A stretch of DNA of 39,389 nucleotides from Anaerolineaceae bacterium (GTDB taxonomy: Bacteria; Chloroflexota; Anaerolineae; Anaerolineales; UBA11579), in assembly GCA_900299355.1 (NCBI GenBank), contig OMJR01000082.1, positions 1 to 39,389 on the forward strand, given 5' to 3'. The position numbers were made by a program, and so were the translations under genes. Positions within the stretch are counted from its first letter, which is position 1; every line of letters starts with the position of its first letter. The notes under the pieces are model-generated. The model made no database searches and was not told the DNA's origin. It saw only the letters and a list, made by a program, of their open reading frames with translations. Shown piece by piece: positions 1 through 39,389 of the stretch.

Positions 1-1131
1 GCCCACTGGCGCTACAAAGAGGGCGTCTCGCGCAACGAGGATTACGAGCGCCGCGTGGTCTGGCTGCGCCAGTTGATGGATTGGATGCAGGATGTGGATG
101 ACGCCGGCGAGTTCGTGGATAGCATGAAGACCGATGTCTTCAGTGACCGCGTATACGCCTTCACCCCGCGCGGCGACATCATTGATTTGCCGGCCGGTTC
201 CACGCCGATTGATTTTGCCTATCACGTGCATACCGATGTGGGCCACCGCTGCCGTGGCGCGAAAGTGAACGGTAAGCTGGTCTCGCTGGATCACACGCTG
301 AAAACCGGCGACCAGGTAGAGATTCTGGCCGCCAAACGGGGCGGCCCCAGCCGTGATTGGCTGAATGCCAACCTGGGCCTGGTCGCTTCCCAGCGCGCGC
401 GCTCCAAGGTGCGCGCCTGGTTCCGCCGCCAGGAAAGCGAACAAAACATCGCCAGCGGCAAGGCCCAGCTGGAGCGCGAACTGCGCCGCCTGAGCATGGG
501 CGAATTGAACTTTGATGCCCTGGCGCGCGATTTCAGCCTTAGGAACGCCGAGGAGCTTTACCTGGCAATCGGCCAGGGTGATATGTCGGTCGGGCGCGTG
601 CTCAACCACCTCACGCTGGTGGAGCAGGATGAGAAAGAGATTATCCAGATCACCGAGCCGCGGCGGGCTGAACAGCTCACCGTGTCGGATGATTCGATCA
701 GTGTTCTGGGACTCAAGGGGCTGCTGACCAATTTTGCTAAATGCTGCAAGCCGGTGCCGGGTGACGAAATCGTAGGCTACATCACCCGAGGGCGCGGGGC
801 GACCATCCACCGCAAAGATTGCCCCAACATCCTGCGCGTAAAGGATCGCGAACGCCTCGTGCAGGTTTCCTGGGGCGCCCCCAAGAGCACCTATCCGGTC
901 GCTGTGCGCATCATGGCCTATGATCGCGACGGCTTGATGCGTGATGTGTCCACCGTGATCGCCGAAGAAGGCATCAGTATGAGTCAGGTGAAGGTGGATG
1001 TGGATCACCAGAATGCAGCCACTTTTGATTTGATCATGAACGTGGACGATATTAGCCAACTCAGCCGCGTGCTCACCCGTGTTGAAAGCCTGCCGAACGT
1101 GATGGAAGCGCGCCGCGTACGCCCAGGATAA
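1..1131 (+). CDS. relA: (p)ppGpp synthetase/hydrolase of the RelA/SpoT (RSH) family, C-terminal part only; the 5' end lies outside the window
   Basis: Frame +1 is open from base 1 (AHWRYKEGVSRNEDYERR..., a conserved RSH block). A TGS-like block follows (GDIIDLPAGSTPIDFAYHVHTDVGHRCRGAKVNGKLV), then a C-terminal ACT-like block (VRIMAYDRDGLMRDVSTVIAEEG). Stop is TAA 1129-1131. Confidence 0.9.
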   Translation, partial: AHWRYKEGVSRNEDYERRVVWLRQLMDWMQDVDDAGEFVDSMKTDVFSDRVYAFTPRGDIIDLPAGSTPIDFAYHVHTDVGHRCRGAKVNGKLVSLDHTLKTGDQVEILAAKRGGPSRDWLNANLGLVASQRARSKVRAWFRRQESEQNIASGKAQLERELRRLSMGELNFDALARDFSLRNAEELYLAIGQGDMSVGRVLNHLTLVEQDEKEIIQITEPRRAEQLTVSDDSISVLGLKGLLTNFAKCCKPVPGDEIVGYITRGRGATIHRKDCPNILRVKDRERLVQVSWGAPKSTYPVAVRIMAYDRDGLMRDVSTVIAEEGISMSQVKVDVDHQNAATFDLIMNVDDISQLSRVLTRVESLPNVMEARRVRPG

Positions 1132-1134
1132 CCT

Positions 1135-2361
1135 ATGCTAAGTGTCACCGATGCACGCCAGCGCCTGTTTGATGCGTTGGTCCCCACAGAACCCGAACTG
1201 AAACCGTTGCATGACGTGGCAGGCCTAGTGCTGGCGGCCGATGTCGCCGCCAACGAAGATTCGCCGCGCTTTGCCAACTCCAGCATGGATGGCTTTGCCG
1301 TGCGCGCCGCCGACCTGGCCGGCGCCAGCAAGGCGCAGCCGGCTGCGCTCAAGGTGGTAGCCGATATTCCCGCCGGGATCGTCAGCCAGGTGGCCTTGCA
1401 GGAGGGACAAGCCGCCCGCATCATGACCGGGGCAGCGATGCCGCCCGGGGCGGATGCCGTGATCCCGGTCGAAGATACCGATGTGCCCGCGCCGTACACC
1501 GACGCGCCGCTGCCCAGCGAAGTCAAGGTGATTCGATCATTGGAGAGTGGCGCCTACGTACGGCCCCGGGGGGAGGACTTTGCGGCGGGGGATGTATTGT
1601 TGAACGCGGGCACCCATTTGCGGCCGCAAGAAGTCGCCATGCTGGCCTTGTTGGGGCAGGCAGATGTCAGCGTGCATCGGCGGGCGCGCGTGGCGATCCT
1701 GTCCTCCGGTGATGAGTTGGTGCCGGTGGATCGGCCGCTCAAGCCCGGAACAATTCGCGATACGAACAGCTATGCGCTCAGCAGCCTGGTGGCGGGCGCT
1801 GGTGCGGATGTGATTCCGCTGGGGATCGCCCCCGACGACTTGGAGACAATCAAGGCTCACCTGGATCGCGCTGTGGAGCAGGGGGCCGACCTGATCCTCT
1901 CTTCGGCGGGGGTCAGTGTCGGCGCCTTCGATTACTTGCGCGAGGCTGTGCTAAGCCAGGGTGAATTGGATTTCTGGCGGGTCAACATGCGTCCCGGCAA
2001 GCCGCTGGCCTTTGGCCGCTATCGGAATATCCCCTTCATTGGATTGCCGGGGAACCCGGTGTCCTGTTTCGTAGGCTTTGAAGTATTCGTGCGCCATGCG
2101 CTGCATAAATTGATGGGCGATCTCAATTGGCAGCGTTTGGTTGTACGGGGTGTATTAGATGATCAGGTAAAGTCCGATGGCCGCGAAAGTTACCTGCGTG
2201 GCGTTACGCAGGTCAAGGCAGACGCAACCCACGTCAAATTGACAGGCCATCAGGGTTCAGGTAATCTTTATTCGCTTGTACAGGCTGATTGCCTGTTCGT
2301 CGTGCCAGCCGGGGTCAATGATATGGCGCCCGGCAGCGACGTAGACATCTGGCCGCTTTGA
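1135..2361 (+). CDS. moeA: Molybdopterin molybdenumtransferase MoeA
   Basis: 408-aa ORF whose ATG sits 4 nt after the relA stop. It has MoeA-type blocks SSMDGFAV, LILSSAGVSVGAFDY and GLPGNPVS. Confidence 0.9.
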   Translation: MLSVTDARQRLFDALVPTEPELKPLHDVAGLVLAADVAANEDSPRFANSSMDGFAVRAADLAGASKAQPAALKVVADIPAGIVSQVALQEGQAARIMTGAAMPPGADAVIPVEDTDVPAPYTDAPLPSEVKVIRSLESGAYVRPRGEDFAAGDVLLNAGTHLRPQEVAMLALLGQADVSVHRRARVAILSSGDELVPVDRPLKPGTIRDTNSYALSSLVAGAGADVIPLGIAPDDLETIKAHLDRAVEQGADLILSSAGVSVGAFDYLREAVLSQGELDFWRVNMRPGKPLAFGRYRNIPFIGLPGNPVSCFVGFEVFVRHALHKLMGDLNWQRLVVRGVLDDQVKSDGRESYLRGVTQVKADATHVKLTGHQGSGNLYSLVQADCLFVVPAGVNDMAPGSDVDIWPL

Positions 2362-2792
2362 CACGGAGAATTGAATTGCTGCGAAAACTGTTGATCGCCC
2401 TGGCTTCGATTGGTCTGCTGGATGCGATTTATCTGACCTGGATTAAGCTATCTGGAGCCGAGGCGATGTGCGCCGGGGTAGGGGATTGCTCGGCGGTGAA
2501 CGCCAGCCGCTACTCAGAAATCGCGGGTATCCCGATTGCTGTTTTCGGCGGCGGCGCTTATCTGGTCATGTTGCTGATCCTGATTTACAAAGACCGGGTT
2601 GATTTTCTGCGCGTAAACGGAGCCATGCTACTCGTGGGGATCTCGCTGGCCGGGGTGTTGTATTCGGCATACCTGACCTATATTGAGTTGTATGTCATTC
2701 ACGCAATTTGTCCCTATTGCGTGTTATCTGCAATTGTGTTGACCCTGATGCTGATTGTGTCCATCCTCTATATCCGGGAGGAGTGGGCTTAG
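2358..2792 (+). CDS. Vitamin K epoxide reductase (VKOR) family membrane protein
   Basis: 144-aa ORF with several hydrophobic segments. A loop Cys pair (MCAGVGDC) plus a CPYC motif in the last membrane segment gives the four-Cys VKOR pattern. No ATG is available; TTG 2358 overlaps the moeA stop (TTGA), so the start is uncertain. Confidence 0.8.
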   Translation: MTRRIELLRKLLIALASIGLLDAIYLTWIKLSGAEAMCAGVGDCSAVNASRYSEIAGIPIAVFGGGAYLVMLLILIYKDRVDFLRVNGAMLLVGISLAGVLYSAYLTYIELYVIHAICPYCVLSAIVLTLMLIVSILYIREEWA

Positions 2793-2803
2793 GCCTGCCA
2801 CCG

Positions 2804-3103
2804 ATGCCGCGCGTTCGCTGCCACTACGCCGATTGCGTGTTTCTGGAAGAGGGCTACTGCGCCGCCGCTGCGGTTGAGATTGATCCCGCTGAGGGCTGTC
2901 TGACCTATTCGGCAGCTGGCGAAGTAAGCCGCGACGAAGCCTGGGAAGAAAACCAGGGGTTGGAGGAAGAGTGGGCGGATGCTGGCTATACGGCCGTTGC
3001 CGACGATGAAGACGACATGTGGCTGGAAGACGATTTGCTCAGTGATGATGACGAGGAAGACGATTTCGATCTCGATGAGGATGACTTCGAAGACGATCTG
3101 TAG
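2804..3103 (+). CDS. Small Cys-rich protein (DUF1540-like C-x4-C-x7-C...C-x-T-Y pattern) with a strongly acidic C-terminal tail
   Basis: The ORF track gives 2708-3103. I prefer ATG 2804, after the VKOR stop at 2792. The N-terminus MPRVRCHYADCVFLEEGYCAAAAVEIDPAEGCLTYS matches the DUF1540 cysteine spacing as I remember it. The tail is DDEDDMWLEDDLLSDDDEEDDFDLDEDDFEDDL. No clear SD is present. Confidence 0.5.
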   Translation: MPRVRCHYADCVFLEEGYCAAAAVEIDPAEGCLTYSAAGEVSRDEAWEENQGLEEEWADAGYTAVADDEDDMWLEDDLLSDDDEEDDFDLDEDDFEDDL

Positions 3104-3188
3104 GACCGTATAGACTGGGCCGGCTAGGTTTGTGAAGCAGGCGCAGGCTTCTTAGGCGCTGAGGGGGCGTATATGTATAATCAAGATC

Positions 3189-5081
3189 ATGGACCGTCGT
3201 ACAGAACGCTCAATTAAGAAGGCGCTGGATCTAATTAAAAACGGCCAACACGCCAAGGCCCGCCCGATCCTGACCAACATTCTGAAGCAAGATCCCAATC
3301 AGGCGGAAGCCTGGTTTCTGCTCAGTTATGCCGTCCCAGAGCGTGGACGGCGCATTTATGCGTTGCGCCAGGCGCTCAACGCAAACCCGGACTTCACCCG
3401 GGCTGAGGAACGCCTGAGCAAGTTGACGGGCCAGCCGTCCAGCACGCCATCCCGCCCGCAACAACCCAGTGATCGCCCAGCTGCCCCGGCCTTCATTCCG
3501 CCTGATGAGGACGCGAAAAGCGAAGATCGCGATCCCCAGGGCTTTTCGGACTACGACAAGGGTTGGGTTGATGGCGAAGCCTTTGAAGATGAAGAGCAAG
3601 AACCGGGCAGTGGCCTAAGCCGGACCCTGCTCTGGGTGCTGCTGACGGTCGTTTTGCTGACGGCGATTTACTTCCTGGCCGGTGATGCCATTCGGGCGGT
3701 GTTCTCCGGGGGCGGGGGAAGCGGCGCTCAGGTCACCTCCACCGAAGCGGCGGCCTTCCGTACGCTGCCGCCCACCTGGACGCCGGCCGGGGCGATCAAC
3801 GCCACGCCGGATTTGCAGACCACACCCACACCTACCCAGGAGGGCGCCCCGCCACAGGGCTTTAACCTGGATTTTCCCACCCCAGACGGTGAAGTGCGCG
3901 CTTTGATGGATGAAATCCGCGCCGAGGTACTGGCGGTCCGCGGCCTGACAATTGAAGCCGATGCTGAAGATTATCTGATTACACGCGACCAGGCGGTGCA
4001 GGTGCTTGAGCAGTTGTACTTGACCGAAATTGTCAGCGAAAACATCAGCCGCGAGCAAGACCTGCTGGTTGCTCTTGGGCTGGTGCCGGCGGACTATTTC
4101 CTGGCCGACTACGAAGTTAGCAGCCAAGCGGATCAGTTGGGCGGGTTCTATGTGCCAGCCCTAGATAGTCTGTTCATCATCGGAGAAGACTTCTCCGGTT
4201 TGGCGCCCTTTATCTATGCCCACGAATATGAGCACGCCCTGGCGGATGAGTATTACGATCTCAACAGCCTTCTGACAGAAGATTGCGGCGTGTTTTCGGA
4301 TGCCTGCCGCGCTGCCCGGGCGCTGGGTGAAGGCGATGCGACCTTGCTCAGTCGCCAATGGCTGAATACCTTCGCCAATCCCGAAGTCGTCGAAAAGGTA
4401 GTGCTGGGCTTTTTCAATGATTTGGACGCCATGTTGGTCGCCGATCAACCGCCTCCGCCCTTCATCTCGATGGATGTGGCTTTTCCCTATCAGGAGGGCG
4501 AAGTGTTCGCGGATAGCCTGGTGAGCGCCGGCGGCTGGGACGCAATTGATGCCGCCTATTTAGCTCCGCCTGGCACAACCGAGCAGATTCTGCATCCCGA
4601 TAAGTACCTGGCGGGCGAAGAGGCGCTGCCCATTGAGGTCGTGGACATTTCAACGGCGCTTAGCAGCGAGTGGGAACGCCTGGTGGATGGCCGTTTGGGT
4701 GAGTGGATGACTTATCTGCTATTGTGGCTGGGGCCCAGCGAAGCGGAGACCGTGGCCGACCAGGCGACGGCTGCCGCGGCCGCCGCGGGCTGGGGCAACG
4801 ATGCTTTGCAGAGTTACCAGCGCCCGGATGGAAGCGTGGCCTTCAGCGCCCACTGGGTGTGGGACAGCCCGGCAGACGGCGACGAAATGCTGGCGGCTAT
4901 GCAGAGCCAACTGAGCAATCGTTTTGGTGAACCGATTGCGTCGGTGGGCGGCGGCACTTGCTGGGCGGGCAGCGCGGTGATTTCCTGCCTCTACACCGCA
5001 GAGGGGCAAACCCTCTGGCTGCAGGCTCCAGATACTGAGACCATCGCCTCGATACTGGCCTTGTATTCGCAATTTAACTGA
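3189..5081 (+). CDS. Membrane-anchored hypothetical protein: N-terminal TPR-like helices, low-complexity linker, one TM segment, large C-terminal domain with an HExxH motif
   Basis: 630-aa ORF with an ATG start. The N-terminus is TPR-like (AEAWFLLSYAV...ALRQALNANPDF). The TM segment is LLWVLLTVVLLTAIYFLAG. HEYEH is encoded at 4221-4235 (YAHEYEHALAD). I do not recognise a specific family. Confidence 0.65.
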   Translation: MDRRTERSIKKALDLIKNGQHAKARPILTNILKQDPNQAEAWFLLSYAVPERGRRIYALRQALNANPDFTRAEERLSKLTGQPSSTPSRPQQPSDRPAAPAFIPPDEDAKSEDRDPQGFSDYDKGWVDGEAFEDEEQEPGSGLSRTLLWVLLTVVLLTAIYFLAGDAIRAVFSGGGGSGAQVTSTEAAAFRTLPPTWTPAGAINATPDLQTTPTPTQEGAPPQGFNLDFPTPDGEVRALMDEIRAEVLAVRGLTIEADAEDYLITRDQAVQVLEQLYLTEIVSENISREQDLLVALGLVPADYFLADYEVSSQADQLGGFYVPALDSLFIIGEDFSGLAPFIYAHEYEHALADEYYDLNSLLTEDCGVFSDACRAARALGEGDATLLSRQWLNTFANPEVVEKVVLGFFNDLDAMLVADQPPPPFISMDVAFPYQEGEVFADSLVSAGGWDAIDAAYLAPPGTTEQILHPDKYLAGEEALPIEVVDISTALSSEWERLVDGRLGEWMTYLLLWLGPSEAETVADQATAAAAAAGWGNDALQSYQRPDGSVAFSAHWVWDSPADGDEMLAAMQSQLSNRFGEPIASVGGGTCWAGSAVISCLYTAEGQTLWLQAPDTETIASILALYSQFN

Positions 5082-5133
5082 GTTCGTTGACAATCAAAAT
5101 CGCTCGTAGTAAACTCTTGCCCGCTCAACCCAC

Positions 5134-5205
5134 GGCGAGGTAGCTCAGTGGCAGAGCAGGGGACTCATAAGCCCTTGGTCGTGAGTTCGACTCTCACCCT
5201 CGCCA
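5134..5205 (+). tRNA. tRNA with CAU anticodon (Met, or Ile2 if lysidine-modified)
   Basis: A manual cloverleaf fits. Acceptor GGCGAGG/CCTCGCC, D arm GCTC-AGTGGCA-GAGC, anticodon arm GGGGA-CTCATAA-GCCCT (U33, CAU, A37), variable loop TGGTC, T arm GTGAG-TTCGACT-CTCAC, discriminator A. G1-C72 is paired, so this is not an initiator. CCA is not fully encoded (CC then T). Confidence 0.9.
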
Positions 5206-5210
5206 CCTTC

Positions 5211-5236
5211 AAAATCCCCCGGTACCGGGGGATTTT
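5211..5236 (+). terminator. Rho-independent terminator after the tRNA
   Basis: Perfect 26-nt palindrome AAAATCCCCCGGTACCGGGGGATTTT, a GC-rich stem followed by a T run, beginning 6 nt after the tRNA. Confidence 0.75.
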
Positions 5237-5349
5237 TGGTTAAGCAAGCGGAACCAATTTTATGAAAGCCGACCCGGCAAGATGAGCGATTGTCTACTGG
5301 CTGGCTGCGGTAAAATCCGCTTATCAATTTCGGAAAAGGGTACATTCAG

Positions 5350-5838
5350 ATGCGAAAAATAGTCAATTTTCTTTGGTTCGATGACCAGGCAAAAGACGCG
5401 GTGGATTTGTATGTTTCGCTGTTTGACGATGCAAAAATCCTCGATACATCCCATCTGACCGAGTCGGTGGCAGAAGCAGCCGGAAAGCAACCGGGGGAAG
5501 TTTCGACAATTGATTTTGAATTGAGTGGTCAGCAATTTACGGCATTCAATGGGGGGCCGATGTATACCTTTAGCGAGGCTACCTCAATAGCCGTTAACTG
5601 CAAAACGCAGGATGAAATTGATCACCTTTGGGATGCGCTAGCCGAAGGCGGCGAAATTTTGTCTTGCGGATGGCTAAAAGATCGATTTGGCGTAACGTGG
5701 CAGATCATGCCTGAAAGCCTGGATATCATGATGCGGGATCCAGATACGGCCAAAGCGGATCGGGTTGGCGCCGCTATGCTGGGGATGCCAGGCAAACTGG
5801 ACATGCGCGAGCTTGAAAGAGCCTATAGGGGTGAATAA
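5350..5838 (+). CDS. VOC-family protein (PhnB-like / 3-demethylubiquinone-9 3-methyltransferase-domain family)
   Basis: 162-aa ORF with the N-terminal signature IVNFLWFDDQAKDAVDLYVSLF and later DRFGVTWQI, both typical of this family. The region is AT-richer than its surroundings. Confidence 0.8.
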   Translation: MRKIVNFLWFDDQAKDAVDLYVSLFDDAKILDTSHLTESVAEAAGKQPGEVSTIDFELSGQQFTAFNGGPMYTFSEATSIAVNCKTQDEIDHLWDALAEGGEILSCGWLKDRFGVTWQIMPESLDIMMRDPDTAKADRVGAAMLGMPGKLDMRELERAYRGE

Positions 5839-6076
5839 AGGTTTAATACCCCTCGCGTGGCGAGGGAAGTGCCCACTTGGCTGTCTGAATAGACAACAGG
5901 AAAAAGGGAGCTAATATCTTGCGAGTTCGTCCGATGAGGTGGGCGTTTCTTAACATTTGGCTGCAGAAATCGTTTTTGTAATGTGCAGTTGAGGGCATTC
6001 GGTGAGACTCGGCACGTTAGACACCCTTGAATGTTGGAACCCAAGAATTGATAAGGCCAAACAAGGAGAGGTAATC

Positions 6077-6858
6077 ATGTCAGCCATTCAACTGCCTACA
6101 TCGGTAAGGCTTCGAGCGACTCCAGAGCCGTTAATGGTGGTCCTCCACCGCTGGTATCTTGAATCACGGACCGCTGTTTGGGATTTGGTACTAATGCTCG
6201 TTCTCGGTGGAACGACATATATATTTTTACTTACACATGATTTCACTGAATTGTTTTTTGATTTCACAAGGCATTACGAAGACTTTGAGCTTGATGAGGT
6301 GTTGTTCACGCTCATCTTTGTGCTTGCCGTATTCCTGCCAGCTTTTGCAATCCGACGGTGGTTTGACGCCATACGATTTTTGCGTCAATCGAATACCGAT
6401 AGTTTGACAAAACTTGCAAACCGCCGACGCGGATGGCGCCTCCTTGATGTTGAAATCGCGCGTGCGGGACGAACAAGTCTCCCCTTTCAGTAATCCTGTT
6501 TGACATCGATCATTTCAAAGAGATAAATGACCGCTACGGGCATTTGAAGGGCGATCATTTACTTGAATCAATTGCTCTCACACTTCAAAGTGAACTGCGG
6601 ACCCCGGATACTTTGGTGCGCTGGGGCGGGGAGGAATTCCTGGTAATTCTGACAAACACGAACCAGCGTAACGCGAAAGAAACGGCTGAGCGCATGAGGC
6701 GCTGCGTTGAATCTGAATGCAATTATGGGGATATTCGGGTTACCGCTAGTTTCGGTGTGGCCCAATGGAAGACGGGCCAATCAGTAGATGCTTTATTGCA
6801 AACAGCTGATGTCCGCTTGTACGCCGCCAAGGAAAAGGGGCGCAACCGGGTCGAGTAA
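6077..6858 (+). pseudogene. Membrane-anchored diguanylate cyclase (2 TM + GGDEF domain, GGEEF active site) interrupted by a 1-nt frameshift near 6466-6478
   Basis: ATG 6077 is preceded by AGGAGAG. Frame 2 reads ...DSLTKLANRRRGWRLLDVEIARAGR and stops at TAA 6491-6493. Frame 1 opens after TGA 6451-6453 and continues NKSPLSVILFDIDHFKEINDRYGHLKGD...RWGGEEFLVIL...LYAAKEKGRNRVE. Joined, the two parts form one colinear GGDEF domain. Confidence 0.7.
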
Positions 6859-6872
6859 GACTTACCCCAGAC

Positions 6873-8807
6873 TCAACCGGCTTCTTTGTCTGAATCCACC
6901 TTCAGTTTCATCTGCATTTGTGGGCGTTGAATGCCCTCTGCAATCAGTTGGGCGATACCTTCCGGTTCGCCGGCCTGGGCGAACAGCCACCCCTGAATGT
7001 GGTGGCAGCCAAGCGATTCATAGAACTCAAGTTGGGCCTCGGTTTCCACGCCTTCAGCCACCAACTCTACGCCCAGATTTTCGGCGATCGTCGCGATCCC
7101 GCGTACCACGGCGGCATAGCTGCTTGACGAGGAGATTTGCGGCGCGAACTTCTGGTCGATTTTGAGTGTATCGAATGGGAATTGGGCCAGCTGGCTTAGG
7201 GTTGAGTAGCCGGAGCCTAAATCGTCGACCGCCAGGCGCACGCCCAAATCATGCAAATCATCCAACACGGACAGGATTTTCTCAGTATCGTGGAAGATGA
7301 TTTTTTCGGAGAGTTCCAACTCCAATAGGTGGGCTGGGAAACCAGAGTGCTTTAGGTTCGTGCGGATGCGCTCCACGAAATCGGGGTGATTGATTTCGCG
7401 TTCGGATATGTTGACCGCCAGGCGCACATCTGGCAAGCCCATCGTGCGCCATTCGTTGACCTGGCGCAGGGCTTCCTCCAGCATCCACACCGCCAGGGGC
7501 AGAATCAGGCTGGTTTCTTCCGCGAGCGGAATAAACTGGCTGGGGAGCAATAGGCCCTGGGTGGGGTGCGGCCAGCGGCTGAGCGCCTCAATGCCGACTA
7601 CCTGTCCGCTGGTGGAATCCACTTGCGGCTGGTAGGCCAGGGTCAGCTGCTGGTCCGGGATTGCTTTGCGCAATTGGCTGCCCATCTCCAGGCGTTCCAA
7701 CGCCTGGTTTTGCATGCGCTTGGAATAAAAGCGTAAGTCATTTTTTCCATCGGCTTTGGAGTAATACATGGCGCGGTCTGCTTTTTGGATGAGGCTTTCT
7801 ACATCCTGGCCGTCCTCTGGGTAGAGGCTGATGCCGATGCTGGCGGTGACGAAGGCTTCGGCATTGTCGACGTGAAAGGGTTTGGCCACAGCTTGAATCA
7901 AATTGCGGCCGACCTGCTCAACGCCGGAGACATCCGTGAAGCCCTGCACCACGATGGCGAATTCATCGCCGCCCAACCGGGCAACCGTGTCCACCTTGCG
8001 GATCCCAGCTGCCAGGCGGCTGCCGATGAGCTTCAGCAGCTCGTCGCCTTGCTTGTGCCCGAAGGCGTCATTGACCTTCTTGAAGCCGTCCAAGTCCAGG
8101 AAGAGGACGCCTACCTGTTCGTTGTTGCGGTCGGCGCTGTAAATCGCCTGGGACAAGCGGTCACCCAGCAGGGTGCGATTGGGCAGCCCCGTCAACGGGT
8201 CGTGGGTGGCAAGGCGCTGCAGCTCGGCCTCAGCGCGCTTGCGCTCACTGATATCCCGCACGGAGCTTTGGAAAATGCGCACCCCTTGCAATTCCACCAG
8301 CACGGTGCTGACCTCCACCGGAATGTGACGGCCGTCTTTGTGCATATGGGTGCGCTCGAAGGTCAAGTAGCCTTCTTCTTCTAGCCGCTGAGTAATCTCG
8401 TCGCGGTCGCGGCGGTCGTCGTCAATATTTAGGTCATCGATCTGTGTGCCAATTAGCTCGTCGCGTTCGTAGCCCAGGCGCTGGGCAGCGATTTCGTTGC
8501 AATCCAGGATGCGGCGTGTGGCGGCTTCAATAATGAAAATCGAATCGGAGGCGTTATAAAACAGGCTGCGATACTTGACTTCGCTTTCCTTCAGCGCCTC
8601 GGCTGACTGCTCCTGCTCGGTGGCATAAAGCTCCTGCATCTCGTGCGAGGATATCGCCAGCGACCGTTCCAGCAGGTAGCGGTCCTGGTCGGCCTGGCCG
8701 TAGGTGCGGTCTACTTGCTGCAGGAAAGCCTGCCACTCCTCATCGGTGGGTGCTTTGTCTTGTTCCAGCAGCAGGCGGCGTAGTTGGCGGATAAGGATTT
8801 TATGCAC
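6873..8807 (-). CDS. PAS-GGDEF-EAL signalling protein (putative bifunctional diguanylate cyclase/phosphodiesterase)
   Basis: 644-aa ORF with a GTG start at 8807. It has a PAS block (SIFIIEAATRRILDCNEIAAQRLGY), a GGDEF block (RLGGDEFAIV) and EAL blocks (EALSRW, DDLGSGYS, KIDQKF). Confidence 0.9.
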   Translation of the reverse strand: MHKILIRQLRRLLLEQDKAPTDEEWQAFLQQVDRTYGQADQDRYLLERSLAISSHEMQELYATEQEQSAEALKESEVKYRSLFYNASDSIFIIEAATRRILDCNEIAAQRLGYERDELIGTQIDDLNIDDDRRDRDEITQRLEEEGYLTFERTHMHKDGRHIPVEVSTVLVELQGVRIFQSSVRDISERKRAEAELQRLATHDPLTGLPNRTLLGDRLSQAIYSADRNNEQVGVLFLDLDGFKKVNDAFGHKQGDELLKLIGSRLAAGIRKVDTVARLGGDEFAIVVQGFTDVSGVEQVGRNLIQAVAKPFHVDNAEAFVTASIGISLYPEDGQDVESLIQKADRAMYYSKADGKNDLRFYSKRMQNQALERLEMGSQLRKAIPDQQLTLAYQPQVDSTSGQVVGIEALSRWPHPTQGLLLPSQFIPLAEETSLILPLAVWMLEEALRQVNEWRTMGLPDVRLAVNISEREINHPDFVERIRTNLKHSGFPAHLLELELSEKIIFHDTEKILSVLDDLHDLGVRLAVDDLGSGYSTLSQLAQFPFDTLKIDQKFAPQISSSSSYAAVVRGIATIAENLGVELVAEGVETEAQLEFYESLGCHHIQGWLFAQAGEPEGIAQLIAEGIQRPQMQMKLKVDSDKEAG

Positions 8808-8813
8808 GTGCGG

Positions 8814-9956
8814 CTAGGCTTCCTGGATGGTGGTGAGGGTCATGGTCTGGTTGTGCAGTTCGCAGGTGCCATCCGTGTAGGGCGAAATTTCGCCATACGA
8901 ATAAAAGCCGATTTGCTTCACACCGGGGGGCAGCACTTCCAGGGCGGCCTCCAGCTCTTCCTCGGTGCGCTCGCCGAGCACCAGGCGCGTGCCGACGCAG
9001 CTAATCGCAATGGAGAGGGTCGGCTGGTCTCCGGAGCAGCCGTTCTCGCTGGTCATCAGCGCGGCTTCGTTGGCGCCATTGATAAGGCGGTCGAAATTGG
9101 CTTTCATGAATTGGGCGTAGGAACCGTTGTGGATGTCACCAGCAAAGGTCAGCGAATTGGCTTCTTCATCAATAGACAGAATCGTGCGCACAATGCTCTT
9201 CTCGTCACCCTGGTCGGTGCTCAGCGCTAGCGGAAAGAGTAAGGCGCTGGATGGCAAATCTGCGGCCAGGTCGCCCAGGTACTCTTTGTAGAGGTCCAGG
9301 GCCGGGCGGCCGTCCAACTCGTAGAGCACATTGCCAGCCGCATGCGTTACCTGGCGCTTGGGGCCGAACACATCCCAGCCACCCTTGGAGCCGTGGCCGA
9401 CCCGCACGTGGTCGCCGTAGAAACCCACCGCACACACGTAATCGAGCCCGAGACGCTTGCCGTTGAGTACCCAAGTGCGCTCAAAGCGGTCGCCGTCGCC
9501 GGCCAGGCCGCCGGTGACCACCACCGACGCGGGCAAATGGTCGACCAGGCCGCGCACCAATTCGCTGCCGTTAATACTGGTGCCGTTAGATAGCACAAAG
9601 AGCGCGCGCAGATCGTCGCGGGCCAGGTCGTCAGCCAGGTGTTGGCCGGCATGATAGGATTCGTCGGAGGCGGCGACTTTGGTGCTGGTGGAACGCACTT
9701 CGCTTTTGTCGAAGCGCACAACTGTTACGGACAATGAACTGTCGTTGATATCCGCGCCGTAGATTTCACCCGCGGTTGAGCAGCCGATACAATGCGAATT
9801 GGGGTAGGCGGCCGTCAATTCTTCAATGGCCGCAGCATTGTCAATGTAATCCGGCGAGCCAAATACCAGAACCAGCGTGTCCGGAGAGTCAAGCTCCGGG
9901 AACTGGGCGACTGACCAGCCCGACTTCAGGTGATGAGTAAACGTATCAATTTGCAT
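8814..9956 (-). CDS. FIST-domain sensor protein (FIST_N + FIST_C; NosP-like architecture)
   Basis: The ORF track extends to 10016. I prefer ATG 9956 (MQIDTFTHH...), which has GAGGGA 4 nt upstream. The C-terminal GFYSYGEISP is typical of FIST_C. The stop is 6 nt before the GGDEF-EAL start. Confidence 0.8.
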   Translation of the reverse strand: MQIDTFTHHLKSGWSVAQFPELDSPDTLVLVFGSPDYIDNAAAIEELTAAYPNSHCIGCSTAGEIYGADINDSSLSVTVVRFDKSEVRSTSTKVAASDESYHAGQHLADDLARDDLRALFVLSNGTSINGSELVRGLVDHLPASVVVTGGLAGDGDRFERTWVLNGKRLGLDYVCAVGFYGDHVRVGHGSKGGWDVFGPKRQVTHAAGNVLYELDGRPALDLYKEYLGDLAADLPSSALLFPLALSTDQGDEKSIVRTILSIDEEANSLTFAGDIHNGSYAQFMKANFDRLINGANEAALMTSENGCSGDQPTLSIAISCVGTRLVLGERTEEELEAALEVLPPGVKQIGFYSYGEISPYTDGTCELHNQTMTLTTIQEA

Positions 9957-10088
9957 GATTCCCTCGTTACCTCGTACAGAAAAGCCATGATTTGCCCATA
10001 TGGTAAAGAAGTTCATACATTATACAACCGCACAGAAGTACTAACAGAGTTGTTAACCTATCAATTACTGTAGCAGGAGACAGGATAC

Positions 10089-10466
10089 ATGAGCGAGAAA
10101 GATAAACCATCGAACGAGTTAGAAAAGGAACGGGCCGATTCGGAAGGCATGAGTACCGCTATCGGCGCGGATGCGGCCCAGGACGAAGCGCAGTCATTGC
10201 TGGCTAAGCCTGAATTTCTGCAGGATGTGCTGGAATATTTCCGTGGGGATGAGGAACCGCTGACTATCGAGGAAGCGGCTCAGGCGCTGTTCGAAGAACT
10301 TGAAGGCCTGGATGAATACCAGCAATCCCTGGAGAAGCATGGCCCGGAACGGCTGCGCGCTAATATGCGGGAATTTCTTGGCGCGGACGAGTGGGCGGCG
10401 CTCAAAGAAGAGGAAAGTGAGCGGGCCGTGCACACCGATAAAACCCGCGGCGGCACGCCCGGCTGA
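10089..10466 (+). CDS. Hypothetical acidic protein
   Basis: 125-aa ORF. The ATG is preceded by AGGAGA. The composition is Glu/Ala/Leu-rich and helical-looking. No family recognised. Confidence 0.5.
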   Translation: MSEKDKPSNELEKERADSEGMSTAIGADAAQDEAQSLLAKPEFLQDVLEYFRGDEEPLTIEEAAQALFEELEGLDEYQQSLEKHGPERLRANMREFLGADEWAALKEEESERAVHTDKTRGGTPG

Positions 10467-10504
10467 CGCTGACAATTTTGCAAAGCTTGCTGCCCAAAAA
10501 GCGC

Positions 10505-10532
10505 TTGACATCAAAGCTCTTTTTGGTACAAT
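10505..10532 (+). promoter_or_regulatory. Sigma-70-type promoter for the E1 dehydrogenase gene
   Basis: TTGACA (10505-10510), a 16-nt spacer, then TACAAT (10527-10532). The spacer ends in TGG, an extended -10-like TGn. This leaves a leader of about 137 nt before ATG 10677. Confidence 0.55.
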
Positions 10533-10676
10533 ACTGGCGATGAACGTCCGGGTGCCCCCCTCACCTGGGCGTTTATCGCTTAAAGAGTCAGTGGCGATTT
10601 AGGCCGCTGTGTTACACTTGATTGTGTATCCCCAAACAGCCCCACAATTCATAGACCGCCCCGAAAGGAAGCGCTG

Positions 10677-13073
<2,397 letters not shown>

Positions 13074-13082
13074 AAGGATTGA

Positions 13083-13104
13083 AAGCCCGCTTCCGAGCGG
13101 GCTT
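13083..13104. terminator. Bidirectional hairpin terminator between convergent E1 and response-regulator genes
   Basis: AAGCCCGCT-TCCG-AGCGGGCTT (9-bp stem) followed by ATTTTTTG on the + strand and preceded by an A-rich run. It overlaps the regulator stop codon (13103-13105). Confidence 0.7.
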
Positions 13105-14284
13105 ATTTTTTGCTTTTCTTGGCGGGGGCGGTCAGTTCGGCCGGAAGGTGGGCGATATCGATTTGCGGCTCATCGCAAAACAGCATAGCGCGCTCAATCA
13201 CATTGCGCAGTTCGCGGATGTTGCCGGGCCAATCATGCTTGTTGAGGTCGTCCAAGGCTTTGGGGGTTACGCCTTGAATGTTCAGGCCCTTGCGCGGATT
13301 GAAATAATTGATGAAGAAGGCCACCAACTCGGGAATATCTTCTTTGCGCTTTTTGAGCGAGGGCAAGTCTAACTGCAGCACATTGAGACGGAAGTAGAGG
13401 TCCTCGCGGAATTCCTCGTTCTTAATCATTTCGGGCAGGTTCCGGTTGGAGGCGGCCACCACCTGTACGTCGACCTTAATCTCATTGTTGCCGCCCATGC
13501 GCACGAAGGAACGCTCCTCTAGTGCGCGCAGCAGCTTGGCTTGCATATCCAGCGGCATGGAGGCAATCTCGTCCAGGAAGAGCACGCCATCGTTAGCGTA
13601 CTCAATGCGGCCGACGCGGCGCTTTTCGGCGCCGGTGAAGGCGCCCGGCTCGTAGCCGAAGAGTTCGGACTCAATCATCGTGGCGGGTACCGCAGCGCAG
13701 TTGATAGCCACGAAGGGCTTATCGGCGCGCGGGCCCATGCTGTGAATGGCCTTGGCGACGATTTCCTTGCCGGTGCCGGTCTCGCCGGTGATGATGACGG
13801 AGGTGTTGGTCTGGGCGGCGCGCTCGGCCTGACGCATCAGGTCGGCCATAGCTTTGGTCTTGCCGAGCACATAATCTGTATCGCGTTCGGCGCGCAGCTG
13901 CTGCAGCTCACGCTTCATGGCTACCTGGCTGCCGGCGCGCTCAATCGAGGCTTCCAGGCGCTCGAACTTGATGGGTTTCTGCAGGAAGTCGTGGGCGCCG
14001 TTCTGCATGGCCTCAACCGCCATCTCGATATCGCCGTGGGCGGTAATCATAATGATGGGCGGGCGGTTCATGTCCGCCGCGGTTTCTTCCACGAAGTTGG
14101 TGCCCAGGCCATCCGGCAGCTGCACATCCAGCAACACGATATCGGCGCTATCGGTGGCTAGCACCTTGCGGGCTGACTTCAAGTCGCCAGCCTCCAGCAC
14201 CTCAAAGTCCTTCTTATTGAGGAACTTGGCGATGTTTTCGCGGGCGTTCTGTTCGTCGTCAACGATAAGGATGCTCAGGCTCAT
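13103..14284 (-). CDS. Sigma-54-dependent response regulator (REC + AAA+ bEBP) without a C-terminal HTH domain
   Basis: 393 aa. The REC domain reads ILIVDDE...VLLDVQLPDG. The AAA+ domain has Walker A GETGTGKE, the GAFTGA loop (YEPGAFTGAEKR) and Walker B VLFLDEI. The protein ends 24 residues after ELRNVIERAMLF. Its ATG overlaps the kinase stop (ATGA). Confidence 0.9.
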   Translation of the reverse strand: MSLSILIVDDEQNARENIAKFLNKKDFEVLEAGDLKSARKVLATDSADIVLLDVQLPDGLGTNFVEETAADMNRPPIIMITAHGDIEMAVEAMQNGAHDFLQKPIKFERLEASIERAGSQVAMKRELQQLRAERDTDYVLGKTKAMADLMRQAERAAQTNTSVIITGETGTGKEIVAKAIHSMGPRADKPFVAINCAAVPATMIESELFGYEPGAFTGAEKRRVGRIEYANDGVLFLDEIASMPLDMQAKLLRALEERSFVRMGGNNEIKVDVQVVAASNRNLPEMIKNEEFREDLYFRLNVLQLDLPSLKKRKEDIPELVAFFINYFNPRKGLNIQGVTPKALDDLNKHDWPGNIRELRNVIERAMLFCDEPQIDIAHLPAELTAPAKKSKK

Positions 14285-16251
14285 GCGGGGTCAGGGTCCT
14301 TGTCGGGGTCGGGTGGGGCGGCGGGCAGCTTGATGCGGAAGAGCGTGCCGCCGGGGAAAGATTGCAGGCTGATGTCGCCTTTGTGGGTCATGATGAGGCT
14401 GCGGGTAATCGCCAGGCCCAGGCCGGTGCCCTCTTCTTTCTTGGTGGTGAAGAAGGCGTCGAAGACCACTTCGCGCAAATCCGGCGGGATACCCGGGCCG
14501 GTATCGGACAAATTGATTTCAACCCAGTCTTTGCCATCCTCGCTGATGGGCTTAATCTTGATGGCGATGACGCCGCCATCCTGGTCGTCCATGGCTTGCA
14601 GCGAGTTGGTAATCAGGTTGGTGAAGACTTGGTCCAGCGCGCGGCGGTCACCCATGATGTCGGGCGTGTCCTTGGCGACCTGGATGTGGCTGTCAATGTT
14701 GTTGCGGCCCATGCGCGGCTTCCAGCGCTCCAACTGTTGGCGGCAGAATTCGCCGATATCCATGCGCTCGGGGCTGTAATCGAGGGTGCGTGAAAAGTTC
14801 TGCAGACCCTTGAGGCGATGCTCCAGGCGGTCGCAATCTTCCATCAGCTTGGCCAGCTGTTCCTGAATCGGATCGTCGTCCGCAAAGTCGGTTTGCAGCA
14901 ATTGCAGGCCGGTGCTCATGTTGTTGATGGGGTTGCGCATCTCGTGGGCTACCCGGGCGATCACTTCGCCCAGTTCGGCGCGCTGGCGCAGCTGCTGGCT
15001 GCGAATATGGAAGTCTTCATGCTCGCTCAGGTCGGTAATTAATACCGCCAATTGAGACACGGCTTCGCCCTTGGCGATGGAGGCCACGCGCACATGCGCC
15101 AGGAAGTCGCTGCCGTCGCGGTGGTGCAAATGAATTTCGCCGACGTCCACCAGCTTGTTGTGCTGGGCGACATCTTCCAGGGTGGAAAGCAGCGAACGGG
15201 TGCTAATCAGGATTTCGTTGGCGTGGCGGCCCTGCGCTTCGCGGGCGGTGTAGCCGAGCATGCTTTCGGCGGCTGGATTGATGTCGGTTAGCTGGAGTTG
15301 ATTGTCAAAGAAAATCAAACCGTCCTGCACGTTCTCCTGCAGGCGCTCATTGAGCTGGGCTTGCTCGGCCAGGCGCGCGAACTCGGCTTCCAGGTGGCGG
15401 TTCATCTCGCGGTACATGCCGGCGGTCATGGCCGAGGCGGCCAGGATTTGCGCCAGGGTCAGGATTTCGGCGGGCGGCCCGGCGGCCGCATCGGCGGCCA
15501 CCAGCAAGCCGCGGCTGGGCTGGGTGAGGTCCAGCGGGCTGCTGGCCAGGTAGACCAGTTTGTTGGCGTGGGCTAATTGGTGTAGCGGCGCTTCGACGGC
15601 CTTGCCAGCCTGCCACAGCTTGGGCGTGCGCAGGTGGCCCAGGTCGCGCTCGGCTAGGCGGGTGGGCCAATCCAGGCCGCTGCCGTATACGCTTTCCAGA
15701 CTGAGTTGCCCGGCTTCGCCTTCCACATAGAGCGCTAAATGGGCCGCGCCGGTGAGCAGGTTGCCAGCCTGCAGGATGCGCCGGTAGGTGGAGGCCAGTT
15801 CCTTTTGCTGGGCGGCCAGGTTGAGCATGTGCAGGGCCTCCCAGCGTTCCTTCTGCAGCTTTTGCTGGACGCGCTGCTGCTCGATGCTGGCTGCCGGTTG
15901 AATGCTGAGCGCGCTCCAGCCCTCGCCGCCGTTCAGCGGGCTGACGGCCAGGCGCACGGCCATCGTGCTGCTGTTGCGCTTGACCAATTCCACGGGCAAA
16001 TCCTCAGCAGCGTGGCTGAGCTTACGAATCGCAAAACCCGGCAGCAAGGTGCCGAGTTGGAGTTCGCTTAATTCCTGGCGGGTGTAGGCGCTGAGCTGGG
16101 TCGCCTGGGCGTTGCCCAGCAGCACCCGGCCGCTACGCCCTTCAACCAGCAGGGTAGCGTGGGGCAGCAGGTCCAGCAGGCCTTCCAGTTCCTCCACGCC
16201 CTGGTTGCGTTTCTTGAAGAGCGCCAGGTCGCCAATGTTGGATAGAGCCAT
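14281..16251 (-). CDS. Cytoplasmic PAS/GAF-containing sensor histidine kinase (NtrB-like)
   Basis: 656 aa with no TM segment. It has PAS-like blocks, the H-box VAHEMRNPINN, an N-box (NLITNSLQA) and the G-boxes DTGPGI and GTGLGLAI. Confidence 0.9.
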   Translation of the reverse strand: MALSNIGDLALFKKRNQGVEELEGLLDLLPHATLLVEGRSGRVLLGNAQATQLSAYTRQELSELQLGTLLPGFAIRKLSHAAEDLPVELVKRNSSTMAVRLAVSPLNGGEGWSALSIQPAASIEQQRVQQKLQKERWEALHMLNLAAQQKELASTYRRILQAGNLLTGAAHLALYVEGEAGQLSLESVYGSGLDWPTRLAERDLGHLRTPKLWQAGKAVEAPLHQLAHANKLVYLASSPLDLTQPSRGLLVAADAAAGPPAEILTLAQILAASAMTAGMYREMNRHLEAEFARLAEQAQLNERLQENVQDGLIFFDNQLQLTDINPAAESMLGYTAREAQGRHANEILISTRSLLSTLEDVAQHNKLVDVGEIHLHHRDGSDFLAHVRVASIAKGEAVSQLAVLITDLSEHEDFHIRSQQLRQRAELGEVIARVAHEMRNPINNMSTGLQLLQTDFADDDPIQEQLAKLMEDCDRLEHRLKGLQNFSRTLDYSPERMDIGEFCRQQLERWKPRMGRNNIDSHIQVAKDTPDIMGDRRALDQVFTNLITNSLQAMDDQDGGVIAIKIKPISEDGKDWVEINLSDTGPGIPPDLREVVFDAFFTTKKEEGTGLGLAITRSLIMTHKGDISLQSFPGGTLFRIKLPAAPPDPDKDPDPA

Positions 16252-16254
16252 AAA

Positions 16255-17667
16255 TTAGTTTGCGGTCGCCTTGCGTAGGTGGGCCGGCAGAATGCCCTCC
16301 ATATTACGGTATTTGGCCACGGTGCGCCGCGCAATCTTGTAGCCCTCTTTGGCCAGCAGCTTGGCTAGCTTGGTGTCGCTGAGCGGCTTCTGCTCCGGTT
16401 CGTCCTTGATGATTTCTTTCAGCGCCGTGCGGATGTGCAGGCTGCGGTCGAAGAATTGGGAGAGCGGCACAATCTTATTGTTGGGCAGCTGCACCGATTT
16501 ACCGGAGACGGCGCGCGAAATGGTCGATTCATGCACGCCCAGTTCGTCGGCCAGGCTGGAGCGGGTGAGCGGCTTGATGTGGGCGTTGCCCGCCATGATG
16601 TAGTCGCGCTGTACGACGGCCAGGATTTGCATCAGACGTACAATTGTGTGATTGCGCTGGGCCAGGCATTTAATCAGCAGGGAGGCTTGCTCCAAGTCAA
16701 TTTTCCACTGCTCAGCCTTGTCCCCTGGCGCTTCCTTGAGCGCCTCCTGGAAGAGCGGGTTGACGCGCAGCAGCCCGCGCAGCGGCCAGGTAACCTCGAC
16801 CACCAGGCGGCCACTATCGGTACCTTGCTGCTCGCGGATAATCAGGTCGGGCCGCTGGTAGGTGGCGGGTGCCTCGTTGGTGGCGGTGCGCTGGTTGCCC
16901 CAGTAAGCGCGCGCCGGATAGGGATTGAGATTGCTGGTGATGAAATCGGCAATCTCTTCGGCGACCTTTTTGCTGGTGCCCAGCAATTGGGCTAATTCAC
17001 CGTAATGGCGCTTGCTGAGAAAGGCCATGCCTTCCTGGATGGTGCGCGCGCACAGTTCGGAATCGGGAGCTTCGTCGGCCAGTACTTCCAATTGGGTCAG
17101 CAGCGCCTGGGTGGGGTTGAGCGCGCCGACGCCGATGGGGTCGGCGTGGCGGATGAGGTCGGTGATGGATTCCACCGTGGTGACCGGCACCATGCTGTAG
17201 CGCGCCTCGGCTTGCAGGTCGGCGGTCAACAGGCCGTCCTCGTTGAGGCTGGTCAGCAGGCGGGCGGCGATTTCGAGTTCGTTGGGCTCCAGGTCGGGCG
17301 CAATCTGGCGCAGCACATAGCTGGGCAGGTCTTCGGTATCCGCGTTGGGAATCTCTTCGGAGAGGCCCTGGCCGCTGCCAGCCGAATAGCTGGAGTCGGA
17401 AGGCGCCACAAACACCAACGGTTCCTCGTCCAAACCGGAGGCCGAATTGCATGTGGGGCAGTAGGCGCCGGGGCGCAGGCTGCGTCCGCAGCCGGGACAG
17501 TGACGGCCTTCGACCAGTTCCAGGGCGGGGTTCTCGGCCAGGGCGGCTTCGATTTCCTGGTTCAGTTCCTGGGAATTCAAGCCCAGCAAGCTCATCGTCT
17601 GTGCCAGGTGGGCTGTCGCTTGGGGGCGTTGGGATTGGCTCTGGTAGTAACCTTGCTGTAAGGCCAT
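16255..17667 (-). CDS. rpoN: RNA polymerase sigma-54 factor
   Basis: 470 aa with a Gln-rich region I and a C-terminal HTH. The RpoN box ARRTVAKYR is present (GYKIARRTVAKYRNMEGILP). AAGGAG lies 6 nt upstream of the ATG. The stop is 3 nt before the kinase ATG. Confidence 0.92.
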   Translation of the reverse strand: MALQQGYYQSQSQRPQATAHLAQTMSLLGLNSQELNQEIEAALAENPALELVEGRHCPGCGRSLRPGAYCPTCNSASGLDEEPLVFVAPSDSSYSAGSGQGLSEEIPNADTEDLPSYVLRQIAPDLEPNELEIAARLLTSLNEDGLLTADLQAEARYSMVPVTTVESITDLIRHADPIGVGALNPTQALLTQLEVLADEAPDSELCARTIQEGMAFLSKRHYGELAQLLGTSKKVAEEIADFITSNLNPYPARAYWGNQRTATNEAPATYQRPDLIIREQQGTDSGRLVVEVTWPLRGLLRVNPLFQEALKEAPGDKAEQWKIDLEQASLLIKCLAQRNHTIVRLMQILAVVQRDYIMAGNAHIKPLTRSSLADELGVHESTISRAVSGKSVQLPNNKIVPLSQFFDRSLHIRTALKEIIKDEPEQKPLSDTKLAKLLAKEGYKIARRTVAKYRNMEGILPAHLRKATAN

Positions 17668-17687
17668 GGCGGCTCCTTAGTGGGGCG

Positions 17688-17727
17688 ATTATAGGGATAC
17701 ATTCACTATGGTGCAAGTTCTATGCCA
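17688..17727 (-). promoter_or_regulatory. Overlapping promoter signatures upstream of rpoN: sigma-54 -24/-12 (TGGCAT-N5-TTGCA) and sigma-70 (TTGCAC-N17-TATAAT)
   Basis: The minus strand reads CCTGGCATAGAACTTGCACCATAGTGAATGTATCCCTATAATCGCCCCACTAAGGAGCCGCCATG. The -24/-12 element is at 17712-17727, the -35 at 17711-17716 and the -10 at 17688-17693. Confidence 0.5.
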
Positions 17728-17754
17728 GGCCAATTTTGGTAGAATTCCCCGCCA

Positions 17755-19134
17755 ATGACGATGCAAGAACAATACCTGACTGTGGTGGGCGGCGGCCTGG
17801 CCGGCAGCGAAGCCGCCTGGCAAGCGGCCGAACGCGGCCTGTCTGTGCGCCTGTACGAGATGCGCCCCAAGCTGGAAACCGGCGCGCACGTGACCGGCGA
17901 CTTGGCCGAATTGGTGTGCTCCAATTCGCTGGGCTCGGACCTGCCCGACCGCGCCTCGGGCTTGCTGAAGAACGAGTTGCGCCGGATGGTCTCGCTGCTG
18001 GTGCGCCTAGCCGAGGAGACCGCCGTGCCCGCCGGTGGGGCGCTGGCAGTGGACCGCGAGGGCTTTGCCGCCGCGGTAACCCGGGAACTGGAGACACACC
18101 CCCGCATTGAGATTATTCGTGAGGAGATGCCCAACATCCCCGATGGCCTGGCCGTGATTGCTTCCGGACCGCTGACCTCGTCCAAATTGTCGCAAGCGAT
18201 AGCCGCCCTCAGCGGTGAGCAGCACCTCTACTTTTTTGATGCGATTTCGCCGATTGTCAGCCTCGAATCGGTGGACATGGATATCGCCTACCGCGCTTCG
18301 CGCTATGACCGCGGCGAGGAAGAGCAGGGCGATTACATCAATTGCCCGATGACCAAGGATGAATACGAAACCTTTGTAAATGCCTTGCTGGAGGCCGAGC
18401 GCATTGAGCTAAAGTCCTTTGAGCGCGAACTGGAGCAGGGGGTGCGCGCCGGCGCGCATACCTTCTTCGAGGGCTGCCTGCCGGTCGAAATCATCGCCGG
18501 GCGCGGTTTCGACTCGCTGGCCTACGGCCCCATGCGCCCGGTGGGCTTGATTGACCCGCGTAACGGCAAGCGGCCTTATGCGGTGGTGCAGCTACGCCAG
18601 GATAATTTGGCTGGCACGCTGTACAACCTGGTCGGCTTCCAGACCAACCTAACTTTTCCCGAGCAGCGCCGGGTGCTGCGGCTGATTCCCGGGCTGGCGA
18701 ACGCGCGCTTTGAGCGTTACGGCCAGATGCACCGCAACACCTTTATTCATGCGCCCAAGCTGCTGCGGCCCACGCTACAGTTCCACGAGCGGGATGGCCT
18801 GTTCTTTGCGGGTCAAATTACCGGGGTGGAGGGCTATGTGAGCAACATGGCGACTGGCCTGTTGGCGGGCCTGAACGCCGCTCGCATGGCGGCTGGTGAG
18901 GCTCCGCTGGAGCTTCCCGGCACGACCATGCTGGGCGCGCTATGCCAATACGTGACCCACGCCGATGAGGCCGATTTCCAGCCGATGAAAGCCAACTTTG
19001 GCATTATGCCGCCGCTACAAACGGATAAGAAGCTGGGCCGCCGCCAACGGGCGGCCGCCTACGCCGAGCGCGCTCTGGCCGACCTGGATGCCTATCTGGC
19101 TGAACAGGCCGTTTTGACCCCGGTTACCGCGTAA
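17755..19134 (+). CDS. trmFO: Methylenetetrahydrofolate--tRNA-(uracil54-C5)-methyltransferase TrmFO
   Basis: 459 aa. The N-terminal FAD fold reads [31 protein letters not shown], followed by CSNSLG and later GQITGVEGY blocks, colinear with TrmFO/Gid. Confidence 0.92.
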
Positions 19135-19170
19135 ATATTTCTACTGCGCATAGCCACACGGTAATCTCAT

Positions 19171-20094
19171 ATGTTAGGCCGCTCAATCAAACAAGAAAAG
19201 ACAGGGTGGGCCGCTGGCCTGCTGGCTTTGTTTGGCTTCGTGACGCTGGTCGGACTCTATCTGCTTTGGCAGGATTCCCAACCTTCAAACCTTCAACCTG
19301 AAACATTCTCCGGCGAGCGCGCCTACGAAGATGTGCTGACGCAGATGGCTTTTGGTCCGCGCACCCCGGGCAGCCCGGCGCACGCTGCCGCGGTGGACTG
19401 GCTGGTGGCGGAGTTAGGCGCAGCCGGCTGGCAAACCGAGGTGCAGGAAACCGAGTGGAACGGACACGCGGTGCGCAACGTGGTCGCCGAGCGCGGCAGC
19501 GGTCGCCCCTGGATTCTGCTCGGCGCCCACTACGACAGCCGCATCTACGCCGACCAGGACCCCAACCCCGCGCGACACCAGGAGCCGGTGCCGGGCGCCA
19601 ACGACGGCGCCTCCGGGGTGGCGGTGCTACTGGAGTTCGCCCGCGTGCTGCCCGCCGATTACCCCGGGCGGGTGACCATTGTGCTCTTTGACGCCGAAGA
19701 CAGCGGCAGCATTCCCGGCTGGGAGTGGATTATGGGCTCGCGGGCCTACGCCGCCAGCTTGGATGAGAATCCGGACTCGATGATATTGGTCGATTTGGTC
19801 GGGGATGCTGACCTATCACTGCCCTACGAGGGCAATTCGGATGAGGCGTTGCGCGCTGAAATCTGGGCGCTGGCGGCGGAGTTGGGCTACAGCGAAGTCT
19901 TTGTTCCCGAGGTAAAGTACACCATACTGGATGACCACATTCCCTTCCTGGAGCGCGGCATTCCTTCGGTGGACATTATTGACTTGGATTACGAATATTG
20001 GCACACGGTTGAGGACACAGCCGACAAGGTCTCCCAGGAGAGTTTGCAGATGGTGGGGGATGTGTTGTTGGCATGGCTGTTGGGTAGGCGGTAG
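19171..20094 (+). CDS. M28-family zinc peptidase (glutaminyl-cyclase-like) with N-terminal membrane anchor
   Basis: 307 aa. The TM segment is WAAGLLALFGFVTLVGLYLLW. M28 metal-site blocks are present: HYDS, PGANDGASGVAVLLE, LFDAEDSG and HT(VEDT). Confidence 0.85.
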   Translation: MLGRSIKQEKTGWAAGLLALFGFVTLVGLYLLWQDSQPSNLQPETFSGERAYEDVLTQMAFGPRTPGSPAHAAAVDWLVAELGAAGWQTEVQETEWNGHAVRNVVAERGSGRPWILLGAHYDSRIYADQDPNPARHQEPVPGANDGASGVAVLLEFARVLPADYPGRVTIVLFDAEDSGSIPGWEWIMGSRAYAASLDENPDSMILVDLVGDADLSLPYEGNSDEALRAEIWALAAELGYSEVFVPEVKYTILDDHIPFLERGIPSVDIIDLDYEYWHTVEDTADKVSQESLQMVGDVLLAWLLGRR

Positions 20095-20180
20095 CTGGTA
20101 GCTGTCAGCCATCAGCTGTCAGCAGTAAGCCATAATCTCAGTTTGGTTGTTGGAAGGGACTAGCACCGAGCGTTCTTCTG

Positions 20181-20382
20181 GTCTTTCCGAGGCGGGAACC
20201 AAAAGCACCACCCAAACCGCCGAAGCCGGCCAGCCGAGGAATCCATAACGCGGTGTATTCGGAATAGCCCTAAGTACAAATCAAGCCTGCGCTCCGCTCA
20301 GAGCGTCTCGTCCTATGAATAGACACACCAGGGATTCCTCGTCGGCCAGCGAAAGCCATCGCTGGCCTCGCTCGGAATGACA
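20181..20382. repeat. Composite inverted-repeat element A-I (MITE-like): GTCTTTCCGAGGCGGG...CCGAGGAATCC (20181-20244) and GGATTCCTCGTCGG-hairpin-CCTCGCTCGGAATGACA (20332-20382)
   Basis: The two ends are reverse complements of each other (GTC[A/T]TTCCGAG / CTCGGAATGAC). The right arm contains the perfect hairpin GGCCAGCG-AAAGCCAT-CGCTGGCC. The same termini recur at three other loci in the window. Confidence 0.8.
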
Positions 20383-20393
20383 AACTCTCTTTT

Positions 20394-20591
20394 GTCATTC
20401 CGAGGCGGGAACTAAAGGCATCACCCGGACCGCCGAAGCCAAACAGCCGAGGAATCCATCTAGCGCTTTCTTCGGAGAAACCTTGGCACACAAATCGAGT
20501 CTAGTCTTTGTTCTGAATATCTCGCGTTTTATGCCTTGGCGCAGCAGGAATTCCTCGTCGGCGGGCGCTGCCCGCCTCGCTCGGAATGACA
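20394..20591. repeat. Composite inverted-repeat element A-II, a tandem copy of A-I (period 213 bp)
   Basis: The left arm 20394-20457 matches 20181-20244 closely. The interior is visibly homologous but diverged (ACAAATCAAGCCT vs ACAAATCGAGTCT). The right arm is 20547-20591, GGAATTCCTCGTCGGCGGGCGCTGCCCGCCTCGCTCGGAATGACA. Confidence 0.8.
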
Positions 20592-20728
20592 GGAGTGGGC
20601 GTTGGTTTTGGCACAAGTGGGCACACGGATAGGCAATAGTGGAGTAGGGTAGCGCCTCCCTCGGAGCGTAATTCATGTGGGCGTTCGGCGCGGTCGAACT
20701 CCTGATTCTTGCGCGCAGCGCAAGATAG

Positions 20729-20757
20729 TTGGCAAAAGCACACGGATGCCGTACACT
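20729..20757 (+). promoter_or_regulatory. Possible sigma-70-type promoter giving a leaderless or near-leaderless aminotransferase mRNA
   Basis: TTGGCA (20729-20734), a 17-nt spacer, then TACACT (20752-20757). ATG 20766 lies only 9 nt downstream, and there is no SD in between. Confidence 0.3.
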
Positions 20758-20765
20758 AGCACGAT

Positions 20766-21935
20766 ATGAAACCTGCCGACCGCATCGCACACATCAAACC
20801 TTATTTCTTCGCCGAGTTGGGCAAAAAAATCAATGGCATGCGCGCCCGTGGGGTGGACGTTATCCGCCTGGATATGGGCAGCCCGGATTTGCCGCCCGCG
20901 CCCCAGGTGGTTGAGGCGCTCTCCCAGGCGGCGCACAAACCTTCCACCCACGGCTACACGCTGGGCAGCGGCACCGCTACCTTCCGCAAGGCGGTGGCGG
21001 CCTACTACCAGCACCGCTTCGGCGTGGAACTCGACCCCGGCTATGAAGTCATTGACCTGATTGGCTCCAAAGAGGGCCTGTTCATCCTCTCAATGGCCTA
21101 TCTCAACCCCGGCGATGTGGCCCTGGTGCCGGACCCGGCTTACGCGGTCTACGCCAAGAGCGCCGAAATCGCGGGCGCCGAACCCTATGCGATGCCTTTG
21201 CTGGCCGAGAATGCCTTCCTGCCCGATTTGGAGGCCATTCCTAGCAACGTGCTGCGCAGGGCAAGGATACTGTGGCTGAACTACCCCAACAACCCCACCG
21301 GCGCTATCGCCGATTTGAACTATTTCAAGCAGGTGGTTGCCTTTGCGAAAGAGCACGACCTGCTGGTTGCGCACGATGCGCCTTACACCGATGTGGGCTT
21401 CGACGGCTACCGCGCGCCCAGCATCCTGGAAGTCAAAGGCGCTAAAGAGGTGGCTGTCGAGTTCAACTCGTTCTCCAAGGCTTTCAACATGGCGGGCTGG
21501 CGGCTGGGCATGGCCCTGGGGCAGCCGGATGTGCTCAAGTACATTGAGACCTACAAGAGCCAGCAAGACTCGGCCATCTTTGCGCCGATTATGGCCGCCG
21601 GTGAAGTCGCCATGCAGGTGGACGACCGCTGGATTGACCAGCGCAACCGCGTGTATCAGGAGCGTCGCGATGTCGTCCTGGATGGCCTGCATGCCGCGGG
21701 CCTGAAGGTGACGCCGCCGCAGGCTTCGCTCTACGTCTGGGTACCGCTACCCGAGGGCGCCAAGAGCATGGATTTTTGCGCCCGTATGCTGGATGATGTC
21801 GGGGTCAGCACCACGCCCGGCGTGGTCTTCGGCCAGCACGGGGAAGGCTATCTACGCATCTCGCTGGTCACCGATATCGACACGATTAAGCAGGGCACCC
21901 AGCGCATGGTCGATTGGCTGCGCGAACGGGTTTGA
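20766..21935 (+). CDS. Class I/II PLP-dependent aminotransferase (resembles the ~390-aa family often annotated LL-diaminopimelate aminotransferase)
   Basis: 389 aa. It has the N-terminal block IKPYFFAELGKKI...GVDVIRLDMGSPDLPP and the PLP-lysine block SFSKAFNMAGWRLG. Substrate assignment is uncertain. Confidence 0.85.
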   Translation: MKPADRIAHIKPYFFAELGKKINGMRARGVDVIRLDMGSPDLPPAPQVVEALSQAAHKPSTHGYTLGSGTATFRKAVAAYYQHRFGVELDPGYEVIDLIGSKEGLFILSMAYLNPGDVALVPDPAYAVYAKSAEIAGAEPYAMPLLAENAFLPDLEAIPSNVLRRARILWLNYPNNPTGAIADLNYFKQVVAFAKEHDLLVAHDAPYTDVGFDGYRAPSILEVKGAKEVAVEFNSFSKAFNMAGWRLGMALGQPDVLKYIETYKSQQDSAIFAPIMAAGEVAMQVDDRWIDQRNRVYQERRDVVLDGLHAAGLKVTPPQASLYVWVPLPEGAKSMDFCARMLDDVGVSTTPGVVFGQHGEGYLRISLVTDIDTIKQGTQRMVDWLRERV

Positions 21936-23284
21936 TGGCAAAGAAAAAATTACACTCCACCCAGGCCAAGAAAGACCGCGCCCTCTTAGTGGGCGTGGAG
22001 TTCTTTGGCGACCAGTCATTGCTGGCGGTGGACGATTCACTGGAGGAATTGGCCATGCTGGCCACTACCGCCGGCCTGGATGTGGTCGGTGAAGTCAGCC
22101 AGCAGTTGGACGCCCCCAATCCCAAAACGCTGATTGGCTCCGGCAAGGTAGAGGAAGTCAAGGCACTGGCCGAAGAACTGGAAGCCAATATCGTGCTCTT
22201 CGACGATGAATTGTCGCCGCGTCACCAGCGCGAGCTTGAAAAAATTTTCGGCGAAGACCGGCGGGTGATTGACCGCACCGCCTTGATTTTGGATATCTTC
22301 GCCCAGCATGCCAGCACCCACGAAGGCGCATTACAAGTGGAGTTGGCCCAATACGAATATCGCCTGCCGCGCCTTACGCGCGCCTGGACCCATCTCGCGC
22401 GCCAGGCAGGCGGTGGCGGTGGCCGCGCCGGCGGCGTTGGCGGCGTGGGCTTGCGCGGCCCCGGTGAAACCCAGCTGGAGGCTGACCGCCGCGAAATCGG
22501 CCGGCGTATCAGCCACCTCAAGGGCGAGCTTGAAAAGGTGCGCGCCCATCGTGGGCGCTATCGGGCTCGCAGGAAGCGCGCGCGCATACCGGTGATTGCC
22601 CTGGTGGGTTACACCAATGCCGGTAAGTCGACCCTGCTGAACGCCTTGGCTGATTCAGATGTCTATGCCGCTAACAAGCTCTTCGCCACGCTGGACCCTA
22701 CCACGCGCAAGGTGGAGTTACCCGGCGGCCGCGAGGCGCTCTTTACTGATACAGTGGGCTTTATTCAAAAGCTGCCCACCAACCTGGTTGAAGCCTTCCA
22801 GGCCACCCTCGAAGAAATCAAGGACGCCGAATTATTGCTGCATGTGGTTGATGTCACTCATCCGCATGTGCGCGCCCAGGCCGCGGCGGTGGAGCGCACG
22901 CTGGAGGAAATTGAAGCCGACCATTTGCCGATGCTCACCGTGCTGAACAAAATCGACCGACTGGAATACCCGGCCGCCGCCGAGGTGGCGGTGGATGATT
23001 TCGATGATGCGGTGGCGATTTCGGCACTCAAGGGCACCGGGCTGGATGAATTGCTGTCCTCGGTAAACCGCCGGCTGCATGAAACGCTCACGCCCATCCA
23101 AGTGCACTTGCCCTTCGCGGAAGGCGCGCTGATTGCGCTCTTCCATGAGCAGGGGCGTGTTGAACACAGCGAACACACCCGCAAGGGGGTCTACATGGAG
23201 GGGCGCGTGCCCGGCCGCCTGGTGGCCCGCTACCGGCAGTTCCATGTAGACGGCAACCCCGAGCTGGAAGAGGAGCCCTTGTGA
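21935..23284 (+). CDS. hflX: GTPase HflX
   Basis: I prefer ATG 21935, which overlaps the aminotransferase stop (TGATG); the ORF track starts at TTG 21914. There is a Gly-rich HflX linker (GGGGRAGGVGGVGLRGPGE), then G1 GYTNAGKST, G3 DTVGF and G4 NKID. Confidence 0.9.
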   Translation: MAKKKLHSTQAKKDRALLVGVEFFGDQSLLAVDDSLEELAMLATTAGLDVVGEVSQQLDAPNPKTLIGSGKVEEVKALAEELEANIVLFDDELSPRHQRELEKIFGEDRRVIDRTALILDIFAQHASTHEGALQVELAQYEYRLPRLTRAWTHLARQAGGGGGRAGGVGGVGLRGPGETQLEADRREIGRRISHLKGELEKVRAHRGRYRARRKRARIPVIALVGYTNAGKSTLLNALADSDVYAANKLFATLDPTTRKVELPGGREALFTDTVGFIQKLPTNLVEAFQATLEEIKDAELLLHVVDVTHPHVRAQAAAVERTLEEIEADHLPMLTVLNKIDRLEYPAAAEVAVDDFDDAVAISALKGTGLDELLSSVNRRLHETLTPIQVHLPFAEGALIALFHEQGRVEHSEHTRKGVYMEGRVPGRLVARYRQFHVDGNPELEEEPL

Positions 23285-26211
23285 GCCATGCGCGCCTCGA
23301 GGAACTCAGCCAGGCGCTAAGCCGCGAAATCGCCGGGGACATCCGCCTGGATGCCGCCAGCCGCAAACTCTACAGCACCGACGCATCGATTTACGAAATT
23401 GAACCGCTAGGCGTGGTCTTCCCGCGCGTGGAGGATGACCTGCCGGCTATTATGGCGCTGGCCGCCGAATACGGTGTGCCGGTCTTGCCGCGTGGCTCGG
23501 GCTCATCCCTGGCGGGTCAGACCGTGGGCGCCGCGCTGGTGGTGGATTGTTCCCGCCACCTAAACCAGGTACTGTCCATTGACCCCGAAAGCCTGTCAGC
23601 CTGGGTGCAGCCCGGCCTGGTGCTGAATGACTTCAATCGTGTAGCCGGTCAGCATAGCTACAAGTATGGCCCCGACCCGGCCAGCGGCGACCGGGCCACC
23701 TTTGGCGGCATGCTGGGCAATAACTCCACCGGCGCGCATTCAATCCTATACGGGATGAGTTCGGATAACCTGCTGGCCCTCGACGCCGTGCTGGCCGATG
23801 GCAGCCAGGCGCGCTTGGCAAGCCTGAGCCAGGCCGAAGCCGGCCGCCGCGCCGAAGGCGACACGCGCGAGGCCCAGCTGTATGCTGCCGCGTTGGCGGT
23901 GCGCGAACAATATGGCCAGGCCATCCAGGAACGCTGGCCGCGCGTATGGCGTCGCGCCTCGGGCTACAGTCTGAATTATCTGCTGCCCTGGGCGCCCAGC
24001 CAGCCGCCAATGTGGAGTCAGCACAGCGATGCCGCTTATCCGCCGGTGGCCCCAGGCGAAATCAATTTGGCTCCGGCCTTGGTGGGCAGCGAGGGCACCC
24101 TGGCGCTCTTTAAACAGGCGCAGGTGCGCATCGTGCCTACGCTGCCGCACACCGTGCTGGGCGTGCTTTCTTATGACAGCGTGGCCGCGGCCTGCGACGC
24201 TGCGCCGGAGCTGCTCAAGCTCAATCCCTCCGCGGTGGAGTTGATTCCCCAGGTGATGATTCGCTTGGCTCGGGGTGTGCCGGCTTACGCCAACCAACTG
24301 GGCTTTGTGCAGGGTGACCCGGCGGCACTGCTGGTGGTTGAATTTTCCGGAGCGAGCGCCAGCGAGCTGGATGACCGCCTGCGGCAATTGGGGCCGCGCG
24401 CGGTGTTGGCGCGCAGCCGGGCTGAGCAGGACCAGATTTGGGCGGTGCGCAAGGTTGGTTTAGGCCTATTGATGTCGCGCGTGGGGGATGCCAAGCCGCT
24501 GCCCTTTATTGAAGATGTGGCTGTACCGGTTGAAGTACTGGGCGATTTCGTACGCGGCCTGGAACGCATTTTTGCTGAACACGGTACCTCGGGCGACTTC
24601 TACGCGCATGCTTCGGCAGGCTGCCTGCATGTGCGCCCCCTGATTAATCTAAAGACGCTGGAAGGCATCCGCCAGATGCGCTCGATTACCGAGGCGGTGG
24701 TGGCGCTGGCCAGCGGCTTTGGCGGTGCGATGACCGGTGAGCACGGTGATGGCCTCTCGCATGGCGAATGGCTGGAGCGGGTCTTCGGCGTCGAACTCAT
24801 CACGGCCCATCGCATGATGAAAGCGGCCGCCGACCCGCACAACATCCTAAACCCTGGCAAGATTGTCGACCCGCCGCCCATGGACCAGAATTTGCGTTTT
24901 GGCGAGGAATACCAGACCAGCACCTGGATTCCGGTGATGGATTTCGCACCGCAGGGCGGGTTGGTGGGCGCGATAGAGATGTGCAATGGGCAGGGCGTGT
25001 GCCGCAAACATGGCGGCGTGATGTGTCCCAGCTTCCAGGCCACCCAGGACGAGATGCACAGTACCCGCGGGCGCGCTAACCTGCTGCGCGGCATGATTTC
25101 GGGGCGCATGCCCGACGGCAGCGACGCCGAGGCCGCCGTGCATGAGGCGCTGGACCTCTGCCTGGAATGCAAGGGCTGCAAAGCCGAATGCTCCTCGGCG
25201 GTGGATATGGCCAAGCTGAAGTACGAATTCCTGCACCACTATTACCAGAGCCACCGCCGCCCGTTGCGCGATTATCTGTTTACCAACCTGGACCGCCTGG
25301 GCCGCCTGGCGCGGCCGCTGCGTCCGCTGGTCAACGGCATGCTGGGTAGCGGGGCTGGGCGCTGGCTGTGCGAGCGCCTGCTGGGCCTCTCGGCTGCGCG
25401 CGGCCTACCCGCCTTCAGGGCCGCCCCCAAGGCGGCCAACGGCCACGGCGCTCAGCCGGATGTGTTCTTCCTGCGCGATGCCTTTACCGAGTTCTTTTAC
25501 CCCGAGGTGATTGAAGGCGCTTTCGCGCTGCTTGAAGCGGCTGGAATACAAGTCGCGGTGCTGCCGGTGATGGACGCCGGGCGCGCGTATATCTCCAAGG
25601 GTTTCCTGCCCGAAGCCAAACGCCAGGCCCAGCGCGTGCTGGCCGCGGTGGCGGAGTTGGATCCGGAAGGACGTCTGCCGGTGGTCGGCGTGGAGCCGCC
25701 CGAAATTTACGCGCTTCGTGACGAGTACCTGGATTTGCTGCCTGGGGATGGCGACGCGGCCGCCCTGGCGGCGCGTTCCTATATGCTGGATGAATTCCTG
25801 CTGCGCCCGAATGCAGACGGTCAGCGGCCGGTGGAGCTGTTGGTAGGCAAGCTATCAGGCAGCGCGGCGGTGCTGCTGCACGGCCACTGCTACCAGAAGG
25901 CGCAGCCGCCCGCCGCGGATGGCTATCCTAGCGGCAATGCCGCCAGCGAGGCTTTTTTACGCGAATTGGGCTTGGACGTAGAGCAGGTCGCTTCGGGCTG
26001 CTGCGGCATGGCTGGTTCCTTTGGTTACGAGGCCGAACATTACGAACTCTCGATGCAGATTGGCGAACTGGCGCTCTTCCCGGCGGTGCGCGCCGCGGCG
26101 GCTGAGCGCGTTGTGCTGGCCGCAGGCGTCTCTTGCCGCACGCAGATTGCCAGCGGCACTGAACGCGAAGCCCAGCACCCGATTGCCTATATAGCCAGTT
26201 TGCTTAGCTAG
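23281..26211 (+). CDS. Fused FAD-linked oxidase / 4Fe-4S / CCG-domain protein (YdiJ-like, GlcD-GlcF-type 2-hydroxyacid dehydrogenase fusion)
   Basis: 976 aa. The GTG start overlaps the hflX stop (GTGA). It has an FAD_binding_4-like N-terminus (VVFPRVEDDLPAIMALAAEYGVPVLPRGSGSS), the Fe-S motifs CNGQGVCRKHGGVMCPS and CLECKGCKAEC, and a C-terminal CCG motif (SGCCGMAGSFG). Confidence 0.88.
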   Translation: MSHARLEELSQALSREIAGDIRLDAASRKLYSTDASIYEIEPLGVVFPRVEDDLPAIMALAAEYGVPVLPRGSGSSLAGQTVGAALVVDCSRHLNQVLSIDPESLSAWVQPGLVLNDFNRVAGQHSYKYGPDPASGDRATFGGMLGNNSTGAHSILYGMSSDNLLALDAVLADGSQARLASLSQAEAGRRAEGDTREAQLYAAALAVREQYGQAIQERWPRVWRRASGYSLNYLLPWAPSQPPMWSQHSDAAYPPVAPGEINLAPALVGSEGTLALFKQAQVRIVPTLPHTVLGVLSYDSVAAACDAAPELLKLNPSAVELIPQVMIRLARGVPAYANQLGFVQGDPAALLVVEFSGASASELDDRLRQLGPRAVLARSRAEQDQIWAVRKVGLGLLMSRVGDAKPLPFIEDVAVPVEVLGDFVRGLERIFAEHGTSGDFYAHASAGCLHVRPLINLKTLEGIRQMRSITEAVVALASGFGGAMTGEHGDGLSHGEWLERVFGVELITAHRMMKAAADPHNILNPGKIVDPPPMDQNLRFGEEYQTSTWIPVMDFAPQGGLVGAIEMCNGQGVCRKHGGVMCPSFQATQDEMHSTRGRANLLRGMISGRMPDGSDAEAAVHEALDLCLECKGCKAECSSAVDMAKLKYEFLHHYYQSHRRPLRDYLFTNLDRLGRLARPLRPLVNGMLGSGAGRWLCERLLGLSAARGLPAFRAAPKAANGHGAQPDVFFLRDAFTEFFYPEVIEGAFALLEAAGIQVAVLPVMDAGRAYISKGFLPEAKRQAQRVLAAVAELDPEGRLPVVGVEPPEIYALRDEYLDLLPGDGDAAALAARSYMLDEFLLRPNADGQRPVELLVGKLSGSAAVLLHGHCYQKAQPPAADGYPSGNAASEAFLRELGLDVEQVASGCCGMAGSFGYEAEHYELSMQIGELALFPAVRAAAAERVVLAAGVSCRTQIASGTEREAQHPIAYIASLLS

Positions 26212-26905
26212 GGGGATTGGCCCGGCGGTGTTCGACGCCGTCGGGGCCGGCCACCAACAAGTCAGTGGCTAAATTGAGGAACAGCCCATGTTCCACGATG
26301 CCGGCACGGCCTTCCAGCGCCTGGGCCAATTTGAAAGCATCTTCAATCGGACCAAAATCACAATTCAGCAGATAGTTGCCCTGGTCGGATAAGACTGCCT
26401 GACCCCTGTGCTCGCGCAGGATGGCCGAATTGGCCAGGCCGGCCAGATAGGCCTGCTGGCTCTTCCAGCCGAAGGGGCTGACTTCAACCGGCAGGGCGAA
26501 ATTGGCGCCCAGCGTGGGGGACAGCTTGCCCTCGTCTACGATGATTACTTCGCGCAGGCTGGCCTGAGCGACGATTTTTTCGCGCAGCAGCGCGCCGCCG
26601 CCACCCTTGATGAGATTTAAGTTAGGGTCGACTTCATCGGCGCCGTCGATGGTCATATCAATCCGGGGATGTTCATCAAGGCTGGTCAGCGGAATGCGTA
26701 ATTGCTGGCAGGCGTCAGCGGTGGCCTGGGAGCAGGGCACCGCCACGATGTCGGTAAGCTCGCCAGAGCTGAGTTTGGCGGCCAGCGCCTCCAGGGCGTA
26801 AGCTACCGTGCTGCCATGGCCCAGACCCAGCACCATGCCGCTCTCCACGATAGCTACGGCGGCTTCGGCAGCGGCCTGCTTGTAGGCTTTGGTGTTCGCG
26901 TTCAT
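26204..26905 (-). CDS. rpiA: Ribose-5-phosphate isomerase A
   Basis: 233 aa with RpiA blocks LGLGHGST, DGADEVD and IKGGGGALLREKIVA. The ATG shares one base with the upstream gene's stop (TGATG). Its 3' end overlaps the convergent oxidase gene by 8 nt. Confidence 0.9.
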   Translation of the reverse strand: MNANTKAYKQAAAEAAVAIVESGMVLGLGHGSTVAYALEALAAKLSSGELTDIVAVPCSQATADACQQLRIPLTSLDEHPRIDMTIDGADEVDPNLNLIKGGGGALLREKIVAQASLREVIIVDEGKLSPTLGANFALPVEVSPFGWKSQQAYLAGLANSAILREHRGQAVLSDQGNYLLNCDFGPIEDAFKLAQALEGRAGIVEHGLFLNLATDLLVAGPDGVEHRRANPPS

Positions 26906-27597
26906 CAGGGGGCTATTGTATCCACCGGCGCCAGCAGCAGGGTATTGCCCTGCTTGCCCACGGTTTCCAACAGGCCCATCTTACGCAGGCAGTAGCTTAG
27001 CCGTGTGCTGGTCGCCACATTGGTTTTCATCGCCTTGGCCAGCGATTTGTGCGTGAAGGGTCGTTCCAGCTTATCCGGAATCAGGTTGAGGTAGTCCGCC
27101 GGGCGCTCCAGGTGGGCGCTCTCCAGCACTTTGAGCAGATGGCGGTCGGCGATGCTCCATTTGCCGCGCCGCCAGGAGCCGCGGCCGTCGTCCCGCCAGA
27201 CCTCTTCCTGCTGGGTCAGCAGCACCTGCAGGCGGAAATTCGGGTGGGTGGCAATCTGCGGCATGCGCACCAGTTCGTCGAATACGTGCTCCAGGCGGCC
27301 CTTCTTTGGCGACTTGCGGCGGGCGACCTGGCGGCCGCGCTTGGTCTGGCGCACAATCCACTTGTCGCGGGCGATGGGATGCACCAGCAGTACTTCATGG
27401 TCTTCCAGCAATTTGGCCAGCTTGCGGCGGATGGCGGTGAAATTGCCGGTTTGGATTTCAATTAATAGGTCGCCGCGCACCAAATCAATGCGGTAGCCGT
27501 CCACATCCTGCTCGACCAGGTCGCCGGGCTGCGCCAGCCAATCCTTTAGCTGGCTGTGCAGATGCTGCTCGTTGAGCGTGCCAATCCTATTGGGCAT
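26905..27597 (-). CDS. Hypothetical protein, PD-(D/E)XK-nuclease-like N-terminal core with a C-terminal winged-helix-like region
   Basis: 230 aa. The core is GYRIDLVRGDLLIEIQTGNF (a D...E-x-Q/K pattern like CoiA-type and restriction-endonuclease-fold proteins). A basic linker follows (RRKSPKKGR), and the C-terminus is ATSTRLSYCLRKMGLLETVGKQGN. The ATG lies 11 nt inside the dinB 3' end. Confidence 0.55.
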   Translation of the reverse strand: MPNRIGTLNEQHLHSQLKDWLAQPGDLVEQDVDGYRIDLVRGDLLIEIQTGNFTAIRRKLAKLLEDHEVLLVHPIARDKWIVRQTKRGRQVARRKSPKKGRLEHVFDELVRMPQIATHPNFRLQVLLTQQEEVWRDDGRGSWRRGKWSIADRHLLKVLESAHLERPADYLNLIPDKLERPFTHKSLAKAMKTNVATSTRLSYCLRKMGLLETVGKQGNTLLLAPVDTIAP

Positions 27598-28786
27598 GGC
27601 GGTCCGCTTTCAGCTCGCTGGCGTGCCGCACCACATCCGGCCCGAAGCGCTGGTTGAGCAGCTTGAGCGCTTGCTCGAGTTGGTCTTGTTTGGCGGATTC
27701 GCGCGGGTCCCAATCCCAGAGGCTCATTTGGCGGCTGGGCGGCTCCAATCCGTGCACGCCCACGCCGATTAGGCGTATTAGCCGGCGGTTCTTCCAATTC
27801 TGGTCGAGCAGCTTGTTGGCGGCGTGCTCAATCAAGTCAGCCTGGTCGGTGGCTTCCTGCAAGGTGAGCTGGCGGGTGATGGTGGTGAAGTCGCTCCAGC
27901 GCAGCTTGAGCTGCACCGATTTGGCGAAGAGTTCCAGCTTTTTAAGCCGCTGGCTGACGGAAAGGCTCTGTTTTTTGAGGGTTTCGCGCAACTGGCGTGG
28001 GTTGTTGGTGTCTTCGCGGTAGGTGACTTCCTGGCTGACCGACTTGGTTTCGTGGCTGAGGTGGATCGGGCTGTTGTCAATGCCTTGGGCGCGGCGGTGC
28101 AGCGCGCGGCCGTGTTCGCCAAAGCGGCGTTCCAATTCGGCCAACGGGTAGGCGGCGATGTCGCCGATGGTATGCAGCCGCAATTCGGCCAGTTTTTCGG
28201 CGGTCTTGGGGCCGACGCCCCACAGCGCTTCGGTGGGCAGCGGCGCCAGAAAGGCGGCTTCCTCGCCGGGCGGCACTACCTGGATTGCATTGGGATAGGT
28301 GTTGGTTTGGCTGCTGGCTTTGCCGACATTGGTTGCAATTTTGGCGACCAGCTTGTTGGTGGCGACCCCCAGCGAACTGGGCAGCCCTAGCTCATCACGG
28401 ATGCGCGCCTGCATGTCGCGGGCATATTCCACCGCATCCTTGGGCAGATCGGTGACCTCAATAAATGCTTCATCAATTGAAATTGCCTGCACCAATTCAC
28501 TGTAGCTCTGCATGATGGCGCGGGCCTTGCACGAATACTCGACATAGTTGCGGTAGGAATGGCGCACAATCTGCAGGTCGGGGCAGATGCGCACCGCGCG
28601 TGACATCGGCATGGCGGAGTGCACGCCAAACTTGCGCGCGGCATAGGAACAGGAGGCGACCACGCCGCGGCCCTGGGGTGAACCGCCCACCGCGAAGGGC
28701 TTACCGCGCAGTGATGGATCGTGGAGTTCCTCCACGGCGCAGAAGAAAGCATCCAGGTCCAAATGTAGAATTTTGCGCATAGCCAT
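27587..28786 (-). CDS. dinB: DNA polymerase IV (Y-family translesion polymerase)
   Basis: 399 aa with the blocks ILHLDLDAFFCAVEE and SIDEAFIEVT, plus the little-finger region, colinear with DinB. Confidence 0.93.
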   Translation of the reverse strand: MAMRKILHLDLDAFFCAVEELHDPSLRGKPFAVGGSPQGRGVVASCSYAARKFGVHSAMPMSRAVRICPDLQIVRHSYRNYVEYSCKARAIMQSYSELVQAISIDEAFIEVTDLPKDAVEYARDMQARIRDELGLPSSLGVATNKLVAKIATNVGKASSQTNTYPNAIQVVPPGEEAAFLAPLPTEALWGVGPKTAEKLAELRLHTIGDIAAYPLAELERRFGEHGRALHRRAQGIDNSPIHLSHETKSVSQEVTYREDTNNPRQLRETLKKQSLSVSQRLKKLELFAKSVQLKLRWSDFTTITRQLTLQEATDQADLIEHAANKLLDQNWKNRRLIRLIGVGVHGLEPPSRQMSLWDWDPRESAKQDQLEQALKLLNQRFGPDVVRHASELKADRHAQ

Positions 28787-28798
28787 ACCCGCTAAAGG

Positions 28799-30001
28799 CT
28801 AGATTGATCCGCTTTCCCGCAAGGCGGCGATGCGCTCAGCGTCGTAGCCAAGCAGGCCGCCCAGCACCTCGTCGGTGTGCTCGCCGTGTTCGGGGGGCGG
28901 GTAGCGCACACTGGGCGGGTTGTAAAGCGTCTTCAGGGGCGAGGCCACCAGGGGCAGCTCCTCACCAGATTTGGCGGTAACCGAGGTCTGCATATTGCGC
29001 GCCTGCACCTGGGGATCTTCAAAGACCTGGCGGATATCGTTGATTGGCGCGGCCGGGATGCCGGCCTCAACGCATATGGCTAACCATTCTTCAACCGTGC
29101 GCTGTGAAAAGAGTTCGTCCAGCAGCGGGATCAGGGTTTTGCGGTTCTCGACGCGCTGGGGATTGGTGGCGAAGCGCTCATCTTCGATCCAATCGTCTTT
29201 GCCGACTGCGCGGCAGAATTTGGCCCACTGGCCATCGTTGCCGGCCGCAAAGGCCAGGTGGCCGTCGCTGGCTTCAAAACTCTGATAGGGCACGATATTG
29301 GGGTGGGCGTTGCCGTAGCGTTTGGGCGTCTCGCCACTGACCAGATAGTTGCTGGCGACATAGGTCATCGTCGCCACCTGCGAATCGAGCAGCGAGATAT
29401 CAATGCGTTGGCCGTCGCCGGTGCGCTCCCGCGCGAAGAGCGCGGCGCAGATCGCATTGCAGGCGTAGATTCCACTGAGCAGGTCCGTGATAGCGACCCC
29501 CACACGGGTGGGCTCGCCTTCCGCCGGCCCGGAGACCGACATGAGCCCGCCCAGCGCCTGGGCGATGAAATCGTAGCCAGGTTGGTCGCGGTACGGGCCG
29601 CTGTAGCCGAAACCGGTCACGGTGCAATAAATCAGCCCCGGGCGGATTTGCTGTAATTTGTCGTAATCCAGGCCCAGGCGTTCCAGTGTGCCAGCCTTGA
29701 AATTCTCGACCAGCACGTCCGCCTGGGCAATCAAATCGCGCAGCACAGCCATGCCCTCATCACTCTTCAAGTTGAGGGTGATGCTGCGTTTATTGCGGTT
29801 GGCCGACAGGAAATAGGCCGACATACCGCTTTCGGTAAAGGGCGGCCCCCATTGGCGTGTATCGTCGCCGCGGCTGGGTTCCTCGACCTTGATCACATCC
29901 GCGCCCATGTCGCCCAGCATCTGGGCGCAGTAGGGGCCAGCCAGTACGCGGGTCAGATCGACCACGCGCACGCCATGTAACAATCCGCTATCAGGGGGCA
30001 T
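28799..30001 (-). CDS. Family III CoA-transferase (CaiB/BaiF family)
   Basis: I prefer ATG 30001 (MPPDSGLLHGVRVVDLTRVLAGPYC...), which has GGAG 5-8 nt upstream. The ORF track extends to 30049. The GADVIKVE block and the family-wide colinearity support the call. Confidence 0.85.
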   Translation of the reverse strand: MPPDSGLLHGVRVVDLTRVLAGPYCAQMLGDMGADVIKVEEPSRGDDTRQWGPPFTESGMSAYFLSANRNKRSITLNLKSDEGMAVLRDLIAQADVLVENFKAGTLERLGLDYDKLQQIRPGLIYCTVTGFGYSGPYRDQPGYDFIAQALGGLMSVSGPAEGEPTRVGVAITDLLSGIYACNAICAALFARERTGDGQRIDISLLDSQVATMTYVASNYLVSGETPKRYGNAHPNIVPYQSFEASDGHLAFAAGNDGQWAKFCRAVGKDDWIEDERFATNPQRVENRKTLIPLLDELFSQRTVEEWLAICVEAGIPAAPINDIRQVFEDPQVQARNMQTSVTAKSGEELPLVASPLKTLYNPPSVRYPPPEHGEHTDEVLGGLLGYDAERIAALRESGSI

Positions 30002-30108
30002 CAAATCTCCGGGAACCAGGATAATGGCATGATACCATTTATAGGTCAAATATTCTAATTTCGCTGTCTGGCGTGAGTGCCATTAGTCATGGCTCTTTAG
30101 GAGGAGCG

Positions 30109-30801
30109 ATGGTTGACCCGCTTGAATATGTCCTTCCCGGATTTGAATGGGTGCATATACCAGCAGCTAGTGCCGATGAAGGAAGGGCGCACCAGGCAGC
30201 CTTCAAGATGGGCCGTTTCCCGATTACCAACGCCCAATATGAGGTTTTTGTTGAGGCCGATGGCTATAAGGATCCGGCATGGTGGCAGGATCTGGGGCTG
30301 CATCCATCAAGCCCGCGTAAATCAGATTGGGACGAATCTACGGCGCCCAAATTGCAGGTGTGCTGGTTTGAGGCGGTGGGCTTCACGCGGTGGCTCAGTG
30401 CGGTTTCTGGTTTGGCCGTGCGCTTGCCGACCGCTGCCGAATGGCGCTGGGCCGCGGTGGGTGACAGCGGCTGGAGTTATCTTTATGGGCCCGAATTTGA
30501 TGCCCAGTGCTGTAATATGCAGGATAGTGGCCTGGATCGTACAAATGATGTAATGCGTTACGCCGATGTCGCTACGCACTTTGGCGTTGTGGATATGGCC
30601 GGCAACGTGTGGGAGTGGATGTTGGAATCAGAAGACGATACCCATCCGCTGAATACGACTGGCGATGGACGGAGAATTCTCTGCGGCGGTTCCTGGCGCG
30701 CACCGGCTTCCCAAGGCGCAGCCGGCCATCACCGCCCGCTATCGCCACGGTCACGAACCTATGACATAGGCTTTCGAATCATCCTGGACGGGAGTAGTTA
30801 A
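30109..30801 (+). CDS. Stand-alone formylglycine-generating-enzyme (FGE/SUMF1) domain protein
   Basis: ATG 30109 has AGGAGG 5 nt upstream; the ORF track starts at GTG 30073. FGE-sulfatase domain blocks are present: FKMGRFPITNAQYEVFV, VCWFEAVGFTRWLS, GNVWEWM, CGGSWR and IGFRI. Confidence 0.85.
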   Translation: MVDPLEYVLPGFEWVHIPAASADEGRAHQAAFKMGRFPITNAQYEVFVEADGYKDPAWWQDLGLHPSSPRKSDWDESTAPKLQVCWFEAVGFTRWLSAVSGLAVRLPTAAEWRWAAVGDSGWSYLYGPEFDAQCCNMQDSGLDRTNDVMRYADVATHFGVVDMAGNVWEWMLESEDDTHPLNTTGDGRRILCGGSWRAPASQGAAGHHRPLSPRSRTYDIGFRIILDGSS

Positions 30802-30960
30802 TCGAGGTTTGCGCAACTATTTTGTTTCAGGCGTGTTATTTATGGAGATGTCTATCAATCTCCCCAACGGCTATTAGGCCCACAAAAGGAGGTGGCTATC
30901 GCTTAGATTCTGGCTTTCCACAATCCATTCGCTATTGTATTCGTGTAATGAGGAGATTTC

Positions 30961-32343
30961 ATGGCAACTAAACAAATGGGCTATCTGCCCAATGAACAGC
31001 CCCCACTGGGGCAACTGATCCTGCTGGGCTTCCAGCATGTAATCACCATGTTCCCGGCCACGGTTTTTGTGGCAGCATTGTGCGGCTTTCATGTTAGCAC
31101 GGTGTTGTTTGCCTCGGGCATTTCTACCATCGTGGCGCTCATCCTTTCGCGCCGCGGTATCGGCAAGTTCATCCCGCTGTTCTATGGCTCAAGCTTCAGC
31201 TATATTGCCGCCTATCTGGGCATCGTCCAGCAGATGACAGGTGAATTGCCCACCTTCGGTGTGCCGGTATCCAATGAAGTGCTATCCACCTTGCAGGCCG
31301 GTATCGTGGTTACCGGTATCCTAAACGTCGTGGTGGGCTTCATTGTGCGCGCGGTGGGCAAAGATGCGGTGGACCGCGTTCTGCCGCCGATCGTGACCGG
31401 TTCCGTGGCGGCGATCATCGGTTTCGGCCTGGCTTTCGCAGCTCTGGATCTGGCTGGCGCCAATTGGGGCGTAGCCATCCTGACTCTGTTGCTCACGATC
31501 TTGTTTTCCGTCTATCTGCAGAATCGTGGCTTTATCGGCATGCTGCCGATCCTGTTGGGTGCAGTATCCGGCATGGTGCTTTCAGCGATCTTCTCCCCGG
31601 GCTCGGTGAACTTCTCCGCCGTCGCCGCTGCCCCGCTGTTTGATATGCCTAATTTCACGACCCCAGCTTTTAGTGGCGCCTTGGTGGGCACGGCGATCTT
31701 CAGTGTTTCGATCATGGCGATTGCCACGATTCCCGAGTCCACGGCGCACCTGTACCAGATGAGCCTGTATGTGGATCGCTATGCTGACGAACGTAAGGAA
31801 AAGCACTACGAGCTGGATAAGCACGTGGGTTTCAACCTGATCCTGGATGGTATCGGCGACTTCCTCAACGGCCTCATGGGGGCGACAGCGGGCACCAACT
31901 ATGGCGAGAACAACTCGCTAATGGCAATCACCCGAAACTACTCCGGCCCGGCCTTGATGATGGCCGGCTTCCTTTCGATCCTGTTGGGCTTTGTTGGCCC
32001 GCTGCAGGCGCTGGTGGCCGCTGTGCCCTTGGCGGTTAGCGGTGGGTTGGCAATCTACCTGTTTGGCGTGATCGGCATGCAAGGTATCGCTCTGATGCAG
32101 GAGCACAAAGTCAACATGTTTGTGCCCCGCAACCTAGCGGTCGGCGCGGTGATCATGGTGATCGGCATCGGCGGTAACATCGGTTTTGAAGGCGGTTTCC
32201 TGCCCATCCCGGTGTTCCAGAGTGTGTTCCCCAACGGCTTGCCGGCGATCGCAACAGCTGCAGTGCTGGGCATTCTGGTGAATGCGATCTTCCTGGTCTT
32301 CGATCCGGAAGGCAAGGCTAAGAAAGCCCCTTCTAACAAGTAA
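30961..32343 (+). CDS. Nucleobase:cation symporter-2 (NCS2) family permease (uracil/xanthine-type)
   Basis: 460 aa and polytopic. It has the N-terminal NCS2 block LILLGFQHVITMFPATVFVA and later TAGTNYGENNS. GGAGAT lies 4 nt upstream of the ATG. Confidence 0.88.
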   Translation: MATKQMGYLPNEQPPLGQLILLGFQHVITMFPATVFVAALCGFHVSTVLFASGISTIVALILSRRGIGKFIPLFYGSSFSYIAAYLGIVQQMTGELPTFGVPVSNEVLSTLQAGIVVTGILNVVVGFIVRAVGKDAVDRVLPPIVTGSVAAIIGFGLAFAALDLAGANWGVAILTLLLTILFSVYLQNRGFIGMLPILLGAVSGMVLSAIFSPGSVNFSAVAAAPLFDMPNFTTPAFSGALVGTAIFSVSIMAIATIPESTAHLYQMSLYVDRYADERKEKHYELDKHVGFNLILDGIGDFLNGLMGATAGTNYGENNSLMAITRNYSGPALMMAGFLSILLGFVGPLQALVAAVPLAVSGGLAIYLFGVIGMQGIALMQEHKVNMFVPRNLAVGAVIMVIGIGGNIGFEGGFLPIPVFQSVFPNGLPAIATAAVLGILVNAIFLVFDPEGKAKKAPSNK

Positions 32344-32360
32344 GCAAAGCGTCAAAACAA

Positions 32361-32387
32361 AAGAGGAGCAGCCTGGCTGCTCCTCTT
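32361..32387. terminator. Bidirectional rho-independent terminator between the convergent permease gene and the catabolic cluster
   Basis: AAGAGGAGCAGC-CTG-GCTGCTCCTCTT is a perfect 12-bp stem. It is flanked by AAAACAA on the left and TTT on the right. Confidence 0.8.
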
Positions 32388-32388
32388 T

Positions 32389-33231
32389 TTAGTTAATCCG
32401 TTGAAGGAATTCACGAAAGCGGGTGGGTGGGCGGCCCAGCAATTGCTGCAACACGGCGCCATTGCCGATGAAACCGTGCTGGTCGTAATAGCTGAACATC
32501 TGGCTGAGCGTGTTGCGGGCATAGGCCTGCAGCCCGCTGGCGCCATACCGCCAATCCTCGACGCTAATGGCCTCGACGGTGACCGGTTGGCCCAGTCGTT
32601 CCCCGACTTGGGCCGCCTGCTCGCGGGCCGACAGCGTCTCCGGCCCGCAGAGCTCAAAGCTGGCGAATGCGTAGCCGTCCTCGGTGAGCACGCTGGCGGC
32701 GACCTCGGCCACATCGCCAAGGTCAACCGGCGTGGATTTAGCCTCCACTGAATAGGGCAGTTGGTAGCCCCCCTGATCCAAAATCGCATCCCAATAGCCG
32801 AGGATGTTTTGCATATAGGCAGCGGGCTGCAGGATGGTGAAGGGCAACCCGCTGGAGATGAGGGCTTCCTCCACGCGCAACTTGGCCCAGTGATGGGGCA
32901 TGGCTTCAATGTGGGGATAGAGCACCGAATGGTAGACCAGCCGTGGCAGCCCGACGTCCGCCGCCTGGGCCACGATGTGCTGGCCCAACCCTGCTTCCTG
33001 TGGATGCATGTTGGGGATGATCAAGTACAAGGCATCGACGCCGCTAAGCGCTGTTGCCATGTCGGCTGGTGCTGCCAAATCGCCCAACATGACGTCCGTC
33101 GCGCCTGCCGTCCGCACGGCCGCTTCGTAGTCGGCCTTGTGGATCAGGGCGCGCGTGTCCGCACCGCGGGCCGCCAGAGCGCGCAACACGGCCAGGCCGG
33201 TTTTGCCTGCTGCTCCGGTAACCAGGATCAT
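32389..33231 (-). CDS. NmrA-like / atypical SDR NAD(P)-binding protein
   Basis: 280 aa with the N-terminal Rossmann motif MILVTGAAGKTGLAVLRAL. The ATG overlaps the upstream stop (ATGA). Confidence 0.82.
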   Translation of the reverse strand: MILVTGAAGKTGLAVLRALAARGADTRALIHKADYEAAVRTAGATDVMLGDLAAPADMATALSGVDALYLIIPNMHPQEAGLGQHIVAQAADVGLPRLVYHSVLYPHIEAMPHHWAKLRVEEALISSGLPFTILQPAAYMQNILGYWDAILDQGGYQLPYSVEAKSTPVDLGDVAEVAASVLTEDGYAFASFELCGPETLSAREQAAQVGERLGQPVTVEAISVEDWRYGASGLQAYARNTLSQMFSYYDQHGFIGNGAVLQQLLGRPPTRFREFLQRIN

Positions 33232-34097
33232 ATCTGGCCCTCCAAGATGGCGATGAAGCCGCCCAGCGCGTCAGCGCCGGAGGTGTGACCGGTGGGCAGG
33301 ATACGCAGCACGGCTGCTTCCAGGGCGGCTGGATCCTGGCCGCCTATCGCGGCCAGCAGCTGGTGCCAGGGTTCGCCCGCCTCGCCGCGCGCGGCGGCCT
33401 CCAGCCAGGCGGCGGAGAGCGAGTTGGTGCGCGGGATGGCCGCGTCGGCAATGTTGAGGCACAGAGTCAAGGCGTTCAGCTCGCCGTGCACGGCGTAGAG
33501 ACCGTGCATGATGCCCACCAGGAAATCATCCCCCGCTGGCGTGAGACCGGGGCCTAGCCCGGCCAGCTTGACCGCAGCATCCTGGATACCCTGCAAGTCG
33601 GTGCGTTCCAGGGATGCGAGTAAATCGTCGGCGGGTTGGCGGGCGGTCGCCAGGGTTTTGGCCCAGGGCTGATCAGCGCGGCTGGGGGAGATCACCAGTT
33701 GGGCAAAACTATCCGGATCGGCGTGGGCGGCCAGCAGGCTGCGCAACTGCTCCACGGTCCAGGCGAATGTCGCGGGCGAGGTGGCGCTCCAATCGGGCAC
33801 CGGCGCCCACAGCGGCGCATCGGCGTAATCAACCTGAAGATCGCCGATCTGGATCAGGCCTTTCAGCGAGCCAATCTGGCTGCCGGCTTCGATGAAATCG
33901 GTAAAGTGGGTCTCCGGCACGACCAGCGAGAAAGGCCCGTTGCCAACCCGCGGAGTGACTAGCGAAAGCACCCGGCTTTCGGCGTTGACAAGATTGACCA
34001 CAGGTTCGAAGACGTGCAGTACGTAGGCAAACTCGGAGGTCTCCAGCCAGGCTTTGGCGCCGGGCGAGATGAATTGGGCGACTGTGCGGTTGGGCAT
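33228..34097 (-). CDS. DUF2877-domain protein (family of E. coli YlbF/AllH)
   Basis: 289 aa. The central block LAGLGPGLTPAGDDFLVGIMHGL and the N-terminal VVNLVNAESRVLSLVTPRVGNGP match my recollection of DUF2877. No SD is visible. Confidence 0.6.
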   Translation of the reverse strand: MPNRTVAQFISPGAKAWLETSEFAYVLHVFEPVVNLVNAESRVLSLVTPRVGNGPFSLVVPETHFTDFIEAGSQIGSLKGLIQIGDLQVDYADAPLWAPVPDWSATSPATFAWTVEQLRSLLAAHADPDSFAQLVISPSRADQPWAKTLATARQPADDLLASLERTDLQGIQDAAVKLAGLGPGLTPAGDDFLVGIMHGLYAVHGELNALTLCLNIADAAIPRTNSLSAAWLEAAARGEAGEPWHQLLAAIGGQDPAALEAAVLRILPTGHTSGADALGGFIAILEGQI

Positions 34098-34129
34098 GGG
34101 GCGATTTTACTTTGCGGAAACCTTCTTTA

Positions 34130-34259
34130 GTCATTCCGAGTGAGGTCGCTCAGCGACCGACGAGGAAATCCTGTATGGTCAGCTTTTCCAGCCAGCTCGC
34201 TGGTGAGACATGACGGAAGGAATTCCTCCTTGGGCCTATGGCCATCGTTCGGAATGACA
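34130..34259. repeat. Composite inverted-repeat element B (same family as 20181-20591)
   Basis: The left arm is GTCATTCCGAGTGAGGTCGCTCAGCGACCGACGAGGAAATCC (34130-34171). The right arm is GGAATTCCTCCTTGGGCCTATGGCCATCGTTCGGAATGACA (34219-34259). It fills the gap between the amidohydrolase and DUF2877 genes. Confidence 0.8.
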
Positions 34260-34271
34260 AGTTGACTAAGG

Positions 34272-35477
34272 CTACTCTTGGATTAATTTCCCGTAGCTAA
34301 TCACATGCACCGGCGCGCGGTGGTAGCGGAAGGCTTCGCGTACGCTTGGCTGGTCCAGCACCACCAGATTGGCCGGATTGCCGACTTTGAGTTCGCTATC
34401 GCGGATGCCCATGGCCCTGGCGGCCTCCACGGTAATCATGTCGTACAGGGTTTCCATGTCCGCTGCGCTGGTCATCCACAGCAGATGGCTGGCCAGGAAG
34501 GCCACTTCCAGCATGTTGTTCTGGCCGTAGGGGTAGTAGGCATCCGATATGTCGTCCTGGCCCAGGCACACGTAGGCGCCTTCCTCGAGCAGCTCGCGTA
34601 CGCGGGCATGCAGCGGCCCGGTCTGCGGATCGGTGACGACATACAATTCGGCTTGCTTGAGCAGGGCGATCACTTTTTGTAAATAAGGTTTGGGGTAAAG
34701 CGCCATGGCGCGTGCGTGGTGGGCTAGTGCGCGGCCCTGCCAGCCTTGCTTAATCGCGCGCACCGCCATCATCTCCAGCGTGCGCAGGCCGGCATCGCCG
34801 GCGTCGTCCACCAGGAAGGAGACCGGCTTGTCGAATTCCTGGGCGATGGCGAACATGGCGTCGACATGGTATTGGGCATCGGTATCGGTGAACTCGATCC
34901 AGGGGATGCCGCCGACCACGTCTGCGCCCAACTCCATCGCCTGGCGCACGAGCTGTTCGGCGCCGGGCTCGCGCACCACGCCATCCTGGGGGAAGGCCAC
35001 AACTTGCAAATCGACCACGCCGGCGAACTCCTGCTTGGCGGTCAGCAGGGCTTTGACGCCCTCGAGTTTGGCCTTATTGTCCACGTCGGCCAGCGCGCGG
35101 ATATGCGTGTTGCCATTGCGGGCGGCCAGCTGCAGCGCCTGGCGCACGTTGGGCAGGATCCAGGCCTGGTCGTATTCGTCTTTGACGCGCGCAGCCAGCT
35201 CGATGGCGTTCATGGCTTTGCCCATGCCGGCGGCCTGATAGCTTTCCAGGGCCATCTCGTCCATGCGGTCGAGGGTGTAGACCTTATCCAGATGCAGGTG
35301 CGGGTTGTAGAAAGATTCGGTGACCAGGTTGCCTCCGGCGTCGATCACTCTGGCGGCTTCGGCTTGGTTGCCTTTATCAATGGCCGCGATACGCCCATCC
35401 TGAATTAGGAGCGAGGTGAGCTCGCCGGGTACTTCGCGGCGTAGTTGGGCCTGGGTGATCAGAATAGATTCGGTCAT
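34272..35477 (-). CDS. Amidohydrolase-superfamily protein, cytosine-deaminase (CodA)-like
   Basis: 401 aa and colinear with E. coli CodA as I recall it. Matching blocks are NPHLHLD (HxH), DLQVVAFPQDG, GADVVGGIP, LAHH, CLGQDD and ANLVVL. GGAG lies 8 nt upstream of the ATG. Confidence 0.82.
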   Translation of the reverse strand: MTESILITQAQLRREVPGELTSLLIQDGRIAAIDKGNQAEAARVIDAGGNLVTESFYNPHLHLDKVYTLDRMDEMALESYQAAGMGKAMNAIELAARVKDEYDQAWILPNVRQALQLAARNGNTHIRALADVDNKAKLEGVKALLTAKQEFAGVVDLQVVAFPQDGVVREPGAEQLVRQAMELGADVVGGIPWIEFTDTDAQYHVDAMFAIAQEFDKPVSFLVDDAGDAGLRTLEMMAVRAIKQGWQGRALAHHARAMALYPKPYLQKVIALLKQAELYVVTDPQTGPLHARVRELLEEGAYVCLGQDDISDAYYPYGQNNMLEVAFLASHLLWMTSAADMETLYDMITVEAARAMGIRDSELKVGNPANLVVLDQPSVREAFRYHRAPVHVISYGKLIQE

Positions 35478-35506
35478 TTGATGCTCCGGAGAAGGTTTCC
35501 CATTTT

Positions 35507-35687
35507 GTCATTTTGATGGAGCGCTGAATTCGCCACGCGAATTCGAGCGACGAGGAATTCCTCAGGCCACAATACGTTCCGGCAAGCCTGATAGAGGGAG
35601 AAGGGTAGTAAGAATTCCTCGTCGGGCCTCGCTCCGCTTCGCCCTCGCTCGGAATGACAAGCGGGGTGGAATGACAAACGAGCGAGC
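35507..35687. repeat. Composite inverted-repeat element C (same family) plus an extra partial terminus
   Basis: The left arm is GTCATTTTGATGGAGCGCTGAATTCGCCACGCGAATTCGAGCGACGAGGAATTCC (35507-35561). The right arm is AGAATTCCTCGTCGGGCCTCGCTCCGCTTCGCCCTCGCTCGGAATGACA (35611-35659). An extra GGAATGACAAACGAGCGAGCG sits at 35668-35688, next to the Mo-hydroxylase stop. Confidence 0.8.
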
Positions 35688-35688
35688 G

Positions 35689-38037
35689 TTATTTCGCCTT
35701 GTGCTCCTCCACCAACTCCCACAAGCGGCGCGGGCTGAGCGGAATCTCGCGGATCTCAAAGCCTTCCAGCCCCAGCGCATCTTCGATGGCTTGTGCGAAG
35801 AGCGGGCCAACCGGGATGGCGCCCGCCTCGCCGGCGCCCTTGGTGCCCAGCGGATTGAGCGGGGAGGGCGTAACTGTGTGGGCGGTATCCATGCGGGGCA
35901 CATCCAGCGCGGTGGGCAGCAGGAAATCCATAAAGGACGCGTTGGTGATCTGGCCCATCTCGTCGAAAACCAGTTCTTCGTAAAAAGCGTTGCCGAGTCC
36001 CTGGGCGACGCCGCCGTGGATCTGGCCGTCCAGGATCAGCGGGTTGATCACTTCGCCGCAATCGTGCACCACGGCGTACTTTTTGATGTCGATCATCATC
36101 GTCTCGGGGTCGACTTCCACAATCATCGCGTGCACGCCGCTGGCGGTAGCGCCCATCTCGGGGCCGAAGTAATCGGTGGCTTCCAGGCCGGGTTCGGTGC
36201 CGGGCTTGACGGCGCCACGCATCGGGTTGGCACGCTGGGCCAGTTCGCCCAGGGGAATGGCGGTATCCGGGTTGCCCAGGATTTGCACATGGCCATCCAC
36301 CAATTCGAGCTGGTCTTGACTCACTTCGCCTTCGAACTCCTCGATGGCTTTATCCAGAATCTTCTGACGCACGCGTTTGGCAGCGGCATGGATGGCGTTG
36401 CCGGCCACCACCGCGCCACGGCTGGCGAAGGTGCCCACGCCCCAATGGAACTGGTCGGTGTCGCCGGTGACCAAATCGATTTGGTCTACTGGAACGCCCA
36501 GTTGCTCGGCCACGATTTGGGCATAGCTGGTGTAATGACCCTGGCCCTGGGTGCCGATGCCGGTGGCCACACTCACGCGGCCGTTGGCCTGCACCTGGAT
36601 TCGGGCGCCTTCGTAGGGGCCGATGCCGGTGCCCTCTACATAGCAAACCAGGCCGAGACCGAGGCGCTTGCCTTCTTTCTCGGCTTGGGGTTTGCGGGTC
36701 CTGTAGAAGTTTTGGTAATCAATCAGTTCCAACGCCTTGTCTAGAATCGGCCCATAGTTGCCGCTGTCATAGGTCAGTTCGCTGAAATCCTGATAAATAA
36801 TCTGGTGCTTGTGGGGGAAATCATCGGGCGGGATGAAATTCTTGCGCCGGATTTCAGCCTTGTCCATGCCCAACTCTTTGGCGGCCACGTCCAGCAAGCG
36901 TTCCATAACAAAGACGCCGTGCTGGCGGCCCGCGCCGCGATAGGGGCTGGTGATGGGCTTGTTGGTAAAGACCGCGGTGAATTCGGTGCTGTAGTTAGGC
37001 ACCCGGTACATGCCCAGCAGGGTGCATTGGGTGTTGATGGGAATGGTCAGTCCGTAAGGGTCGTAGGCGCCGTTGTCATGCCAGAAAGTGTCTTTGACGC
37101 CCAGGATGGTGCCATCCTGCTTGAGCGCGATTTCAGAGACATGGGTCTGGCCGCGCTCCTGAGTGGTGGCGTAGAAGTTCTCGTTGCGGTCCTCAATCCA
37201 CTTGACCGGCCGGTTGAGGCCCATCGCAATCCAGGGCAGCAGCATTTCCTCAGGGTAGAACATCAGAATTTTGGGCCCGAAGCCGCCGCCGATAAAGGGC
37301 GCAATCAGGCGCACCTGGTGCTCGCTGAGGCCCAGCATGCCAGCGATGCCGTTGCGGATGATGACCGGCGCCTGGGTGGTGTCCCACATGGTCAGCTTGC
37401 CGGCCTTGGCGTCCCACTCGGCCACGATGCCGCGGTTCTCCATAGCGGCCGCCGTGCCGCGGTCGTAGACGAACTCGCGCTCGATGACCACATCGGCCTG
37501 CTGCCTGGCTTTGGCGTAATCGCCCTTGTGCTGCACGACGTGCGCGGCCAAGTTGCTATCCAGGTCGTCATGGATGAGGGTGGCGCGGTCCTCCATCGCC
37601 TTCTTGGGGTCGATGTGGACTGGCAGCGGTTCGTAATCCACCATGATTAGGTTGGCGGCATCTTCGGCGATGTAGCGATTTTCGGCGACCACGCAGGCCA
37701 CGATTTCGCCGACATGGCGCACTTTGTCCTTGGCGATAATGGGATGCAGGCGTTCGTGAAAGACGGCGCCCTCGATGGGCGGGGTGCCCACATTGAGCAC
37801 GCCGGTGCGCCAGTAATCGCCCAGGTCCTCAGCGGTGTACAACGCTTCAACGCCCTCCAGCGCGCGGGCCTCGGTGGCATCCACTGACTTAATCCGCGCG
37901 TGGGCATAGGGGCTGCGCACGAAGGCGATGTGTAGCATGCCGGGCAGGTTGACATCGTCGACAAAGAGCGCCTGCCCAGTGAGCAGCTTAGGGTCTTCGT
38001 TGCGCTTGATGCGCTCGCCGAAATAACGCGTCGCCAT
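35689..38037 (-). CDS. Xanthine dehydrogenase/aldehyde oxidase family molybdopterin-binding large subunit (CoxL/XdhB-like)
   Basis: I prefer ATG 38037 (MATRYFGERIKRNEDPKLLTGQALFVDDV...), with AAGGA 8 nt upstream and 4 nt after the cyclase stop. The ORF track's extension to 38160 overlaps the cyclase gene. The family block APFIGGGFGPK is present. Confidence 0.9.
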   Translation of the reverse strand: MATRYFGERIKRNEDPKLLTGQALFVDDVNLPGMLHIAFVRSPYAHARIKSVDATEARALEGVEALYTAEDLGDYWRTGVLNVGTPPIEGAVFHERLHPIIAKDKVRHVGEIVACVVAENRYIAEDAANLIMVDYEPLPVHIDPKKAMEDRATLIHDDLDSNLAAHVVQHKGDYAKARQQADVVIEREFVYDRGTAAAMENRGIVAEWDAKAGKLTMWDTTQAPVIIRNGIAGMLGLSEHQVRLIAPFIGGGFGPKILMFYPEEMLLPWIAMGLNRPVKWIEDRNENFYATTQERGQTHVSEIALKQDGTILGVKDTFWHDNGAYDPYGLTIPINTQCTLLGMYRVPNYSTEFTAVFTNKPITSPYRGAGRQHGVFVMERLLDVAAKELGMDKAEIRRKNFIPPDDFPHKHQIIYQDFSELTYDSGNYGPILDKALELIDYQNFYRTRKPQAEKEGKRLGLGLVCYVEGTGIGPYEGARIQVQANGRVSVATGIGTQGQGHYTSYAQIVAEQLGVPVDQIDLVTGDTDQFHWGVGTFASRGAVVAGNAIHAAAKRVRQKILDKAIEEFEGEVSQDQLELVDGHVQILGNPDTAIPLGELAQRANPMRGAVKPGTEPGLEATDYFGPEMGATASGVHAMIVEVDPETMMIDIKKYAVVHDCGEVINPLILDGQIHGGVAQGLGNAFYEELVFDEMGQITNASFMDFLLPTALDVPRMDTAHTVTPSPLNPLGTKGAGEAGAIPVGPLFAQAIEDALGLEGFEIREIPLSPRRLWELVEEHKAK

Positions 38038-38041
38038 AAGC

Positions 38042-38833
38042 TTATCCTTCGGTGAAGGCGACCGCGCGGCAGAAGGCCGCTTCGCCGCCTTTGAACTTCC
38101 AGGGGAAAGCGCCCAGCACGATGCGCTTGTTGTGCAGCTCGGGGTTGCCGATTTCGCCACCCAGGTTCTCCACGTGGAAGCAGTCGTGGGGGAAGAGCGC
38201 GTTGTGGGTCAATTGGTAGGCCTCGGGCGGGAACATCTCGTCCACCTTCTGGCTGCCGCCGAACTTGTCCTCGACCTGCTTGCGCACCTTGGCCCAGTGC
38301 TCCAGGCCACCCTTACCGAGGAAGCGGCCGATGGGCAGGTTCATCGGGTGGTCGGTGGAAATCATGTCCACGCCCCACAGGTGAATCTTCTTATCCAGCA
38401 GCCATTCGCAGATGCTGTGGTGCGGACCCGGATGGCGGTGGATGTACTTTTCCTCATCGCCGTCGGGGGCCAGGAAGGTGTATTTATGCCAGCCGGTGTT
38501 GATGAAGAGGATATCGCCATTCTTAATTTCGGCGCGCTCCTCCAGCATTTCAGGGGTAAAGACTTCCAGCTCGTCCATCGCGTCGCTGATATCCACGATG
38601 ACACCTTCGCCGTAAAGCCAATCCAGCGGCAGTTGCTCGATAGTCTTGCCGTTGGTCACAAAATGACGCGGGGCATCCAGGTGGGTGCCCATGTGATTGG
38701 AGGTTTGAATATATTGGGCGTTGACGCCATGCTCAGATTTGCGCTTCAAATACTTAACTTCAAAGGGCGGGTAGAAGGGCCAGAACGAACAATCCTGGTT
38801 AAGGTCTTGGGACAGGTCGTGGATTTTGTACAT
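38042..38833 (-). CDS. Cyclase-family protein (arylformamidase / isatin-hydrolase-like, PF04199-type)
   Basis: 263 aa with the metal-site signature NHMGTHLDAPRHF and the later DMISTDHP. AAGGAG lies 8 nt upstream of the ATG. Confidence 0.87.
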   Translation of the reverse strand: MYKIHDLSQDLNQDCSFWPFYPPFEVKYLKRKSEHGVNAQYIQTSNHMGTHLDAPRHFVTNGKTIEQLPLDWLYGEGVIVDISDAMDELEVFTPEMLEERAEIKNGDILFINTGWHKYTFLAPDGDEEKYIHRHPGPHHSICEWLLDKKIHLWGVDMISTDHPMNLPIGRFLGKGGLEHWAKVRKQVEDKFGGSQKVDEMFPPEAYQLTHNALFPHDCFHVENLGGEIGNPELHNKRIVLGAFPWKFKGGEAAFCRAVAFTEG

Positions 38834-38867
38834 GATTGAGACTCCTTATAGTTTGCAGGTGTTAATC

Positions 38868-38895
38868 GTAATTGGTAACTGGTAGTTGGTGATTA
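38868..38895. repeat. Degenerate tandem heptamer array (GTAATTG GTAACTG GTAGTTG GTGATTA) at the 3' flank of the four-helix-bundle gene
   Basis: Read directly from the sequence. It overlaps the stop codon (38893-38895) and is the inverted complement of the array at 39361-39389. Confidence 0.8.
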
Positions 38896-39357
38896 GCCAG
38901 CGTGCGTTTCAAGTCCAGATATATAAGCCAGATCTTCATCTGAAAAAAAATCTTCACTGAAAGTGTACTCTTCTTGAATTTCTTTGATGCCTTTGGAGCT
39001 GGACTGTTGCTTTCTAGTTACGGAAACTAGGGCATTTAAGCGCTTGGCCAGTCGGGTCAAGTTCGCCAAATACCGCTCAACATTGCGGGAGTCGAGTAGT
39101 TCACGGTTCATAGCTCGATTCAGCCAGAATTTGGTCTCGTAGATACTGCCGCGCGAATAGTACAGAAACCTCAAGCGGTCACCGAAATGATAACGACCAA
39201 AGGCCTCCGCGATATTGGCTCCAATCGAATCGCCGGACCTGGCCAGCTGTTTGCCGACGGTGTCTTTGGCAAAATCTTCCCAGGTCACAATTTCCTGCCA
39301 GAGTTTGTCTGACAGTTGTTCCGCTATCTGTAAGATTTCTAAATCATCAATTCGCAT
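38893..39357 (-). CDS. Four-helix-bundle protein (23S rRNA intervening-sequence protein / Avd-like family)
   Basis: 154 aa. The blocks QLARSGDSIGANIAEAFGR and YYSRGSIYETKFWL are characteristic of the family. The gene is markedly AT-rich (20 G+C in the 60 nt at 38941-39000). Confidence 0.82.
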   Translation of the reverse strand: MRIDDLEILQIAEQLSDKLWQEIVTWEDFAKDTVGKQLARSGDSIGANIAEAFGRYHFGDRLRFLYYSRGSIYETKFWLNRAMNRELLDSRNVERYLANLTRLAKRLNALVSVTRKQQSSSKGIKEIQEEYTFSEDFFSDEDLAYISGLETHAG

Positions 39358-39360
39358 CGG

Positions 39361-39389
39361 CCAATTACCAATTACTAATTACCAATTAC
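39361..39389. repeat. Tandem heptamer array CCAATTA x4 (one CTAATTA variant), running to the window edge
   Basis: The sequence is CCAATTACCAATTACTAATTACCAATTAC, starting 3 nt upstream of the four-helix-bundle ATG. It is the reverse complement of the TAATTGG-type array at 38868-38895. Confidence 0.8.

Follow-up and report, generated by a model that had tools for sequence, protein, structure and literature searches.

Relation to described sigma-54 systems

Precedents for sigma-54 activators that lack a DNA-binding domain (DBD) come from Chlamydia and from Helicobacter and Campylobacter (PMC3162934, PMC7482065). In Chlamydia, the entire sigma-54 regulon depends on CtcC alone and is tied to envelope remodelling and development (PMC7482065). 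The locus described here, which lies in a window of 39,389 nucleotides (the whole stretch of DNA analysed) from an Anaerolineaceae bacterium and encodes RpoN, a histidine kinase, and a response regulator, resembles CtcB-CtcC in placing a soluble PAS-type kinase beside a DBD-less REC-AAA+ activator (~386 aa in Chlamydia), and annotation pipelines label both pairs AtoS/AtoC-like. However, Chlamydia rpoN lies at a separate locus and its transcript is roughly constant (PMC7482065), whereas rpoN heads the operon described here, with a predicted sigma-54 promoter of its own. The FlgS-FlgR system of Helicobacter and Campylobacter likewise combines a cytoplasmic kinase with a DBD-less, enhancer-free NtrC-type activator (PMC3162934), but serves a flagellar regulon and has its rpoN unlinked. 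The likeness of our regulator to FlgR and CtcC may reflect independent loss of the HTH.

Sigma-54 genes co-transcribed or functionally paired with their own activator, as proposed for our locus, are also known, with rpoN2 of Xanthomonas found in one transcribed operon with the bEBP gene fleQ (PMC7970052), and dedicated RpoN-bEBP pairs such as RpoN3-AprX described in Cereibacter (PMC11999139). In contrast to the present operon, these rpoN genes are secondary copies located within flagellar or niche clusters, the HTH is retained in their activators, and no kinase gene lies between. A bEBP gene adjoins rpoN in 4/69 sampled non-Chloroflexi rpoN loci, and the rpoN-adjacent bEBPs of loci L010, L043, L044, and L045 carry a C-terminal Fis-type HTH, with the Stenotrophomonas locus L044 showing the same adjacency as Xanthomonas rpoN2-fleQ. 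In view of Xanthomonas, Cereibacter, and these 4/69 loci, the suggestion of the sequence-only reading that such an arrangement had not been described as a unit was too strong.

One survey gives predicted or reported sigma-54-type promoters before rpoN for Bacilli, Clostridia, Planctomycetia, Proteobacteria, Geobacter, and Dokdonia; it makes no mention of Chloroflexota (0 occurrences of the name) and describes no linked kinase-activator pair (PMC12316311). Superimposed sigma-54 and sigma-70 promoters, at which the two holoenzymes compete, are found at glmY/glmZ of Enterobacteriaceae (PMC3045617), where they drive small RNAs and need the enhancer-binding activator GlrR; the putative dual promoter described here would instead drive the operon of the sigma factor itself, and it occurs in two registers, in which the role of the -35 falls to either the -12 or the -24 element. 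There is precedent for rpoN-activator operons, for DBD-less activators, and for overlapping sigma-54/sigma-70 promoters taken singly, but their combination is new. ECF sigma/anti-sigma systems similarly encode a sigma factor with its signal-gating partner and are often autoregulated. The parallel drawn with these systems from sequence holds as an analogy only, as the cassette contains no anti-sigma factor, and ECF pairs release a sequestered sigma factor whereas the cassette would rely on ATP-driven activation of a bound holoenzyme. We read the locus, with a probability of about 0.7, as an autoregulated sigma-54 operon of three genes that is conserved among Chloroflexota of the Anaerolineae type.

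Organisation of the proposed operon

ORF analysis places three genes on the minus strand in the order rpoN (16255-17667), kinase (14281-16251), and activator (13103-14284). The rpoN stop codon is followed by a 3-nt gap and the kinase ATG (...AAC TAA TTT ATG GCT...), and the kinase stop and regulator start overlap by 4 nt in the ATGA at 14281-14284 (GCATGAGCC), with no terminator-like hairpin with a T-tract found at either junction in a scan of the window. A GC-rich hairpin at 13083-13104 (AAGCCCGC-(N)-GCGGGCTT; no strand assigned), which overlaps the regulator stop codon, is the predicted terminator common to the regulator gene and the convergent E1 dehydrogenase gene. These features indicate that rpoN, the kinase, and the HTH-less activator are translationally coupled, with one promoter region before them and one terminator after, and, judging from the spacing, the single promoter region, and the single terminator, the three genes would be co-transcribed. 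The neighbours of the cassette in the window are trmFO, the E1 dehydrogenase gene, a peptidase gene, and other housekeeping genes; no flagellar genes lie near the cassette, and its location is not a flagellar cluster. The packing of the three genes, their junctions, and their motifs, as first read from the sequence, were each found where that reading had placed them.

The rpoN promoter region and predicted targets

A canonical sigma-54-type -24/-12 element (TGGCATAGAACTTGCA, 17712-17727, minus strand) lies on the rpoN strand 60 nt before the rpoN ATG, and consists of TGGCAT (17727-17722), N5, and TTGCA (17716-17712), with the GG and GC doublets 10 nt apart and a transcription start predicted near 17701. 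Nowhere else in the window is TGGYAY-N5-TTGCW matched exactly, and, with a PWM score of 31.0, the element is the sole match scoring at least 14; the PWM scan of the window found no sigma-54 targets beyond the cassette operon. The element precedes rpoN in 83/83 related loci (77 unique) at 37-157 nt from the ATG (median 57), and alignment of these promoters gives an information content of 1.2-2.4 bits at -26 to -11, compared with at most 0.3 bits in the upstream flank. No conserved element was found at -56 to -27 among the aligned rpoN promoters, which fits enhancer independence of the activator. With a conserved sigma-54 promoter before rpoN, the cassette looks autoregulated, and this promoter, which the sequence-only reading did not describe, strengthens that reading's view of a self-contained, signal-gated module.

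Superimposed on the -24/-12 element is a putative sigma-70-type promoter, TTGCAC-N17-TATAAT, in which TTGCA would double as the -35; the rpoN Shine-Dalgarno sequence GGAG lies at 17673-17676 (minus strand). The -10 hexamer (17688-17693, minus strand, 17 nt downstream of TTGCAC) is a perfect TATAAT, but the -35 matches the E. coli consensus TTGACA at only 3/6 positions, and for this reason a generic sigma-70 scan made no call here. Comparison among loci backs this promoter strongly, with a -10-like hexamer at 16/17-nt spacing present in 68/77 unique loci, spaced from the -12 element in 54 (+33/+34 from the T of TGGCA) and from the -24 element in 14 (+22), compared with a background of 0.5% per offset elsewhere.

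Scanning of 1.7 Mb on both strands, with a PWM built from the rpoN-promoter sites, reveals 24 further sites, all on the rpoN strand, before the gene for a 107-aa two-TM membrane protein, gene X, and ftsZ. In relatives, this promoter type precedes the 107-aa gene (16/16) as well as gene X and ftsZ (8/8). In each of four ftsZ loci retrieved independently, sites precede both X and ftsZ, with the rpoN promoter of locus L162 the only other site in these 4 x 21 kb. The ftsZ promoter sits inside the last codons of X, where conservation extends to synonymous sites (Ala GCA 8/8, Ile/Leu NTT 8/8, Gly GGC 7/8), with a neighbouring Gly codon of X variable. As the 107-aa gene, gene X, and ftsZ all lie outside the window, their assignment as targets in the Anaerolineaceae bacterium of the window is by homology only. 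The sites before the two-TM protein gene and before X and ftsZ suggest that the output is likely to be cell division or envelope remodelling.

The -24/-12 element before rpoN could instead serve negative autoregulation only, with a dead-end closed complex blocking the sigma-70 promoter and setting the sigma-54 level, and with the operon never transcribed by sigma-54 itself. Reports from proteobacteria describe negative autoregulation of rpoN via sites of this kind, and the coincidence of the sigma-70 -35 with the -12 (54/77) or -24 (14/77) element means that the two holoenzymes cannot co-bind. We nevertheless consider repression alone unlikely, as a co-encoded activator without a DNA-binding domain cannot tell closed complexes apart and should fire the rpoN promoter too. 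Furthermore, the rpoN element is as good as the predicted target promoters in PWM score (31.0 compared with 14-31) and is similarly spaced from the start codon (median 57 nt compared with 53-63 nt). Repression and activation at the rpoN element are not mutually exclusive.

The encoded proteins

RpoN (470 aa, 16255-17667, minus strand) contains region I (Sigma54_AID, PF00309, E = 1.4e-8, 34.9 bits against a cut-off of 23.8), the core-binding domain (Sigma54_CBD, PF04963, 87.3 bits), and Sigma54_DBD (PF04552, 120.8 bits), the latter two also above their cut-offs, together with the RpoN box ARRTVAKYR (residues 446-454, 16306-16332). Its score of 254.9 bits against the NCBIfam equivalog TIGR02395 lies below the curated cut-off of 277.35, marking it as a divergent sigma-54, and such sub-threshold scores probably account for the name 'hypothetical protein' on many NCBI records of these RpoNs; homologues 52-93% identical are named Chloroflexi or Anaerolineales. 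Alignment of homologues reveals a CPxC-N9-CPxC motif (C57, C60, C70, C73; 17449-17499, minus strand) inserted after region I, with all four cysteines invariant in 14/14 aligned homologues. This insertion, a putative zinc ribbon, forms short beta strands in the AF2 model (pLDDT 55-66). The cassette gene appears to be the main rpoN of the lineage; no second rpoN was found in the window, and neither a second rpoN nor a second bEBP was found in 604 kb flanking the cassette in 90 loci of relatives.

The kinase (656 aa, 14281-16251, minus strand) is, from Pfam and a family profile, a soluble histidine kinase with a PAS-GAF-PAS-HisKA-HATPase_c architecture. Pfam matches PAS, HisKA (PF00512), and HATPase_c (PF02518), with an H-box VAHEMRNP containing H436 and a G-box GTGLGLAI, whilst, in the PDB, the family profile of the N-terminal 300 aa hits PAS domains (E = 9e-16), and a GAF domain is found in 10/40 orthologues. 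No hydrophobic segment was found in the kinase (maximum KD19 1.34).

The response regulator/sigma-54 activator (393 aa, 13103-14284, minus strand) has a REC-AAA+-lid architecture, evident from Pfam (Response_reg PF00072, Sigma54_activat PF00158 with E = 9e-71, and AAA_lid_14), from its motifs, and from its closest solved structure, the REC+AAA+ structure of Aquifex NtrC1 (1NY5, E = 1e-91, query residues 4-380). The receiver domain carries the phospho-acceptor D53 in IVLLDVQL, followed by Walker A GETGTGKE (167), GAFTGA (214, 13628-13645), Walker B VLFLDE (234), and REDLYFRL with the R-finger (293). Pfam gives no HTH_8 match in the regulator, the chain stops 8-10 residues past the lid domain, and of the 463 positions of the NtrC model only 1-385 are covered. 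The HTH is also missing in 36/36 orthologues, and HTH_8 is absent from all of the best 120 database homologues, the full-length members of which are 385-403 aa (two shorter partial matches aside), bearing out the proposal that the activator lacks a DNA-binding domain. With REC and AAA+ only, a conserved Asp, and an adjacent kinase gene, the regulator has the domain layout of the DBD-less FlgR/CtcC type. In databases, HTH-less activators of this kind carry names such as 'DNA-binding' or 'Fis family' regulators.

Should the genome hold further HTH-bearing bEBPs, and perhaps a second rpoN, the cassette would not be self-contained; the regulator would then be one input among several to a general-purpose sigma-54, and its linkage to rpoN would be inherited rather than functional. 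The distant Anaerolineales lineage of L010 (RpoN 37% identical) pairs rpoN with an HTH-bearing bEBP, and in Herpetosiphon a single sigma-54 is accompanied by two EBPs (PMC3162934 supplement). We hold this to be distinctly unlikely, however, as the 604 kb of flanks free of a second bEBP or rpoN speak against bEBP-rich genomes, whilst allowing a handful, and the autoregulatory promoter and universal HTH loss suggest dedicated pairing.

Conservation among relatives

The order rpoN-kinase-regulator, the conservation of which had been named beforehand as a test, is kept with operon-like spacing in 36/36 related Anaerolineae-type loci (those with at least 3.6 kb of sequence after rpoN), with gaps ranging from -7 to +49 nt and frequent 4-nt start/stop overlaps, and is also seen in loci L001-L009. 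Regulators of the relatives are 385-410 aa long, those of the 36 loci 388-410 aa, with one start-codon outlier of 445 aa. The layout persists across lineages with RpoN only 45% identical and with differing flanking genes, and its recurrence in every related locus examined places the arrangement far beyond chance. That the genes are adjacent by descent and each expressed from internal promoters, with no operon, is hardly tenable given these gaps and overlaps, the spacing kept despite such divergence in RpoN and flanks, and the lack of T-tract terminator-like hairpins at the window junctions.

Proposed mechanism

In the preferred reading of an autoregulated three-gene operon, basal expression would come from the housekeeping holoenzyme, with the sigma-54 holoenzyme sitting in a closed complex on the promoter of its own operon, where it would compete with the sigma-70 promoter that overlaps it and thereby cap the basal level. 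On sensing its signal, the cytoplasmic kinase would phosphorylate Asp53 of the regulator, and the phosphorylated activator would oligomerise and, being HTH-less, work from solution in the manner of Helicobacter FlgR or Chlamydia CtcC. Such an untethered activator would open all sigma-54 closed complexes in the cell, including that of its own operon, with the resulting positive feedback providing the high concentration that an untethered activator needs. Every point of the sequence-only reading that could be tested here stood, with the exception of the claim of novelty as a unit, with the ECF parallel retained only as an analogy, and with the view of the activator as the only ATPase needed at the sigma-54 promoters standing as a possibility.

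A more tentative possibility, and one we think doubtful, is that in filamentous Anaerolineae a small sigma-54 regulon has the cassette as its sole, bistable master switch and ftsZ and its cluster as core, the cluster comprising gene X, small membrane proteins, and a giant TPR protein. One kinase, acting through an untethered activator and a self-amplifying operon, would then time division or filament septation, with the overlapping sigma-70/sigma-54 promoter as a toggle, and anti-Shine-Dalgarno hairpins would silence the target genes on read-through transcripts.

Implications

Sigma-54 biology is known mostly from Proteobacteria, Firmicutes, and a few pathogens. A 2011 survey reported sigma-54 'only in some Chloroflexi' (PMC3162934), Chloroflexota are absent from a 2025 regulon survey (PMC12316311), and the two full-text co-mentions found of Anaerolineae with sigma-54 are incidental, neither concerning an rpoN-kinase-activator cassette. 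With RpoNs that score below the cut-off, and HTH-less activators named as 'DNA-binding' or 'Fis family', surveys may miscount sigma-54 in Chloroflexota. A class-wide design that places the sigma factor, sensor, and a presumably enhancer-independent activator in one apparently self-activating operon offers a natural test case for the way in which an untethered activator builds up to an effective concentration, and for the competition between sigma-54 and sigma-70 holoenzymes at a single site. Additionally, the predicted control of ftsZ would tie cell division to sigma-54 in a group of wastewater, sediment, and subsurface bacteria that is abundant but poorly cultured.

Organisation of the cassette and its surroundings

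The cassette comprises three minus-strand genes (13103-17667), beginning with rpoN (470 aa; 16255-17667), in which the Pfam AID, CBD, and DBD domains all score above their cut-offs and the RpoN box reads ARRTVAKYR. This is followed by a 656-aa sensor kinase (14281-16251, minus strand) with PAS, HisKA (H436), and HATPase_c domains, and a 393-aa regulator (13103-14284, minus strand) composed of REC (D53), a sigma-54 interaction AAA+ domain, and a lid. The gene junctions agree with the sequence-only reading, with TAA-TTT-ATG joining rpoN to the kinase and an ATGA overlap joining the kinase to the regulator. The same reading proposed an activator without a DNA-binding domain, and this is upheld, with no match to HTH_8 (the Fis-type DNA-binding domain) in the window regulator, the NtrC model covered only over 1-385 of 463, and the protein ending just past the lid (...HLPAELTAPAKKSKK, then the stop codon). 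The AAA+ domain carries Walker A/B, GAFTGA, and an arginine finger, and, among proteins of solved structure, the regulator is most closely related to Aquifex NtrC1 (REC+AAA+ construct). Built from 40 orthologous kinase N-termini, a profile matches PDB PAS domains over residues ~28-134 (E 9e-16) and GAF models match 10 of the 40, which, together with the lack of any hydrophobic segment across the whole 656-aa protein, points to a soluble PAS-GAF-PAS sensor.

The rpoN product (16255-17667) scores 254.9 bits against the TIGR02395 cut-off of 277.35, and 'hypothetical protein' is the name given in the database to all 14 NCBI-named RpoN homologues among its top matches; counts of sigma-54 in Chloroflexota may be too low. 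Directly after region I, RpoN contains a CPxC-N9-CPxC insertion (residues 57-73; 17449-17499, minus strand), the four cysteines of which (C57, C60, C70, and C73) are invariant in 14/14 aligned Anaerolineae RpoN homologues. The insertion is probably a zinc ribbon replacing the usual acidic region II, with an AF2 model of RpoN from a 14-sequence alignment (pLDDT only 69) showing a beta-rich Cys region at low confidence (pLDDT 55-66).

A GC-rich hairpin spans the regulator stop codon, with a convergent E1 dehydrogenase gene beyond it, and trmFO lies divergently 87 nt upstream of rpoN. We rejected a mobile or horizontally acquired island, as GC is even across the region, the cassette otherwise adjoins housekeeping genes, and several relatives show synteny of the divergent trmFO. 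No second rpoN or sigma-54 activator (bEBP; AAA+ with GAFTGA) was found in the 39-kb window, and searches of the window for RNA genes (Rfam, ARAGORN) returned nothing except tRNA-Met (5134-5207). Elsewhere in the window, moeA is followed (2362-5081) by an 827-nt stretch of lower GC without an ORF of at least 150 aa, and then by a 630-aa ORF preceding the tRNA, for which there was no Pfam match. The gene for a FIST-domain protein (400 aa) is followed after only 6 nt by that for a PAS-GGDEF-EAL protein (644 aa; both within 6873-10016, minus strand), and the two may form a c-di-GMP signalling pair. At 35671-38160, plus-strand ORFs of 357 and 281 aa overlap a minus-strand ORF of 823 aa.

Conservation of the cassette in relatives

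RpoN homologues with 52-93% identity occur in Chloroflexi and Anaerolineales MAGs and in metagenomes. The pattern in the genome-collection scan, made with the full RpoN alignment, was the universal RpoN-box peptide, with Chloroflexi accounting for 11 of 80 among the loci listed; the metagenome loci were gathered with an alignment of the clade-specific RpoN N-terminus. The order rpoN, kinase, regulator, the loss of which in relatives the sequence-only reading had named as refuting it, is kept in the Anaerolineae-type genome loci L001-L009 and in 36/36 loci whose sequence continues for 3.6 kb or more beyond rpoN, the intergenic gaps of these 36 ranging from -7 to +49 nt. The regulator is equally uniform, at 388-410 aa across loci with one outlier of 445 aa (start codon), and the eight examined in L001-L009 all end directly after the lid. 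Its 120 best database homologues are 385-403 aa in full length, two shorter partial matches excepted, and none contains HTH_8; annotation pipelines label such HTH-less regulators 'DNA-binding NtrC family', 'AtoC', or 'Fis family'. The Fis-type HTH is kept in rpoN-adjacent bEBPs of a distant Anaerolineales locus (L010) and of Planctomycetia, Stenotrophomonas, and Coriobacteriaceae loci. The last of these, an actinobacterial MAG (L045:7905-12267), has the order rpoN, kinase, regulator, with the HTH on its regulator; this cassette may be independent or transferred.

One relative (L090), the RpoN of which is 67% identical and which belongs to the nearest metagenome clade (L081-L092), carries, ahead of the convergent E1 dehydrogenase gene, a membrane-bound multi-GAF histidine kinase (803 aa; L090:14580-16991). 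This second kinase, absent from the window, follows the regulator in place of the small membrane gene of other relatives. The sequence-only reading proposed the regulator as the only ATPase needed to open sigma-54 promoters; across 604 kb of flanking DNA (90 loci) neither a second bEBP nor a second rpoN was found, a result which argues only against bEBP-rich genomes.

Predicted overlapping promoters upstream of rpoN

The 87-nt spacer between rpoN and trmFO contains a predicted sigma-54 element, TGGCATAGAACTTGCA (17727-17712, minus strand), the sole exact match to TGGYAY-N5-TTGCW in the window, although 20% of shuffles also have one; matches with one mismatch show no excess (6 in the window vs 5.0 in shuffles). 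With a matrix (PWM) trained on rpoN-upstream sites, the rpoN promoter is the only position in the whole window to score at least 14, and the loci of the closest relatives (L081-L092) likewise show, as far as they extend, no sigma-54 site besides the first. A weaker sigma-54-like site, AGGTATTGTTCTTGCA (17762-17777, minus strand; PWM 13.6), 50 nt upstream of the main site, falls within the first trmFO codons on the opposite strand and is probably due to chance.

The same element is present upstream of rpoN in 9/9 genome loci and in all 83 loci with enough upstream sequence (77 unique), at a median of 57 nt from the rpoN ATG. Information content is 1.2-2.4 bits at -26..-11 and at most 0.3 bits at -56..-27; the conservation reflects selection on a predicted sigma-54 binding site and not residual similarity. 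The rpoN loci of other phyla and of Chloroflexia show no comparable upstream match to the PWM, which is clade-trained; the Coriobacteriaceae locus does have a generic TGGTAT-N5-TTGCT ahead of its rpoN.

The sigma-54 element overlaps a putative sigma-70-type promoter. Counted from the T of TGGCA, a TATAAT/TATACT hexamer begins at +34 or +33 in 54/77 loci, giving TTGCAN-N17/16-TATAMT, in which the -12 element doubles as the -35, and at +22 in a further 14/77, giving nTGGCA-N17-TATAAT, in which the -24 element does so, against a background for the -10 hexamer of 0.5% per offset. The window has the first register, TTGCAC-N17-TATAAT (-10 at 17693-17688, minus strand). A generic sigma-70 scan made no call here, as the -35 matches at only 3/6 positions, and the overlapping promoter in the window therefore rests on comparative spacing statistics.

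Predicted targets in related loci

Run over 1.7 Mb (both strands of ~850 kb of loci), the PWM from 77 sites recovers its training sites and 24 others, all 24 on the rpoN strand. In 16 loci (L002, L004-L007, L009, L098, L108, L121, L124, L130, L132, L141 (8553-8931), L149, L151, and L155), a gene for a 107-aa two-TM protein, without a Pfam match, lies just after the regulator, and a predicted sigma-54 site precedes it in 16/16, 41-63 nt from its start codon. Read-through RNA ahead of this gene folds into a hairpin (-17 to -31 kcal/mol) in 15/15 loci analysed, with an anti-SD, spanning about -10..+1 relative to the predicted sigma-54 start, paired with the SD, and with stems that vary in sequence among loci while pairing is retained. 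RNA starting at the predicted +1 loses the 5' arm of the hairpin, and hence the anti-SD. This matches the 'insulator' logic reported for sigma-54 promoters, E. coli glnK among them (bioRxiv 10.1101/086108), with the SD masked in read-through RNA, as predicted from folding.

Four loci carry, 2 kb downstream, a ~450-aa gene (X; no Pfam match at E <=0.1 and no PDB sequence match at E <=1) followed by ftsZ, with predicted sigma-54 sites preceding both. Four more ftsZ loci, fetched independently via FtsZ homologues, carry one site ahead of X and another ahead of ftsZ in 4/4, the sole other site in these 4 x 21 kb being the rpoN promoter of one of them (L162); the cassette lies 3-6 kb upstream in two of the four and is not within 10 kb in the other two. 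Predicted promoters at X and ftsZ are thus found in 8/8 loci (L096, L104, L128, L143, and L161-L164; for example L143:14672-17344 and L164:8607-11206). The ftsZ site falls within the final codons of X, which encode the motif GDGTx[IL]A; synonymous positions there agree with the consensus of the promoter (Ala GCA 8/8, Ile/Leu NTT 8/8, Gly GGC 7/8) and the Gly codon adjoining the site varies, a pattern of codon usage which indicates constraint at the DNA level. Downstream of ftsZ are a homologue of the 107-aa gene (in the four independently fetched loci), small membrane ORFs, and a TPR protein of 1250-2000 aa. As a tblastn search of the window found a homologue of neither the 107-aa protein nor X nor FtsZ, we infer the regulon of the window's organism by homology to its relatives.

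Precedents and proposed mechanism

The sequence-only reading held that this arrangement had not been described as a unit. No published description of the combination, or of sigma-54 in Anaerolineae, was found in the open-access literature, but each component has a precedent, and the novelty is the combination. FlgR and CtcC act from solution (PMC3162934; PMC7482065), and the Chlamydia CtcB-CtcC-sigma-54 system is the closest working analogue; in that system rpoN lies at another locus and its transcript stays at a roughly constant level (PMC7482065), whereas here rpoN is linked. Secondary rpoN copies are known to share an operon with an activator or to form a pair with one, as in Xanthomonas rpoN2-fleQ (PMC7970052) and the dedicated RpoN3-AprX pair of Cereibacter (PMC11999139). 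Autoregulation of rpoN has been predicted in several classes, Chloroflexota not among them (PMC12316311), and overlapping sigma-54/sigma-70 promoters are described for glmY/glmZ (PMC3045617).

The conserved anatomy of the cassette, its HTH-less activator, and the self-directed sigma-54 element overlapping a putative sigma-70-type promoter are evident in the loci compared, and the transcriptional behaviour of the cassette and its targets is predicted as follows. Basal expression of the cassette would come from the sigma-A holoenzyme, with the sigma-54 holoenzyme forming a closed complex on the site that overlaps. Once the soluble kinase phosphorylates D53, the AAA+ ring would assemble and would work from solution on every sigma-54 closed complex, that of its own operon included. 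By opening the promoter of its own operon, the ring would place the sigma factor, sensor, and activator together under positive feedback. Such feedback, if true, would give a switch-like response and a higher level of an activator which has no means of being anchored close to its promoters.

What the first reader, a model, noticed from the sequence alone, without database searches (positions are those of the whole stretch)
17688..17727. Near-consensus -24/-12 sigma-54 element in front of rpoN, overlapping a sigma-70-type promoter
**Seen in the sequence:**
- The minus strand reads CC-TGGCAT-AGAAC-TTGCA-CCATAGTGAATGTATCCC-TATAAT-CGCCCCACT-AAGGAG-CCGCC-ATG.
- TGGCAT-N5-TTGCA matches TGGCAC-N5-TTGCW at 10 of 11 specified positions, with the exact GG-N10-GC spacing.
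- It is the only such match I found in intergenic DNA of this window.
- The same TTGCAC hexamer is followed after 17 nt by a perfect TATAAT, so a sigma-70 promoter is equally readable.

**Inference:** if the -24/-12 element is used, sigma-54 would drive its own operon, including its kinase and activator. That is a positive-feedback switch, with the sigma-70 promoter supplying basal expression. The two holoenzymes would compete for overlapping DNA.
Basis: partly seen in the sequence, partly recalled or inferred. Interest (0 to 1): 0.6.

Follow-up and report, generated by a model that had tools for sequence, protein, structure and literature searches.

The report
Fused sigma-54/sigma-70 promoter before rpoN
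The gene for the alternative sigma factor sigma-54, in one operon with its sensor kinase and its only activator, sits behind a deeply conserved sigma-54 promoter fused to an ordinary housekeeping promoter, which most likely makes a self-amplifying switch with a built-in basal supply.

Summary
On the minus strand, TGGCAT-N5-TTGCA (17727-17712) shares its TTGCA with TTGCAC-17 nt-TATAAT (17716-17688), 21 nt before the rpoN ATG (17667).

Within the window the match is no better than chance (2 found, 1.98 expected). Comparative evidence settles it:
- The same element lies upstream of rpoN in 37 of 42 distinct Anaerolineales (Chloroflexota) loci. The background in those loci is 1 hit in 440,072 positions.
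- Motif positions are invariant and the flanks are scrambled.
- In 27 rows a TATAAT/TATACT box keeps a fixed offset of 17-18 nt after TTGCA. In other lineages it moves while the sigma-54 element stays.

The genome holds one rpoN and one true activator, the one in this operon. That activator has an intact GAFTGA motif and no DNA-binding domain.

Best reading: a real sigma-54 promoter gives positive feedback on rpoN, kinase and activator, and the sigma-70 promoter gives basal expression. The two RNA polymerase forms cannot bind together, so unactivated sigma-54 polymerase probably also damps the basal promoter. Which way the regulation runs has not been tested.

Closest precedents are the R. capsulatus nifU2-rpoN superoperon and the overlapping glmY promoters. 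This scan has already reported the self-driven cassette in other Anaerolineales genomes. The fused sigma-70 promoter is what this report adds.

The parts
17722..17727 (-). -24 element TGGCAT of the sigma-54 promoter
   Evidence: TGGCA carries 1.7-2 bits per position and position 6 is C or T, across 37 orthologous loci.
17712..17716 (-). -12 element TTGCA. With C17711 it also forms the -35-like hexamer TTGCAC of the sigma-70 promoter.
   Evidence: CTTGCA carries 1.7-2 bits per position. The offset to the -10 box is fixed at 17-18 nt in 27 rows.
17688..17693 (-). -10 box TATAAT of the sigma-70-type promoter; predicted start near A17681
   Evidence: TATAAT or TATACT is present downstream of the sigma-54 element in nearly all relatives.
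17700..17702 (-). Predicted sigma-54 transcription start, 12 nt after C17713 of the GC dinucleotide
   Evidence: Inferred from the standard -24/-12 geometry. Not measured.
17673..17678 (-). Shine-Dalgarno AAGGAG of rpoN
16255..17667 (-). rpoN (sigma-54, 470 aa), with activator-interacting, core-binding and DNA-binding domains and the RpoN box ARRTVAKYR
   Evidence: It is the only rpoN match in the genome.
14281..16251 (-). Soluble PAS-HisKA-HATPase sensor kinase (656 aa), starting 3 nt after the rpoN stop
   Evidence: No hydrophobic segment was found.
13103..14284 (-). REC-AAA+ sigma-54 activator (393 aa) with GAFTGA, Walker A and B motifs and no DNA-binding domain; the genome's only true bEBP
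   Evidence: Relatives' copies are 388-395 aa and end the same way.
17737..17745 (+). Extended -10 TGGTAGAAT of the divergent trmFO-type gene, back-to-back with the sigma-54 site
   Evidence: The motif is conserved in relatives, where it reads ATTCTACCAAA on the rpoN strand.
17755..19134 (+). Divergent GIDA-family (TrmFO-type) gene
   Evidence: It is syntenic in most relatives.

Best explanation
The 40-bp stretch is a composite promoter for the rpoN-kinase-activator operon. A genuine sigma-54 (-24/-12) promoter is fused to a housekeeping sigma-70-type promoter, and TTGCA serves both as the -12 element and as the -35 element. The sigma-70 promoter (start near 17681) provides a basal supply of sigma-54, kinase and activator. 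When the soluble PAS kinase phosphorylates the activator, the activator remodels sigma-54 polymerase from solution, because it has no DNA-binding domain. This happens at every closed complex, including the one on its own operon (start near 17701). The result is positive feedback on all three components. Because the two promoters share bases, only one polymerase form can occupy the site at a time. Unactivated sigma-54 polymerase parked there should therefore damp the basal promoter. Shown here: the site, its conservation, the operon, the single activator without a DNA-binding domain, and the fixed spacing. Inferred: actual use of either start site, the direction of regulation, and occlusion.
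For: The sequence is as described.

Conservation:
- 37 of 42 distinct Anaerolineales rpoN loci carry [TC]GGCA[CT]-N5-T[TA]GCA within 150 nt upstream, always pointing at rpoN. Elsewhere in the same loci there is 1 hit in 440,072 positions. Motif positions carry about 2 bits and flanks 0-0.5 bits.
- The element stays with rpoN where trmFO is absent or more than 200 nt away.

Evidence that it is a promoter in its own right:
- In locus L018 the sigma-70 promoter lies about 50 nt further downstream, yet the sigma-54 element is retained.
- In a basal clade the element sits 6-9 nt upstream of a separate TTGACx-17-TATACT promoter.
- 8 of 21 rpoN loci from other Chloroflexota classes have a site of at least 10 of 11, without a -10 box at these offsets.

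Evidence for the sigma-70 half:
- TATAAT or TATACT lies at offset 17-18 after TTGCA in 27 rows although the spacer sequence varies.
- It persists where the -24 half is lost (L027/28, L052-54).

Machinery:
- Intact sigma-54 with its RpoN box.
- One true bEBP in this genome and in 5 relatives, always next to rpoN.
- GAFTGA is intact and there is no HTH domain.
- Other canonical sites in the genome lack a fused TATAAT.

Literature:
- bEBPs without a DNA-binding domain activate closed complexes at any promoter (PMC3844500).
- R. capsulatus rpoN has a weak constitutive promoter plus a NifA-RpoN-activated promoter (PMC6925177).
Against: There are no transcript, binding or expression data. The single-window match is at chance level. 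TTGCAC is a weak -35 element (3 of 6). Five Anaerolineales loci manage without a canonical -24 half, so the sigma-54 input is dispensable in some lineages. Negative rpoN autoregulation is documented in other bacteria (PMC3538637), and sigma-54 can repress overlapping sigma-70 promoters (PMC4551910). The near-universal overlap of the two promoters is what a pure operator model would also predict. The related loci share ancestry, so the counts are not independent events.
Confidence: 0.6

Rival explanations
1. The site acts as an operator only. It binds sigma-54 polymerase but is never productively fired. Its role is negative autoregulation: sigma-54 polymerase parked on TTGCA blocks the sigma-70 -35 element and holds rpoN-kinase-activator expression at a set level.
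For: The -12 and -35 elements share bases, or abut within 6-9 nt, in nearly all lineages. Negative rpoN autoregulation is reported for R. leguminosarum (PMC3538637). Sigma-54 competes with sigma-70 polymerase at overlapping sites in vitro (argT, chaC, mdfA, patA; PMC4551910).
Against: The only activator has no DNA-binding domain, so it should fire any correctly oriented closed complex (PMC3844500). Orientation is towards rpoN in all 37 loci. L018 keeps the element without overlap with the -10 box. Other Chloroflexota classes have stand-alone sigma-54 sites before rpoN. An operator would not need orientation or promoter-like distance to the ATG.
Confidence: 0.2
2. The conserved TGGCA-N5-TTGCA is an upstream or -35 extension of the sigma-70 promoter, or the site of another DNA-binding protein, and has nothing to do with sigma-54.
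For: TTGCA does behave as the -35 element (fixed spacing). The element also overlaps the footprint expected for the divergent trmFO promoter.
Against: The conserved positions are exactly those of the sigma-54 consensus, with GG-N10-GC spacing. The element is retained when the -10 box shifts to offsets 5-10, 25-32 or 70, where it cannot be a -35 element. The same consensus precedes other genes in the genome and in relatives without any TATAAT box. It stays with rpoN in loci that lack trmFO. The sequence is not palindromic.
Confidence: 0.05
3. The element is a chance match with no function.
For: Within the window, 2 matches were found against 1.98 expected.
Against: 37 of 42 orthologous loci carry it, against about 0.0003 expected per locus, and the motif is invariant amid saturated flanks.
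Confidence: 0.02

Closest known systems
Rhodobacter capsulatus nifU2-rpoN superoperon (Cullen et al. 1994, as described in PMC6925177)
   Same: An rpoN gene has a weak constitutive promoter for basal expression plus a sigma-54- and activator-dependent promoter that amplifies it. This is the same positive-feedback logic with a basal seed.
   Different: There the two promoters are separated by the nifU2 gene, the activator NifA has a DNA-binding domain and is encoded elsewhere, and the circuit serves nitrogen fixation. Here the promoters are fused within 40 bp, and the operon itself encodes the kinase and the genome's only activator, which has no DNA-binding domain.
Overlapping sigma-54/sigma-70 promoters of glmY and glmZ in Enterobacteriaceae (PMC3045617; Reichenbach et al. 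2009, cited therein)
   Same: A sigma-54 and a sigma-70 promoter overlap physically in front of one gene, giving dual control. The downstream two-component system (GlrK/GlrR) provides the sigma-54 input.
   Different: In glmY both promoters start at the same nucleotide. Here the predicted starts are about 20 nt apart, and the -12 element doubles as the -35 element. GlrR binds upstream sites. The product there is a small RNA, not sigma-54 itself.
NifA-activated prxS-rpoN2 of Rhizobium etli and Mesorhizobium loti, and negatively autoregulated rpoN of R. leguminosarum (PMC3538637)
   Same: Sigma-54 controls transcription of an rpoN gene, positively in one case and negatively in the other.
   Different: In the positive cases rpoN2 is a second copy that depends on rpoN1. 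Here the single rpoN must be seeded by the sigma-70 promoter. The mechanism of the negative case was not read here.
Chlamydia CtcB-CtcC-sigma-54 (PMC7482065) and Helicobacter FlgS-FlgR-sigma-54
   Same: A single two-component pair whose activator lacks a DNA-binding domain drives the whole sigma-54 regulon from solution.
   Different: In Chlamydia, rpoN transcript levels were relatively constant. From memory, untested here: rpoN is not in one operon with ctcB/ctcC. No self-promoter was reported there.
E. coli glnALG with glnAp1 (sigma-70) and glnAp2 (sigma-54) (established knowledge; non-overlapping promoters noted in PMC3844500)
   Same: [quoted passage not shown]
   Different: The promoters do not overlap, NtrC binds enhancers, and rpoN is not part of the operon.

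Membership tests
Sigma-54-dependent (-24/-12) promoter | GG and GC dinucleotides exactly 10 nt apart within TGGCAC-N5-TTGCW | tested here: met
   10 of 11 specified positions with GG-N10-GC intact.
Sigma-54-dependent (-24/-12) promoter | Upstream of a gene, oriented towards it, at promoter distance | tested here: met
   The element starts 60 nt before the rpoN ATG on the same strand. The same holds in all 37 loci that carry it, at 40-118 nt.
Sigma-54-dependent (-24/-12) promoter | Conservation at orthologous positions beyond the background level | tested here: met
   37 of 42 loci, against 1 hit in 440,072 background positions.
Sigma-54-dependent (-24/-12) promoter | The genome encodes sigma-54 with an RpoN box and a bEBP with GAFTGA | tested here: met
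Sigma-54-dependent (-24/-12) promoter | Upstream activator (enhancer) sites | not tested
   Not searched for. None is expected, because the only bEBP has no DNA-binding domain, and only 27 bp separate the element from the divergent ATG.
Sigma-54-dependent (-24/-12) promoter | Activator- and sigma-54-dependent transcript starting about 12 nt after the GC | not testable with these tools
   Needs 5'-end mapping or in vitro transcription.
Sigma-70-type (-35/-10) promoter | -10 hexamer close to TATAAT | tested here: met
   TATAAT matches 6 of 6. TATAAT or TATACT is present in relatives.
Sigma-70-type (-35/-10) promoter | -35 hexamer close to TTGACA, 16-18 nt upstream | tested here: inconclusive
   The spacing is 17 nt, but TTGCAC matches only 3 of 6 positions and the tool's scan did not list it. 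The fixed spacing in 27 rows argues that it is used.
Sigma-70-type (-35/-10) promoter | Transcript starting about 7 nt after the -10 box | not testable with these tools
   Needs 5'-end mapping.
glmY-type perfectly overlapping sigma-54/sigma-70 promoters | Both promoters initiate at the same nucleotide | tested here: not met
   The predicted starts, near 17701 and near 17681, are about 20 nt apart. This follows from the geometry. The definition is from PMC3045617.
Autoactivated rpoN operon (R. capsulatus nifU2-rpoN type) | A constitutive promoter plus a sigma-54/bEBP-dependent promoter upstream of rpoN | tested here: inconclusive
   Both promoter types are present and conserved at the sequence level. 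Their activity was not measured.

The most novel reading that the evidence does not exclude
The shared TTGCA makes the direction of autoregulation depend on the activator's state. Without signal, sigma-54 polymerase parks on its own promoter and throttles the sigma-70 start (negative feedback, a low set-point). With signal, the activator, which has no DNA-binding domain, fires the same complexes (positive feedback). This would give an all-or-none switch in filamentous Anaerolineales that also turns on a second FtsZ paralog and cell-wall genes.
Probability: 0.3. Interest if true: 0.7.

Novelty: new variant of a known kind. Interest (0 to 1): 0.5.

Why it matters
Sigma-54 is usually described as constitutively made, with all regulation placed on its activators. 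Here, across a whole order of Chloroflexota, the sigma factor, its sensor and its only activator form one transcription unit behind their own promoter type. A housekeeping promoter is welded onto it, so that the -12 and -35 elements are the same bases. This compact module can be tested directly for how a sigma factor bootstraps and limits its own synthesis. It also sits at the top of a small regulon of cell-wall genes and a second FtsZ, in a poorly studied group that is abundant in the environment. If the switch in the direction of autoregulation holds, it would be a clean natural case of competition between two RNA polymerase forms used as a regulatory device.

Tried and rejected
- **Window-level statistics:** the match is not significant by itself.
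- **'Natural negative control' idea:** loci L027/L028 lack both the element and a detectable kinase. I first read this as showing that the element tracks the operon. That was wrong: their genomes still have their single bEBP 2.3 kb downstream of rpoN, so the operon is probably intact and the kinase merely diverged. Their rpoN sits on a very long branch with odd composition.
- **Element serves trmFO rather than rpoN:** rejected. It stays at the same distance from rpoN where trmFO is absent or more than 200 nt away.
- **Known RNA element or structured leader:** there is no Rfam match at E up to 1. The leader fold is no better than shuffles (z = 0.69).
- **Literature on sigma-54 in Chloroflexi:** five papers hold the terms. 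Only the one I opened (PMC3162934) was checked for rpoN autoregulation, and it does not mention it.
- **Not attempted:** no tool used here could separate positive from negative autoregulation.

Full report
**Observation**

One search confirms the minus-strand reading.
- TGGCAT lies at 17727-17722, the spacer is AGAAC, and TTGCA lies at 17716-17712.
- TTGCAC (17716-17711) is followed by a 17-nt spacer and TATAAT (17693-17688).
- AAGGAG is at 17678-17673 and the ATG at 17667.

Pfam identifies four genes:
- rpoN at 16255-17667 (activator-interacting, core-binding and DNA-binding domains);
- a PAS-HisKA-HATPase kinase at 14281-16251;
- a REC-AAA+(Sigma54_activat)-lid protein at 13103-14284 with no HTH domain;
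- a divergent GIDA/TrmFO-type gene at 17755-19134.

The intergenic region is 87 bp.

With at most one mismatch, the window holds 2 matches to TGGCAC-N5-TTGCW against 1.98 expected. The other match (28516-28531) lies antisense inside an ORF. The consensus scan did not list the sigma-70 promoter, because TTGCAC matches TTGACA at only 3 of 6 positions. The description is therefore right, but on its own it is not statistically remarkable.

**Organism and machinery**

Record titles of related contigs place the genome in Chloroflexota, order Anaerolineales.

The 2.1-Mb assembly is 90% complete. It has one rpoN and one true sigma-54 activator, the one in this operon. The only other PF00158 match scores 27 bits.

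The activator has a REC domain (the likely phospho-acceptor aspartate is in LLDVQLPDG), Walker A and B motifs and GAFTGA. It ends 24 residues after the AAA+ lid. Sigma-54 has region I, the HTH and the RpoN box ARRTVAKYR. The kinase has no hydrophobic segment, so it is soluble.

Five relatives also have exactly one high-scoring bEBP, each within 3 kb downstream of rpoN. Ten relatives' activators are 388-395 aa and end the same way.

**Conservation**

I fetched rpoN loci from 40 relatives and 10 named metagenome-assembled genomes. This gave 42 distinct Anaerolineales loci.
- 37 loci carry [TC]GGCA[CT]-N5-T[TA]GCA within 150 nt upstream of rpoN, on the rpoN strand.
- Everywhere else in those loci, on both strands, there is 1 hit in 440,072 positions. 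That is about 0.0003 expected per upstream region.
- Anchored on the motif, TGGCA and CTTGCA carry 1.7-2.0 bits per position, while flanking positions carry 0-0.5 bits. The flanks have diverged to saturation and the motif has not.
- The arrangement trmFO <-> rpoN-kinase(-activator) is syntenic across the order. The element nevertheless stays at 40-118 nt from the rpoN ATG in loci where trmFO is absent or more than 200 nt away. It therefore belongs to rpoN.

**The sigma-70 half**

- In 27 rows, spanning several families, TATAAT or TATACT lies 17-18 nt after TTGCA although the spacer sequence varies. That is the optimal spacing if TTGCAN is the -35 hexamer, so TTGCA does double duty.
- In a basal clade (L022, L024-L026, L029, L030) the sigma-54 element lies 6-9 nt upstream of a separate TTGACx-17-TATACT-like promoter.
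- In L014-L016 the -10 box lies only 5-10 nt after TTGCA.
- In L018 a TTGGAT-16-TATAAT promoter lies about 50 nt further downstream.

So the sigma-54 element is the fixed point and the sigma-70 promoter moves around it. The sigma-70 promoter is always downstream of the element, and almost always within the expected footprint of sigma-54 polymerase.

The -24 half is lost in L027/L028, whose rpoN sits on a very long branch. It has degenerated to AGGTATAAT-type sequences in L052-L054. In both cases a sigma-70-type promoter remains.

Other sigma-54 sites in this genome and in relatives have no TATAAT box at that offset. The fusion is therefore specific to rpoN.

**Beyond the order**

Of 21 rpoN loci from other Chloroflexota classes, 8 have a site of at least 10 of 11 upstream of rpoN, without a -10 box at these offsets. 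Two of these 21 loci (L064 from G219, L074 from G077) come from unpublished genomes. Without them the count is 7 of 19, and L067 (G052) carries the same site as L074. Three proteobacterial (Methylophilaceae) rpoN loci that could be tested had none.

**Mechanism**

- *Shown:* a conserved, correctly oriented sigma-54 site, a conserved sigma-70-type promoter sharing its bases, an operon of sigma factor, kinase and activator, and a single activator without a DNA-binding domain.
- *From the literature:* such activators engage closed complexes at any promoter from solution (PMC3844500; CtcC in PMC7482065).
- *Inferred:* when the activator is phosphorylated, the closed complex on 17712-17727 is fired like any other (start near 17701), giving positive feedback on all three components. 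The sigma-70 promoter (start near 17681) seeds the system, which a single-copy rpoN behind a sigma-54 promoter would need.
- *Also inferred:* because the -12 and -35 elements are the same bases, the two polymerase forms exclude each other. Unactivated sigma-54 polymerase should then lower basal transcription, as shown in vitro for argT, chaC, mdfA and patA (PMC4551910).

Arguments that the site is a promoter and not only an operator:
- constant orientation towards rpoN;
- retention in L018 without overlap with the -10 box;
- stand-alone sites in other classes;
- the promiscuity of an activator that has no DNA-binding domain.

I put the full dual-promoter, positive-feedback reading at 0.6 and the operator-only reading at 0.2. 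That sigma-54 binds the site at all I put at about 0.9.

**Comparison with known systems**

- The logic matches the R. capsulatus nifU2-rpoN superoperon: a weak constitutive promoter plus a NifA-RpoN-activated promoter (PMC6925177). It also matches the NifA-activated prxS-rpoN2 operon (PMC3538637).
- The architecture resembles the overlapping glmY/glmZ promoters (PMC3045617). It fails their defining feature of a shared start site.
- Negative rpoN autoregulation is also known (PMC3538637).
- The combination found here is a new variant rather than a new kind. It consists of a -12 element doubling as a -35 element, a single rpoN, and the kinase and the sole activator (lacking a DNA-binding domain) in the same operon, all conserved across an order.
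- A text search for Chloroflexi, sigma-54 and rpoN returned five papers. I opened one (PMC3162934), which does not mention rpoN autoregulation; the other four were not read.

**Earlier scan notes**

One search shows that follow-up agents have already reported the self-driven sigma-54 cassette, with conserved sites before ftsZ, in other Anaerolineales genomes. I reached the conservation and ftsZ observations independently. What this finding adds is the fused sigma-70 promoter and its evolutionary behaviour.

**Side results**

Candidate regulon members with sites of at least 10 of 11 in intergenic, correctly oriented positions include:
- an FtsZ and the 503-aa gene before it;
- an LCP (LytR_cpsA_psr) protein;
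- an Amidase_3 protein;
- a C39-LysM peptidase;
- DUF4388, HD, SnoaL_2, Ig-like and AI-2E-transporter proteins;
- small proteins of unknown function.

The FtsZ behind the sigma-54 sites is a second paralog, 48% identical to the FtsZ in the murB-ddl-ftsQ-ftsA-ftsZ cluster on another contig. Nearly all relatives have both. The site before the paralog reaches at least 10 of 11 within 200 nt in 13 of 30 relatives.

**Limits**

Everything about activity is inferred from sequence. The related loci share ancestry, so counts overstate the number of independent events. The argument rests on invariant motif positions amid diverged flanks and on the rearrangements around the motif. The tree was built with FastTree, has several open nodes and carries a long-branch warning.

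Noticed in passing
window 17737-17757 (+): The divergent trmFO-type gene has a conserved extended -10 box, TGGTAGAAT, only 9 nt before its ATG (6-7 nt in some relatives). This suggests a leaderless or nearly leaderless mRNA. The expected polymerase footprint overlaps the rpoN promoters back-to-back, so three promoters share 87 bp.
   Followed up: partly
G000 C140:5927-7135 (L084:1-1209, -) and C36:35042-36214 (L118:4543-5715, +): The genome has two FtsZ genes. The one preceded by sigma-54 sites is a second paralog, 48% identical to the other and not in the murB-ddl-ftsQ-ftsA-ftsZ cluster. Nearly all 41 relatives searched show two matches. Earlier scan reports call the sigma-54-driven gene simply ftsZ.
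   Followed up: partly
G000 contigs C62, C29, C130, C151, C109, C129, C99, C36, C37, C56/C108 (loci L077-L087): The candidate sigma-54 regulon has a cell-wall flavour. Members are an LCP (LytR_cpsA_psr) protein, Amidase_3, a C39-LysM peptidase, DUF4388, HD, SnoaL_2, an Ig-like protein, an AI-2E transporter and several small unknowns. None has a fused TATAAT box.
   Followed up: partly
window 17449-17499 (-), RpoN residues 57-73: RpoN carries a CxxC-x9-CxxC motif just after region I (CPGCGRSLRPGAYCPTC). I did not examine it.
   Followed up: no
L052-L054 (G266, G226, G210), upstream of rpoN: In one genus the -24 half reads AGGTATA(A/C)T-N-CTTGCA. GG-N10-GC is kept, but a TATAAT or TATACT box now overlaps the -24 position. 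This is a different kind of sigma-54/sigma-70 overlap, or a decaying site.
   Followed up: no
L027, L028 (G013, G002), upstream of rpoN: These two genomes have lost the -24 half (CAGAAT-N5-TTGC remains) but keep TTGCGC-16-TATAAT. Their rpoN sits on a very long branch (1.29 changes per site) with odd composition, which may mean altered promoter specificity.
   Followed up: no
motif-anchored alignment of 37 loci; window C17710: The second base after TTGCA is a conserved C (1.4 bits). It is not part of the usual sigma-54 or -35 consensus as I know it.
   Followed up: no
L060, L061, L066, L067, L073, L074, L076 (other Chloroflexota classes): Sites that match the sigma-54 consensus fully or nearly fully lie upstream of rpoN in other classes of the phylum, some in genomes with 2-4 rpoN copies. 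L067 and L074 have two sites in tandem. L074 is from an unpublished genome (G077).
   Followed up: partly
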